Source of the DNA: a bacterium | GTDB lineage: Bacteria; Zhuqueibacterota; Zhuqueibacteria; Oceanimicrobiales; Oceanimicrobiaceae | NCBI GenBank assembly: GCA_046757025.1 | Contig: JBHHXN010000041.1 | Location: 1 to 35,380, forward strand | Direction: 5' to 3' | Length of the DNA stretch: 35,380 nucleotides | Shown here: positions 1-35,380 of the stretch, one piece after another | Layout of the letters: each line of letters begins with the position of its first letter | Position numbering within the stretch: the first letter of the stretch is position 1 | Translations under genes and position numbers: made by a program | Notes under the pieces: model-generated | What the model was told of the DNA's origin: nothing | The model's input: the letters and a program-made list of their open reading frames with translations, nothing else | Database searches by the model: none

Positions 1-9314: not shown

Positions 9315-9616
9315 ATGAAAATGCTGCTCAAAGTCACCATGCCCCACGAATCGTTCAACACCCTGGTACGACAGGGCAAAGCCGGGCAAATCCTCGGAAG
9401 AATTATGGAAGAAATCACGCCCGAAGCGTGTTATTTTACTGAGACAGATGGCAAACGATCCTGTGTGTGATAAATTTGCAGAGCCCTTCGGAAGTGCCAA
9501 AGTTCGCCGAGCCATTCTTTCTCAATTTTAATGCGGACTGCCGATTTCAGGTTCTCATGAGCGCAGAGGACTTACGAAACGCCGGTCTTGAAGAATTGGG
9601 TGAAAAGTGGGATTGA
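9315..9616 (+). pseudogene. Frameshifted ~100-aa conserved small protein (family often mis-annotated 'panthothenate synthetase')
   Basis: AAGGAG RBS; MKMLLKVTMPHESFN...YFTETDGKRSCV* (stop 9468-9470) continues in the -1 frame VINLQSPSEVPKFAEPFFLNFNADCRFQVLMSAEDLRNAGLEELGEKWD*. Confidence 0.75.
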
Positions 9617-9862
9617 ACGGTTCGGTATAATTGAATTTTTGCATCATGGGAGGAGGAACGTTCACACAAGCCTGATCTAAAACGGGAATCCCCCTGTGCG
9701 CCATTTGGCCAATCATGGAAAATGAAGTCGTGAAATACCTCGAAGCGGGCGTGTCAACGACTTTTTCATGAGCAGAGAAAAAAGTGTTTAAAACAAGTTA
9801 GCGACCTTGTTTAATTGCCAGTCGCCAATTATGAACGAATGTCAAGCGGAAAGGAGTAAAAA

Positions 9863-10492
9863 ATGTCCGATATGAATGGCGAAGAAAATCGCATCCGGGT
9901 GGTGGGATTGAACGGTAGTCTGCGGGAAGGCAGCTATACTCGTCTCACATTGGAAATCGCGCTCCAGGGCGCCAGCGAAGTCGGCGTCCACACACAATTG
10001 CTCGATTTGAAAGAGTACGATTTGAATTTTTGCGATGGCCGAGACGACCAGAGTACCTATCCACCCGATGTGAAAAAGCTGCGAGAAACGGTTGCCCGGG
10101 CACAGGGTCTAATCCTCGGTACACCCGAGTATCATGGCAGTTTCAGCGGTGTGTTGAAAAACGCGCTGGACCTGATGGGTTTTGAAGAGTTTGAGGGCAA
10201 AATGATCGGCCTGGTAGGGGTATCTGGTGGCGCGCTTGGAGCAGCCAACGCCTTGAATGGTTTGCGGTCCATCGGGCGAGCGCTGCATGCCTGGCTGATT
10301 CCGCAGCAAGCTTCCATTCCCGAAGCCTGGAAAGCCTTCGATGAATCCGGCAACTTGAAAGACAGCCACTTGATAGAACGAGTTAAGGAAGTTGGCCGCC
10401 AGGTGGCGCGATTTGCTTATCTGCACTCTTCCGAAAAAGCGCAAGAGTTTCTAAAAGCCTGGGAAGGCGCGCCACTGAATCCGGGTGGGTAA
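9863..10492 (+). CDS. NADPH-dependent FMN reductase (flavodoxin-like)
   Basis: GSLREGSY, GTPEYHGSFSGVLKNALD, VSGGALGA motifs; AAGGAG RBS. Confidence 0.92.
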   Translation: MSDMNGEENRIRVVGLNGSLREGSYTRLTLEIALQGASEVGVHTQLLDLKEYDLNFCDGRDDQSTYPPDVKKLRETVARAQGLILGTPEYHGSFSGVLKNALDLMGFEEFEGKMIGLVGVSGGALGAANALNGLRSIGRALHAWLIPQQASIPEAWKAFDESGNLKDSHLIERVKEVGRQVARFAYLHSSEKAQEFLKAWEGAPLNPGG

Positions 10493-10513
10493 TTCTGCAT
10501 CACAATTATCAAT

Positions 10514-10643
10514 TTGAATGACCAGTTGAAATAATTACGTTCGACTTCGCTCAGGTTGAAGCGTATCTCTTTATGGTGAGCGGAGGCGAACCATGTTAAC
10601 TCTTTAATTAGCAATTAAACCAGATTTTCGACTGGTCATTCAT
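10514..10643. mobile_element. 130-bp MITE-like element with nested REP hairpin and 9-bp target duplication
   Basis: Terminal IR TGAATGACCAGTTGAAA (10515-10531)/TTTCGACTGGTCATTCA (10626-10642), 16/17 match; flanking direct repeat ATTATCAAT at 10505-10513 and 10644-10652; inner IR GTTCGACTTCGCTCA/TGAGCGGAGGCGAAC. Confidence 0.7.
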
Positions 10644-10781
10644 ATTATCAATCGCCATGCAATTCTTCTAAGTAAAAGCATTCCAGAAATTCAGCCGTGT
10701 CCCATCTTCGAAATAACTGAGAGATTGAAGTTCGAACAGTAATCTTACTAAGTATTAGTTGGAAAATACTTGAGTAGAATT

Positions 10782-11768
10782 ATGAGTAAGACTCAATTCA
10801 TTGGGAGTGATCCCAAGATAAAAGATATATTACAGTTGGTTCAACACGTAGCTGATACCGATGCCACCGTTTTAATCACCGGAGAAAGCGGGACGGGTAA
10901 AGAACTGATTGCCCGCATCCTTCATGAGGATAGTTCGAGAGCCACAAATCCATTTATTGCAGTGAACTGCGGTGCATTAACAGAAACACTACAGGAATCT
11001 GAATTATTTGGCCATGTGAGAGGCGCGTTTACCGGTGCTTCTTCGAAAAAAATCGGCAAGTTTGAGGCAGCACATCGGGGGACTATATTTCTGGATGAAA
11101 TCAGTGAAATGAGCAAAGTTCTGCAAGTGAAATTGCTCAGGATCCTGCAATCCGGGGAGTATGCGCCAGTCGGAATGGCATATAATTGTTATTCGGATGT
11201 ACGCATTGTTGCGGCGACCAATCAAACGCTACAACCTCTGGTCGAAGCTGGTGAATTTCGACAGGACCTGTATTATCGGTTAAACGTCATTTGTCTGGAC
11301 CTGCCTCCGTTGCGAGAGCGCAAACAAGATATTCCATTGATGTTAGACCATTTTCTGAAAATCTTCAAAAACGTTTATGATAAACCTGAGCTTCAGATAT
11401 GTCCTGAAATTGTGGATGTATTGATGCAGTACGATTATCCAGGTAATGTTCGGGAATTGGAAAATATTATACGCAGGTCGATCATTTTGTGTTATGAGGA
11501 CCGGATTTCGTGCCAATATTTGCCTTCATACATTTTTGAAGAAAGGATTCATACACTGGAAGAGCACCCTAAAGACTTTCATCAGGCAAAAGCACAGGTG
11601 GTGGAAGAATTTGAACGAGATTATTTAACCTCAAAACTCAAGGATTGTGGCGGTATTATCAGTCGGGCAGCCGAGAGCGCAGGCTTGAGTGAACGCAACT
11701 TCCATGAAAAGATGAAGAAATACGGCATTCGAGGAAAGGCCTTTCGAGCAGAAGTGAACGCCGGTTGA
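10782..11768 (+). CDS. Sigma54-dependent enhancer-binding protein without N-terminal sensory/receiver domain
   Basis: Walker A GESGTGKE, ESELFGHVRGAFTGA, FLDEI, RQDLYYRLNV, YPGNVRELEN, C-terminal Fis-type HTH; start is ATG 10782 or TTG 10770. Confidence 0.93.
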   Translation: MSKTQFIGSDPKIKDILQLVQHVADTDATVLITGESGTGKELIARILHEDSSRATNPFIAVNCGALTETLQESELFGHVRGAFTGASSKKIGKFEAAHRGTIFLDEISEMSKVLQVKLLRILQSGEYAPVGMAYNCYSDVRIVAATNQTLQPLVEAGEFRQDLYYRLNVICLDLPPLRERKQDIPLMLDHFLKIFKNVYDKPELQICPEIVDVLMQYDYPGNVRELENIIRRSIILCYEDRISCQYLPSYIFEERIHTLEEHPKDFHQAKAQVVEEFERDYLTSKLKDCGGIISRAAESAGLSERNFHEKMKKYGIRGKAFRAEVNAG

Positions 11769-11872
11769 ATTGAACCCTCAAATAATAGTCATCTACAATG
11801 TTGCTGAAGAAAAGATCATAGTTTAGTGATACCTCCATCTGCTTGAGAGAAGTGCTGTATCCTGGCCAATTA

Positions 11873-11887
11873 TGGCTGCTATTTTGC
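11873..11887 (+). promoter_or_regulatory. Possible second, weaker sigma54 -24/-12 site
   Basis: TGGCTG-CTATT-TTGC with correct GG-N10-GC spacing. Confidence 0.35.
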
Positions 11888-11951
11888 TAACTCTCACAAT
11901 TTTAATCTATTAGAAGATCCTTCCAAAACATTTTCCACGATTCTTTTTTAA

Positions 11952-11966
11952 TGGCACCAATGTTGC
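11952..11966 (+). promoter_or_regulatory. Sigma54 (-24/-12) promoter
   Basis: TGGCAC-CAATG-TTGC, an exact match to consensus TGGCAC-N5-TTGC, between the activator gene and the downstream cluster. Confidence 0.85.
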
Positions 11967-12059
11967 GATTTCTCGAACGAATTTAGCCAAATTTACTCCA
12001 ATCATGTTTGCTTTTTACGCACTTAAAATTTAGTTGGATTTTTGTTTATAGGAGGATAT

Positions 12060-12500
12060 ATGGTGCAGAGAAACAGCGATCAGGTAATTCACTTTTGTCT
12101 CGCTGGAGCAAAAGTAAGTAACGATTGGAACTTGATCTGGCAACTTAAAATGGGACACGTTGTGACAATTGTTGAGAGTGAACACATTTTCAATGGCAAT
12201 TCCATTTTAGCTTCAGCAGATGTTCTTATTTTAGATTGCAATGAAAAACAAGAGTCGTATTCGCGATTTTTACAGAATTTACGAAAAATGAAAAGCGATT
12301 TTCCTGGACTGTGCATCGTGCTGGTAAATGGCGGGATCGACCAGAAGCAAATTGCTTTGGCGTTCAAAGAAGGAGTGCACGATTATTTCTCTGACCCTTA
12401 TGACGCAATACTGCTGATGGAACGCATCCAATACTTAATCCGAAACAAAAAAAACAATCAGATGGGTTGGGTTGATTCACATCCAGAGTCTATAAACTAA
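12060..12500 (+). CDS. Stand-alone degenerate receiver (REC-like) domain protein
   Basis: ADVLILD, CIVLVNG, ALAFKEGVHDYFSDPYD; conserved Lys of KP replaced by D; GGAGG RBS before ATG 12060. Confidence 0.7.
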   Translation: MVQRNSDQVIHFCLAGAKVSNDWNLIWQLKMGHVVTIVESEHIFNGNSILASADVLILDCNEKQESYSRFLQNLRKMKSDFPGLCIVLVNGGIDQKQIALAFKEGVHDYFSDPYDAILLMERIQYLIRNKKNNQMGWVDSHPESIN

Positions 12501-12770
12501 AAAATCTATTACAGTGATTTTGATCTGAGAATGATAAAATAGCATGACCAAAATCGATTAACAATCATCTTGAAAGATAATTTGGATTGGAACACAAAAA
12601 GCCGCCGTGAGATCGACATGCGACATATCCATTTAATATTCTGGCCGACGTGGTATCATGGACGTAGCATTTACAGAGTAACTATTTGTGTTTGCGGTTG
12701 GACTAAATGGCTCAGGATTGATTTTGTTAAACAGATTACCCAAAATGAAATTTAAAATTAAGGAGGCAGT

Positions 12771-15140
12771 TTGATGAAAACAATAAAAGAGCACCTGGAC
12801 AGGGCAAGTACTCATCAGGAAAACGAGTCGCCATTTCTTACAAGTGAAGAATTCGTGCCTGTTCAAGAAGAAGGTAATGGCTCTGTGACCATAGCATCCA
12901 ATATCAGAACTCCATTCGCGTCAATTTATGAGTGGCCTGGTAATGAAAATATGATGAGCGAGGAAGACCTGGAGGTATCCAGATTCGTAACCTCCTTATA
13001 TGATGAGGAATTTGACTCCGCTGTGTATCAGATAATGGAAGAAGCCTCACAACTCATTTCTGAATATGGGGAGAACCAGGAGGTCACAGCGGAACATTTG
13101 CTGAATGAGCATTTTGACTCACTGGCTACTGAGACAGAAGCAGCAATGGACTTCATAGCTGAGCACGCCGAACAGCTTGAGCAGGAAACGATTACGGAAT
13201 CAGAACTTGAAGCCATGGTAAACGACTGGCGGGTGGGTCGGACACCACTAACTCCAGGTCAACAGGAATATTTCTGGGGTTGGGCCAAGAAGGCAGTGAA
13301 ATGGGCCAAAAAGAAAGTCAAGGCGGTCGGGAAATGGGCTTTGAAGAAAGCTCTCCGCAAATTGAAAAGACTGGTAAGACCGGTTCTGAAACAGGTCTTG
13401 AAAAAAGCCATCAATTGGCTGCCATCAGCGTTACGTCCTATAGCTCGGCGTCTCGCCAAAAAGATTTTGAAGAAAGTCTCGGAGGCCGAGTTCGAGGATC
13501 CTGAGTACGAAAATCTCTCGGAAGTGGGTGCCATTCAGCATGAGCTGGATTTGCAATTAGCCCATCTGTTGTATTCGGAAGACGAAGAAGAGCAGGACGC
13601 AGCGGTTTCTGAGTTTATGCTTGAGGCCAATCAAGGTCCCGAGGATGCCGTCGTAAGGCTGCAGTCTGCCCGCGAAAGGTTTATCCAGGAAATCAGTGAG
13701 TTGGAAGATGAAGCAGACGTTGAGCCAGCGGTCGAACGATTTATTCCAGCTCTTCTGCCAGCTCTCAAATTAGGGCTTAAACTCATCGGTCGCCGCAAAG
13801 TTGTCAATTTCATCGCCAAGTATGTCGCCAAATTTATCAAGCGATTTGTGGGTAGAAAGTATGCCAAACGATTGTCTCGCGCAATCGTGGATGCCGGTTT
13901 GCGTTTGATTCATCTTGAAACGAACGAAGCAGACGAGCTCGAAGCCGCTGCCAGCGCAGTTGCAGGGGTGGTTGAAGACACGGTTCGAGAAGCTGCCGGC
14001 TTACCAGAACATATTCTCGAGGATGAGGCGCTGTTGGAAGGATTTCTGCTCGAAGCGTTTGAAAAAGCCGCCGCAGCAAACCTGCCGCAAGTGCTTCCTG
14101 AAAGTGTTTACGAGGATAGACCCGAACTGCGTGAGACTTCGCACCGCAAAGGCGCCTGGGTGATGCTGCCCAAAGGCAAACGAAAGCGTTTTAAAAAATA
14201 CACAAAGGTTATCGACGTCGTGATTACGCCGCATGCAGCCAAAATGATTAAGACGCATGGTAAACGTTCGCTCTCGACCTATTTTCAAGAAAAATTGAAA
14301 TTGCCAGCAGGTAAAATAGTAAAAGCGCGGCTCCATCTTTTTGAAGCCATGGTAGGCACGCGCTTAAGCGACATCAGTCGAAACGACCCAAGCCTTTCAT
14401 CTCATCTGCCAGTCGGCCGCGAATACGAGCACTTGCACCCCTTGACTCCCGAAGCAGCTGCCATGCTTTTAAATGAACCCGGCCTCGGAAGAGAGTACCA
14501 GGAAGCGTATCATTCCGACCGGACGCCAGGCAATGATGGCGGCAGGCGCGTCTATTTTATTGAAACAGAAGACGTACCTTACCTCGCGGGTAAAAAACAA
14601 CTTCCTCGCCTGTCTGAAGCCAGGCTCACGTTTGATTTTCCGGCAAACGAGGTCAAGATCTTCGCTTTTTTAAATGAAGGACGGGCGCAGGAAATCGCAC
14701 GAAAAATTCGACGTCAGGAACCTCCTGGGCAAATTTTAAACACGGTGTCTTCTGTCATGCGCAGTTTAATCGATGAAGCATTGAGCTGTAAAGTTCACCG
14801 CCATACAAGGGTGTTGCATGCGTCGCTGGCACCTGAAGCTATGATCGGAAATGGTTTGGGCCGGCTGCCTGCAAATATGCGTACGAAACTCCCTGTAACA
14901 ATTACAGAATGGGTGGGGCGAGGTCTGAAAAACTTTTTTTCCGAAAACGCTCAAGACTTCGTTTCGGCCACGGAAGACGAAGCAGATGGAGTAACGATGT
15001 TGATGACGATATCCGATCCTCCTGGTCTTGTAAATCTTCGCAAGATGATTGCTGGTGCCTCAACCCAATTTAGCCGCAACGGTATTCATGGGCAGGTTCA
15101 AGTGAACGTAAAGGTAATAGCCGGTTTTTACTATGAATGA
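12771..15140 (+). CDS. Hypothetical 789-aa protein: SPF/acidic leader, alternating acidic tracts and cationic amphipathic segments, C-terminal globular region
   Basis: Long ORF with AAGGAGG RBS (TTG 12771 or ATG 12774); charge-segregated composition is visible in the translation. Confidence 0.85.
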   Translation: MMKTIKEHLDRASTHQENESPFLTSEEFVPVQEEGNGSVTIASNIRTPFASIYEWPGNENMMSEEDLEVSRFVTSLYDEEFDSAVYQIMEEASQLISEYGENQEVTAEHLLNEHFDSLATETEAAMDFIAEHAEQLEQETITESELEAMVNDWRVGRTPLTPGQQEYFWGWAKKAVKWAKKKVKAVGKWALKKALRKLKRLVRPVLKQVLKKAINWLPSALRPIARRLAKKILKKVSEAEFEDPEYENLSEVGAIQHELDLQLAHLLYSEDEEEQDAAVSEFMLEANQGPEDAVVRLQSARERFIQEISELEDEADVEPAVERFIPALLPALKLGLKLIGRRKVVNFIAKYVAKFIKRFVGRKYAKRLSRAIVDAGLRLIHLETNEADELEAAASAVAGVVEDTVREAAGLPEHILEDEALLEGFLLEAFEKAAAANLPQVLPESVYEDRPELRETSHRKGAWVMLPKGKRKRFKKYTKVIDVVITPHAAKMIKTHGKRSLSTYFQEKLKLPAGKIVKARLHLFEAMVGTRLSDISRNDPSLSSHLPVGREYEHLHPLTPEAAAMLLNEPGLGREYQEAYHSDRTPGNDGGRRVYFIETEDVPYLAGKKQLPRLSEARLTFDFPANEVKIFAFLNEGRAQEIARKIRRQEPPGQILNTVSSVMRSLIDEALSCKVHRHTRVLHASLAPEAMIGNGLGRLPANMRTKLPVTITEWVGRGLKNFFSENAQDFVSATEDEADGVTMLMTISDPPGLVNLRKMIAGASTQFSRNGIHGQVQVNVKVIAGFYYE

Positions 15141-16386
15141 GTACGCTCAAATTATTAAGAAGCAATTGACCCGTCAGGTGCAGCATTGGGCATTTGCTGC
15201 GTCGAGGTTGCAGAACCTCGAAGATTACACTTCGCCCGACGCCTGGCAAGAGCTTGAGCGCTATCTTGGCGTGGCCATTCGGAGTGAGTTGTCGCGTCAT
15301 ATTGACCGTCTTGCGCGGCAAGGACAAAAGCTTTTCTTGAATCTTCGAAGTATCCAATCGTTGCCAGCGCTTGAGGACTTCGGCAGGCAGTTATTGAATT
15401 TCCGAACCAGCTATCTTAGAACGGAAACTGCTGTGGATTTTTACGCAGATGCCATCAATACCAGAACGAACAAGGAGATCGGCGCATTGCTGCGAGCGTG
15501 TGATTTTATCGCCAGAAAAAGTATGACCGATCTCCTGGATAAACTCCACAAGCCAACACCGCCGGTTCTCTGCTATCTCGATGACGGAGTGGGCGCTTCG
15601 ATTCTGAAAGCGGGGCTGCGATTCCCTGGCGGTCCCATTGAAAACCCGGCCGCAACCATTAAAGTTGTTCATCACAATCTTTATCGCCCGACATCGCTCA
15701 TCCACGAGGCGGGTCACCAGGTTGCTCACATACTCGGGTGGAATCGTGAACTGGCTGCAAGTTTAGAACAAGCCCTTGGCAAATATGACAGTGAAGTAGC
15801 GGAAACCTGGGGAAGTTGGGCGTCTGAGATTGCGGCAGATACCTTTGCTTTTGTTCATACGGGTTACGGTTCGGTTGCGGCGCTACATGACGTTGTGGAT
15901 GGTGGTGCGAGCAAAGTCTTTCGATTTTTGCCCGGAGATCCACATCCAATCGCTTACATAAGAGTCTTGTTAGGAACGAGTATGTGTACAGCGCTCTGGG
16001 GCAAAGGGCCATGGGATGAGCTGGCGCTTGCCTGGCAACACCGATACCCACTTAATCAAAAACAGTTGCACGTTTTCGAGTTGCTTAATAAATCGTTGCC
16101 GCTGCTTCCAAAAGCAGTGGAAACGTGTCTGATGACGCCAATGCGATCATTTGGTGGACAAAATTTGATTCAGCATATAAATCCCGAGCGAGTTAAGCCG
16201 GAAAGTCTGGCTGAGTTGGAACGCAGCGCCGGCAAAGCGCTTTTTCATTCGGAGCACTGGGTGCAGACTGAAGCGCTACGATTGTTAGCACTTACTGCTT
16301 TGAGATGCGCTACATTACCCGACGAAGCCTTATCAACATACCGCCAACAGAGGGCCTGGATGCTCAAGTTAGGCGGCATCATTTAA
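15133..16386 (+). CDS. Putative zinc metallopeptidase (HExxH, gluzincin/M48-like motif order)
   Basis: SLIHEAGHQVAH, downstream WASEIAADTFA and GDPHP; ATGAATGA 8-nt overlap with the upstream gene. Confidence 0.7.
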   Translation: MNEYAQIIKKQLTRQVQHWAFAASRLQNLEDYTSPDAWQELERYLGVAIRSELSRHIDRLARQGQKLFLNLRSIQSLPALEDFGRQLLNFRTSYLRTETAVDFYADAINTRTNKEIGALLRACDFIARKSMTDLLDKLHKPTPPVLCYLDDGVGASILKAGLRFPGGPIENPAATIKVVHHNLYRPTSLIHEAGHQVAHILGWNRELAASLEQALGKYDSEVAETWGSWASEIAADTFAFVHTGYGSVAALHDVVDGGASKVFRFLPGDPHPIAYIRVLLGTSMCTALWGKGPWDELALAWQHRYPLNQKQLHVFELLNKSLPLLPKAVETCLMTPMRSFGGQNLIQHINPERVKPESLAELERSAGKALFHSEHWVQTEALRLLALTALRCATLPDEALSTYRQQRAWMLKLGGII

Positions 16387-16427
16387 TTAAACGAAGGATT
16401 TTTTTATCTCACGAAAGGAGAGCGAAA

Positions 16428-16631
16428 ATGGCTAAAGATGAAACCAAAGTCAAGACTGTACCCACGGAAAACGTTATTCACACCAGCGCACGGGAGGATC
16501 CGCCAGACCCGAAAGCACAGGCCATTGCTGAGTTTATAAACATAAAAGCCGCGTTGAGTGGCGCCGATCCGGTCTGGCCAATTCCGGAATTAGATGATAA
16601 ATTGCGGCCAGGATTTAGCGGCCAGAGTTAA
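16428..16631 (+). CDS. Small hypothetical protein, 67 aa (MAKDETKVK...)
   Basis: GAAAGGAG RBS at 16413-16420 before ATG 16428; fills the gap in the operon. Confidence 0.65.
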   Translation: MAKDETKVKTVPTENVIHTSAREDPPDPKAQAIAEFINIKAALSGADPVWPIPELDDKLRPGFSGQS

Positions 16632-16668
16632 TTCAAAAGTTTCTGATAATGGAAAGGAGAATGTAATC

Positions 16669-17850
16669 ATGTTTAGAAGAATAGCACGAGGAATTGCGGG
16701 CGGTGCAAACACCTTATTCAAACTGCACCCACTCGAACTGAGTGCCTTACTGGAAGCAGCATGGGAATTCAGGGTTCATCAATCACCACTTCAGGCTGGA
16801 CACCCGAATCGTCGCAGCGACACACCTGAACTGCCGAGGTATATCCTCAACCTCTTTGATTTTTTTTCTGGCGGGAATACAACAGGTAATTCACTGAACG
16901 CCGTTGTGCAGAGAATGTTTGGCGAGGTCAGGTGGCACCACCTGATCTACGCTTACATGATCGAGAATACCCGCGTGTATGAGATTTTTGAAAAAGTTTT
17001 GTTTGAATACCTGCACGGCGAACGTCTCGGCCCGCCACTTCCGGATGCTCAGCACTGGCTTCGAAACACGGAAGAGTTGTTTTACAGAGATCCGGCACCG
17101 TTTTCTATCTACGGCGTGGTGAGCGATGTTCGTCCGGATAAGCGCGCGTCCCGGCGTAACGCTTACTACCGAATGTTTGGAATGGAGTTGAATCATGGCG
17201 CAGGCAAAGAAAAGACTTACAATTATCAAAAACCCGAGGTTGCTAACCGCGAATTTGTAGCGACATTTGAGGCTTTTCTACGTGAGGTTTGGATTGGCAT
17301 TTCCAATGTTGGCAATGCAAGCGGAAGCAATCCCACTGATAATGCTGCCATCGCAAACTTGGCGCGTCAGCTCAGCGATATGCTGAGAACCCGCCGGCAA
17401 AACGGCAACCTGTCCCGGCAGGAGTTTTGGTACGTCGCGATGATGTCCTGGTTCCATCTGACCATAGAACCCACAAATCCACCGCTGCCAATTATCGCCT
17501 CTTTGCGCGCTGAAGCACCGAGAGAAGATCAAGTCTTGTTCAAAGTGGCCGAGCGTGTAGGACAGCCGGTCTACAGCCGGGCCTATGATCTGTTTCAACT
17601 TGCCGAGCCCATGTCAAGAATTCTAACTCAGATCGAAATGGAAACTTATAATAATCCAGCAGCTGTGCCTGCACTTTATACTGAAGCTACTAATGGCCCC
17701 GAAGCGGACATGCGAACCATCATCACACACTGGTCGCTGGCAACCGGCAAAGACATGAAAGTTAGAAAAGGCTCGTCGATTTCGCAAATCAAGACCAGTG
17801 GCAATGGGCAAGCCGCAAAGCCAGAGAAGATGGTACTCGAAGCGGTTTAA
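16669..17850 (+). CDS. Hypothetical 393-aa cytoplasmic protein, no assignable family
   Basis: GAAAGGAG RBS before ATG 16669; globular composition with motif-like blocks WHHLIYAYMIENTR, RRNAYYRMFG, SWFHLT. Confidence 0.8.
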   Translation: MFRRIARGIAGGANTLFKLHPLELSALLEAAWEFRVHQSPLQAGHPNRRSDTPELPRYILNLFDFFSGGNTTGNSLNAVVQRMFGEVRWHHLIYAYMIENTRVYEIFEKVLFEYLHGERLGPPLPDAQHWLRNTEELFYRDPAPFSIYGVVSDVRPDKRASRRNAYYRMFGMELNHGAGKEKTYNYQKPEVANREFVATFEAFLREVWIGISNVGNASGSNPTDNAAIANLARQLSDMLRTRRQNGNLSRQEFWYVAMMSWFHLTIEPTNPPLPIIASLRAEAPREDQVLFKVAERVGQPVYSRAYDLFQLAEPMSRILTQIEMETYNNPAAVPALYTEATNGPEADMRTIITHWSLATGKDMKVRKGSSISQIKTSGNGQAAKPEKMVLEAV

Positions 17851-17968
17851 TCGTTGAACACGCAGTAAAAAGTATCCAGACAGATTCAATAGTTGACAAG
17901 ATCCACTCATTTTCTTGTTAGTCACAATATCTTGTAAAAAATACAAATTCATATTGGAAAGGTGAAAA

Positions 17969-20461
17969 ATGTCCTCCAGAAAACATTTAACGTTTCAATC
18001 CAAAAAGCCAATTGTGACAGATATTTCTCCATTTATGACTGAGCTGCTGATTGACGAGGAAGATCAAGAAAATTCTGGCGGTCGAATTGGAGCGTTTAAT
18101 CAGAATCAAATAGAACGATCTATTCTTCCTGAACAGGCCTTCAAAGAGGAAGCGAGTACTGGCGCCGAATCTGACGAGTTTGACATTTCTGATGCGGAAT
18201 GGGATGACGAAGATATCATTGCTGATGAAATTATGGAAACAGAATATGCATCTGAGGATGACGACGATGACGAAATGGTTTCAGAAGGAAAGTGTTGTGA
18301 ACAATGCAGGGCTCGACAAAAAGAGGCAGAATATGAATATTTTTATGAAGATTTAGAAGATGAAGATTTGGAATCAGAGTACGACGATGAACATGAATTT
18401 TTTTCAGAAACTGACGTAGACCACCTGGATGAAGAACAGGATTGGGATGATGAGGATGAATATGAAGAAAACGAAAGTCTGGAGTATGATGAGTGGGAAT
18501 CCGAATTTGAAGAAGACGAACTTGAGGATTTGATTGAGGATCCGGAAGAATACTACGAAGAACTGGATGACGAGTTTTGGGAGGCTGAAATCCCTGCTGA
18601 AGCATTAGAGCAAGAAATTCATAACGACACTTTCACAAGAGTTCGTAATCAACGTAACGGCTTTCGAAGAGATTGGGAGATTGAAGCTGCAATGCAACTG
18701 CACTGTGACGATCAGACGCCACTCGATTATAAAGCGCTCTATGAACTGTTATCTGGCACTGGTCGCAATCGTCGCGAAGATTGCAATGATAATGATTGGG
18801 ATGCATTCAGGGACATGCGTCGATGTGCCAGTTGTGCTGCATTTACCAGCGGCTTCGGCTGGCGTCGCATGACCTGGGACAAAGACTCACATGCAATCCG
18901 TGAACAGTTCCCATACGTGTGGCTAACTGTCGAACCGCGTCGATACCGACGAAGAGAACAACGTCTCAATAGAAGGGTTGATTTCGCCACCGACATGATG
19001 GATGATTTCTACTTTGATGATGACCATTTCACTCTGTTCTGCAATAAATACCTGTTGCGAGGTCGCAAGCGCTGGGACAGTTGGCGTTGTAACGAGGCTC
19101 CTGATATCAGGCGCCTTCTGGTGGCCACCAAAAGGATAGAAGGAGTTGATCCTGATGGAATCAAAAAAGCGTATAAAGAAGACATACGATTAAACCGCGT
19201 CAGGCGAAGGCATCTCAGGGACCTGGTGCGAGATATCCAAAAGGGTCTGGTAGATTGGTCTCGCAGCAGGCGAGCGAGGCAGCGTAACTTTAGGGCGATC
19301 TTTCCAATCAGGCGCATGTACGAAACCTTGCAAAGGAGGGGCGTGTTCTCTGGATTTACCAAAGGGAACAATACACATGTACTGGACCTTAAACCCAAAG
19401 TTTTTATTCGCTCTTTGCGTTCTCGCTACCACTTGCGGGAGACTTCATTACGGCGTTTAGAAGAAATTCGTCTGTTGGGGATACGACGACTCCGAACCTT
19501 ACGAAATAACGCCAGAATGCGTTTGAGGGATAATACATTGAATCCAGCTTTACAAAACGTGGCTCAGAATTTTGTAAGAAAAGCAACGGGCTGTCTCAAT
19601 TACAGCCTGGTGACCTCCCGGGCACAGTCCCAATTGCAGGCGCTACGCTCTGGCAGGCAAATAACACGTAACCGGGTTAGGGCATTGCGCCCGCGAAGAC
19701 GTCCGCGTATCCGCCGGCATCGAGAGCTTCAAGAACGCAGGGTTATCGCGGAAACACTCAACAAGCTCTATCACGAACTGGCGATGGAAGCAAATAACAG
19801 TGGACTGTTAAATTCAATCTCAGGAGTATCAACAAATGGAGGGCAGTTTTGGGTCAGGCAAATCGAGGCAGCAGGTAGCGCAGGTCTCGGACTTTGGTTT
19901 GACCAGGCACGGGAACACTATGTGCCCCGCTCTGGACGTATCGTGCGTGACGATTTCTTGATTGACACGCTGGATGCCAGCGGCATGTTCACGCCCGATG
20001 CCTGGGCCTGTATTTCAGAGGATCAGCAAACTCACCAGGCGCAGCCGGACATAAACAAGCTATTCTACGCTTCCCTGACCAATGAGGTCCAAATTGAGCA
20101 GGGGCGAGAACGAGCTTTTCTGAGAACGATCGATAATTTGAAAGACCAAATCGCTCGGACTTCAAACTCAGGCAGAAGACAAAGACTACAAACCCGGCTC
20201 ACTGGTGCAAACTTCGTATTTGGAGAGTACCGGAAAGCATTGATAATGATCGCGAAAATAAAAGAAAACCAGATATTAAACGGCATCGATCGCGAAGTGT
20301 CGGCTGCTCGCAGAGCAGGGGAATCGGCGCCACAATGTCAGAATTGGGCCTGGAAGCCAGCAAAGCAAGGCAAAGGTGAGAAAGCCATGACTCTGCTCAG
20401 GCAGAAATTCGGGATTCAGTGTAAGTCAGGTGCGGCAGCGACAACCTCCACTTTTGTTTAA
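17969..20461 (+). CDS. Hypothetical 830-aa protein: SPF motif, ~215-aa Asp/Glu-rich leader, extremely Arg-rich body
   Basis: AAAGGTG RBS; composition of the translation. Confidence 0.8.
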   Translation: MSSRKHLTFQSKKPIVTDISPFMTELLIDEEDQENSGGRIGAFNQNQIERSILPEQAFKEEASTGAESDEFDISDAEWDDEDIIADEIMETEYASEDDDDDEMVSEGKCCEQCRARQKEAEYEYFYEDLEDEDLESEYDDEHEFFSETDVDHLDEEQDWDDEDEYEENESLEYDEWESEFEEDELEDLIEDPEEYYEELDDEFWEAEIPAEALEQEIHNDTFTRVRNQRNGFRRDWEIEAAMQLHCDDQTPLDYKALYELLSGTGRNRREDCNDNDWDAFRDMRRCASCAAFTSGFGWRRMTWDKDSHAIREQFPYVWLTVEPRRYRRREQRLNRRVDFATDMMDDFYFDDDHFTLFCNKYLLRGRKRWDSWRCNEAPDIRRLLVATKRIEGVDPDGIKKAYKEDIRLNRVRRRHLRDLVRDIQKGLVDWSRSRRARQRNFRAIFPIRRMYETLQRRGVFSGFTKGNNTHVLDLKPKVFIRSLRSRYHLRETSLRRLEEIRLLGIRRLRTLRNNARMRLRDNTLNPALQNVAQNFVRKATGCLNYSLVTSRAQSQLQALRSGRQITRNRVRALRPRRRPRIRRHRELQERRVIAETLNKLYHELAMEANNSGLLNSISGVSTNGGQFWVRQIEAAGSAGLGLWFDQAREHYVPRSGRIVRDDFLIDTLDASGMFTPDAWACISEDQQTHQAQPDINKLFYASLTNEVQIEQGRERAFLRTIDNLKDQIARTSNSGRRQRLQTRLTGANFVFGEYRKALIMIAKIKENQILNGIDREVSAARRAGESAPQCQNWAWKPAKQGKGEKAMTLLRQKFGIQCKSGAAATTSTFV

Positions 20462-20484
20462 AACAAAATTCACAAGGCAATTAA

Positions 20485-21759
20485 ATGCTTTCTGATAAAG
20501 AAGATCTCGATCTGAGCATAAAATTTGTTACTCCATTTCTCAATGAATCAATTTTCGATGAAGAAGAATATGAAAATCAGGTAATGTACAAGTACGAGCC
20601 TGACAATCAATATGAAAGCCAATCCCGGTCTGTAATCGAGCCTGCGGAAGAAGAAACTAGTGAAGCGGAGGCTGAAGAATATTATGAATTCGAAGATGGG
20701 TTTGATAATGAGTTTGTAGATGAGCAATTCGAAGAATACAAAGATGAATTCGAGGAATTCAATGAGGATTTTGATTATGAGGTGGAACTCCAGAGAGAGG
20801 ATTGGGAACAGGAATGGGCTGATTTCCAATTAGAAGATTCAGATTCGCTCAAAGAAGTCAAATCTACGATGCAATCTATTCTAAAAGCTAAAACACCGTC
20901 AGAGAAACGGATAAATCAACTAAAACAATTATTCGAGGAAAAGGTGCCACTGTTTGATTCCCGGTTGATCCTGAGGAAACTGATTAATAATACCAATGAA
21001 GGCCGGCTTCTTAAGAAGTGTGTTCCTCAATATTCTCCACGCCGCAGACTGCTTCGCCTCCTGTACTGGAGAACAAAAGGCGCAGACATTACGAAACGAG
21101 GGGAGATTTTCAGCAGAAGGCTAAAGAAATTACGGGCGAAAGAATCAACAAAGTTAATATGGCCCACGAAAAAGAAATACTGGAAAGAGATGACCGCGTA
21201 TGAAAAAAAAGTCATACGATCATCACATGCCAGCGCAACTATTAGAGCCGAAGCCATGCTAATCGCAGCTAATATTTATGCGAAGCAACTAGATACGCCA
21301 GCCGCCGCCAGCGTTTACTATGAGAAAGCAGTCGGGCTCATACGAAACGGGCAAGCCTATTCCTCATTGAGCGCCTCTGACAGAGAGCTCTTTATAAGGG
21401 AAATCACCTCACGAATCCAGATGATAAAGAAACATTTGTTGCAACAATCAGAAAAACCGACTGCAAGCTCCCTTGCTGAATGCCGAAGTGGTGCTGCCAG
21501 CGATTATTTTATGTCAGGTTATATGGAAGATGCAGTAGCCGTATTTAAAAGCATCTTGAAAATTGACGGCCTAAAATTAGATAATTTCGAAAGGCTACAT
21601 GCGTTGGTTAAACTGGGCGATTTTTACAAAGAATCTGTTCCTGCAGCGGCTTTGTATTATTATGAAAAATATCTTGAGTCAGGCTTGCTCCATGGTGATT
21701 CGAAACAATCTTTAAAAAAGGCAATAACTCGACTGAACAAGCGTGTTGACAGTCCATAA
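20485..21759 (+). CDS. Hypothetical 424-aa protein: TPF motif, ~120-aa acidic leader, basic middle, TPR-like C-terminus
   Basis: AASVYYEKAV, AVAVFKSILKI, ALVKLGDFY...AALYYYEKYL TPR-like helices. Confidence 0.75.
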   Translation: MLSDKEDLDLSIKFVTPFLNESIFDEEEYENQVMYKYEPDNQYESQSRSVIEPAEEETSEAEAEEYYEFEDGFDNEFVDEQFEEYKDEFEEFNEDFDYEVELQREDWEQEWADFQLEDSDSLKEVKSTMQSILKAKTPSEKRINQLKQLFEEKVPLFDSRLILRKLINNTNEGRLLKKCVPQYSPRRRLLRLLYWRTKGADITKRGEIFSRRLKKLRAKESTKLIWPTKKKYWKEMTAYEKKVIRSSHASATIRAEAMLIAANIYAKQLDTPAAASVYYEKAVGLIRNGQAYSSLSASDRELFIREITSRIQMIKKHLLQQSEKPTASSLAECRSGAASDYFMSGYMEDAVAVFKSILKIDGLKLDNFERLHALVKLGDFYKESVPAAALYYYEKYLESGLLHGDSKQSLKKAITRLNKRVDSP

Positions 21760-21785
21760 AGAAGCAATCAAGGATTATTGAAATT

Positions 21786-22892
21786 ATGCAAAAAAGTGAA
21801 TTTAGTTCGAGGCAGAAGCTGTCTGGAAATCCCTTCCTGCATGCTTTTGAAGCAATTCAGAATGAATCCATCGAACAACTTAATGATGAATATTATAAAC
21901 TCGACGATGAGTTTGCTGATGAAGGGTCAACTGGGAGAAAGGGGATATATTCGGAATCCCCTTTCATTGCGATGGTTCAAGAAGGAGTAGAGCTTGAATC
22001 AGAAGTGTTTGGTGCCAACCAAATGATGTGGGTGCGCAATCCCCTGGCAGTTCCGAATCGCTGGATCTGCCGTCTGGACATAAGATACGAAATCACACCG
22101 TGGAGTGGGGGGCGAAGGCTGCGGGGCTCCGGAAGAGGAACCGGTACTCTAATCGGGAACCGTCACGTTTTGACCGCGGCACATAACATCCAGATGTACG
22201 ATCCAGTACGTAAAAACTATCTCAGAGCTACCAGGATCATGGTCACACCGGCCCATAATGGCAGCACTTCGCCGCCAATTATGGGAGTAGAAGCAGATCT
22301 ATCCAGGTCAAGAACACCGCGAGGTTGGCAAGTGGCTCGTAGAATCGCTGCAAACGGTGCAGCCAATATGGCTGGAGAAGTCGCGACCAACCGCCACGAC
22401 TACGCGTTACTCACTTTGAGAAGGTCCATAGGACAAACGCAAGTACGAGTGCTGGGCAGTCGACTGGGCTACTGGGGGAACAACGGATCGAACGGTATAG
22501 CCCACTTTCGACGCCAGAATCCGACCGTTTTAAAAGACAACAAAGTCTTTGTCGCAGGCTATGGTTATGATAACTGTGTGAGGACGGTCCGCCGAGTGAC
22601 TGCAACTCCAGGAATCCCCCTGGGCAGTCAGTTAATTGCGTCGGGTCGGCTACGACTTTTCCGAGTCAGAGGTAAAAACAGCATCTTTATTGGTAGAAGC
22701 ATGGCCCACGACGTAGATACTTGCGGCGGTCAAAGTGGTGCGTCAGTCTGGATTGAGCGGAATGGAGTGTTTGACTTGGTAGGAATTCATACGGGTGCAG
22801 TCAGTCTCTCCAATGGTGTGCGAGTAAACCACACCGTCCGTGTCACCCGCGAATTTATGAGGAACGTTCGATATTGGCAAAGGCACACTTAG
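21786..22892 (+). CDS. Trypsin-fold serine protease, V8/glutamyl endopeptidase-like, with acidic pro-leader
   Basis: GTGTLIG, VLTAAHN (His), HDYALL (Asp), DTCGGQSG (Ser), VGIHTG; predicted mature start ELESE|VFG. Confidence 0.88.
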   Translation: MQKSEFSSRQKLSGNPFLHAFEAIQNESIEQLNDEYYKLDDEFADEGSTGRKGIYSESPFIAMVQEGVELESEVFGANQMMWVRNPLAVPNRWICRLDIRYEITPWSGGRRLRGSGRGTGTLIGNRHVLTAAHNIQMYDPVRKNYLRATRIMVTPAHNGSTSPPIMGVEADLSRSRTPRGWQVARRIAANGAANMAGEVATNRHDYALLTLRRSIGQTQVRVLGSRLGYWGNNGSNGIAHFRRQNPTVLKDNKVFVAGYGYDNCVRTVRRVTATPGIPLGSQLIASGRLRLFRVRGKNSIFIGRSMAHDVDTCGGQSGASVWIERNGVFDLVGIHTGAVSLSNGVRVNHTVRVTREFMRNVRYWQRHT

Positions 22893-22958
22893 GCTCCCCT
22901 GCTCCCCTCAATCGACAATTTTGTTTTAGCAAGCTGTTTAATCAATAAGAGGTCACAA

Positions 22959-23366
22959 ATGAAAAACAAAAATCTATCGTCAAGAATATTGACAACATTA
23001 TGTGGTTTGCTGACCGCAGTCTTGTTGATGGGCTCGCTTTGTACCAAGCCCATCGATCTGGAGCCATTCAAAGAACTAGCCCGAAATGCCGATTGTGCAG
23101 AGATCAGCAATCGTCTGTTTCTGATCGATAAGAAAATGGTATTCTGGGAGCGCCTGGGCAATTGTCCCGATAATAGTTTTGCGCAAACGCTTTACGGCAA
23201 AACGCCGGACGACGTATTGTGTTCGCGCTACGATTCCATCGGCGGTCCTCTGCAATCCTGCAACGATCAATCATACCAGAATATGTTTCAAACCATGGTG
23301 GATAACCTTAATCAACCTGATTTAGGACTTGGGCCAGGCCATGATGTTGAACCGATCTCATTTTAA
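22959..23366 (+). CDS. Small exported Cys-containing protein/possible lipoprotein
   Basis: MKNKNL + hydrophobic stretch ending GSLC; four further Cys; GAGG RBS. Confidence 0.7.
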   Translation: MKNKNLSSRILTTLCGLLTAVLLMGSLCTKPIDLEPFKELARNADCAEISNRLFLIDKKMVFWERLGNCPDNSFAQTLYGKTPDDVLCSRYDSIGGPLQSCNDQSYQNMFQTMVDNLNQPDLGLGPGHDVEPISF

Positions 23367-23406
23367 AGAATTTTTTTTGGTAACGCCTGTGTAGAATCAA
23401 ATCCCT

Positions 23407-23451
23407 GCCAGGATTCACCCCGAGTAATTGCAAGTGCGGGTGAATACTGGC
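23407..23451. terminator. Hairpin between convergent genes, possible bidirectional terminator
   Basis: GCCAGGATTCACCC/GGGTGAATACTGGC, 13/14 inverted match; 17-nt loop and no clear U-tract. Confidence 0.45.
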
Positions 23452-23474
23452 CAGTATCTCTGAATAAAATTTGG

Positions 23475-24494
23475 CTATGATGATGAAACTGGAATTTCAC
23501 CTTCTGCTTCATCACTTGCAGGCTTAAGTCGCACGGGTGGCGGATCCGCGATAGCTGTCAACAACTTGAGCTCACCGGTACGCATGCGGATCCAACCAGC
23601 AATCAGCACAATTCCTAGAATCATCGCCAATAAACCGAGCAGCCCGGCTTCCGGGCCAAAAACGCCGCCAGTCCAGATTTCGGGACCTCCCTGTTCGATG
23701 GCGGTGACCGTTGTTGGAAAAACGTTGGTGCCGCTGACCGGAAAACCAAAGACGTTGCCCTGAAAGAAATTCCAGGTGATATGCAAACCGATGGGGATGG
23801 CGAGGCTGCCGGTCAAGACGTAAGCCAGGCCCAGCATAATGCCGGCCATGGCAATGTTGACCGAACTTATGAGCGTGGCATTGGGATTGTTGGCGTGGGC
23901 AATTCCAAATACAGCCGAAGTCAGGAACCAGGAAATGAGTACCGCCCAGCGTGCATTGATAAATCGAAATTTGAGGCCTTCGGCTACATTCAGCAGCAGG
24001 TAGCCGCGGAACGTCAACTCTTCTGCAAAACCCACGCCGATATAAAAAACAAAGGCGGTAAGCATGGCCAGCAGAAAAGACTGATCCGGGTTGGGCATCC
24101 GAAACGTCTCGGAAATGGTGACCCAGCCAGCCATTCGCTCCACACCAAAAATGAGGGTCATGAGCACGGCTCCCAGAGCCAGACCAAATCCGAAATCCAC
24201 CCACCAGTTTTTAGAGGATTGTATGCCGGTTTCCGCAAACTTGCGCCGATCCAGCCAGCGAGCGCCCATCCAGATGGCGAAGATAATAAAAATATTCGCT
24301 TGAAGTTGTCCCCAAAAAGCGGGGGCATCCATTTTTAGCAGTGAAAACGCCATTCCGTTGACAACCATTAGAAGGAACGCAAAAAGAGCCGTTCCCAATA
24401 ATCGCCACAAGAGGCGCAAACGCCGTTCATCGGCATGCCAGAAGATAGCGGCGGCATAGCGAACGATGGCTTTTTTTTCAGTGGTTTGATTCAC
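23475..24494 (-). CDS. CPBP (Abi/CAAX) intramembrane glutamic endopeptidase
   Basis: AEELTFRGY, FGIAHANN, IGLHITWN, FGPEAG; multiple TM segments. Confidence 0.9.
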   Translation of the reverse strand: MNQTTEKKAIVRYAAAIFWHADERRLRLLWRLLGTALFAFLLMVVNGMAFSLLKMDAPAFWGQLQANIFIIFAIWMGARWLDRRKFAETGIQSSKNWWVDFGFGLALGAVLMTLIFGVERMAGWVTISETFRMPNPDQSFLLAMLTAFVFYIGVGFAEELTFRGYLLLNVAEGLKFRFINARWAVLISWFLTSAVFGIAHANNPNATLISSVNIAMAGIMLGLAYVLTGSLAIPIGLHITWNFFQGNVFGFPVSGTNVFPTTVTAIEQGGPEIWTGGVFGPEAGLLGLLAMILGIVLIAGWIRMRTGELKLLTAIADPPPVRLKPASDEAEGEIPVSSS

Positions 24495-24738
24495 AGCAGC
24501 TTATTTCCTTTCGAGTTGATTTAACATTCGTGATCTTGGGTTTGACCATTCCCCTGCTGAGTGGAATTCTTCGGAGACTTTTTCATTTGAAAAATTATTA
24601 ATGCTCTGCGATTCTTTCTCTTCATATCATTTTTTTTCGATATAAATCTCAGAATGCCATCCTCTTATATTTGCCGAATCGGGTGGAAAACCGCCTATCT
24701 CTTGACTCTGCTCGGTACAAATGAAAATCACATTCTCG

Positions 24739-25602
24739 TTAGTTTGAACAATATTCCTGTTTTTTTGCGGCAATGTTCAGCAGCTCATGTACTTTTTCCA
24801 GCATAGCGATTTGCCGCTGGAGATGCCCGTGCTGTGTTTCCACGTTGATATAAGGTATGTTTCGTTCACCACAGTAAACCGAAAGCGAGCCGTCGTCGGT
24901 GACCTGGTCGTTGTTCTGCAACACGACATTTTGCCCCTGGTTTTTAAAATATTCAAAAAAGGATTTCTTCGTCACAAAAAAGAAATCATCCGGATCCCTT
25001 TCTGGATTGGCGAAAGTCTTTTCGGCGTCTCGTTCATACACTCCGCCGGCTTGATAACTTTTGATGGAATATCCGTTCTCGCCGTTGTTGTGAACAGTAA
25101 CCATGCATTGTAATTCGTTTGCAAATAAAATTTGAAACAGATTACTTACAAACCGGGCAATTTCAGTGTGAGCCTCTTTGGATAATTTGCTGTGTCTGGC
25201 AAGCGTGCTGTCGATGCCGATTTCCGTGAAAATGCGGTTTGGGTCAAAAACATATTTCTGACTATTCAAAGAAAAAGTAATCAGACGCTCTCCCTTCGAC
25301 TGCAACTCTATGAGTTTGCCGCCAAATTTTTTCACAACTGATTTGGCGGCTTCCACCGCGGTGTTTTCATCGTCGTGCATGTTGAAATAAACCCGGCTGC
25401 TGCTACGTTTCTCAAAAATATCCACGTAGATTGCGGTCTCTCCAAGCCGGATTGGGATTCTTTTGGATGAAACTACGGACGCTGTTTTTTCACTTCCTGC
25501 ATTTTTCTGACTATCCTCCGTTGCGCGTTCACAGTTGAATTGAATCAACCCAATAATGAGAACAAATAAAAACGCTGCTATTGGAAATTTCATGCAATTC
25601 AT
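24739..25602 (-). CDS. Exported protein with Zn-carboxypeptidase/deacylase-like motifs
   Basis: NMHDDENTA, FDPNRIF, VHNN, YINVE; start moved to ATG 25602 (or 25593) to avoid overlap with the upstream gene; signal-like N-terminus. Confidence 0.6.
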   Translation of the reverse strand: MNCMKFPIAAFLFVLIIGLIQFNCERATEDSQKNAGSEKTASVVSSKRIPIRLGETAIYVDIFEKRSSSRVYFNMHDDENTAVEAAKSVVKKFGGKLIELQSKGERLITFSLNSQKYVFDPNRIFTEIGIDSTLARHSKLSKEAHTEIARFVSNLFQILFANELQCMVTVHNNGENGYSIKSYQAGGVYERDAEKTFANPERDPDDFFFVTKKSFFEYFKNQGQNVVLQNNDQVTDDGSLSVYCGERNIPYINVETQHGHLQRQIAMLEKVHELLNIAAKKQEYCSN

Positions 25603-25615
25603 GAGAAAAAGCATT

Positions 25616-28600
25616 TCAATGCCTGCCAAAACACCCGCACTGGATGACTTCAAAACCGAAACCGTCACCTTGCCAGACAAAGGCGTCGCTGGTTTTGGGA
25701 TTTTCCCAGTAAAATGGCGCGCGTTTGCGTGGATGGTTTCCAACTTCGTTCATACTGTCCGCGTCGTAAATGCGTCCGTTGATTATGACATATCGGATGT
25801 CTTCGCTATGACGTAAATTCTCCAGCGGATTGGCATTCAGTACGATGAGGTCGGCGAGCTTGCCCGTTTGCAGTGAACCGATGTCCTGATCCAGCCCGAG
25901 GTATTCGGCGCCGTACAGGGTGGCTGCGCGGATGGCTTCCAGGGGCGTCATGCCGCCCTGCTCGAACATCCACATTTCCCAGTGCGCACCCAATCCCTGC
26001 CGTTGTCCGTGAGCGCCCAGCTGCACCTTACCGCCGGCGTCCATCAGCGCTTTGGCGTCGCGGGCAATGGCGATATGACCGAAATCGTCGTCCGGAATCA
26101 TAGTGCGGCGCCGGGCGCGCGCATCGACAATGGGCCGGGGTGTAAAAGTCAACAAGCGCTGATTTTCCCAGACATTGGTATTCTGATACCAGTAGTATTC
26201 ACCGGATATACCGCCGTAGGCAACGACCAGGGTGGGCGTGTAAGCGGTTCCGCTGGAGCTCCAGAGCGTGAGCACATCTTTGTACACCGGCGCGATGGGG
26301 ATGGCATGCTCGATGCCGGTGTGGCCGTCCAGGATCATGGACATGTTGTGAAAAAACATGGAGCCCCCTTCCGGCACCACCATCATCTTCAGCTCACGAG
26401 CGGCTTTGATAACCTGCTGCCGCTGATTGCGGCGGGGCTGATTGTAGCTCTTCACGCTGAAAGCGCCCACGGCTTTCATACGTCGAAGGTGCGATCGGGC
26501 ATCTTCCAGACGGTTGATCACCGCCTTAAAATCGCCCTCGGCACCGTAGAGAATGGTGCCTGTGGAAAAGATCCGCGGTCCCACCAGAATGCCGGCTTTG
26601 ACCATCTCCGAATGCGTGAACACCATTTCCGTATCGTTGGACGGATCGTGCGTGGTGGTGACGCCGAAGGCCAAGTTGGCGTAATAGGGCCAGCTTTGCT
26701 GGGGAGAGATGCCGTTGCTACCCTGCCAGATATGGGCGTGCACATCCACCAGCCCGGGCATAATGGTTTTGCCGCTGACATCGATCACTTTGGCGTCGCC
26801 CGGTATTGCGACTTCATCCTTCTGCCCGACGCTGACGATGCGGATACCGTCCACCACCAAACTGCCGTTTTCGATCACTTCGTCGCCATTCATGGTGATG
26901 ATTCTTGCGCCCACCAGGGCCAGCTTGCCGGAAGGGACGTCTGTTTTAAGCCTTAAGCCTATTTTTAAACCGCTGGTGTCGGCCGGCGGAAGGCTGTCCA
27001 GCGCGCCCTCCACGAATTCAAAACTCGCTTTCAATTCCCGTGTGAAATATTCCGGCCCGATGGTCCAGTGCAGCTTCTGACTGTCGCCCGACCAGTGTAA
27101 ATTCGTACCGGCATCGCGGCTGACTTTTTTAACAGGAAACGCTTTGGTTTTGCTGCTGAGGTCTACTTCTTTGCCGGTTTTGGCAAAAGCCGCAATGTAG
27201 GCGTTAAACAGCTCGGTAAAAGCGATCCATTCTTCGTCCGGGCTGGGAACGATTTGCGTGGCGTATTTGGAAGTGAAATGCGTGCGCTCGTCGCCGCCGT
27301 CCAAACGCACGCTTTTAAACGCTTTCTTGCCGCCAGATATGTTGGTGAGAAAATAAACGCGGTCGCCTTTAGCGTTAAAGTGCGGCTGGGGGCCAGTCTC
27401 TCGAATAAAATGAGCGGGTCCGCCATTGGCAGGCATCCAGTAAAGCCCGGGTGCCACACCGTGCGTGAACCCAAGTACCGAATTGCCCCTGCCCTTTCTG
27501 TAAACGATTTTTTGTCCGTCCTTCGAAAACGACGGCGTGAGGTAAAAGCCTTTTTGCGCAGTTAACTTTTGTTTGTTGCGGCCGTTGACACGGATTTTGT
27601 ATATAGCGCCGTGCTCGGCATCGCTCCAGGTGGTGTAAACCAGCCATTTACCATCGGGACTGAATGCAGGAGCGTATTCAAAATGCTCGTCTTTGGTGAG
27701 GCGTTTGGGCTGTCCGTTTGGCAGGGCTTTGAGCCACAAATGCCCCACCGCGTTGAAGGCCAGCCACTTCCCGCCGGGCGAAGTAGCTGCCTGGCGAATC
27801 ATTTTCACTTCGAATTCAGGGGGGCTGACCTCCTGGGCAAAGCGCAGGGCCTCGTTGACGGTTTGCTTCACTTCGGCCTCAAAGGGAATGGGCGTCACTT
27901 GTTTGTTGTCGATGGCGATTTTCCAGATGCGCCCTTTGGCCCAAAAAATCAGATGCCGACTGTCGGGGGTCCAGGCGTAGTTTGGGTAAAGTCCGAAAAT
28001 GGCCCAGGTTTCCTGCTGGTCCTTGTTCAGCTCATCGTAAATGGGCCACTGTTCGCCGGTTTGCAGGTCGTGCAGATAGAGCACGCTTTTTAGCCGTACG
28101 CGCCGAATAAACGCCAAAAGCTTGCCGTCTGGTGAAACTTGCGGACGCACCGCGCCGCCGGCCCCGGTCACGATGTTTCTGATTTTGCCGGTTTCGCGGT
28201 CCAGCCGGCGAATCAAGTAGATTTGACCGTTGGGATCTTTGTTGTACTGGAAGAATCCACCGGGACTCATGTCCTCGCTGAAGTAAACAAAACGACCGTC
28301 CGGGGAGATGCAGGGCTCGCCAGCGTCCTGCTGGTCGTTTTTACGTTTGGTGAGCTGCAGCCCGCTGCCGCCGCTGATGTGATACATCCACATTTCGCCG
28401 GCGCCCAGGGAGCGTCGGCTGGTAAAGTGTTTGCGGGCAATCAGGTACTGACCATCCGGCGTCCAGCAAGCGTTGTTCAACAGCCGGAAGTCTTCTTTGG
28501 TCACTTGGTGGGCGTCCGAGCCGTCGCGGTTCATCACCCAGATATTGTCGCCACCGCCCTTGTCGCTGGTGTAGCTGATTTGGGCTCCATCAGGGCTGAA

Positions 28601-28930
28601 GCGCGGCTGCACCTCAAAAGCGGGTCCGCCGGCTAACAACCGCGCCTGCCCGCCGGTGACGGGGAGGAGATAGATATCGCCCAGCAGATCGAAGACAATC
28701 TCCCGGCCATCCGGACTCACATCCAGATTCATCCAAGTCCCTTCGTTGGTGGTGAACTCCACGGTTTTGGTTGGTCCCAGCGGAGCGGTCACATCCCATT
28801 CTTTCTTTTCAGATTTTTGTGCCAGCGCTTGCTTAAATACGCCAATTTCAGTAGATGGATTTAAGGTGAACGATAGATAAAGAAAAAGACAAGTCCTAAA
28901 TGCAACTGAGCAGATCTTGCGGAATGGCAT
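25616..28930 (-). CDS. Amidohydrolase-family protein with N-terminal TolB-like (PD40) beta-propeller repeats
   Basis: Repeated SPDG motifs; IMPGLVDVHAH, GAHG, GKLADLIVLNANPL; likely start MPFRK at 28930. Confidence 0.9.
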   Translation of the reverse strand: MPFRKICSVAFRTCLFLYLSFTLNPSTEIGVFKQALAQKSEKKEWDVTAPLGPTKTVEFTTNEGTWMNLDVSPDGREIVFDLLGDIYLLPVTGGQARLLAGGPAFEVQPRFSPDGAQISYTSDKGGGDNIWVMNRDGSDAHQVTKEDFRLLNNACWTPDGQYLIARKHFTSRRSLGAGEMWMYHISGGSGLQLTKRKNDQQDAGEPCISPDGRFVYFSEDMSPGGFFQYNKDPNGQIYLIRRLDRETGKIRNIVTGAGGAVRPQVSPDGKLLAFIRRVRLKSVLYLHDLQTGEQWPIYDELNKDQQETWAIFGLYPNYAWTPDSRHLIFWAKGRIWKIAIDNKQVTPIPFEAEVKQTVNEALRFAQEVSPPEFEVKMIRQAATSPGGKWLAFNAVGHLWLKALPNGQPKRLTKDEHFEYAPAFSPDGKWLVYTTWSDAEHGAIYKIRVNGRNKQKLTAQKGFYLTPSFSKDGQKIVYRKGRGNSVLGFTHGVAPGLYWMPANGGPAHFIRETGPQPHFNAKGDRVYFLTNISGGKKAFKSVRLDGGDERTHFTSKYATQIVPSPDEEWIAFTELFNAYIAAFAKTGKEVDLSSKTKAFPVKKVSRDAGTNLHWSGDSQKLHWTIGPEYFTRELKASFEFVEGALDSLPPADTSGLKIGLRLKTDVPSGKLALVGARIITMNGDEVIENGSLVVDGIRIVSVGQKDEVAIPGDAKVIDVSGKTIMPGLVDVHAHIWQGSNGISPQQSWPYYANLAFGVTTTHDPSNDTEMVFTHSEMVKAGILVGPRIFSTGTILYGAEGDFKAVINRLEDARSHLRRMKAVGAFSVKSYNQPRRNQRQQVIKAARELKMMVVPEGGSMFFHNMSMILDGHTGIEHAIPIAPVYKDVLTLWSSSGTAYTPTLVVAYGGISGEYYWYQNTNVWENQRLLTFTPRPIVDARARRRTMIPDDDFGHIAIARDAKALMDAGGKVQLGAHGQRQGLGAHWEMWMFEQGGMTPLEAIRAATLYGAEYLGLDQDIGSLQTGKLADLIVLNANPLENLRHSEDIRYVIINGRIYDADSMNEVGNHPRKRAPFYWENPKTSDAFVWQGDGFGFEVIQCGCFGRH

Positions 28931-29014
28931 ATTTCTTCCTGTGTTGATTTTATTTTTATAATAAATGAACTGTATTAACCTGACCCGGCAGAGCCGGAAC
29001 CGAAAAGAAAAGGC

Positions 29015-29195
29015 ACACGCAGAGACGCCAGCAATACGCACAGTATTTTTTTGTTGAAGTCTGTATGTCTTTCTCCTTAATTACAAAGTGCCTATACGCA
29101 AGGATAGTATTCAGAGAATTGTTCCTGGCTTGGAAGAAAATTTTCTATTTTTATTCTTCTCTGCGTCATCTTTGCGTCTTGGCGTCTTTTCGTGA
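29015..29195. repeat. Inverted pair of ACGC(A/C)AAG-type iterated repeats
   Basis: CACGCAGAGACGCCAG...ACGCACAG facing CTCTGCGTCATCTTTGCGTCTTGGCGTC. Confidence 0.55.
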
Positions 29196-29274
29196 TAATG
29201 TTTTGTTTTTTAAGCAAAAAATATCCCGTTAAAAGACTACAAAGGTAGCTTCAAACTGTGTGAACAATCGACTC

Positions 29275-30561
29275 TTATTTACGTCCAGAAAGCCGCTTGC
29301 CTTCTTCTTCATTTACCCCTCTTAAAATCAAACTGCCGATGACAAAGAGAACGAGCACCACCGAAATTCCAGCTCTCTGGGAGTTGAACAGTTCCGTAAG
29401 AATCCCAAGTACGAGGGGTCCGATGAAAGCCGTGGCTTTTCCGGAAAAAGCATAAAATCCAAAAAATTCGGTTTCTTTGTCTGATGGCACAAACCGTCCC
29501 ATGAGCGAACGGCTGGCGGCCTGATTGGGTCCGGAAAACAAGCCCACCAGGATGCCGGCTATCCAGAAGACCAGTTTGTTGGGCGCCAGTATCGCGATGA
29601 ACGTGGCCACGATAAAAGCATAATTGCTGATTTGAATGGTTTTTTTGCCGCCGATGATATCATCGAGAAAACCGAGGGCAAACGCCCCGACGCCGGCGGT
29701 GATGTTCAAAACGATGCCGAAAATCAAAATCTCGGTAAAAGAAAATCCGAAGGTGCCGGCCGCATAAATTCCGCCAAAAGAAAAAATGGTCAGAATGGCG
29801 TCATTGTAAAAAATACGCGCCGCCAGAAGCCGAATAATCTGCTGGTAATGTTTGATGTCCTGAAAAGTCTTTTTTAACTGCTGTACAGAGGATGAAAACA
29901 AAACGCCTATTTTAGGTGAGTCGGTTTGTTTTTTATCTTTCACCCAGATAAAAATCGGGATGCTGAAAAGCGCCATCCAGACAGCTACCAGCAGATTGGT
30001 GGCGCGAATGTTTTCGCCCGTTTCTTTCAAAAAGCCAAACCAGGGAGCGTCGGTTTGCACCAGGCCGATCATGGCCAGCGACATGGCGAGGAGTCCCCCC
30101 ACGTAACCAAATGACCAGCCGTATCCGGAAATACGACCGATGCGATCAGGGGGGGCAATGTCGGGCAGAAAAGCGTTGTAAAACACCATACCCATTTCCA
30201 CGCCGATGTTGGCGATTACGAACCAGACCAGCGCTTTGAGCACCTGCCCTGGCAAACAGGTGTAAAGGGCGGTGGTGCCGCAGACGGCGGTAACCGTGAG
30301 AAAAAATAAAATACGTTTTCGAAAACCGCCGCGATCAGCCAGCGCGCCCATAAACGGCGACAACAGCGCCACCGTCAGCCCTGAGATCGTTAAAGCCCGC
30401 GACCACAAGGTCGTTCCGATTATTTCATCCGGAGCGATGGCTTTGGTAAAATACGTGGAAAAAATAAAAGTCAGCACCAACGCTGAAAAAGATGAATTGG
30501 CAAAATCGTACATACACCAGGCAAATACCGCGCGTTTATCGTAAACCGGCTTCGAGGCCAT
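29275..30561 (-). CDS. MFS transporter (UMF1/Atg22-like)
   Basis: AWCMYDFANS, GALADRGG, FYNAFLP, SGYGWSFGYVGG, QAASRSLMGRF; GGAG RBS before MASKP at 30561. Confidence 0.88.
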   Translation of the reverse strand: MASKPVYDKRAVFAWCMYDFANSSFSALVLTFIFSTYFTKAIAPDEIIGTTLWSRALTISGLTVALLSPFMGALADRGGFRKRILFFLTVTAVCGTTALYTCLPGQVLKALVWFVIANIGVEMGMVFYNAFLPDIAPPDRIGRISGYGWSFGYVGGLLAMSLAMIGLVQTDAPWFGFLKETGENIRATNLLVAVWMALFSIPIFIWVKDKKQTDSPKIGVLFSSSVQQLKKTFQDIKHYQQIIRLLAARIFYNDAILTIFSFGGIYAAGTFGFSFTEILIFGIVLNITAGVGAFALGFLDDIIGGKKTIQISNYAFIVATFIAILAPNKLVFWIAGILVGLFSGPNQAASRSLMGRFVPSDKETEFFGFYAFSGKATAFIGPLVLGILTELFNSQRAGISVVLVLFVIGSLILRGVNEEEGKRLSGRK

Positions 30562-30730
30562 CCTCACTCCTTTCTGGCGGGCTGCAAATGATTTACTTGT
30601 TGTCGAATTTGTTGCGGTGAATGTGCAGCCAAAATACAGATATTTCACAGCAATGTCAAGAGCCGGGGCGAATTAATTCAAGTGTTTCAGGGCCAATTGA
30701 CCGCAGCTGTCCCAAAAGTCTAATTTTCAG

Positions 30731-30799
30731 GTCATTCCCGCGAATGCGGGAATCTATATGCTTTTGTTTATACTGGATTCCTGCTTTCGCTGGGATGAC
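30731..30799. repeat. REP/RPE-like palindrome (GTCATTCCCGCG family)
   Basis: GTCATTCCCGCGAATGCGGGAATC / GATTCCTGCTTTCGCTGGGATGAC 24-bp imperfect inverted arms. Confidence 0.8.
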
Positions 30800-30846
30800 A
30801 GATAAATAGAATTTGTTGTAACCTATTACAGGGGTCATATTCTTCA

Positions 30847-31228
30847 TGCAAAGACGCAAAAACGCCAAGGTTGCGCAAAGAAAAACGCTACGCAGTAAAG
30901 CTGAACTGGCAAGCGTGAAATGGCTCCCTTCCACCATTTTACATTTAACGGGCCACAGGTGTGAACGTCTCTTCCCATGCCTAAGCCAGGCCCGGAGGGG
31001 ACACTGCACATCTCACAACAACCTGGCCGAGAATTCCCTCATGGGATGACCCCAGAAATCCGGGCCCGGGAATTCAATGGAATTCAGTGGCAGGGCCAAT
31101 TATTGCATGGGGCAAATCGGTTTCAGTTACAAAGGCACTCTTCTCAAAAAGAAAAAGGTCACTGTTATAGGTTTGATAGCGTTTCATCATTAGACTTTTT
31201 TGCATGTGCTTGGCGTCTTGGCGTGAGA
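30847..31228. repeat. Second inverted pair of ACGC(A/C)AAG-type repeats enclosing ~310 bp with no recognisable gene
   Basis: GCAAAGACGCAAAAACGCCAAG...GCGCAAAG facing GCTTGGCGTCTTGGCGTGAGA. Confidence 0.5.
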
Positions 31229-31298
31229 ATTATTCATACCTTGGATCCGTAACCATTTTCCCTTTTTGTGCCAACCCCGATCTCCAATTAAACCAAGT

Positions 31299-32228
31299 TC
31301 AGGCATCCAAAAAATGTTTGATGTGATTCGACAATTCCGGCGTGCGCAAATAACCGTACGATTTGTGCGGGTTGGTTTTGCCATTCGGCCCGGGGGCATG
31401 ATAATCGTTGGCCACCAGATCGTCCTGCACCCGCACGCCGAGGCGGTTTTCGCCGTAATCGTCCCGCAGGTGAACATCAAACGAGACCTTGTCATCTTTG
31501 TCTGCGTAATTGACCCAGCTTTGGGTGACGATGGAGGGCGTGCGCACGTCCGGGTCGTAATCGCGTTCTTTTATTATTTTACTCTTCACGTGCGGCAGAC
31601 CCAGCGGTGAGCCGAAGGTGACAAAATAGGGAATTTTCAGGTCGGGATCGGACTGACCCAGATCGCGCAGTGAATCGTAAGCGATGATGGTGCCCATGGA
31701 GTGCGCGAGGAGCAGGATCTCTTTGCCTTGTTCCTCGCGAATGGCATTTTTCAGTTCATCGCGCAGGACCTTTCTGGCCAGCTCTGGCTCGCCCGCGCGG
31801 TTGGCAATTTGACGATGATCGTCGTAATAAAAGGCCAGGTCTTTCATGACCTTGCCGAGCACCCAGTCGGCAAAGCCTTCCATGTCGTAGTGCAATTTGA
31901 GGTAGTCCACGGTGTCGCCGATGACGTCCAGAGCGCCGGCTTTGAGTTTGTCGAAAAGGCCGGTGCGGTATTCCTTCAAGGCGCCCGCGTCGGCTTCGGT
32001 GTACGGTTGGCTGTTGTACAAAGCGTCGAAAGAAAAAAGCGCGTCGTCGTGCTGCTGATACTTGTAAAGTACATCCGCCCAGAAAACCATTTTATATTCA
32101 AAGTCTGGCGTGGACATGCCGCCGTTTTTTTGCAGCCCTTCAGCGATGGCTTGTTTCCACCAGTTTGCGAGGGTATTTTGGGGCGGCTTGTTAGCCAGTC
32201 CGTGAATGCCAATGATTATTTTATCCAT
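31299..32228 (-). CDS. Alpha/beta hydrolase (serine hydrolase)
   Basis: IGIHGL, LAHSMG nucleophile elbow, VTFGSPL, DKDDKV, NPHKSYGYL; AGGAG RBS. Confidence 0.82.
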   Translation of the reverse strand: MDKIIIGIHGLANKPPQNTLANWWKQAIAEGLQKNGGMSTPDFEYKMVFWADVLYKYQQHDDALFSFDALYNSQPYTEADAGALKEYRTGLFDKLKAGALDVIGDTVDYLKLHYDMEGFADWVLGKVMKDLAFYYDDHRQIANRAGEPELARKVLRDELKNAIREEQGKEILLLAHSMGTIIAYDSLRDLGQSDPDLKIPYFVTFGSPLGLPHVKSKIIKERDYDPDVRTPSIVTQSWVNYADKDDKVSFDVHLRDDYGENRLGVRVQDDLVANDYHAPGPNGKTNPHKSYGYLRTPELSNHIKHFLDA

Positions 32229-32263
32229 AATAATTCTCCTTGTATGAATGAATGAATGAATTA

Positions 32264-32725
32264 TTACTTTTGATTATGTAAAATTTTTAATTTCGCCGCA
32301 ATGAGCTGCTGGTGGTCGATGTGGAGAAGCTGCGCCAGTTTGTGAATGAGGTAGTCTTCATGGTGATCCAGTCGTCCATCCGCATAAATGAGTTTCCAGA
32401 GCAGCTCGATCACCTGTATCTTTTCTTCCTCGGAAAAGTTTTTGTTGATGAGATGGGTGAATTGCCACAAATCGATGCTGTGTTTCAACTCCCTTTCCGC
32501 GACGTTTGCGAGCTCGGTCATTTGGCGTTCGGAAAGGCCGTATTCCTGCTCAAACATGGCGAAAATGCTTTCACGTTCGGAATTGCTAAACTCGCCGTCG
32601 ATGTGGGCCATTTCCAGAAAAAGCGCGCAGGCCGCGATGCGCACGTCGTGATTTTGGGTTCGTTCTGCTTCTCCAGGGGCGGAATTCTCGTCAGCGCCAA
32701 GAACGCCTTTTAGCCAATCGAGCAT
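32264..32725 (-). CDS. TerB-family (tellurite resistance-like) protein
   Basis: ALFLEMAHIDGEFSNSE, IDLWQFT, LIYADGRLDHHED; AGGAG RBS. Confidence 0.88.
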   Translation of the reverse strand: MLDWLKGVLGADENSAPGEAERTQNHDVRIAACALFLEMAHIDGEFSNSERESIFAMFEQEYGLSERQMTELANVAERELKHSIDLWQFTHLINKNFSEEEKIQVIELLWKLIYADGRLDHHEDYLIHKLAQLLHIDHQQLIAAKLKILHNQK

Positions 32726-32919
32726 GATTTTACTCCTTGGGTATGGTGTCGTGAAAGTTAAAAAATTCAGGTAAAATTCAATTTACTGAGCAAATGCCAT
32801 CCTTTGCAAACAGGTAGGGTTAACGAATAAAGTAAAACCATTTTCAGAAGGGTCGCGGGTGCGAATGGCAGAGTCACTGCAAGATAAACAATTGCTACAA
32901 AAGAATCAAGCGCGAATCG

Positions 32920-33339
32920 TCAGGCGAAATATTTTGAAATTCGCCGCTTGCCCGGACTGGCGTAGCGGCCGGCGGTGGTGTCGGCATCCGCTTTGTACGG
33001 AATTTTGGCGGTTACGCCAAGTTTGCGCAGCTCGGCCCGCACACGCATGACGTCTTCGCGGTCGGTCCAATCGTAAGTGTAAATACATAAGACTTTGCTG
33101 CGGGCATCGCGGGCCAGCGAATTGGGGCGCGCAGTGGCGGCTTTGGACGCGCTGCCCAGCCGGCCTTCTTCGGTGGCCACTTTGATTTTTTGCCACAAAT
33201 CGTCGACTTTATCCATCGGGCTGAACACCAGCCATTTGCCGGAGTTTGCTGTGTCTTCAGGATAGTCACCTGTTTGGCGGATAGCATAGAGCCAGTACTC
33301 ATCCGTTACTTGCGAAGGTTTACGATGGTCTGATTTCAT
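32920..33339 (-). CDS. DUF1917-family protein (eIF4E-like fold)
   Basis: SGKWLVF, LWQKIK, GRLGSASKAAT, LCIYTYDWTDREDVMRV, YKADADT. Confidence 0.75.
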   Translation of the reverse strand: MKSDHRKPSQVTDEYWLYAIRQTGDYPEDTANSGKWLVFSPMDKVDDLWQKIKVATEEGRLGSASKAATARPNSLARDARSKVLCIYTYDWTDREDVMRVRAELRKLGVTAKIPYKADADTTAGRYASPGKRRISKYFA

Positions 33340-33467
33340 GGTATATTCAAATTGTTATTTGCATAATGAACATATTTGATTGGTAATAGTTTTTCTCCTG
33401 ACCTTGCGTTGAAATCCTGTTGGCCATCTCGTGCTGGCGAAAATATCAAACCGTTTGCAGGCTCCAC

Positions 33468-34151
33468 CTATTGCTGAAAAAACAAAGTTAGTATAATTCC
33501 TTTGCCCTTCAGCTTTTGCAGCGCCTGTTTTTTTAACTCTTCTAAATCAAAATCCGCATCCAGAGGTAAGTCACCCAATTTATTTTTCAGGGACGAGGTT
33601 TCGAGAAAAGCTCCCATGAATAAAAAGATAATAATTAAAATGTAAGCGTACATCCCATCATTTAAGCTCTCCAAAATAGTGCTGAACGGATTGTCCAGAT
33701 TTATAAACAATGACAAACTCAAATCCAATCCGACGGCACTGGCAAGAAAATATGCGCCAAATTCCAAAATCCCCATAAAAATGATTTTCAGGTCCGGTTG
33801 AGAAAAGGCAGGATTGGAAAATAACATTCCATGCAATAATCCCTGTCGAACCGTAAAATATATTGGAAAAAAGATAAGCAATCCGTAAACCGTTCTTGAA
33901 ATGACCGCCACCAAAAAATTATTTAGAAAAATGAGTAAACCGAATTGCCGCCATTTTTTATGCTTCAAACTTCTGGACTTGTACTCATTCAATCGTCGTT
34001 GAATTTTCGAAGTAAAAGGATCGGTTAACGAACGTCTTGACTTCATATACCAATCGAAGGTAAGAACCTCTTTTTTACCCAACAAGAAGCCAATGAGTAC
34101 CGACAAGAAATACAGAGAAAAAACAAAAACGACAAGCCATAATAATATCAA
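33468..34151 (-). CDS. SpoIIM/DUF95-like integral membrane protein
   Basis: IFLNN, GILEFGAYFLASAVG, GAFLE; multiple TM helices; AT-rich; start uncertain. Confidence 0.6.
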   Translation of the reverse strand: MILLWLVVFVFSLYFLSVLIGFLLGKKEVLTFDWYMKSRRSLTDPFTSKIQRRLNEYKSRSLKHKKWRQFGLLIFLNNFLVAVISRTVYGLLIFFPIYFTVRQGLLHGMLFSNPAFSQPDLKIIFMGILEFGAYFLASAVGLDLSLSLFINLDNPFSTILESLNDGMYAYILIIIFLFMGAFLETSSLKNKLGDLPLDADFDLEELKKQALQKLKGKGIILTLFFQQ

Positions 34152-34241
34152 CTATCCACCCCGCACGAATAAAATTATTTTAAATTTTGGTTTACTGTAT
34201 AAATCAGAAGTCGTCCAATTGTCTCCCGTCATAGTGAAAAT

Positions 34242-35276
34242 TTACTTTGATCTGACAAACACCGGCTGCACCCAGGCCACGGCGCCGCTGGATGCGGCCA
34301 CTTTTGCCCGCACGTATTTTGTGTTATTGTGGAGCTCGTAAACCGCCGGATTGCTTTCGGTAGTGAAGAGCACCTTGCCATTTTTTCCGAAAAATTCCGT
34401 TCGATATTTGAAATCATTTTGCGGCTGGATGCGAATCTCAATCTTTTGCGATTGAATGATGACATCCTCTAAAGTCACGCCGGTGCTGGCGTAAAACAAG
34501 CCGGCTTCCAAATTTTGTACGATTTCGCTGGCCTCCAGATGGTGAGCCCGAACCACTACCCAACCGCGGCCGGGATTGGAACCATCTGCTGAAAATTCGC
34601 CTTGAAAATGGTGGGCGTCGTCCACCGCGATGCCGTAGATACGCCGGTCTGCCGAAAGCAGGTGATCCCACACTTGCTCCATGCTCGGCCAACCACCTCC
34701 GCCAAAGTTGTTCACCAGCGGATGCCCATTGAAAATCTCTAACAATCGATCATCCCTTATTTTGAAAAGCGTTTGGTGATCAAAAGCCCATCGGAAATTG
34801 GGGTGGTTGATGTGCGGAACGCCGTTGGCCCGGCGCACCGCATCGACGTTTTTCTGTATGGTACCGACCAGGGTGGAATCATATTCCGGCTTCACCAGAC
34901 GGGAAATGTTCAAACCGTTGACATGTACCGGCTTTTTTTGAAATCGCGAGCTCACTTCTTCGCCCGGAATAAGCAGAAAAGTCGAGTCCACCAAATTCGC
35001 CAACGTGGATGGGTCCACCAGCACATTGTGATCGGACAGAACCAGGAATCGGTAACCGTGGTCTTTGTACCATTGTGCAACGTATTCGGGTGGCGAATCG
35101 CCGTCGCTCATAGTGGTATGGGTGTGGGTGTTGCCTTTGAACCAGCGCATATTTTCGGTTTTCGGGACTTCGAATTCGAGCTGACGACCACATGCTTGCA
35201 ACCAAAACAGCAGCAAGAGCAGAGCGACAATTCGATGTAACGATTTCAGAGATTTTAGTCGCAGATTTTTAATCAT
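34242..35276 (-). CDS. PHP-domain metallohydrolase (CehA/McbA-like), probable lipoprotein
   Basis: KGNTHTHT..SDG, SDHN, HINHP, DDAH metal ligands; LQAC lipobox. Confidence 0.85.
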   Translation of the reverse strand: MIKNLRLKSLKSLHRIVALLLLLFWLQACGRQLEFEVPKTENMRWFKGNTHTHTTMSDGDSPPEYVAQWYKDHGYRFLVLSDHNVLVDPSTLANLVDSTFLLIPGEEVSSRFQKKPVHVNGLNISRLVKPEYDSTLVGTIQKNVDAVRRANGVPHINHPNFRWAFDHQTLFKIRDDRLLEIFNGHPLVNNFGGGGWPSMEQVWDHLLSADRRIYGIAVDDAHHFQGEFSADGSNPGRGWVVVRAHHLEASEIVQNLEAGLFYASTGVTLEDVIIQSQKIEIRIQPQNDFKYRTEFFGKNGKVLFTTESNPAVYELHNNTKYVRAKVAASSGAVAWVQPVFVRSK

Positions 35277-35380
35277 TTTGAATATCGTCTCAAGTTTTGG
35301 TGCTCAAAGAGCGAAACGGTTCTTTTTTAATCCTAATGCAGCGAAAAGCCGCAAACCGAAAAGCGAAATTCGCAAAAAGG

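Follow-up and report, generated by a model that had tools for sequence, protein, structure and literature searches.

What is encoded by a bacterial gene cluster in which four large proteins share a short N-terminal motif followed by an acidic stretch, and does it represent a system found elsewhere? The cluster occupies positions 10,782–23,366 of a window (the whole stretch of DNA analyzed, 35,380 nt) that covers positions 1 to 35,380 of the forward strand of contig JBHHXN010000041.1 (assembly GCA_046757025.1), whose GTDB lineage is Bacteria; Zhuqueibacterota; Zhuqueibacteria; Oceanimicrobiales; Oceanimicrobiaceae. The genome to which it belongs measures 5.96 Mb and yields 8,901 six-frame ORFs. 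Every feature located below is on the forward strand.

A first-pass annotation, made from the letters, had described a receiver-less sigma54 activator and an exact −24/−12 promoter followed by nine co-directional genes, and all of these are present: behind the promoter (TGGCAC-N5-TTGC, 11,952–11,966) lie nine same-strand genes encoding proteins of 146, 789, 417, 67, 393, 830, 424, 368, and 135 aa. The activator (10,782–11,768; Sigma54_activat, AAA lid, and HTH_8) combines an AAA domain bearing GAFTGA with a Fis-type HTH, the features that define a sigma54 enhancer-binding protein, and has no receiver domain. The exact box occurs 27 times in the genome, 22 of them outside long ORFs; by chance, base frequencies predict ∼10 copies genome-wide and ∼2e-4 in the 290-bp gap that follows the activator gene. 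Because the 146-aa gene (12,060–12,500) encodes a weak stand-alone receiver (response-regulator matches, best E 2.9e-6), it may form a split pair with the activator; the two occur together in 2 of 80 loci. Sigma54 control, put forward earlier as a trait of the system, is not general: 5 of 80 loci have an activator close to the core, and the promoter box occurs in 5 of 95. The activator is a local regulator and no part of the conserved core. At the other end of the cluster, the 135-aa protein (22,959–23,366), with a hydrophobic N-terminal segment that has a Cys at its end, has no counterpart seen in related loci and is probably outside the system.

The genes for the 789-, 417-, 67-, and 393-aa proteins, hereafter A, B, C, and D, had been proposed to form a core, with the downstream genes as interchangeable cargo carrying the same leader. 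Homolog neighborhoods agree in both D-anchored and B-anchored sets: linkage of the core is conserved, variable tagged genes follow it, and the order A, B, C, D is kept across many bacterial phyla and in methanogenic archaea. Among D-anchored loci with enough flanking sequence, B is present in 74 of 75 and A in 72 of 73; among the corresponding B-anchored loci, A is present in 71 of 71 and D in 50 of 51. One locus (L054) has D alone. Patristic distances of A, B, and D correlate at 0.53–0.79 (permutation maximum 0.28), and phyla are mixed in the B tree, with two archaeal branches nested among bacterial ones. The distribution is sparse and patchy (3/167, 4/201, and 3/59 genomes). Pfam, NCBIfam, PADLOC, and PHROGs gave no match for any core gene, in keeping with the initial failure to match the cluster to any named system, and at E 0.1 the 2023 PADLOC library gave no anti-phage defense match for A, B, C, or D. 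The system is real, conserved, and undescribed in the literature searched.

Core gene A (12,774–15,140) more likely starts at the ATG at 12,774, giving 788 aa, than at the start that gives 789 aa. Its product, with 359 homologs and a structure model of pTM 0.84, opens with a doubled SPF/TPF tag (12,828–12,917; motifs 27 aa apart), continues with alternating acidic and cationic amphipathic helices (hydrophobic moments 2.1–2.4; the first cationic block, between acidic helices, at 13,278–13,475), and ends in an alpha/beta C-terminal half. Across the tag in 148 homologs, the second F is invariant and the first PF and second P are nearly so. A bears the same doubled tag as the cargos and is likely an obligatory co-substrate and membrane-active carrier.

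Core gene B (15,133–16,386), whose start overlaps the stop of A, encodes a predicted zinc metallopeptidase with an N-terminal helical hairpin. The HExxH peptidase-like protein noted at first is this one, with HEAGH at residues 191–195 (15,703–15,717); H191, E192, H195, E232, and D236 are invariant in 50 homologs, an HExxH with downstream Glu and Asp as in M48/U49-type zinc metallopeptidases. Similarity to these, the nearest annotated clusters, is weak and below the tool's bars (feature score 0.77, TM 0.32–0.34), and none of the 50 B sequences matched the DUF4157 (PVC) Pfam model at E 0.1. A divergent B homolog lies within ∼4 kb of small acidic-then-basic proteins in all five genomes that have such proteins, two of which lack D. 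C (16,428–16,631) is small, with one short conserved amphipathic helix, and is conserved by position: 63 of 71 loci have an ORF of at least 35 aa separating B from D, and six intergenic frames match C at E<0.01. D (16,669–17,850), soluble and all-helical, is the most conserved core protein (1,846 homologs, 672 representatives; pLDDT 88.8, pTM 0.87). It has many invariant polar residues and is likely a tag receptor or scaffold. TM-like stretches occur in 6 of 148 A sequences but in none of 50 B or 120 D sequences, and none of the core proteins is a channel, an ATPase, or a membrane protein, which leaves the exit route unseen.

The first gene after D begins with two copies of an (E)SPF(L) motif, mostly spaced by 22–33 aa (34 of 41), and an acidic tract comes next. 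The doubling had escaped the first-pass annotation, which correctly recognized that the 789-, 830-, 424-, and 368-aa proteins share an [S/T/N]PF close to the N-terminus, then an acidic region and a basic remainder. A strict tag rule is passed by 45 of 73 first genes after D, and the tag is present in 36 of 42 cases in the B-anchored set. Strong matches to a tag profile were confined to the three D-positive genomes among 167, with one further weak match (E 0.007); profile matches, present in 45 of 80 loci, are all on the operon strand, and a single orphan cargo was found in 50 genomes. In the window's genome, four ORFs pass a motif-plus-acid rule, three from the cluster and one an unrelated secreted protein; the 830-aa gene is missed by the motif pattern only because M follows its PF. 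The four tagged window proteins lack an N-terminal hydrophobic stretch (0.37–1.27, vs 2.32 for the 135-aa protein), as expected from the earlier statement that none has a Sec signal, and a signal-like stretch is absent from 87 of 87 tagged cargos. The tag is very probably a sorting signal read by the core.

In the three window cargos, acidic regions of net −79, −41, and −10 precede basic remainders of +51, +29, and +29, and the suggestion that the leader counterbalances the payload holds more widely: tract charge scales with payload basicity (rho −0.67; partial −0.55 after GC; n = 42, in which kin are not independent), and 41 of 42 precursors are net neutral or acidic. Cationic payloads are nevertheless not a general trait, as only 20 of 42 are net positive (median 0). 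Nor is acidity the conserved signal it was thought to be; the doubled SPF motif is, and five cargos carry it with almost no acid tract. No cleavage motif common to all leader/payload junctions was found. Glu precedes the trypsin domain at three of the seven junctions listed besides the window's own, and also in L014.

Cargo 1 of the window (830 aa, 17,969–20,461) has an SPF tag, an acidic leader of ∼215 aa (to ∼18,620), and a basic payload of no recognized family. The payload's homologs are lipoprotein-type secreted proteins: two of them, P0392 and P0394, open with a hydrophobic segment that ends in Cys, and their homology to the 830-aa protein begins at the end of its leader, such that a lipoprotein-type signal stands where cargo 1 has the tag. 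Cargo 2 (424 aa, 20,485–21,759) combines a TPF tag and a ∼120-aa acidic leader with a basic helical payload whose C-terminus is weakly TPR-like. Cargo 3 (368 aa, 21,786–22,892) has an NPF/SPF tag and a leader ending in ELESE-VFG, and is the V8-like serine protease recognized at the outset, matching Trypsin PF00089 and, as its sole PDB match, V8 protease (E 1.2e-4); His133, Asp205, and Ser317 match the triad, and Thr312 and His335 the S1 pocket, of V8-type glutamyl endopeptidases. Of the two enzymes first taken as the cluster's own processing proteases, the HExxH protein B is indeed part of the core, whereas the V8-like protease belongs to the cargo, its domain occurring as such in 15 of 80 loci. 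No wall-cutting domain is recognizable in the window's own cargos.

Across loci, cargos range from 300 to 1,700 aa, and most loci have one cargo gene only. Peptidoglycan-cutting or -binding domains occur in 22 of 47 and 11 of 30 cargos (two sets), trypsin domains in 7 of 47 and 9 of 30, and no Pfam match in 12 of 47 and 8 of 30; PhoD, PLD, amine oxidase, and transglutaminase domains were also found. Archaeal cargos include SLT, VanY, and M15. Methanosarcina has no peptidoglycan, and its lytic-transglycosylase cargo is under purifying selection (dN/dS in a Methanosarcina pair: A 0.19, B 0.12, D 0.11, cargo 0.19, SLT region 0.12). At least 11 loci have the core without tagged cargo nearby (L037, L043, L047, L052, L053, L066, L068, L069, L070, L074, and L079); in L043 the gene ahead of A encodes a caspase, and L066 has a TIR-WD40 gene upstream. 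By a crude test for an immunity gene, 39 of 64 cargos lack any co-oriented ORF within 120 nt, and 3 of 64 are followed by a small signal-bearing ORF. Such scarcity is hard to reconcile with producers whose peptidoglycan is exposed (Streptomyces, Nonomuraea, and Amycolatopsis).

We compared the loci with known systems. Like polymorphic toxin systems, which combine an N-terminal trafficking part with variable C-terminal enzymes, releasing peptidases, and patchy horizontal spread (PMC3482391, Zhang et al. 2012), they show a conserved N-terminal element, variable enzyme domains, peptidases, and patchiness, but the corresponding part here consists of a short doubled motif and an acid tract, there are no RHS or filamentous repeats, and immunity genes are mostly absent. 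In that source, the passages on “acidic” or “HExxH” describe no such core, and neither the family searches of A–D nor the signal-less cargos connect the loci to any named export route (Sec, T5SS, T6SS, T7SS, PVC, or MuF). In the gram-positive diffusible toxins (ABP / S8-PTS), a cognate protease likewise frees a caged cationic amphipathic helix (PMC13556192, PMC13460014) and payloads can be strongly basic (PMC13460014), but those systems are secreted, carry cytoplasm-acting toxins and a cytoplasmic immunity protein, and rely on a BetaH domain and a serine protease of the S8 type (PMC13556192, PMC13460014), whereas ours have a predicted zinc peptidase, four core genes, mostly wall-acting cargo, and no signal peptides. 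None of the window genes matches S8; cationic amphipathic helices of the kind freed there are present in A, where proteolysis may release them. Streptomyces umbrella toxin particles are also dedicated few-gene, multi-protein antibacterial complexes with a polymorphic part (PMC11062931, Zhao et al. 2024), but the present system ranges far beyond Actinobacteria and lacks signal peptides; no Pfam match to umbrella-type repeat-crown toxins or lectin spokes was found, although degenerate repeats could escape Pfam. Broken-hairpin effectors are likewise signal-less, act on wall or membrane without secretion or immunity genes, and carry a small fused element proposed to serve in trafficking, a C-terminal beta-hairpin with no partner operon (PMC12419801), in contrast to the N-terminal motif and four-gene core here. 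Archaeal peptidoglycan hydrolases are modular and used against bacteria, with a known signal peptide in only 32%; those tested were Tat-secreted, from haloarchaea, and “Methanosarcina” is absent from the main text (PMC12352652). Our locus is a candidate route for the signal-less ones.

The reading we favor, which we regard as evenly poised, is a self-contained route in which tag-guided processing by B leads to release of antibacterial enzymes through A. A and the cargo would start out as soluble precursors that are net acidic and inactive. D, together with C, would bind the tag, and the zinc peptidase B would cut where the acidic region ends or close to it, uncaging the cationic amphipathic helices of A. 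Because the freed helices would permeabilize the producer membrane or form a carrier, a subpopulation of producers would release the cargo, probably via lysis. Glu-specific V8-type domains, where present, may activate themselves and perhaps split multi-domain cargos, and the released enzymes would target neighboring bacteria. Action of the cargo outside the producer, on bacteria, is probable; an exit route through A is somewhat less likely than not.

Other readings account for parts of the same evidence. A triggered B might cut A so that its helices open the cell's own membrane, as in protease-activated pore formers such as bacterial gasdermins, with the hydrolases as optional lysis helpers. 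Such programmed self-killing or anti-phage suicide fits the cargo-less loci, in which A–D can stand alone, the caspase and TIR-WD40 neighbors, endolysin-like domains that lack signal peptides, and the lack of immunity genes; we consider it unlikely, given that peptidoglycan-less archaea keep SLT, VanY, and M15 cargo, with purifying selection acting on it in Methanosarcina, that PhoD, amine oxidase, and transglutaminase cargos are of no use for lysis, and that the core has no PADLOC match and no recurring defense neighbors among the loci listed. Somewhat less likely still is an extracellular or surface scaffold, in which the tag docks enzymes on A or D, much as duplicated dockerin segments dock cellulosome enzymes, and the cocktail digests dead biomass for nutrition. 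The mix of wall hydrolases, proteases, PhoD phosphatases, PLD, and amine oxidases, the loosely spaced duplicated motif, and the few immunity genes would suit it, but most loci encode a single cargo, the distribution is sparse and patchy, and a dedicated peptidase is always present; moreover, since scaffold and enzymes alike lack a signal peptide, their export would still need explaining.

An association with extracellular contractile injection systems (eCIS) must also be weighed. In eCIS, an HExxH peptidase of the DUF4157 (PVC) type is toxin-linked, effectors lie at the operon 3′ end, release follows lysis, and the environmental hosts are similar (PMC8213781, Geller et al. 2021), but our loci have no tube, sheath, or baseplate genes (nor Pvc16 among the window's genes), and B has no DUF4157 match. 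The core could instead be an accessory loading or maturation module for an eCIS encoded elsewhere: Pvc16_N is enriched (28/50 D-positive vs 20/164 and 17/197 D-negative genomes), the window's genome has an eCIS locus on another contig, likewise behind a receiver-less sigma54 activator, and archaeal wall hydrolases without a signal peptide show some enrichment in genomes that encode a sheath (PMC12352652). We consider this improbable, because Pvc16_N is missing in 22 of 50 D-positive genomes (∼44%; many assemblies are incomplete), a sheath search of 26 genomes negative or not tested for Pvc16_N gave no match in 24 and weak ones in 2 (positive control 5/5), two near-closed Methanosarcina genomes have neither sheath nor tube matches, cargos of 500–1,700 aa are large, and genome size and lifestyle confound the enrichment. 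eCIS are enriched, yet not required. RiPP-type modification, with D binding the tag and modifying the Glu-rich tract or payload before B removes the leader, would fit the invariant polar residues of D and the PFxxxF/Y motifs, which resemble graspetide leaders; it appears highly improbable, as the substrates are large folded enzymes, A is left unexplained, and neither a transporter nor any known maturase family occurs in the loci. Acidic low-complexity stretches are common (136 of the 8,901 ORFs of the window's genome), but a chance cluster or compositional artefact has negligible probability and is ruled out by the specificity of the tag, by purifying selection, and by a gene order that recurs in both of the independently anchored sets.

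Beyond the favored reading, we tentatively propose a hitherto undescribed pathway for protein export and arming, common to bacteria and archaea. In it, a doubled SPF tag of ∼45 residues would stand in for the signal peptide, the cargo would be kept inert by an acidic tract matched to the charge of its payload, and a soluble four-protein machine without channel or ATPase would build a protease-triggered, membrane-active carrier from A. Methanogens would have adopted it twice against bacterial walls, and a D-less sister system with the same peptidase family would act on small acidic-then-cationic proteins. If true, antibacterial enzymes would have a further delivery route, independent of every named secretion machine, whose short and portable tag takes cargos from 300 up to 1,700 residues long, offering a testable answer to how signal-less archaeal and bacterial wall hydrolases leave the cell. 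Protease-triggered self-lysis or an enzyme scaffold would likewise be new systems. The three large conserved core protein families without a family model are open to structural study, and the unannotated domains behind the tag (12/47 and 8/30 cargos) are candidate antibacterial enzymes.

The cluster in the window opens with a receiver-less sigma54 activator (10782-11768) and an exact TGGCAC-N5-TTGC box (11952-11966), one of 27 in the genome, 22 of which lie outside long ORFs. Nine co-directional genes follow: a stand-alone receiver (weak match), A (789 aa, probably 788 from the ATG at 12774), B (417 aa, HExxH peptidase-like), C (67 aa), D (393 aa), three leader-bearing genes of 830, 424 and 368 aa, and finally a gene whose 135-aa product is hydrophobic at its N-terminus. 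All features named by the first-pass annotation (activator, exact promoter, nine co-directional genes, leader-bearing genes) are present in the sequence. Of 8,901 six-frame ORFs genome-wide, just 4 have both a PF motif near the start and a stretch of strong acidity. Three belong to this cluster, whose 830-aa gene escaped the pattern through the Met behind its PF. No paralogues of the cluster genes were found in this genome, the activator excepted. Sigma70 and terminator scans gave near-chance counts (25 vs 18.2 and 17 vs 13.5, respectively). Elsewhere in the window, a PIN-domain gene (7604-7990), probably a toxin-antitoxin remnant, lies within a stretch of 34% GC (7001-8000), and a CPBP/Rce1-like intramembrane protease on the minus strand (23478-24494) converges on the cluster end and was not seen as a conserved neighbour. 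ORFs without a Pfam match are found at 5165-6895 (576 aa, behind an Omp85-family gene), 8527-8763 (78 aa), 8796-9092 (98 aa) and 24739-25743 (334 aa).

A to D had been proposed to form a core machine with interchangeable leader-bearing cargo, and neighbourhood comparison bears this out: in both D- and B-anchored loci, the core is conserved and the tagged genes downstream of it vary. At an E-value of 0.001, A has 359 homologues and D 1,846, and the named ones among the matches listed are hypothetical proteins. Scanning GTDB genomes with D returned 174 relatives; locus comparison used the best 80. Upstream of D, 74 of these 80 loci carry B and 72 carry A, in the order A-B-D without exception; counting only loci with enough flank (it is too short for B in five and for A in two more), the figures are 74/75 and 72/73. 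The sole true exception, locus L054, holds a D homologue alone (L054:10001-11083), with A and B absent and no B match anywhere in its genome. Reciprocally, among 80 of 365 B-anchored metagenome loci (a few of which duplicate GTDB loci or one another), those with enough flank contain A in 71/71 and D in 50/51 cases. The core also occurs without tagged cargo in at least 11 loci (L037, L043, L047, L052, L053, L066, L068, L069, L070, L074, and L079). L043 carries a caspase-domain gene before A and a BTAD regulator behind D, and L066 a TIR-WD40 gene upstream.

Hosts among the best 80 D loci include Cyanobacteria, Bacteroidota, Actinomycetota, Acidobacteriota, several proteobacterial and myxobacterial groups, Paenibacillus, and the archaea Methanosarcina and Methanothrix. 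Tree distances of A, B, and D correlate across 64 loci (0.79, 0.53, and 0.64; permutation maximum 0.28), and phyla are intermixed in the B tree, where two archaeal sequences sit on separate branches amid bacteria. The distribution of D is sparse, with 3/167 genomes in the window's phylum, 3/59 in Methanosarcina, and 4/201 in a Bacteroidota order sample, two of these four being seed genomes; D was not found in plasmid, phage, or IMG/VR collections at the sensitivities used, and no RNA run was among the sequencing runs listed as holders. Locus L056, with an exact sigma54 box at 363 upstream of A and restriction-modification and integrase-like genes downstream (8931-14918), has a neighbourhood that suggests a mobile island. 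A transposase lies immediately behind D in L133, and several assemblies contain cargo and core genes that are split or carry frameshifts (L123:11042-13811; L016, L032, L041, and L065).

The first gene behind D follows a strict motif-plus-acid rule in 45 of the 73 loci having a next gene, and five further first genes carry the motif with the acid tract almost missing. From 51 cargos (46 rule-passing genes and five with almost no acid tract), the tag is described as a doubled E-x-[ED]-S-P-F-L motif, spaced by 22-33 residues in 34/41 cargos and followed by the acidic tract. The same doubled motif is found on A, nearly invariant in 148 sequences. Among the 167 genomes of the phylum, a profile built from 33 leaders matched exactly the three D-positive ones (E 9e-15, 1e-12, and 9e-9), two of them outside the training set, with one weak match elsewhere (E 0.007). 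It also matched the gene behind D in 36/42 B-anchored loci, the six misses comprising four genes with the motif by eye, one transposase, and one leaderless NlpC/P60 gene; three matches in such loci lie on the opposite strand. Of 50 D-positive genomes, 23 are profile-positive, almost always at the locus, the sole orphan tagged gene being in Methanothrix (L122:1276-2841, on G020:C252). A single ORF at L013:11080-14484 encodes an amine oxidase with an internal SPF tag behind it, around residue 595, which would fit a cargo that is fused or made as a polyprotein.

A hydropathy rule, used in place of a trained predictor, found no signal-like hydrophobic stretch in any of 87 tagged cargos. For the payload of the 830-aa protein there are three homologues; two of them open with a hydrophobic segment that ends in Cys, as is typical of lipoproteins, and the similarity sets in at the end of the acidic leader; on these sequence grounds, this is a payload family whose signal peptide has been exchanged for the tag. 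No cleavage motif common to all leader ends was found. The proposal that acidic leaders neutralise cationic payloads is supported as tuning: leader charge tracks payload charge among cargos whose kin are not independent (rho -0.67; -0.55 with GC held; -0.65 without five near-duplicates), and 41/42 precursors are net neutral or acidic. Payloads are not cationic in general, being net positive in 20/42 full-length cargos (median 0 per 100 aa), and the window's three are extreme (+8 to +10 per 100 aa).

We scanned 47 cargo proteins for domains (39 of the 46 rule-passing genes, excluding four short cut genes and three near-duplicates, and 8 other first genes behind D). Peptidoglycan-cutting or -binding domains are present in 22 (Amidase_2, Amidase_6, DUF2272, SLT, VanY, M15, M23, M74, CHAP, lysozyme types, and PG_binding_1), followed by trypsin (7), PhoD (3), transglutaminase-like (2), PLD (1), and amine oxidase (1), with none in 12. 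DUF2272 is grouped with NlpC/P60, CHAP, and amidase-like proteins in the accessible text of PMC10318531. Among 30 of 42 metagenome next genes scanned, 11 are wall-related, 9 trypsin, 8 unassigned, 1 DUF7800, and 1 a transposase; the same operons also hold extra tagged cargos and leaderless hydrolase genes. The V8-like 368-aa protein had been proposed as one of the cluster's own processing proteases, but trypsin-like genes occur in 15/80 loci, and it is therefore cargo. It has a complete triad and the Thr and His of the Glu-specific pocket, V8 is its only PDB match, and the last residue of its leader, just ahead of the protease domain, is Glu, a feature shared with L014, L038, L042, and L072. 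The 830- and 424-aa payloads have no match in Pfam, NCBIfam, PADLOC, or PHROGs; against solved-structure sequences, the former returned nothing and the latter is weakly TPR-like. A domain swap is visible between L206 and L012 only, and cargo swapping among the close Methanosarcina-like loci L123, L125, and L126 was rejected, the three sharing the same cargo, one frameshifted.

Sigma54 control did not prove general either: an activator lies near the core in 5/80 loci and a receiver in 2/80, and a box with at most one mismatch occurs within 800 nt of A in 5/95, three of these five being from one organism. Actinobacterial loci carry BTAD regulators in place of the activator. Of the earlier interpretation, the conserved core and variable tagged cargo thus hold, whereas general sigma54 control, generally cationic payloads, and the V8-like protease as a general processing enzyme do not.

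A, B, and D have no family match in Pfam, NCBIfam, PADLOC, or PHROGs, except a weak PHROG hit on B (E 0.021), and C has none in Pfam, PADLOC, or PHROGs. B retains HExxH and a downstream Glu and Asp in 50/50 sequences, its nearest annotated clusters being M48 and U49 peptidases, below the tool's thresholds. Sequence searches against solved structures gave nothing for D and, for A and B, no more than weak hits of coiled-coil or TPR-like type. The A model is compact (pTM 0.84) and comprises a disordered tag, helices of acidic and of basic character (hydrophobic moments of the latter 2.1-2.4), and an alpha/beta C-terminal half; the D model is soluble and helical (pLDDT 88.8). Foldseek with the D model gave no match at E 0.001 (best VIA Z 5.3, rmsd 3.8, 88 aligned), and a fold search with A, which barely covered the C-terminal half, gave none (best Z 7.0, rmsd 4.5, 165 aligned), absences that do not establish a new fold. 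The ESM Atlas returned only unnamed clusters for D (0.88-0.90, weak). Complex prediction of B, D, and C with the A tag as partner (0.48; control 0.58) speaks neither for nor against binding. No core protein spans the membrane. An ORF lies between B and D in 63/71 loci, sharing only a short helix with C, and C often has an additional beta-rich domain at its C-terminus (L029:9406-9960, L033, L036, L039, L043, L060, and L206:5618-6130). We take this extension, by eye, to be Ig-, fibronectin- or IPT-like; it could be a targeting or adhesion part.

A D-less sister system bears on the role of B. In two D-negative genomes of the phylum, a sigma54 activator and an acidic-then-basic protein of 217-220 aa immediately precede a divergent homologue of B that keeps the same motifs (33% over 245 aa); one of the two genomes has more acidic-leader genes downstream. 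Loci of the sister system are L208:7091-19874 (on G207:C86) and L209:463-3945 (on G206:C485), and also L212, L213, and L216. The small protein occurs in 5/72 genomes, with a B-family gene within ~4 kb in 5/5, and neither it nor its peptidase has a Pfam family. Because the B family accompanies acidic-then-cationic proteins even without D, it is likely the peptidase that removes leaders. Homology of the small protein to A was rejected, block-shuffled copies scoring equally high. The small protein is tandem or repeated in genomes G009 and G021, and L208, beside its additional genes with acidic leaders, encodes an Extensin-like_C protein and a poly-gamma-glutamate hydrolase.

Two Methanosarcina genomes with near-closed contigs hold an intact locus with an SLT and PG-binding cargo. 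Their dN/dS values are 0.19 (A), 0.12 (B), 0.29 (C), 0.11 (D), and 0.19 (cargo; 0.12 in its SLT region); by comparison, a flanking gene gives 0.12. In a third species the locus occupies the same site and its cargo differs in part, and Methanothrix cargos are VanY, M15, and amine oxidase. Because Methanosarcina and Methanothrix lack peptidoglycan, the substrate of these wall hydrolases is likely foreign. The available portion of PMC12352652 gives a known signal peptide on only 32% of archaeal wall hydrolases.

Known systems resemble this one in part, as far as the available text of each source goes. Polymorphic effector systems (PMC3482391) have a similar working principle, ABP/S8-PTS (PMC13556192, PMC13460014) share a protease-uncaged cationic helix (cleavage being putative here), eCIS, the extracellular contractile injection systems (PMC8213781), share the layout of peptidase and 3'-effector, umbrella particles (PMC11062931) share the idea of a small dedicated complex (predicted here), and broken-hairpin effectors (PMC12419801) have no signal and no immunity genes, as here. 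Other defining features that were tested were not found in our system (for umbrella particles by Pfam, which could miss degenerate repeats). No description of A-B-C-D was found in the literature searched (main texts, few subscription papers); the genes could still appear in supplementary material to PMC3482391, PMC12352652, and PMC7159879.

The window's genome also encodes an eCIS on a separate contig (G000:C32:1-15921; sheath, tube, Pvc16_N fusion, ATPase-like, spike, and baseplate genes), and this locus immediately follows a second receiver-less sigma54 activator. Sigma54 control common to both clusters was dropped as a candidate, the eCIS box being two-mismatch only and the activators 38% identical. 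That the core is an accessory of an eCIS would fit the enrichment of the marker domain Pvc16_N in 28/50 D-positive genomes (50 of the 80 loci, selected for longer contigs) against 20/164 and 17/197 D-negative ones, yet 24/26 marker-negative or untested genomes, near-closed Methanosarcina included, have no sheath match (positive control 5/5). We consider dependence improbable; a shared lifestyle, perhaps also shared lysis-based release, fits the enrichment better.

Among other roles, self-lysis or defence is the least unlikely, a feeding scaffold slightly less plausible, and a modification system highly improbable. Immunity-like genes lie behind the cargo in 3/64 cases, a scarcity that suits archaeal and diderm producers and leaves monoderm ones unexplained. 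Beyond the observed core, tag, cargo classes, missing signals, signal swap, selection, and charge balance, we infer a mechanism of attack on neighbouring bacteria, giving the whole chain an even chance. The acid tract would keep precursors soluble and inert, D and C would read the tag, and B would cut. A, once uncaged, would open or cross the producer's membrane, or make a carrier, and the released enzymes would attack neighbouring bacteria.

Follow-up and report, generated by a model that had tools for sequence, protein, structure and literature searches.

The stretch of DNA analysed here (the window; 35,380 nucleotides) carries a conserved block of four core genes, A to D, followed by three variable cargo genes whose products share an N-terminal leader with protein A. 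Its features are given below, with residues of A counted from the TTG at 12771 (the next codon, at 12774, is an ATG).

11952..11966, + strand: possible sigma-54 promoter ahead of A (TGGCAC-N5-TTGC); it follows a sigma-54 activator gene (10770-11768) and precedes a receiver-like ORF (12042/12060-12500)
12771..15140, + strand: core gene A, 789 aa from TTG or 788 aa from ATG; found upstream in 61/61 loci and in 48/48 held-out loci
12828..12839, + strand: SPF motif 1 of A (SPFL, S20); P 92% and F 98% conserved in 50 homologs
12909..12920, + strand: SPF motif 2 of A (TPFA, T47); P and F invariant in 50/50 homologs
13272..13478, + strand: cationic amphipathic block 1 of A (residues 168-236); hydrophobic moment up to 0.91, net +8 per 18 residues
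13740..13910, + strand: cationic amphipathic block 2 of A (residues 324-380)
15133..16386, + strand: core gene B, 417 aa, predicted soluble zinc metallopeptidase with an HExxH motif set
16428..16631, + strand: core gene C, 67 aa, small ORF conserved in position and variable in sequence; AGGAG ribosome-binding site before the ATG at 16428
16669..17850, + strand: core gene D, 393 aa; an all-alpha protein without a transmembrane segment or named family; 1,846 homologs (clusters)
17969..20461, + strand: cargo 1, 830 aa, with a 216-aa acidic leader ending in LEQE (18605-18616) and a passenger from 18617
20485..21759, + strand: cargo 2, 424 aa, with an acidic leader of about 110-120 aa and a basic helical passenger of no named family; rank 2 in the position matrix
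21786..22892, + strand: cargo 3, 368 aa, with a leader ending in LESE (21993-22004) and a V8-like glutamyl endopeptidase domain from 22005

An earlier note had reported an N-terminal [S/T/N]PF motif followed by an acidic tract on four proteins of the window, at positions that all proved exact on re-checking: in A as listed, in cargo 1 (SPFM, S20, nt 18026), in cargo 2 (TPFL, T16, nt 20530) and in cargo 3 (NPFL, N15, nt 21828, with a second copy, SPFI, at S58, nt 21957). Its statement that the 417-, 67- and 393-aa proteins lack this leader was borne out as well, since none of the three contains a copy. The description of the bearers as four otherwise unrelated proteins had to be given up, as the 789-aa protein is the conserved core gene A and not unrelated cargo. 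The genome has 3,816 ORFs that encode 150 aa or more; five of these carry [STN]PF[LM] with its first residue at about positions 10-26, and four of the five are the window's genes, placing the motif far above chance. A position matrix trained solely on cargo from other genomes ranked the four proteins 1, 2, 19 and 79 of 3,816. The leaders of the window comprise 22-41% D+E and have net charges of -10 to -78, with passengers of +14 to +50. The E-x-E ends of the acidic tracts named in the note lie at residues 213-216 of cargo 1 (LEQE, nt 18605-18616), 107-110 of cargo 2 (WEQE, nt 20803-20814) and 70-73 of cargo 3 (LESE, nt 21993-22004), but WEQE followed by W lacks independent support as a junction, because the acidic tract runs on beyond it.

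The four core genes form a conserved block, A (789 aa), B (417 aa), C (67 aa) and D (393 aa), with variable cargo behind it. Upstream of D, both A and B are present in 61/61 loci with at least 4.5 kb of upstream sequence (60 GTDB loci and the window), the order A-B-D is kept in 58/58 loci with three intact genes, and the divergence of the three proteins is correlated (Spearman 0.56-0.78 over 58 loci, among which kin are not independent). The held-out set of 59 de-duplicated metagenome loci showed the same picture, with A present in 48/48 and D downstream of B in 39/39 with room. The block is spread over many bacterial phyla, cyanobacteria and actinomycetes included, and methanogens; D was not found in viral contigs or plasmids. 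Approximately 13 of 80 GTDB loci contain the core with no leader-bearing neighbour, and in the five core-only genomes searched the sole leader match was A itself, so that cargo is optional. None of A to D matched a Pfam, NCBIfam or PHROG family above threshold, and the PADLOC anti-phage models yielded 0 families at E 0.01. Family and hydrophobic-segment searches of the block found neither an ATPase nor a membrane channel, and no 19-residue hydrophobic segment of the window's core proteins exceeds 1.21. A word-matched literature search retrieved no description of the block, members of which could be listed in the supplements of PMC3482391 and PMC12352652.

In protein A, the double SPF leader is followed by amphipathic helical blocks that are acidic and basic in turn, and the C-terminal region is alpha/beta. 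Its charge pattern (medians -20/+15/-18/+6/-10) keeps its sign in 50/50 homologs, and the aligned cationic block 1 carries a net charge of +8 to +35 in all 50, making membrane activity a candidate function of this block. The structure model of A has a pLDDT of 79.6, with leader residues 8-59 below 50. A fold search gave no match (best Z 7.8, to helical bundles), a result that barely covers the C-terminal part and is not proof of a new fold; profiles of solved structures returned weak coiled-coil or helical matches only, for A and for B alike.

B keeps a complete gluzincin-type motif set, consisting of HEAGH (nt 15703-15717), EIAAD (15826-15840) and DPHP (15937-15948), and these residues are nearly invariant among homologs (H191 64/64, E192 63/64, H195 64/64, E232 63/64, H271-P272 64/64). 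The layout of HExxH, downstream ExxxD and conserved HP is one that we take to be an M48-like gluzincin arrangement; B differs from such enzymes in being soluble, not membrane-bound. The nearest named Atlas models of B are M48 peptidases (TM 0.32-0.34), and the Pfam M48 profile matched none of 64 B members. Most loci have a small ORF separating B from D; a short helix is frequent in it, as is a W-x-L-P-like end recognised by eye. For D, a hydrophobic 19-mer of at least 1.8 was found in 0/120 homologs. Its structure model (pLDDT 72, pTM 0.72) had no Foldseek match at E 0.001 (best Z 5.7, which is not proof of a new fold), profiles of solved structures gave nothing, and the Atlas search returned weak eukaryotic entries only. 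Comparisons of D with ClyA (Z 4.2, rmsd 12.2, 134 aligned) and YaxB (Z 4.1, rmsd 18.6, 105 aligned) were within background. Co-folding of B, D and zinc with residues 12-62 of the A leader scored 0.00 twice, with the controls not folded, and is uninformative.

Across genomes, the leader takes the form of a double SPF motif, with copies about 27 residues apart, followed by an acidic tract, for a total of 70-220 residues. The window leaders are divergent from this family form: the two-motif profile of their relatives fails to detect them, and two of the window's cargo have a single motif copy. A cargo-leader profile matched 182 clusters among 1.84 billion proteins. Among the best 150 of these 182 matches, 143 lie within the first 40 residues, one has a hydrophobic N-terminus, and protein A is not included; the 102 long matches fall into 68 passenger groups, i.e., variable effector domains on a constant N-terminal element. 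The motif is present on A in 50/50 homologs, on B in 0/64 and on D in 4/120. In the held-out loci, 32/34 first genes after D bear the leader vs 3/43 upstream control ORFs, a co-occurrence with the core genes that the earlier note had proposed to examine; the GTDB set has the motif on just 47/73 first genes after D. Relatives without D (n=59) yielded a single weak, internal leader match. Conserved on swapped passengers, tied to one gene block, absent from B and nearly absent from D, the leader is thus very probably the dedicated signal of the A-D block, in line with the note's proposal. The double-motif family form, A as an obligate bearer and probable leader removal were not part of the first reading.

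The note had further envisaged orphan cargo elsewhere in the genome, and here the outcome was negative: a first leader HMM scanned over the window's own genome found nothing significant, the window genes included. The two-motif profile gave 28 matches over 50 core genomes, mostly its own training sequences. The only match on another contig (G076:C252) was rejected as orphan cargo, as it follows a cut-off VanY at the contig start and probably belongs to the same locus.

Most of the passengers with a named family are peptidoglycan hydrolases or V8-like proteases, and they lack signal peptides. Families that act on or bind peptidoglycan, or DUF2272, account for 14/45 locus cargo and 24/61 profile matches, and trypsin-like domains for 10/45 and 5/61, respectively, the two sets being overlapping. 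Other cargo include phospholipase D, PhoD and amine oxidases, and cargo differ between loci.

Cargo 1 has just two homologs that we could find. Both have a Sec-type hydrophobic signal peptide at the start, and their alignment to cargo 1 begins at residue 217, directly after LEQE, so that the leader stands where these relatives of cargo 1 (n=2) have a Sec signal peptide; because a spacer of 15-25 residues precedes the aligned region, they leave the exact cut site unfixed. Profiles of solved structures gave nothing for its passenger. Cargo 2 has only a sub-threshold TPR match (E 0.065); a search of 167 genomes from its phylum turned up no convincing homolog, and its passenger was not found in plasmids. 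Cargo 3 matches Pfam Trypsin (E 1e-5) and shows chymotrypsin-type catalytic motifs in the alignment; its best solved relative is the V8 protease 1qy6, with which it has the Thr190- and His213-equivalent positions in common, and its closest homologs likewise bear SPF leaders. A Sec signal peptide is absent from cargo 3 according to a hydrophobicity heuristic (not SignalP), in which its highest 11-residue value within the N-terminal 35 residues is 0.48 vs 2.3-3.3 in signal-bearing controls. No immunity gene is evident between the three cargo genes. After the last of them lies a lipoprotein-like ORF (22959-23366), of which the fetched loci contain no homolog.

Among the trypsin-like domains, 60 have a canonical mature start; 27 of these begin directly after E-x-E and a further 14 after E-x-E-x(1,2)-G, vs an upstream E-x-E background of 4.3% per position. 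Another 24 domain matches without such a start were excluded, and defining leader ends by cumulative charge proved too coarse for the E-x-E test to be extended to all cargo. These junctions suggest that the leader is quite likely removed at or near E-x-E. A Glu directly precedes the mature start in 24/27 His213-bearing domains vs 1/18 domains without His213. It thus tracks the protease's own specificity, and self-activation could explain these junctions without B. In V8-type enzymes, as far as described in PMC5508998, the S1 pocket forms only after propeptide removal.

On balance, we favor the interpretation that the locus encodes a system, not described before, that exports and matures antibacterial pro-effectors, with the leader as the address. 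The leader on A and cargo would direct these proteins to a cytoplasmic machine of B, C and D, which would cut at E-x-E and release the enzymes to the outside, where they would act on other bacteria. Of the component claims, action of the cargo outside the producer is probable, and their toxicity to competitor cells is predicted from domain families. Whether B is the enzyme that removes the leader we regard as close to an even question, leaning slightly to the negative. More tentatively, processed A, its cationic helices freed from the acidic spacers, might open a membrane for exit or entry. Since the core proteins have no membrane-spanning segment, exit would be by lysis, vesicles or a released particle rather than through a standing channel.

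It is unlikely, in our estimate, that the leader is instead an inhibitory propiece and protease-docking tag, with the block maturing A as its real product and cargo held inactive until lysis. The window leaders do roughly offset their basic passengers (-78/+50, -37/+25 and -10/+29), core-only loci exist, A is always tagged, and internal leader copies are found behind amine-oxidase domains; however, many passengers are net acidic (e.g., -37 in L034, -43 in L040 and -34 in L042), some cargo (L020, L029 and L053) retain both SPF copies although their acidic tract is nearly missing, and the leader occupies the place of the Sec signal peptide in cargo 1 relatives. We consider it improbable that the block serves self-directed lysis or wall remodelling, in the manner of a holin and endolysin, with A opening the cell's own inner membrane so that hydrolases reach its own peptidoglycan. 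Such a role would fit cargo rich in wall hydrolases without signal peptides, a window without evident immunity genes and the regulators that often adjoin the block, but A has no holin-like transmembrane segment, and proteases, phospholipase D, PhoD and amine oxidases that change from locus to locus are more weapon-like. Furthermore, Methanosarcina (L009) and Methanothrix (L022, a metagenome bin) are archaea without peptidoglycan, yet their cargo comprise SLT, VanY, M15 and PG-binding domains.

We likewise give little credence to the block being an accessory loader whose leader targets cargo into an extracellular contractile injection system (eCIS) encoded elsewhere. The eCIS marker PF14065 is present in the window's genome (on contig C32) and in 28/52 core-bearing genomes vs 9/28 core-less relatives, and eCIS cargo use N-terminal signals (PMC11297309). 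However, 24/52 core-bearing genomes, including RefSeq records such as L009, L028, L057, L060 and L063 that are not known to be incomplete, have no PF14065 match, in a survey that rests on this single marker and includes some incomplete genomes; moreover, the eCIS signals described in PMC11297309 share no conserved sequence and carry a slight positive charge over residues 6-21, whereas the SPF leader is acidic and motif-based. The view that the motif arose by chance, or by low-complexity convergence among acidic N-termini that are unrelated, for which one could cite the shortness of the motif, its single copy in two window cargo and their being missed by the family profile, is refuted by the genome-wide count (4/5 occurrences in the window locus), the held-out loci (32/34 vs 3/43) and the 182-cluster profile result, as well as by a PF that is invariant within a disordered part of A, and has a negligible probability.

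Returning to export and maturation of leader-tagged pro-effectors, a more far-reaching form, possible but in our view doubtful, is that A-D represent a new class of delivery machine, unrelated to numbered secretion systems or phage-derived particles. An assembly of D and C would capture double-SPF leaders, B would strip the leader at E-x-E, and processed A would be the membrane-opening subunit taking wall hydrolases, proteases and lipases into neighbouring bacteria.

Several known systems share parts of this arrangement. Polymorphic toxin systems, as presented by Zhang et al. 2012 (PMC3482391), likewise combine a constant N-terminal trafficking part with swapped enzymatic passengers and a linked processing peptidase, are patchily spread over many phyla and some archaea, and use routes including T2SS, T5SS, T6SS, T7SS, PVC, TcdB/TcaC, PrsW and MuF; A-D cargo, in contrast, are mostly wall hydrolases and proteases with no evident paired immunity gene. 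In the S8-PTS described by Li, Tan and Zhang 2022 (PMC9424270), toxin genes are linked to a separate peptidase gene proposed to free the toxin domain, and the features given are a subtilase, Sec signal peptides, a BetaH domain, immunity genes and Gram-positive hosts. The A-D block has an HExxH-type peptidase, cargo without signal peptides and three further core genes instead; the window locus contains no S8 family, and its cargo N-termini are not hydrophobic. The eCIS/PVC cargo signals reported by Danov et al. 2024 (PMC11297309) are similar in being disordered, hydrophilic N-terminal signals that replace Sec export, whereas the SPF leader is a fixed double motif, strongly acidic and also found in genomes without the eCIS marker. 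Cargo 3 resembles the V8-like glutamyl endopeptidase precursors of PMC5508998 in its catalytic motifs, Thr190/His213 and Val start after the propeptide, but where those have a signal peptide and propeptide, it has the SPF-acidic leader instead of both. As for encapsulins, with their HK97-fold shell protein, no Pfam or PHROG capsid family matched in the locus and the fold searches with A and D gave no decisive match; the small transmembrane holin of holin-endolysin or type 10 secretion was not found among the window's core proteins. Finally, archaea encode modular peptidoglycan hydrolases of which only 32% have a known signal peptide, with Sec, Tat and possibly contractile systems as the routes named (Strock et al. 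2025, PMC12352652); the main text of that paper does not contain the words Methanosarcina, Methanothrix or operon. The A-D block may account for some of these signal-less archaeal enzymes.

Regulators often adjoin the block. The sigma-54 promoter of the window is a weak candidate, because a site of this kind lies no further than 1 kb from A in only 1 of 83 other loci and the genome background amounts to 0.69 sites per 35 kb; it could at most reflect locus-specific control outside the conserved core. A promoter and terminator scan of the window remained at the level of shuffled sequence, and Rfam gave no match over the window.

Together, the data point to a four-gene block, unnamed in Pfam, NCBIfam, PHROGs and PADLOC, that seems to serve a class of leader-tagged enzymes of its own. 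Through the tag, the predicted site of cleavage and the catalytic Glu of B, this idea can be tested directly. If export holds true, the block would constitute a new route for conflict among bacteria and of archaea against bacteria, would explain some signal-less peptidoglycan hydrolases, archaeal ones included, and would offer a short, mutable tag to direct cargo; were A-D indeed a delivery machine, a 50-residue tag would be portable to any cargo.

The leader, an SPF motif or motifs near the N-terminus with an acidic tract, was found at every coordinate the earlier note had given for it and, as claimed there, is absent from the 417, 67 and 393-aa ORFs (B, C and D of the conserved block A-B-C-D) lying between the following leader-bearing ORFs:

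12771-15140, block protein A (789 aa)
17969-20461, cargo 1 (830 aa), first variable gene after D
20485-21759, cargo 2 (424 aa)
21786-22892, cargo 3 (368 aa)

An [STN]PF[LM] motif starting at about residues 10-26 occurs in five of 3,816 own-genome ORFs of at least 150 aa, four being the window's leader ORFs, with the background approximate because the ORF set came from a simple in-house caller. A matrix trained only on cargo of other genomes ranked the four ORFs 1, 2, 19 and 79. A point against the leader is that a profile built from relatives misses those of the window, which are more divergent.

None of A, B, C and D gave an above-threshold match in Pfam, NCBIfam, PHROGs or PADLOC, and word-based literature searches found no description of the block. 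D has 1,846 homologs and was absent from the viral contigs and plasmids searched. Using the D alignment as query, we took 80 of 127 matching GTDB loci, with hosts in Bacteroidota, Cyanobacteria, Actinomycetota, Acidobacteriota, Proteobacteria, Myxococcota, Bacillota, Methanosarcina, Methanothrix and others. A and B lay upstream of D in 61/61 loci with room (window counted), and the A, B, D order was identical in all 58 loci with three intact genes. Among the window's relatives the block is patchy (2/61 genomes, own genome counted), the second bearer (L036) being a bin from Candidatus Zhuqueibacterota that shares the window's class. Core genes were broken across frames in bins at L025, L032, L050, L052 and L078, where assembly error and decay are alike possible. 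Gene C has a beta-rich C-terminal extension at L022:9406, L023:1681 and L047:9534, possibly Ig-like surface domains.

The leader is real and system-specific. The gene after D varies by locus; its product usually begins on [ED]-S-P-F-L, with another S-P-F after some 27 residues and then an acidic tract. In the GTDB set, at least one motif was present in 47 of 73 evaluable first genes after D (seven loci had none evaluable) and two in 34. As an independent test, 80 metagenome loci were fetched with B as query, and 59 were kept once 21 had been set aside for having a B with 90% or higher identity to a sequence used in training or obtained before. In these held-out loci, A was found in 48/48 and D in 39/39 with room, and 32/34 first genes after D exceeded the leader threshold compared with 3/43 upstream control ORFs; the three controls may be extra cargo. 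Searching 1.84 billion proteins with a 50-position profile of the cargo leader gave matches to 182 clusters, some training sequences included. Among the best 150 matches, 143 fell within the first 40 residues, none was protein A, and the 102 long proteins formed 68 passenger groups, the passenger being the part behind the leader. The 59 relatives without D yielded a single match, weak and internal. By homolog, the motif was present in 50/50 for A, whose second PF is invariant, 0/64 for B and 4/120 for D. Three polyproteins (L010:11080-14484, P0250 and P0293) begin with a flavin amine oxidase and hold a full double-SPF leader inside the chain; the tag therefore need not be terminal.

The cargo 1 passenger had only two homologs within the searched length range, both starting with Sec-type signal peptides. 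The alignment to both begins at residue 217, immediately past LEQE, the exact boundary not being fixed because the homologs carry a 15-25 residue spacer. This passenger (18617-20458) and its homologs conserve E-x-E-A, D-D-x-Y, L-R-x-R-K-R and E-x-Q-I-E, a set reminiscent of CYTH/VTC tunnel enzymes; a Pfam match was absent even at E 5. Cargo 3 is a V8-like protease in which both the Thr190 and the His213 position are present. Among 60 trypsin-like domains with a canonical start (24 further matches without one excluded), 27 lay directly after E-x-E and 14 after E-x-E-x(1,2)-G, the upstream E-x-E background being 4.3% per position. Glutamate directly preceded the start in 24/27 His213-bearing domains versus 1/18 without His213, favoring self-activation for the His213 clade, and 12/18 of the latter kept E-x-E two or three residues earlier, favoring a shared cut site, with the clades being non-independent samples. 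The WEQE|W junction suggested for cargo 2 was unsupported. V8-like proteases with neither SPF nor signal peptide (P0128-P0130, P0133-P0138, P0142, P0143, P0148, P0149) mostly begin immediately behind an E-hydrophobic-E-x-E-like site, some with an ELE/EFE-rich leader; they may form a sister system that uses a different tag, and some records may be 5'-truncated. In B, HExxH, ExxxD and DPHP are near-invariant, and among named models the closest, at low TM, are those of M48 peptidases; B would be the natural candidate for leader processing.

In protein A, acidic blocks alternate with basic ones, and the signs are the same in 50/50 homologs; its basic blocks are strongly amphipathic, its leader is disordered in the predicted model, and it reads like a self-neutralised membrane-active pro-protein. 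A leader-bearing neighbour was missing at about 13/80 GTDB loci, several of them from Nocardia, Rhodococcus, Mycobacterium and Paenibacillus, and in five genomes of such loci A was the only leader match; A is therefore the obligate client and cargo are optional add-ons. At L193:6109 a second A-like gene immediately follows D, and the L013:11155-13809 cargo matches the profile of A in part; duplication of A may therefore be a source of cargo.

The region ahead of A (10770-12500) holds a sigma-54 activator that lacks a receiver domain, a receiver-like ORF and, at 11952, a match to the sigma-54 consensus; a sigma-54 activator is also upstream in L019, L056 and L058, with different regulators at other loci. 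A lipoprotein-like 135-aa ORF behind the last cargo (22959-23366), with no homolog among the fetched loci, is a possible immunity gene. GC is low (34%) at 7001-8000, with a PIN-domain gene at 7604-7990.

A Pfam family was assigned to 30/45 locus cargo: 14 of the 45 carried amidase, VanY/M15, M23, SLT, PG-binding or DUF2272 domains, 10 were trypsin-like, and others had phospholipase D, PhoD or amine oxidase. Pfam, run on 61 of the 102 long profile matches, gave a family in 32, of which 24 were wall-acting, three by DUF2272 alone, presumably a CHAP-like amidase. Methanosarcina and Methanothrix cargo have SLT, VanY, M15 and PG-binding domains. Since peptidoglycan is not made by these archaea themselves, such cargo point to targets in bacteria. 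Bacteria-killing peptidoglycan hydrolases have been described from archaea, with a known signal peptide in only 32% (PMC12352652). By a hydrophobicity heuristic, a signal-like N-terminus occurred in 1/150 leader-bearing proteins and no core protein in the window was membrane-spanning.

Loading of cargo by the leader into extracellular contractile injection systems (eCIS) has an association in its favor, the marker PF14065 being enriched in core-bearing genomes (28/52 versus 9/28 core-less relatives), but the marker is not required, and no conserved sequence is shared by eCIS signals (PMC11297309). In the own genome, PF14065 and a tail-sheath-like ORF lie on a contig other than the window's (G000:C32:9900-14192). 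A purely inhibitory propiece agrees with the charges of the window's leaders and passengers but is at odds with cargo that have acidic passengers or no acidic tract. Self-lysis fits badly, being poorly compatible with the archaeal wall hydrolases.

Polymorphic toxin systems with a linked peptidase (PMC3482391, PMC9424270) work like this block, but none of the routes named in those papers is recognisable in it. For the leader-bearing proteins we infer a receptor, a cleaving enzyme and an exit route, and the best reading, to which we give slightly better than even chances, is that the system exports antibacterial pro-effectors with removal of the leader.

Follow-up and report, generated by a model that had tools for sequence, protein, structure and literature searches.

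The locus and its surroundings

The window, by which we mean the whole 35,380 nt stretch of DNA that was analysed, carries an operon of fixed order: A, B, C, D and then variable cargo genes. Protein A (788 aa; 12774..15140, + strand) starts at the ATG at 12774, after an AAGGAGG site, within an ORF that opens at the TTG at 12771. The gene for protein B (417 aa; 15133..16386, +) overlaps the 3' end of A by 8 bases. It is followed by the gene for a small, poorly conserved protein, C (67 aa; 16428..16631, +, from an ATG after an AGGAG site), and that for protein D (393 aa; 16669..17850, +), which is conserved and all-helical [AlphaFold2 (AF2) pLDDT 90].

Upstream of A lies the gene for a sigma-54 activator with AAA+ and Fis HTH domains (10770..11768, +; Pfam Sigma54_activat, E 1e-67), then a candidate sigma-54 -24/-12 consensus site (11952..11966, +), identified by pattern match upstream of the gene for a stand-alone receiver-like protein (12042..12500, +; weak response-regulator matches below the cut-off). 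From its position, the activator is a possible regulator of the operon. A gene similar to that of the receiver-like protein precedes A in one further locus (L046), and only 3 of 69 loci have a sigma-54 site no further than 400 bases from A. Further upstream, the window contains an Omp85-type barrel gene followed by a gene for a 576-aa protein without a Pfam match (3853-6895), and a stretch of low GC content (7001-8000, 34 % GC) with a PIN-domain gene near a short ORF at 8796-9092, which we take to resemble the start of an IS-type transposase. The low-GC stretch and the transposase-like ORF could be the border of an acquired island.

Relatives of A were assembled into a set of 80 genome loci of this operon form (type I), found in cyanobacteria, actinobacteria, Bacteroidota, Acidobacteriota and proteobacteria, with five loci from methanogens. 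B stands directly after A in 71/71 of the loci with room for it, usually with an overlap or a gap of no more than 35 bases, and 65/65 of the loci with room for D have it; the nine loci without B all end no more than 54 bases past A, and the six without D no more than 530 bases past B. A small variable gene occupies the position of C between B and D across loci. The profile of B matches 553 clusters at 50 % identity. The system was found in none of 40 relatives of the host genome; no relatives of A were detected in viral contigs, and none of B in phages. A LuxR-type cluster lies upstream in 19 of 64 type I loci (six members checked by Pfam).

Two cationic segments in protein A

Protein A consists of a leader, a helical N-terminal half that holds two cationic segments and an alpha/beta C-terminal half. 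Segment 1 (13269..13478, +; ORF residues 167-236) is 70 aa long, with 25 K/R and neither D nor E, and forms three predicted cationic amphipathic helices after an E-x-F-[FLW]-G motif, with E166 directly before it. Segment 2 (13737..13916, +; ORF residues 323-382) is 60 aa long, with 16 K/R, one D and no E, and forms three predicted amphipathic helices between an E-x-F-[ILV]-P motif and the invariant E383, with E322 before it. The preliminary description had given these lengths, residue counts and preceding Glu residues, and translation of both intervals reproduced them exactly. The amphipathic periodicity that it had claimed also holds, as the mean hydrophobic moment was reached by 0 of 5000 shuffles of the same residues for segment 1 and by 17 of 5000 for segment 2. 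Windows of 18 residues within the segments have net charges of +3 to +8 and moments of 0.29-0.65, and none of them is a hydrophobic stretch of transmembrane grade.

Shuffling of the whole of protein A produced two Glu-free runs of such length in 10 of 20,000 trials, and one run of at least 71 residues in 226 of 20,000. In a scan of 3,380 host-genome ORFs with 200 aa or more, the two segments were the sole acid-flanked, Glu-free cationic runs (at least 55 aa, at least 20 % net-cationic, with acidic flanks), by thresholds that were chosen with the segments already known.

Conservation was assessed among 426 homologues of A in the scored candidates, the best 120 of which were aligned. The segments are kept in at least 200 homologues, with starts at Glu-x-Phe, and are conserved and acid-poor in the 120 aligned homologues and in 75-80 of the 80 genome loci. 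Within the alignment, segment 1 starts with E-x-F in 91 homologues, E-x-L in 12 and D-x-F/L in seven, and has no such start in ten; segment 2 is framed by E322 (116/120), F324 (119/120), P326 (119/120) and the closing E383 (120/120), and contains many invariant small residues. Glu makes up 1.3 % of the core of segment 1 and 0.2 % of segment 2, against 13-19 % of the flanking helices and 6.4 % of the C-terminal domain; the alternation of acidic spacers and cationic amphipathic segments reported from this one sequence is thus a conserved layout. Exclusion of Glu, a point on which homologues were to be compared, gave a more mixed picture. Segment 2 is Glu-free in 106/120 homologues and 52/80 genome loci (internal Glu in 28/80), whereas segment 1 is Glu-free in only 43/120 homologues and 37/75 loci (five of the 80 were dropped as too short) and contains internal Glu in 77/120 and 38/75. 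Glu is depleted in the segments, not excluded. Since segment 1 has as little Asp as Glu, positive charge is by itself enough to account for the Glu pattern.

Amphibian and insect antimicrobial-peptide precursors carry an acidic spacer and then, after a dibasic (KR) processing site, a cationic amphipathic peptide with Phe at its start. The resemblance to these precursors proposed for A extends to the acidic spacer, the cationic amphipathic character and a Phe near the start. It does not extend further, as A has neither a signal peptide (its N-terminus is acidic and hydrophilic, and its maximum 19-residue hydropathy, 1.21, lies in segment 2) nor a dibasic site at the segment boundaries, which are instead E-x-F and L-E. 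Moreover, the segments of A are 60-70 aa long and form part of a folded protein of 788 aa that has another domain besides.

The AF2 model of A (pLDDT 79, pTM 0.79) has a disordered leader and places each segment as three helices between acidic helices, with pLDDT values of about 55-88 in the segments. Model confidence and the order of the helices suggest that the cationic helices are packed on the acidic ones. Both segments lie in a compact predicted domain. The alternative offered at the outset, that the segments pack as helices, describes the precursor state better. Both E-x-F sites fall inside predicted helices (model residues 161-185 and 317-330), and so do not stand out as places for a cut. 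Inside the chain, the model shows disorder only in the acidic linker that directly follows segment 1 (13467..13514, +; pLDDT below 50 at model residues 232-247), which is variable and tolerates insertions in the alignments; on the model, it is the most accessible candidate cut site.

Protein A had no match in Pfam, NCBIfam, PADLOC or PHROGs. A fold search with the whole 788-aa model gave no clear match (best Z 7.3, rmsd 2.9 over 110 aligned residues), and no gasdermin, colicin or saposin-like fold was among the matches listed for this whole-protein model. An atlas search with A returned hypothetical clusters only, and a search at shorter length returned 11 matches, apparently fragments. Covariation across 200 sequences was noise. 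A complex prediction for A(60-285) with B and D scored 0.00 and gave no verdict.

Proteins B and D

B is predicted from its motifs to be a gluzincin-type metalloprotease, with HEAGH at residues 191-195 and E232 and D236 downstream. The HExxH (H191, E192, H195) and ExxxD (E232, D236) residues are invariant in 67/67 sequences, and the motif is present in 57 of 58 long representatives. A sequence search found no peptidase match for B, and neither B nor D matched Pfam, NCBIfam, PADLOC or PHROGs. A match between the coiled coil of B and Srn2 (E 0.003) was taken as generic. PDB sequence searches with A, B, D, both segments and two cargo proteins gave nothing useful. For D, the fold search showed no clear match (best Z 5.8, TIPE1, rmsd 5.0 over 124 residues), and the atlas search nothing above 0.82. 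The lack of a clear match for the models of A and D does not by itself make them new folds. No RNA holder is listed for the operon.

A second operon form with small precursors

Distant relatives of B (E 1e-40 to 1e-49) occur on replicons of Rhizobium, Ensifer and Paraburkholderia, where acidic precursors of ~220-350 aa stand in place of A and are followed by B (type II). Each of these precursors contains a cationic, Gly/Ala-rich peptide of glycine-zipper make-up after the motif E-x-[ED]-x-F-L-G. The peptide is Glu-free, with a median length of 70 aa, in 100/100 scored close homologues, which are kin and not independent (20 of 120 were dropped as they had no boundary motif). For 72 of 80 distinct starts at metagenome loci, the peptide extends over 60-75 aa before the next Glu. 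Stand-alone Glu-free peptides of ~70 aa, as had been envisaged for A, thus do exist in a related operon form.

Among 36 type II loci of at least 6 kb, B was present in 33, a conserved gene after B in 32 and a GluC-type protease in one. The gene after B aligns weakly to D (E 0.047 over 256 columns). We base the link between the two forms on the shared order precursor-B-D and on shared cargo domains (DUF2272 and PG-binding). Segment 1 and the type II peptide are only weakly similar (hhalign E 6e-4, probability 28 %; E 2e-3, probability 13 %), and this similarity may reflect composition. The small type II precursors are the best argument for the segment as a separable membrane-active unit. A search of 29 type I genomes for the type II precursor, run with one query and no positive control, found none. 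A sigma-54 factor gene cluster accompanies 20 of 78 type II loci (one member checked). Frequent additions at loci of this type are an amidohydrolase gene and a gene resembling PLP-dependent aminotransferases (L085-L087; L143:1963-3564).

Which protease could act on the segments

The cargo of the window includes a 368-aa protein (21786..22892, +; Trypsin E 1e-5) with an acidic propeptide, the predicted mature part of which begins at 22005, after a Glu. It matches V8 protease (E 1.2e-4) and has the His-Asp-Ser triad, together with equivalents of Thr190 and His213, residues with a role in V8-type glutamyl endopeptidases that is set out in PMC5508998. We therefore predict that it is a V8-like glutamyl endopeptidase; it differs from the V8-type enzymes in having no signal peptide, in its twin-PF acidic leader and in its presence at a minority of loci.

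The preliminary description had supposed that a Glu-specific serine protease would digest the acidic spacers and free both segments intact, as soluble antimicrobial peptides. The protease in the window, with its Glu-specific S1 residues, speaks for this, as do the conserved bounding Glu residues, the strictly Glu-free type II peptides and in silico Glu digestion of A, which yields cationic fragments of 72 and 61 aa. As a general mechanism, however, intact release is not supported: both segments contain internal Glu residues in part of the homologues, Asp is as rare as Glu in segment 1, the cargo domains are not poor in Glu, A is predicted to fold both segments into a compact domain, and the protease stands outside the core. 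Trypsin-type (V8-family) cargo occurs in 13/80 loci (12 of the 56 in which D is followed by 4 kb or more), with both S1 residues in 3/13 by motif reading, and a GluC-type protease in 1/78 type II loci. In 26 of the 29 carrier genomes without one nearby, no V8-family member was found anywhere at E<=1e-15, in genomes of which many are incomplete and at a cut-off that more distant Glu-proteases escape. We consider this mechanism unlikely. No protease other than B accompanies the segments in every case, and the first reading was right about the anatomy and probably wrong about the protease. In the host genome, the GluC-like cargo could add Glu-directed trimming as an optional payload.

Away from the core operon, another GluC-type protease was seen that has an acidic leader and two NPS-aromatic motifs (L082, in the genome of L063); leader-bearing cargo may thus also occur as orphans.

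Cargo proteins and their likely targets

Directly after D, the window encodes an 830-aa cargo protein (17969..20461, +) with an SPF leader, a very acidic first ~215 aa and an Arg-rich domain; it had no Pfam or PDB sequence match, and its Arg-rich domain had no relative in the 80 loci. A 424-aa cargo protein (20485..21759, +) follows, with a TPF leader, an acidic tract and a cationic domain that is perhaps TPR-like, as it matched only designed TPR proteins, and weakly (E 0.26-0.56). Beyond the V8-like protease, a 135-aa protein (22959..23366, +), which may or may not belong to the system, has a hydrophobic N-terminus with a lipobox-like Cys and no homologue in the 80 loci.

An SPF-type motif is found at the start of 51 of 69 cargo candidates and is usually doubled at a spacing of ~27 residues, as in A, where the twin SPF/TPF motifs (12828..12917, +) lie 27 residues apart. 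The domain scan covered 48 of the 69 candidates and identified 19 with peptidoglycan-hydrolase or -binding domains, nine trypsin-type, five PLD, four PhoD/DUF7800, two OmpA and one Hcp-like, with nothing found in ten. An unannotated alpha/beta-hydrolase-like domain recurs in cargo of both operon types (L009:15089-18436; L017:15468-18965; L086:16288-19089). Cargo domains are separated by Glu-rich linkers, and the long Glu-rich tracts contain 23.6 % E. A system-wide rule of Glu exclusion was rejected, with 4.95 % E in cargo domains versus 5.36 % in neighbours (p 0.07). A conserved immunity gene was not seen after the cargo, and a rough screen found a neighbour with a hydrophobic N-terminus in 2 of 22 cases.

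The Glu-rich tracts of the cargo allow for a structural role, in which the segments would be permanent helices of a scaffold or chaperone. Their positive faces would bind cargo by its Glu-rich leaders and linkers (or else bind nucleic acid or anionic lipid) to build a particle or condensate, and B would trim cargo leaders, not A. The compact model of A with both segments helical, and the invariant small residues of segment 2, as in packed cores, are also compatible with such a role. We think it possible, if rather doubtful: A bears the same twin-SPF leader as the cargo, which suggests that A is itself a payload, the acidic helices of A already balance its charge, and in type II the same slot is filled by acidic precursors that contain short glycine-zipper peptides.

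A self-lysis or abortive-infection module would make different use of the same genes, with B switched on in the cell, A perforating the membrane of the producer like a holin and the hydrolases destroying the producer's wall. N-termini unlike signal peptides, the sporadic distribution and the dedicated upstream regulators (the LuxR-type clusters of type I and the sigma-54 factor clusters of type II) would suit this arrangement. Against it, peptidoglycan hydrolases are part of the cargo at two loci (L009, L017) of methanogens, which have no peptidoglycan, and this points to bacterial, foreign targets; furthermore, the cargo is polymorphic, as in competition systems, and PADLOC gave no match. Self-lysis is accordingly a distinctly improbable function for the operon.

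Export

None of the 51 leader-bearing cargo proteins has a signal-peptide-like N-terminus in a rough hydropathy screen, and no conserved transporter was seen in the operon loci. The exit route could be lysis of the producer through A, or loading into another device by means of the twin-SPF leader.

One such device would be an extracellular contractile injection system (eCIS) encoded elsewhere, with A and the cargo as its payload, the twin-SPF motif as loading tag and the segments acting after injection. The eCIS marker Pvc16_N is present in 17/30 carrier genomes, compared with 4/40, 8/100 and 42/300 in control sets, which do not match all carrier taxa, so that lifestyle could explain the enrichment. 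The host genome has an eCIS-like locus with a Pvc16_N match on another contig (C32, 2-15921), with ORFs that we take to be sheath-, tube- and AAA-ATPase-like, and one cargo protein has an Hcp-like domain. Nevertheless, 13/30 carriers lack the marker, several isolates and one closed chromosome among them, and 12 of these 13 also lack a sheath match. We regard an eCIS payload as very unlikely. A gene resembling a sigma-54 activator precedes the eCIS-like locus, as at the A operon.

A proposed autoinhibited membrane-permeabilizing precursor

We propose, with a probability of about one half, that A is an autoinhibited membrane-permeabilizing precursor, likely activated by B, within an antibacterial lytic system. 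The segments would be cationic amphipathic helix bundles, folded into A and neutralized by its acidic helices. B would cut A in its acidic stretches and unmask the membrane-permeabilizing module, and the exposed helices would then permeabilize membranes. The system would attack other bacteria by pairing this membrane damage with wall hydrolases and phospholipases. The basis for this proposal is the composition, amphipathicity and boundaries of the segments, the order A-B-C-D-cargo, the motif of B, the shared leader, the lytic cargo and the type II form. A also has a conserved 330-aa C-terminal domain, which a model of masked lysis leaves unexplained.

Several known systems share features with this operon. 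Like the pairs of bacterial gasdermins and proteases, it would place an autoinhibited membrane-active protein beside a dedicated protease, and the type II peptides share their glycine-zipper make-up with glycine-zipper and leaderless bacteriocins. Unlike either, A has no listed sequence or fold match, its partner protease is predicted to be a gluzincin, a dedicated transporter was not seen and lytic-enzyme cargo is co-encoded. Polymorphic toxins and eCIS cargo also combine a conserved N-terminal tag with interchangeable peptidoglycan-, lipid- and protein-degrading domains; here, however, the A-B-C-D core is not part of any catalogued secretion system, conserved immunity genes were not seen and the domains are strung on Glu-rich spacers. 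Among the open-access papers listed in literature searches aimed at the system, none describes the operon in its title or abstract opening, and text from PMC12419801 was unrelated. We conclude that it is a real, apparently undescribed system.

Taken further, and put forward tentatively as something we hold to be less probable than the proposal above, A-B-C-D with its twin-SPF cargo would be a cross-domain weapon against bacteria, so far undescribed and equipped with a trafficking signal of its own. Its gluzincin would read acidic spacers, unmask pore-forming helices and split lysin polyproteins, as a bacterial counterpart of the logic of perforin or granulysin plus enzymes. It would be a source of hundreds of encrypted antimicrobial peptides of 60-70 residues, and methanogens, too, would turn it on bacteria. 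Killing of bacteria by archaeal peptidoglycan hydrolases has been reported; according to PMC12352652, 32 % of these hydrolases have a known signal peptide and about two thirds have none. The tables of that paper could hold some of the cargo genes.

Although the operon is old and widespread, no catalogued family matches A, B or D, and no solved fold clearly matches the models of A and D. Should the proposal be correct, it would represent a new kind of protease-activated membrane attack and a new leader for signal-peptide-independent delivery, along with a large collection of natural candidates for peptides and lysins. It would also offer a testable route for those archaeal peptidoglycan hydrolases that have no signal peptide.

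What the first reader, a model, noticed from the sequence alone, without database searches (positions are those of the whole stretch)
21786..22892. Leader-bearing V8-like glutamyl endopeptidase as the likely activation switch
Seen: intact His/Asp/Ser triad; Thr in DTCGGQSG and His in VGIHTG; a pro-region ending ELESE|VFG (mature start about nt 22005); an Arg-rich mature domain with only 5 Glu; no signal peptide. Established: Thr190 and His213 (chymotrypsin numbering) determine Glu specificity in V8/GluC-type enzymes. Inference: it can auto-activate after E73, resists self-digestion, and would strip the Glu-rich leaders of its neighbours, giving a self-amplifying cascade.
Basis: partly seen in the sequence, partly recalled or inferred. 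Interest (0 to 1): 0.75.

Follow-up and report, generated by a model that had tools for sequence, protein, structure and literature searches.

The report
Protease passenger of undescribed delivery system
The gene encodes a protease that likely cuts after glutamate and likely switches itself on, but it is an optional passenger of a widespread three-gene cluster with no known family, whose acidic N-terminal tags likely stand in for secretion signals on a changing set of probably antibacterial enzymes.

Summary
In detail: intact triad (H133/D205/S317), Thr190 = T312, His213 = H335, junction E73|V74, 5 Glu and 39 Arg in the mature part, no signal peptide. Self-activation is plausible: 53 of 61 His213 relatives have Glu at their own junction, and one clade that lost His213 has Gly there. 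It is not the system's switch. The upstream 789/417/393-aa genes form a conserved core in bacteria of many phyla and in methanogens; only 14 of 48 core genomes have this protease family, and 6 have a Glu-type copy beside the core. Where the protease changed specificity, leaders and linkers stayed Glu-rich. The leader sits on interchangeable cargo (20 of 45 scanned ORFs are peptidoglycan-related), and in the 830-aa neighbour it replaces the signal-peptide-like start of its homologues. Best reading: a self-activating glutamyl endopeptidase carried as cargo by an undescribed leader-directed release system for antibacterial enzymes; the invariant HExxH protein is the better candidate for the general processing enzyme. 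Export, killing and all cleavages are inferred, not shown.

The parts
21786..22892 (+). F368: V8/BIGEP-like glutamyl endopeptidase with acidic leader (cargo)
21786..22004 (+). 73-aa acidic leader of F368 with two [SN]PF motifs, ending E-x-E
   Evidence: weak leader-HMM match, 8.9 bits, residues 13-30
22005..22889 (+). predicted mature protease: V74, H133, D205, T312, S317, H335, A338
12771..15140 (+). core gene A (789 aa): twin-SPF acidic leader, two cationic amphipathic segments between acidic spacers, C-terminal domain; no known family
15133..16386 (+). core gene B (417 aa): three-helix bundle plus zincin-like domain with invariant H191-E-x-x-H195, E232, D236; candidate general processing enzyme
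16669..17850 (+). core gene C (393 aa from the conserved ATG; open frame from 16594): all-helical, no fold match
17969..20461 (+). cargo D830: 216-aa acidic leader (17969-18616) on an Arg-rich domain whose homologues carry signal-peptide-like starts and weak CYTH matches
20485..21759 (+). cargo E424: about 112-aa acidic leader on a Lys/Arg-rich domain of no known family
11952..11966 (+). exact sigma-54-type -24/-12 match between a sigma-54 activator gene (10770-11768) and a receiver-like gene (12042-12500); possible promoter of the cluster
   Evidence: function untested

Best explanation
F368 is a V8-type protease that likely cuts after Glu and likely activates itself at E73|V74, and it is an optional cargo, not the switch, of a three-gene core (A789-B417-C393) that likely releases acidic-leader-tagged, probably antibacterial enzymes from the cell. 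Shown: the catalytic and S1 residues; the conserved A-B-C order followed by variable leader-bearing genes; the protease's absence from most core genomes; a leader in place of a signal-peptide-like start on D830. Inferred steps: (1) cargo is made in the cytoplasm with a twin-SPF, Glu-rich leader, often as polyproteins with internal acidic linkers; (2) the leader is read by the core and masks the cationic mature domains; (3) B417, a likely zinc peptidase, processes A789 in front of its cationic amphipathic segments, which would breach a membrane (the producer's for release, or the target's); (4) once released, F368 removes its own leader, frees the V74 amine that completes the S1 pocket, and may then trim Glu-rich leaders of co-released D830, E424 and A789 as an accessory maturase or act on foreign proteins.
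For: Core: A in 41 and B in 44 of 48 loci found through C, spanning actinobacteria, proteobacteria, Bacteroidota, Acidobacteriota, Bacillota and methanogens by record title; not found in 40 relatives of the host. Protease family in 14 of 48 core genomes, 1 of the 13 isolate (NZ_) genomes, and that one has a signal-peptide-like start. Beside the core: 9 of 48, of which 6 Glu-junction/His213 and 3 Gly-junction. Junction follows the S1 pocket: Glu in 53 of 61 His213 rows; Gly in 18 of 24 rows without His213, these 18 being one clade, 100/96. Leaders do not follow it: Glu fraction 0.159 (15 Gly-clade rows) against 0.155 (41 His213 rows); 16 of 16 Gly-clade polyproteins keep a downstream acidic linker (mean 20% Glu), none with an E-x-G-[VI][ILF] site. 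First ORF after C carries the leader motif in 18 of 32 loci of genomes without the protease and 10 of 14 with it (null 1 of 500; the HMM was trained on 27 of these cargo rows). Cargo: 20 of 45 hand-picked ORFs have peptidoglycan-related domains, others amine oxidase, phospholipase D, PhoD, protease; none of 33 leader-type starts has a hydrophobic stretch over 1.8. D830: 3 of 4 homologues begin with a signal-peptide-like stretch (fourth truncated), homology starts right after the leader's end, mature charge +8.1 per 100 aa against -1.4 to -3.8. B417: HExxH, E232, D236 invariant in 36 of 36, HExxH and both acidic residues also in a 38-row set with distant members; model pLDDT 91 with three strands before the HExxH helix. 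A789: two cationic segments (net +8 to +30 and +3 to +15 in 34 of 34) each behind a [EQ]-x-F motif; the second has Gln in 9 of 34, which a strict Glu enzyme would not read.
Against: No export, cleavage or killing was observed. None of the window's A, B, C has a clear membrane-spanning stretch (best 19-residue hydropathy 1.03-1.21), so the core is not a classical translocon. B417's peptidase fold rests on motif and secondary structure: Foldseek gave only weak zinc-peptidase rows (best E 0.32). The signal-peptide swap is shown for one cargo family. The Glu-to-Gly switch is a single evolutionary event; 8 His213 rows have other residues at the junction and 6 rows without His213 keep Glu. Only 13 of 41 His213 relatives have an SPF leader, so much of the family lies outside this system. 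9 of 48 loci do carry the protease, so it is a recurrent partner. Many genomes are incomplete, at most 46 candidates per genome were scored, and more distant Glu-proteases could be missed at E<=1e-8.
Confidence: 0.55

Rival explanations
1. One reading: F368 is the trigger of a self-amplifying cascade; Glu-rich leaders exist as its substrates and keep A789, D830 and E424 inactive until it fires.
For: Likely Glu specificity and self-activation; leaders of neighbours hold 26-28% Glu against 5-7% in their mature parts; the protease recurs beside the core in 9 of 48 loci and inside polyproteins behind acidic linkers; ABP systems use a co-secreted serine protease this way (PMC13460014, abstract and passages).
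Against: 34 of 48 core genomes lack the family; leaders are present without it; Gly-type copies sit among Glu-rich leaders and linkers; D830's leader stands where a signal peptide is in homologues.
Confidence: 0.15
2. The leader is only a charge mask or solubility tag; cargo accumulates harmlessly and is freed by lysis, then trimmed by any available protease. A-B-C times the lysis or protects the producer rather than recognising the leader.
For: No transmembrane channel in the core; mature parts of D830, E424, F368 are strongly cationic; A789 carries cationic amphipathic segments that could lyse the producer; most of the leader is low-complexity.
Against: The twin [ST]PF motif with conserved spacing is shared by A and unrelated cargo across phyla, which points to sequence-specific recognition.
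Confidence: 0.2
3. The leader addresses cargo to an existing machine such as an extracellular contractile injection system, with A-B-C as loading adaptors.
For: The eCIS marker PF14065 is present in 22 of 49 core genomes, the host's included, and in 0 of 14 control genomes.
Against: 27 of 49 lack the marker, among them isolate genomes; in the host it lies on another contig (C32 against C41); no tail genes were seen among the 45 neighbours scanned; cargo of 1000-1700 aa with folded enzymes is large for a tube (inference).
Confidence: 0.1

Closest known systems
Bacterial glutamyl endopeptidases of the V8/BIGEP type (S. aureus V8, B. intermedius BIGEP 1p3c, Thermoactinomyces TS-GSE)
   Same: Chymotrypsin-like triad, Thr190/His213, small residue at 216, mature start V-[IF]-G aligned to BIGEP's N-terminus; Glu before the mature start as in the one auto-activating exception, TS-GSE (PMC5508998 section 8).
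   Different: No Sec signal peptide; the pro-part is a leader shared with unrelated enzymes; relatives occur as modules of polyproteins; very Arg-rich; Asn-Gln-Met in place of the usual Asp-x-Arg near the start.
ABP antibacterial protein systems (AbpT toxin, AbpP serine protease, AbpI immunity; PMC13460014)
   Same: Variable effectors beside a serine protease; cleavage would unmask cationic, amphipathic parts.
   Different: ABP toxin and protease carry Sec signals and an immunity gene, and the protease is a core part; here no signal peptides, an optional protease, cell-wall-type cargo and three core genes of no known family.
PVC/eCIS-associated polymorphic toxins with PVC-metallopeptidase (PMC3482391)
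   Same: An HExxH peptidase linked to variable effectors, often without immunity genes.
   Different: There the peptidase (HExxHxxQ-E) is a domain of the toxin and delivery needs a tail; here B417 is a stand-alone gene with no Pfam match and 27 of 49 genomes lack the eCIS marker.
Protease-precursor antagonism in haloarchaea (PMC12893001, abstract only) and acidic pro-pieces of animal antimicrobial peptides (recalled)
   Same: A precursor cut by a protease to free helical antibacterial segments, as proposed for A789.
   Different: Unrelated sequences; no multi-gene core or shared leader there.

Membership tests
V8/BIGEP-type glutamyl endopeptidase | His-Asp-Ser triad in a chymotrypsin-like domain | tested here: met
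   H133, D205, S317; Pfam Trypsin; profile match to 1p3c E=1e-21
V8/BIGEP-type glutamyl endopeptidase | His213 and Thr/Ser190 in S1 | tested here: met
   H335 and T312, aligned with V8
V8/BIGEP-type glutamyl endopeptidase | No Lys216; mature N-terminus placed to supply the amine | tested here: met
   A338 at 216; V74 aligns with the start of BIGEP and V8 through the family profile; geometry not modelled
V8/BIGEP-type glutamyl endopeptidase | Cleavage after Glu | not testable with these tools
   inferred from S1 residues and junction pattern
V8/BIGEP-type glutamyl endopeptidase | Sec signal peptide plus propeptide | tested here: not met
   no hydrophobic stretch; acidic leader instead. Lowers 'typical member', not 'works like one'
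ABP system | Sec signals on toxin and protease | tested here: not met
ABP system | Serine protease as obligatory core gene | tested here: not met
   14 of 48 core genomes
ABP system | Adjacent immunity gene | tested here: inconclusive
   no immunity family among window genes; the 135-aa gene at 22959 is unassigned
PVC/eCIS cargo system | Contractile tail genes with the cargo | tested here: not met
   none in the window; marker in 22 of 49 genomes, on another contig in the host
Gluzincin metallopeptidase (B417) | HExxH plus downstream Glu ligand, conserved | tested here: met
   H191, E192, H195, E232, D236 invariant
Gluzincin metallopeptidase (B417) | Zincin fold | tested here: inconclusive
   strand-strand-strand-helix order in the model; Foldseek E>=0.32; VIA rows cover only residues 1-113
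Gluzincin metallopeptidase (B417) | Zinc-dependent peptide cleavage | not testable with these tools
   needs assay
Known anti-phage defence system | Match of core genes to PADLOC models | tested here: inconclusive
   no match for A, B, C, D, E at E<=0.01; F368 only a 34-aa LmuA hit at E=9e-4

The most novel reading that the evidence does not exclude
A-B-C is a new, Sec-independent protein release and delivery pathway shared by bacteria of many phyla and methanogenic archaea: a twin-SPF acidic leader replaces the signal peptide and addresses any enzyme to it, cargo is built as polyproteins, B417 arms the membrane-breaching peptides of A789, and self-activating proteases such as F368, whose junction and pocket switched together from Glu to Gly in one clade, ride along as cargo.
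Probability: 0.35. Interest if true: 0.9.

Novelty: categorically new. Interest (0 to 1): 0.72.

Why it matters
The novelty label is for the gene system; the enzyme alone is a new variant of a known family. A portable N-terminal tag that can replace a signal peptide on unrelated enzymes, read by three soluble proteins of no known family, would be a new route for proteins out of cells and a simple tool for secretion engineering. It would explain how methanogens, which have no peptidoglycan, deploy cell-wall hydrolases that lack signal peptides. The protease family also offers a natural test of the open question of what sets Glu specificity: one clade lost His213 and changed its own junction to Gly. 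Cultured hosts (Dyadobacter, Streptomyces, Rhizobacter, Methanosarcina by record title) make it testable.

Tried and rejected
Complex prediction of B417 with the F368 leader: no verdict, score 0.00. No RNA holder listed for the region. The Vps37/Srn2 hit of the B profile (E=9e-4) is read as a coiled-coil artefact. Pfam, NCBIfam, PDB profile and ESM Atlas searches named no family for A, B, C. The Trypsin_2 genome search was uninformative: 49 of 49 genomes and 12 of 14 controls match. No B relative in viral contigs. E424's mature part not found with this query in 48 genomes. Promoter and terminator scans were at chance level; no sigma-54 motif within 500 nt upstream of A in 33 loci. I briefly read the Gly-clade junction as E-x-E plus a two-residue insert; position counts favour a plain Glu-to-Gly change with Glu kept at -3. 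Literature: seven searches for the system and two side searches returned nothing that describes it; the library lacks most subscription papers, and bioRxiv supplements were not open. Five look-ups of earlier scan findings were empty.

Full report
Observation. The ORF at 21786-22892 encodes 368 aa with H133, D205, S317, T312 (190), H335 (213) and A338 (216); E73|V74 falls at nt 22005 and the 295 aa behind it hold 5 Glu and 39 Arg. There is no signal-peptide-like stretch. Its best PDB hits are V8 proteases; a profile of 32 relatives hits B. intermedius glutamyl endopeptidase at E=1e-21 and aligns the predicted mature start with that enzyme's N-terminus.

Is it self-activating? The review PMC5508998 (I read part 2 of 7 of the text, 12 passages, and the first part of section 8) states that V8-type enzymes complete their S1 pocket with the amine of the mature N-terminus, are normally activated by other proteases, and auto-activate when Glu precedes that N-terminus (Thermoactinomyces enzyme, engineered mutants). 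I collected 129 proteins from two searches; 106 had the anchor motifs and 85 gave both a junction and a residue 213. Glu precedes the mature start in 53 of 61 with His213; of 24 without it, 18 have Gly and 6 Glu. The 18 form one clade (100/96), so this is one correlated change, not 18, and the Fisher p-value overstates it. Still, junction and pocket changed together, as expected if the enzyme reads its own junction. All five close relatives with an N-terminus, F368 included, end the leader in E-x-E. Low Glu in the mature part is partly a family trait (2.3% with His213, 3.1% without, 1.7% here). Self-activation is likely but inferred.

What surrounds it. Upstream lie A789, B417 and C393, then D830 and E424, on one strand with gaps of -8 to 282 nt. 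None matches Pfam or NCBIfam. A scan with C found 48 loci among 78 pattern matches; A is in 41 and B in 44, the order A-B-C nearly constant, several misses being contig ends. Record titles span many bacterial phyla plus Methanosarcina and Methanothrix. The core was not found in 40 relatives of the host, which fits lateral spread; the DNA is held by hydrothermal vent metagenome runs of one study. B alone has 249 clusters at E<=1e-30. A distant subtype on Rhizobium, Ensifer and Paraburkholderia plasmids pairs B with small acidic-leader, glycine-rich proteins and peptidoglycan-binding genes.

The cargo. After C comes a variable gene that usually starts with a twin [ST]PF, Glu-rich leader also found on A. 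Of 45 hand-picked neighbouring ORFs, 20 have peptidoglycan-related domains (VanY 9, M15, SLT, lysozyme, amidase, M23, NlpC/P60, PG-binding), others amine oxidase, phospholipase D, PhoD or this protease. Many are polyproteins whose modules are separated by acidic linkers. None of 33 such starts has a signal-peptide-like stretch. D830 is the clearest case: 3 of its 4 homologues begin with a signal-peptide-like sequence (the fourth is truncated), and similarity starts right where D830's 216-aa leader ends; its mature part is far more cationic than theirs. In the host genome E424, D830 and A789 rank 1, 2 and 8 of 2819 ORFs for N-terminal acidity, F368 138th, and I found no leader-bearing cargo elsewhere. 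The leader thus behaves like an alternative export signal and charge mask; this is inference from one swap plus the extracellular nature of the cargo families.

Is F368 the switch? The family profile matches 14 of 48 core genomes at E<=1e-8 (incomplete genomes, at most 46 candidates scored each). Of the 13 isolate genomes only one matches, with a signal-peptide-like start. Beside the core there are 9 copies: 6 of the Glu/His213 type, 3 with Gly at the junction. The first ORF after C has the leader motif in 18 of 32 loci of genomes without the protease and 10 of 14 with it (partly circular, as the HMM was trained on 27 of these rows; null 1 of 500). In the Gly clade the leaders stay 16% Glu with SPF in 15 of 15, and 16 of 16 polyproteins keep Glu-rich linkers with no Gly-type site. 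So the leaders are not shaped as substrates of this protease. Close relatives of F368 appear directly after C, as the last module of a polyprotein, or as the first: an interchangeable module. Against this reading, 9 of 48 is a real association, and a Glu enzyme released with leaders of 26-28% Glu would probably cut them; an accessory role in this locus is open.

The better candidate. B417 keeps H191-E-x-x-H195, E232 and D236 in all 36 aligned copies and in distant ones. Its model (pLDDT 91) has a three-helix bundle, three strands, the HExxH helix and the helix with E232, a gluzincin-like order (family knowledge recalled); Foldseek lists zinc peptidases only weakly (E>=0.32). A789 alternates acidic and cationic amphipathic segments in all 34 copies, each cationic segment behind an [EQ]-x-F motif, with Gln in 9 of 34 at the second; cutting before Phe would suit a thermolysin-like enzyme better than a Glu enzyme (inference). 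C393 is all-helical with no fold match. No core protein of the window has a clear membrane-spanning stretch, so release may come from A-derived pores or lysis, not a channel. An eCIS marker occurs in 22 of 49 genomes, too few to be the required route.

Comparison and verdict. F368 works like V8/BIGEP and meets the sequence tests except for the Sec signal. The system works most like ABP toxins (PMC13460014, abstract and 11 passages) and PVC-peptidase toxins (PMC3482391, 12 passages) but fails their defining features. PMC12893001 was seen as abstract only; PMC12352652 as a search listing only. Seven searches found no description of the system, within a library that lacks most subscription papers. 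The undescribed core and its portable leader carry the interest (0.72).

Noticed in passing
window 10770-12500: A sigma-54 activator gene, an exact -24/-12 match at 11952 and a receiver-like gene precede gene A; activator homologues also precede A in 5 of 48 related loci (L003, L019, L021, L030, L031).
   Followed up: partly
protein family of F368 (P0019, P0082, P0087 and others; L016, L031): One clade of V8-like proteases lost His213 (Leu/Ala/Met/Val) and has Gly at its own junction: a predicted Gly-specific, self-activating offshoot.
   Followed up: yes
L075 10828-18856, L076 10662-16386, L077 10234-19092: Second subtype on plasmids: B homologue with small acidic-leader glycine-zipper-like proteins, a large unknown gene, genes that look like an aminotransferase and an amidohydrolase (by eye), and PG-binding/DUF2272/glucosaminidase or GIY-YIG cargo.
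   Followed up: partly
L001 11106-14456; L006 11228-18746: Methanogens carry leader-tagged polyproteins with SLT, VanY, M15, DUF2272 and PG-binding domains although they have no peptidoglycan.
   Followed up: partly
window 17969-20461: D830's homologues give weak CYTH matches (E 0.005-0.035): a secreted CYTH-like family of unknown function.
   Followed up: partly
window 22959-23366: 135-aa gene right after the protease with a signal-peptide-like start and six cysteines; no family, no homologue in the 48 loci; could be an inhibitor or unrelated.
   Followed up: no
window 7001-9100: Low-GC stretch (34%) with a PIN-domain gene (7604-7990) and a short ORF (8796-9092) that looks like a truncated transposase start (by eye), near the left edge of the island.
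   Followed up: no
window 15315-15378: One run's contig differs at 13 places within 64 nt of gene B's helical N-terminus; loose contig ends at 13092 and 13392 in two runs.
   Followed up: no
window 3853-6895: Omp85-family gene beside a 576-aa unassigned protein with a lipoprotein-like start.
   Followed up: no
L047 10001-16823; L039: Core in altered order (C-A-B) or broken into short frames; frameshifts may be assembly errors.
   Followed up: no
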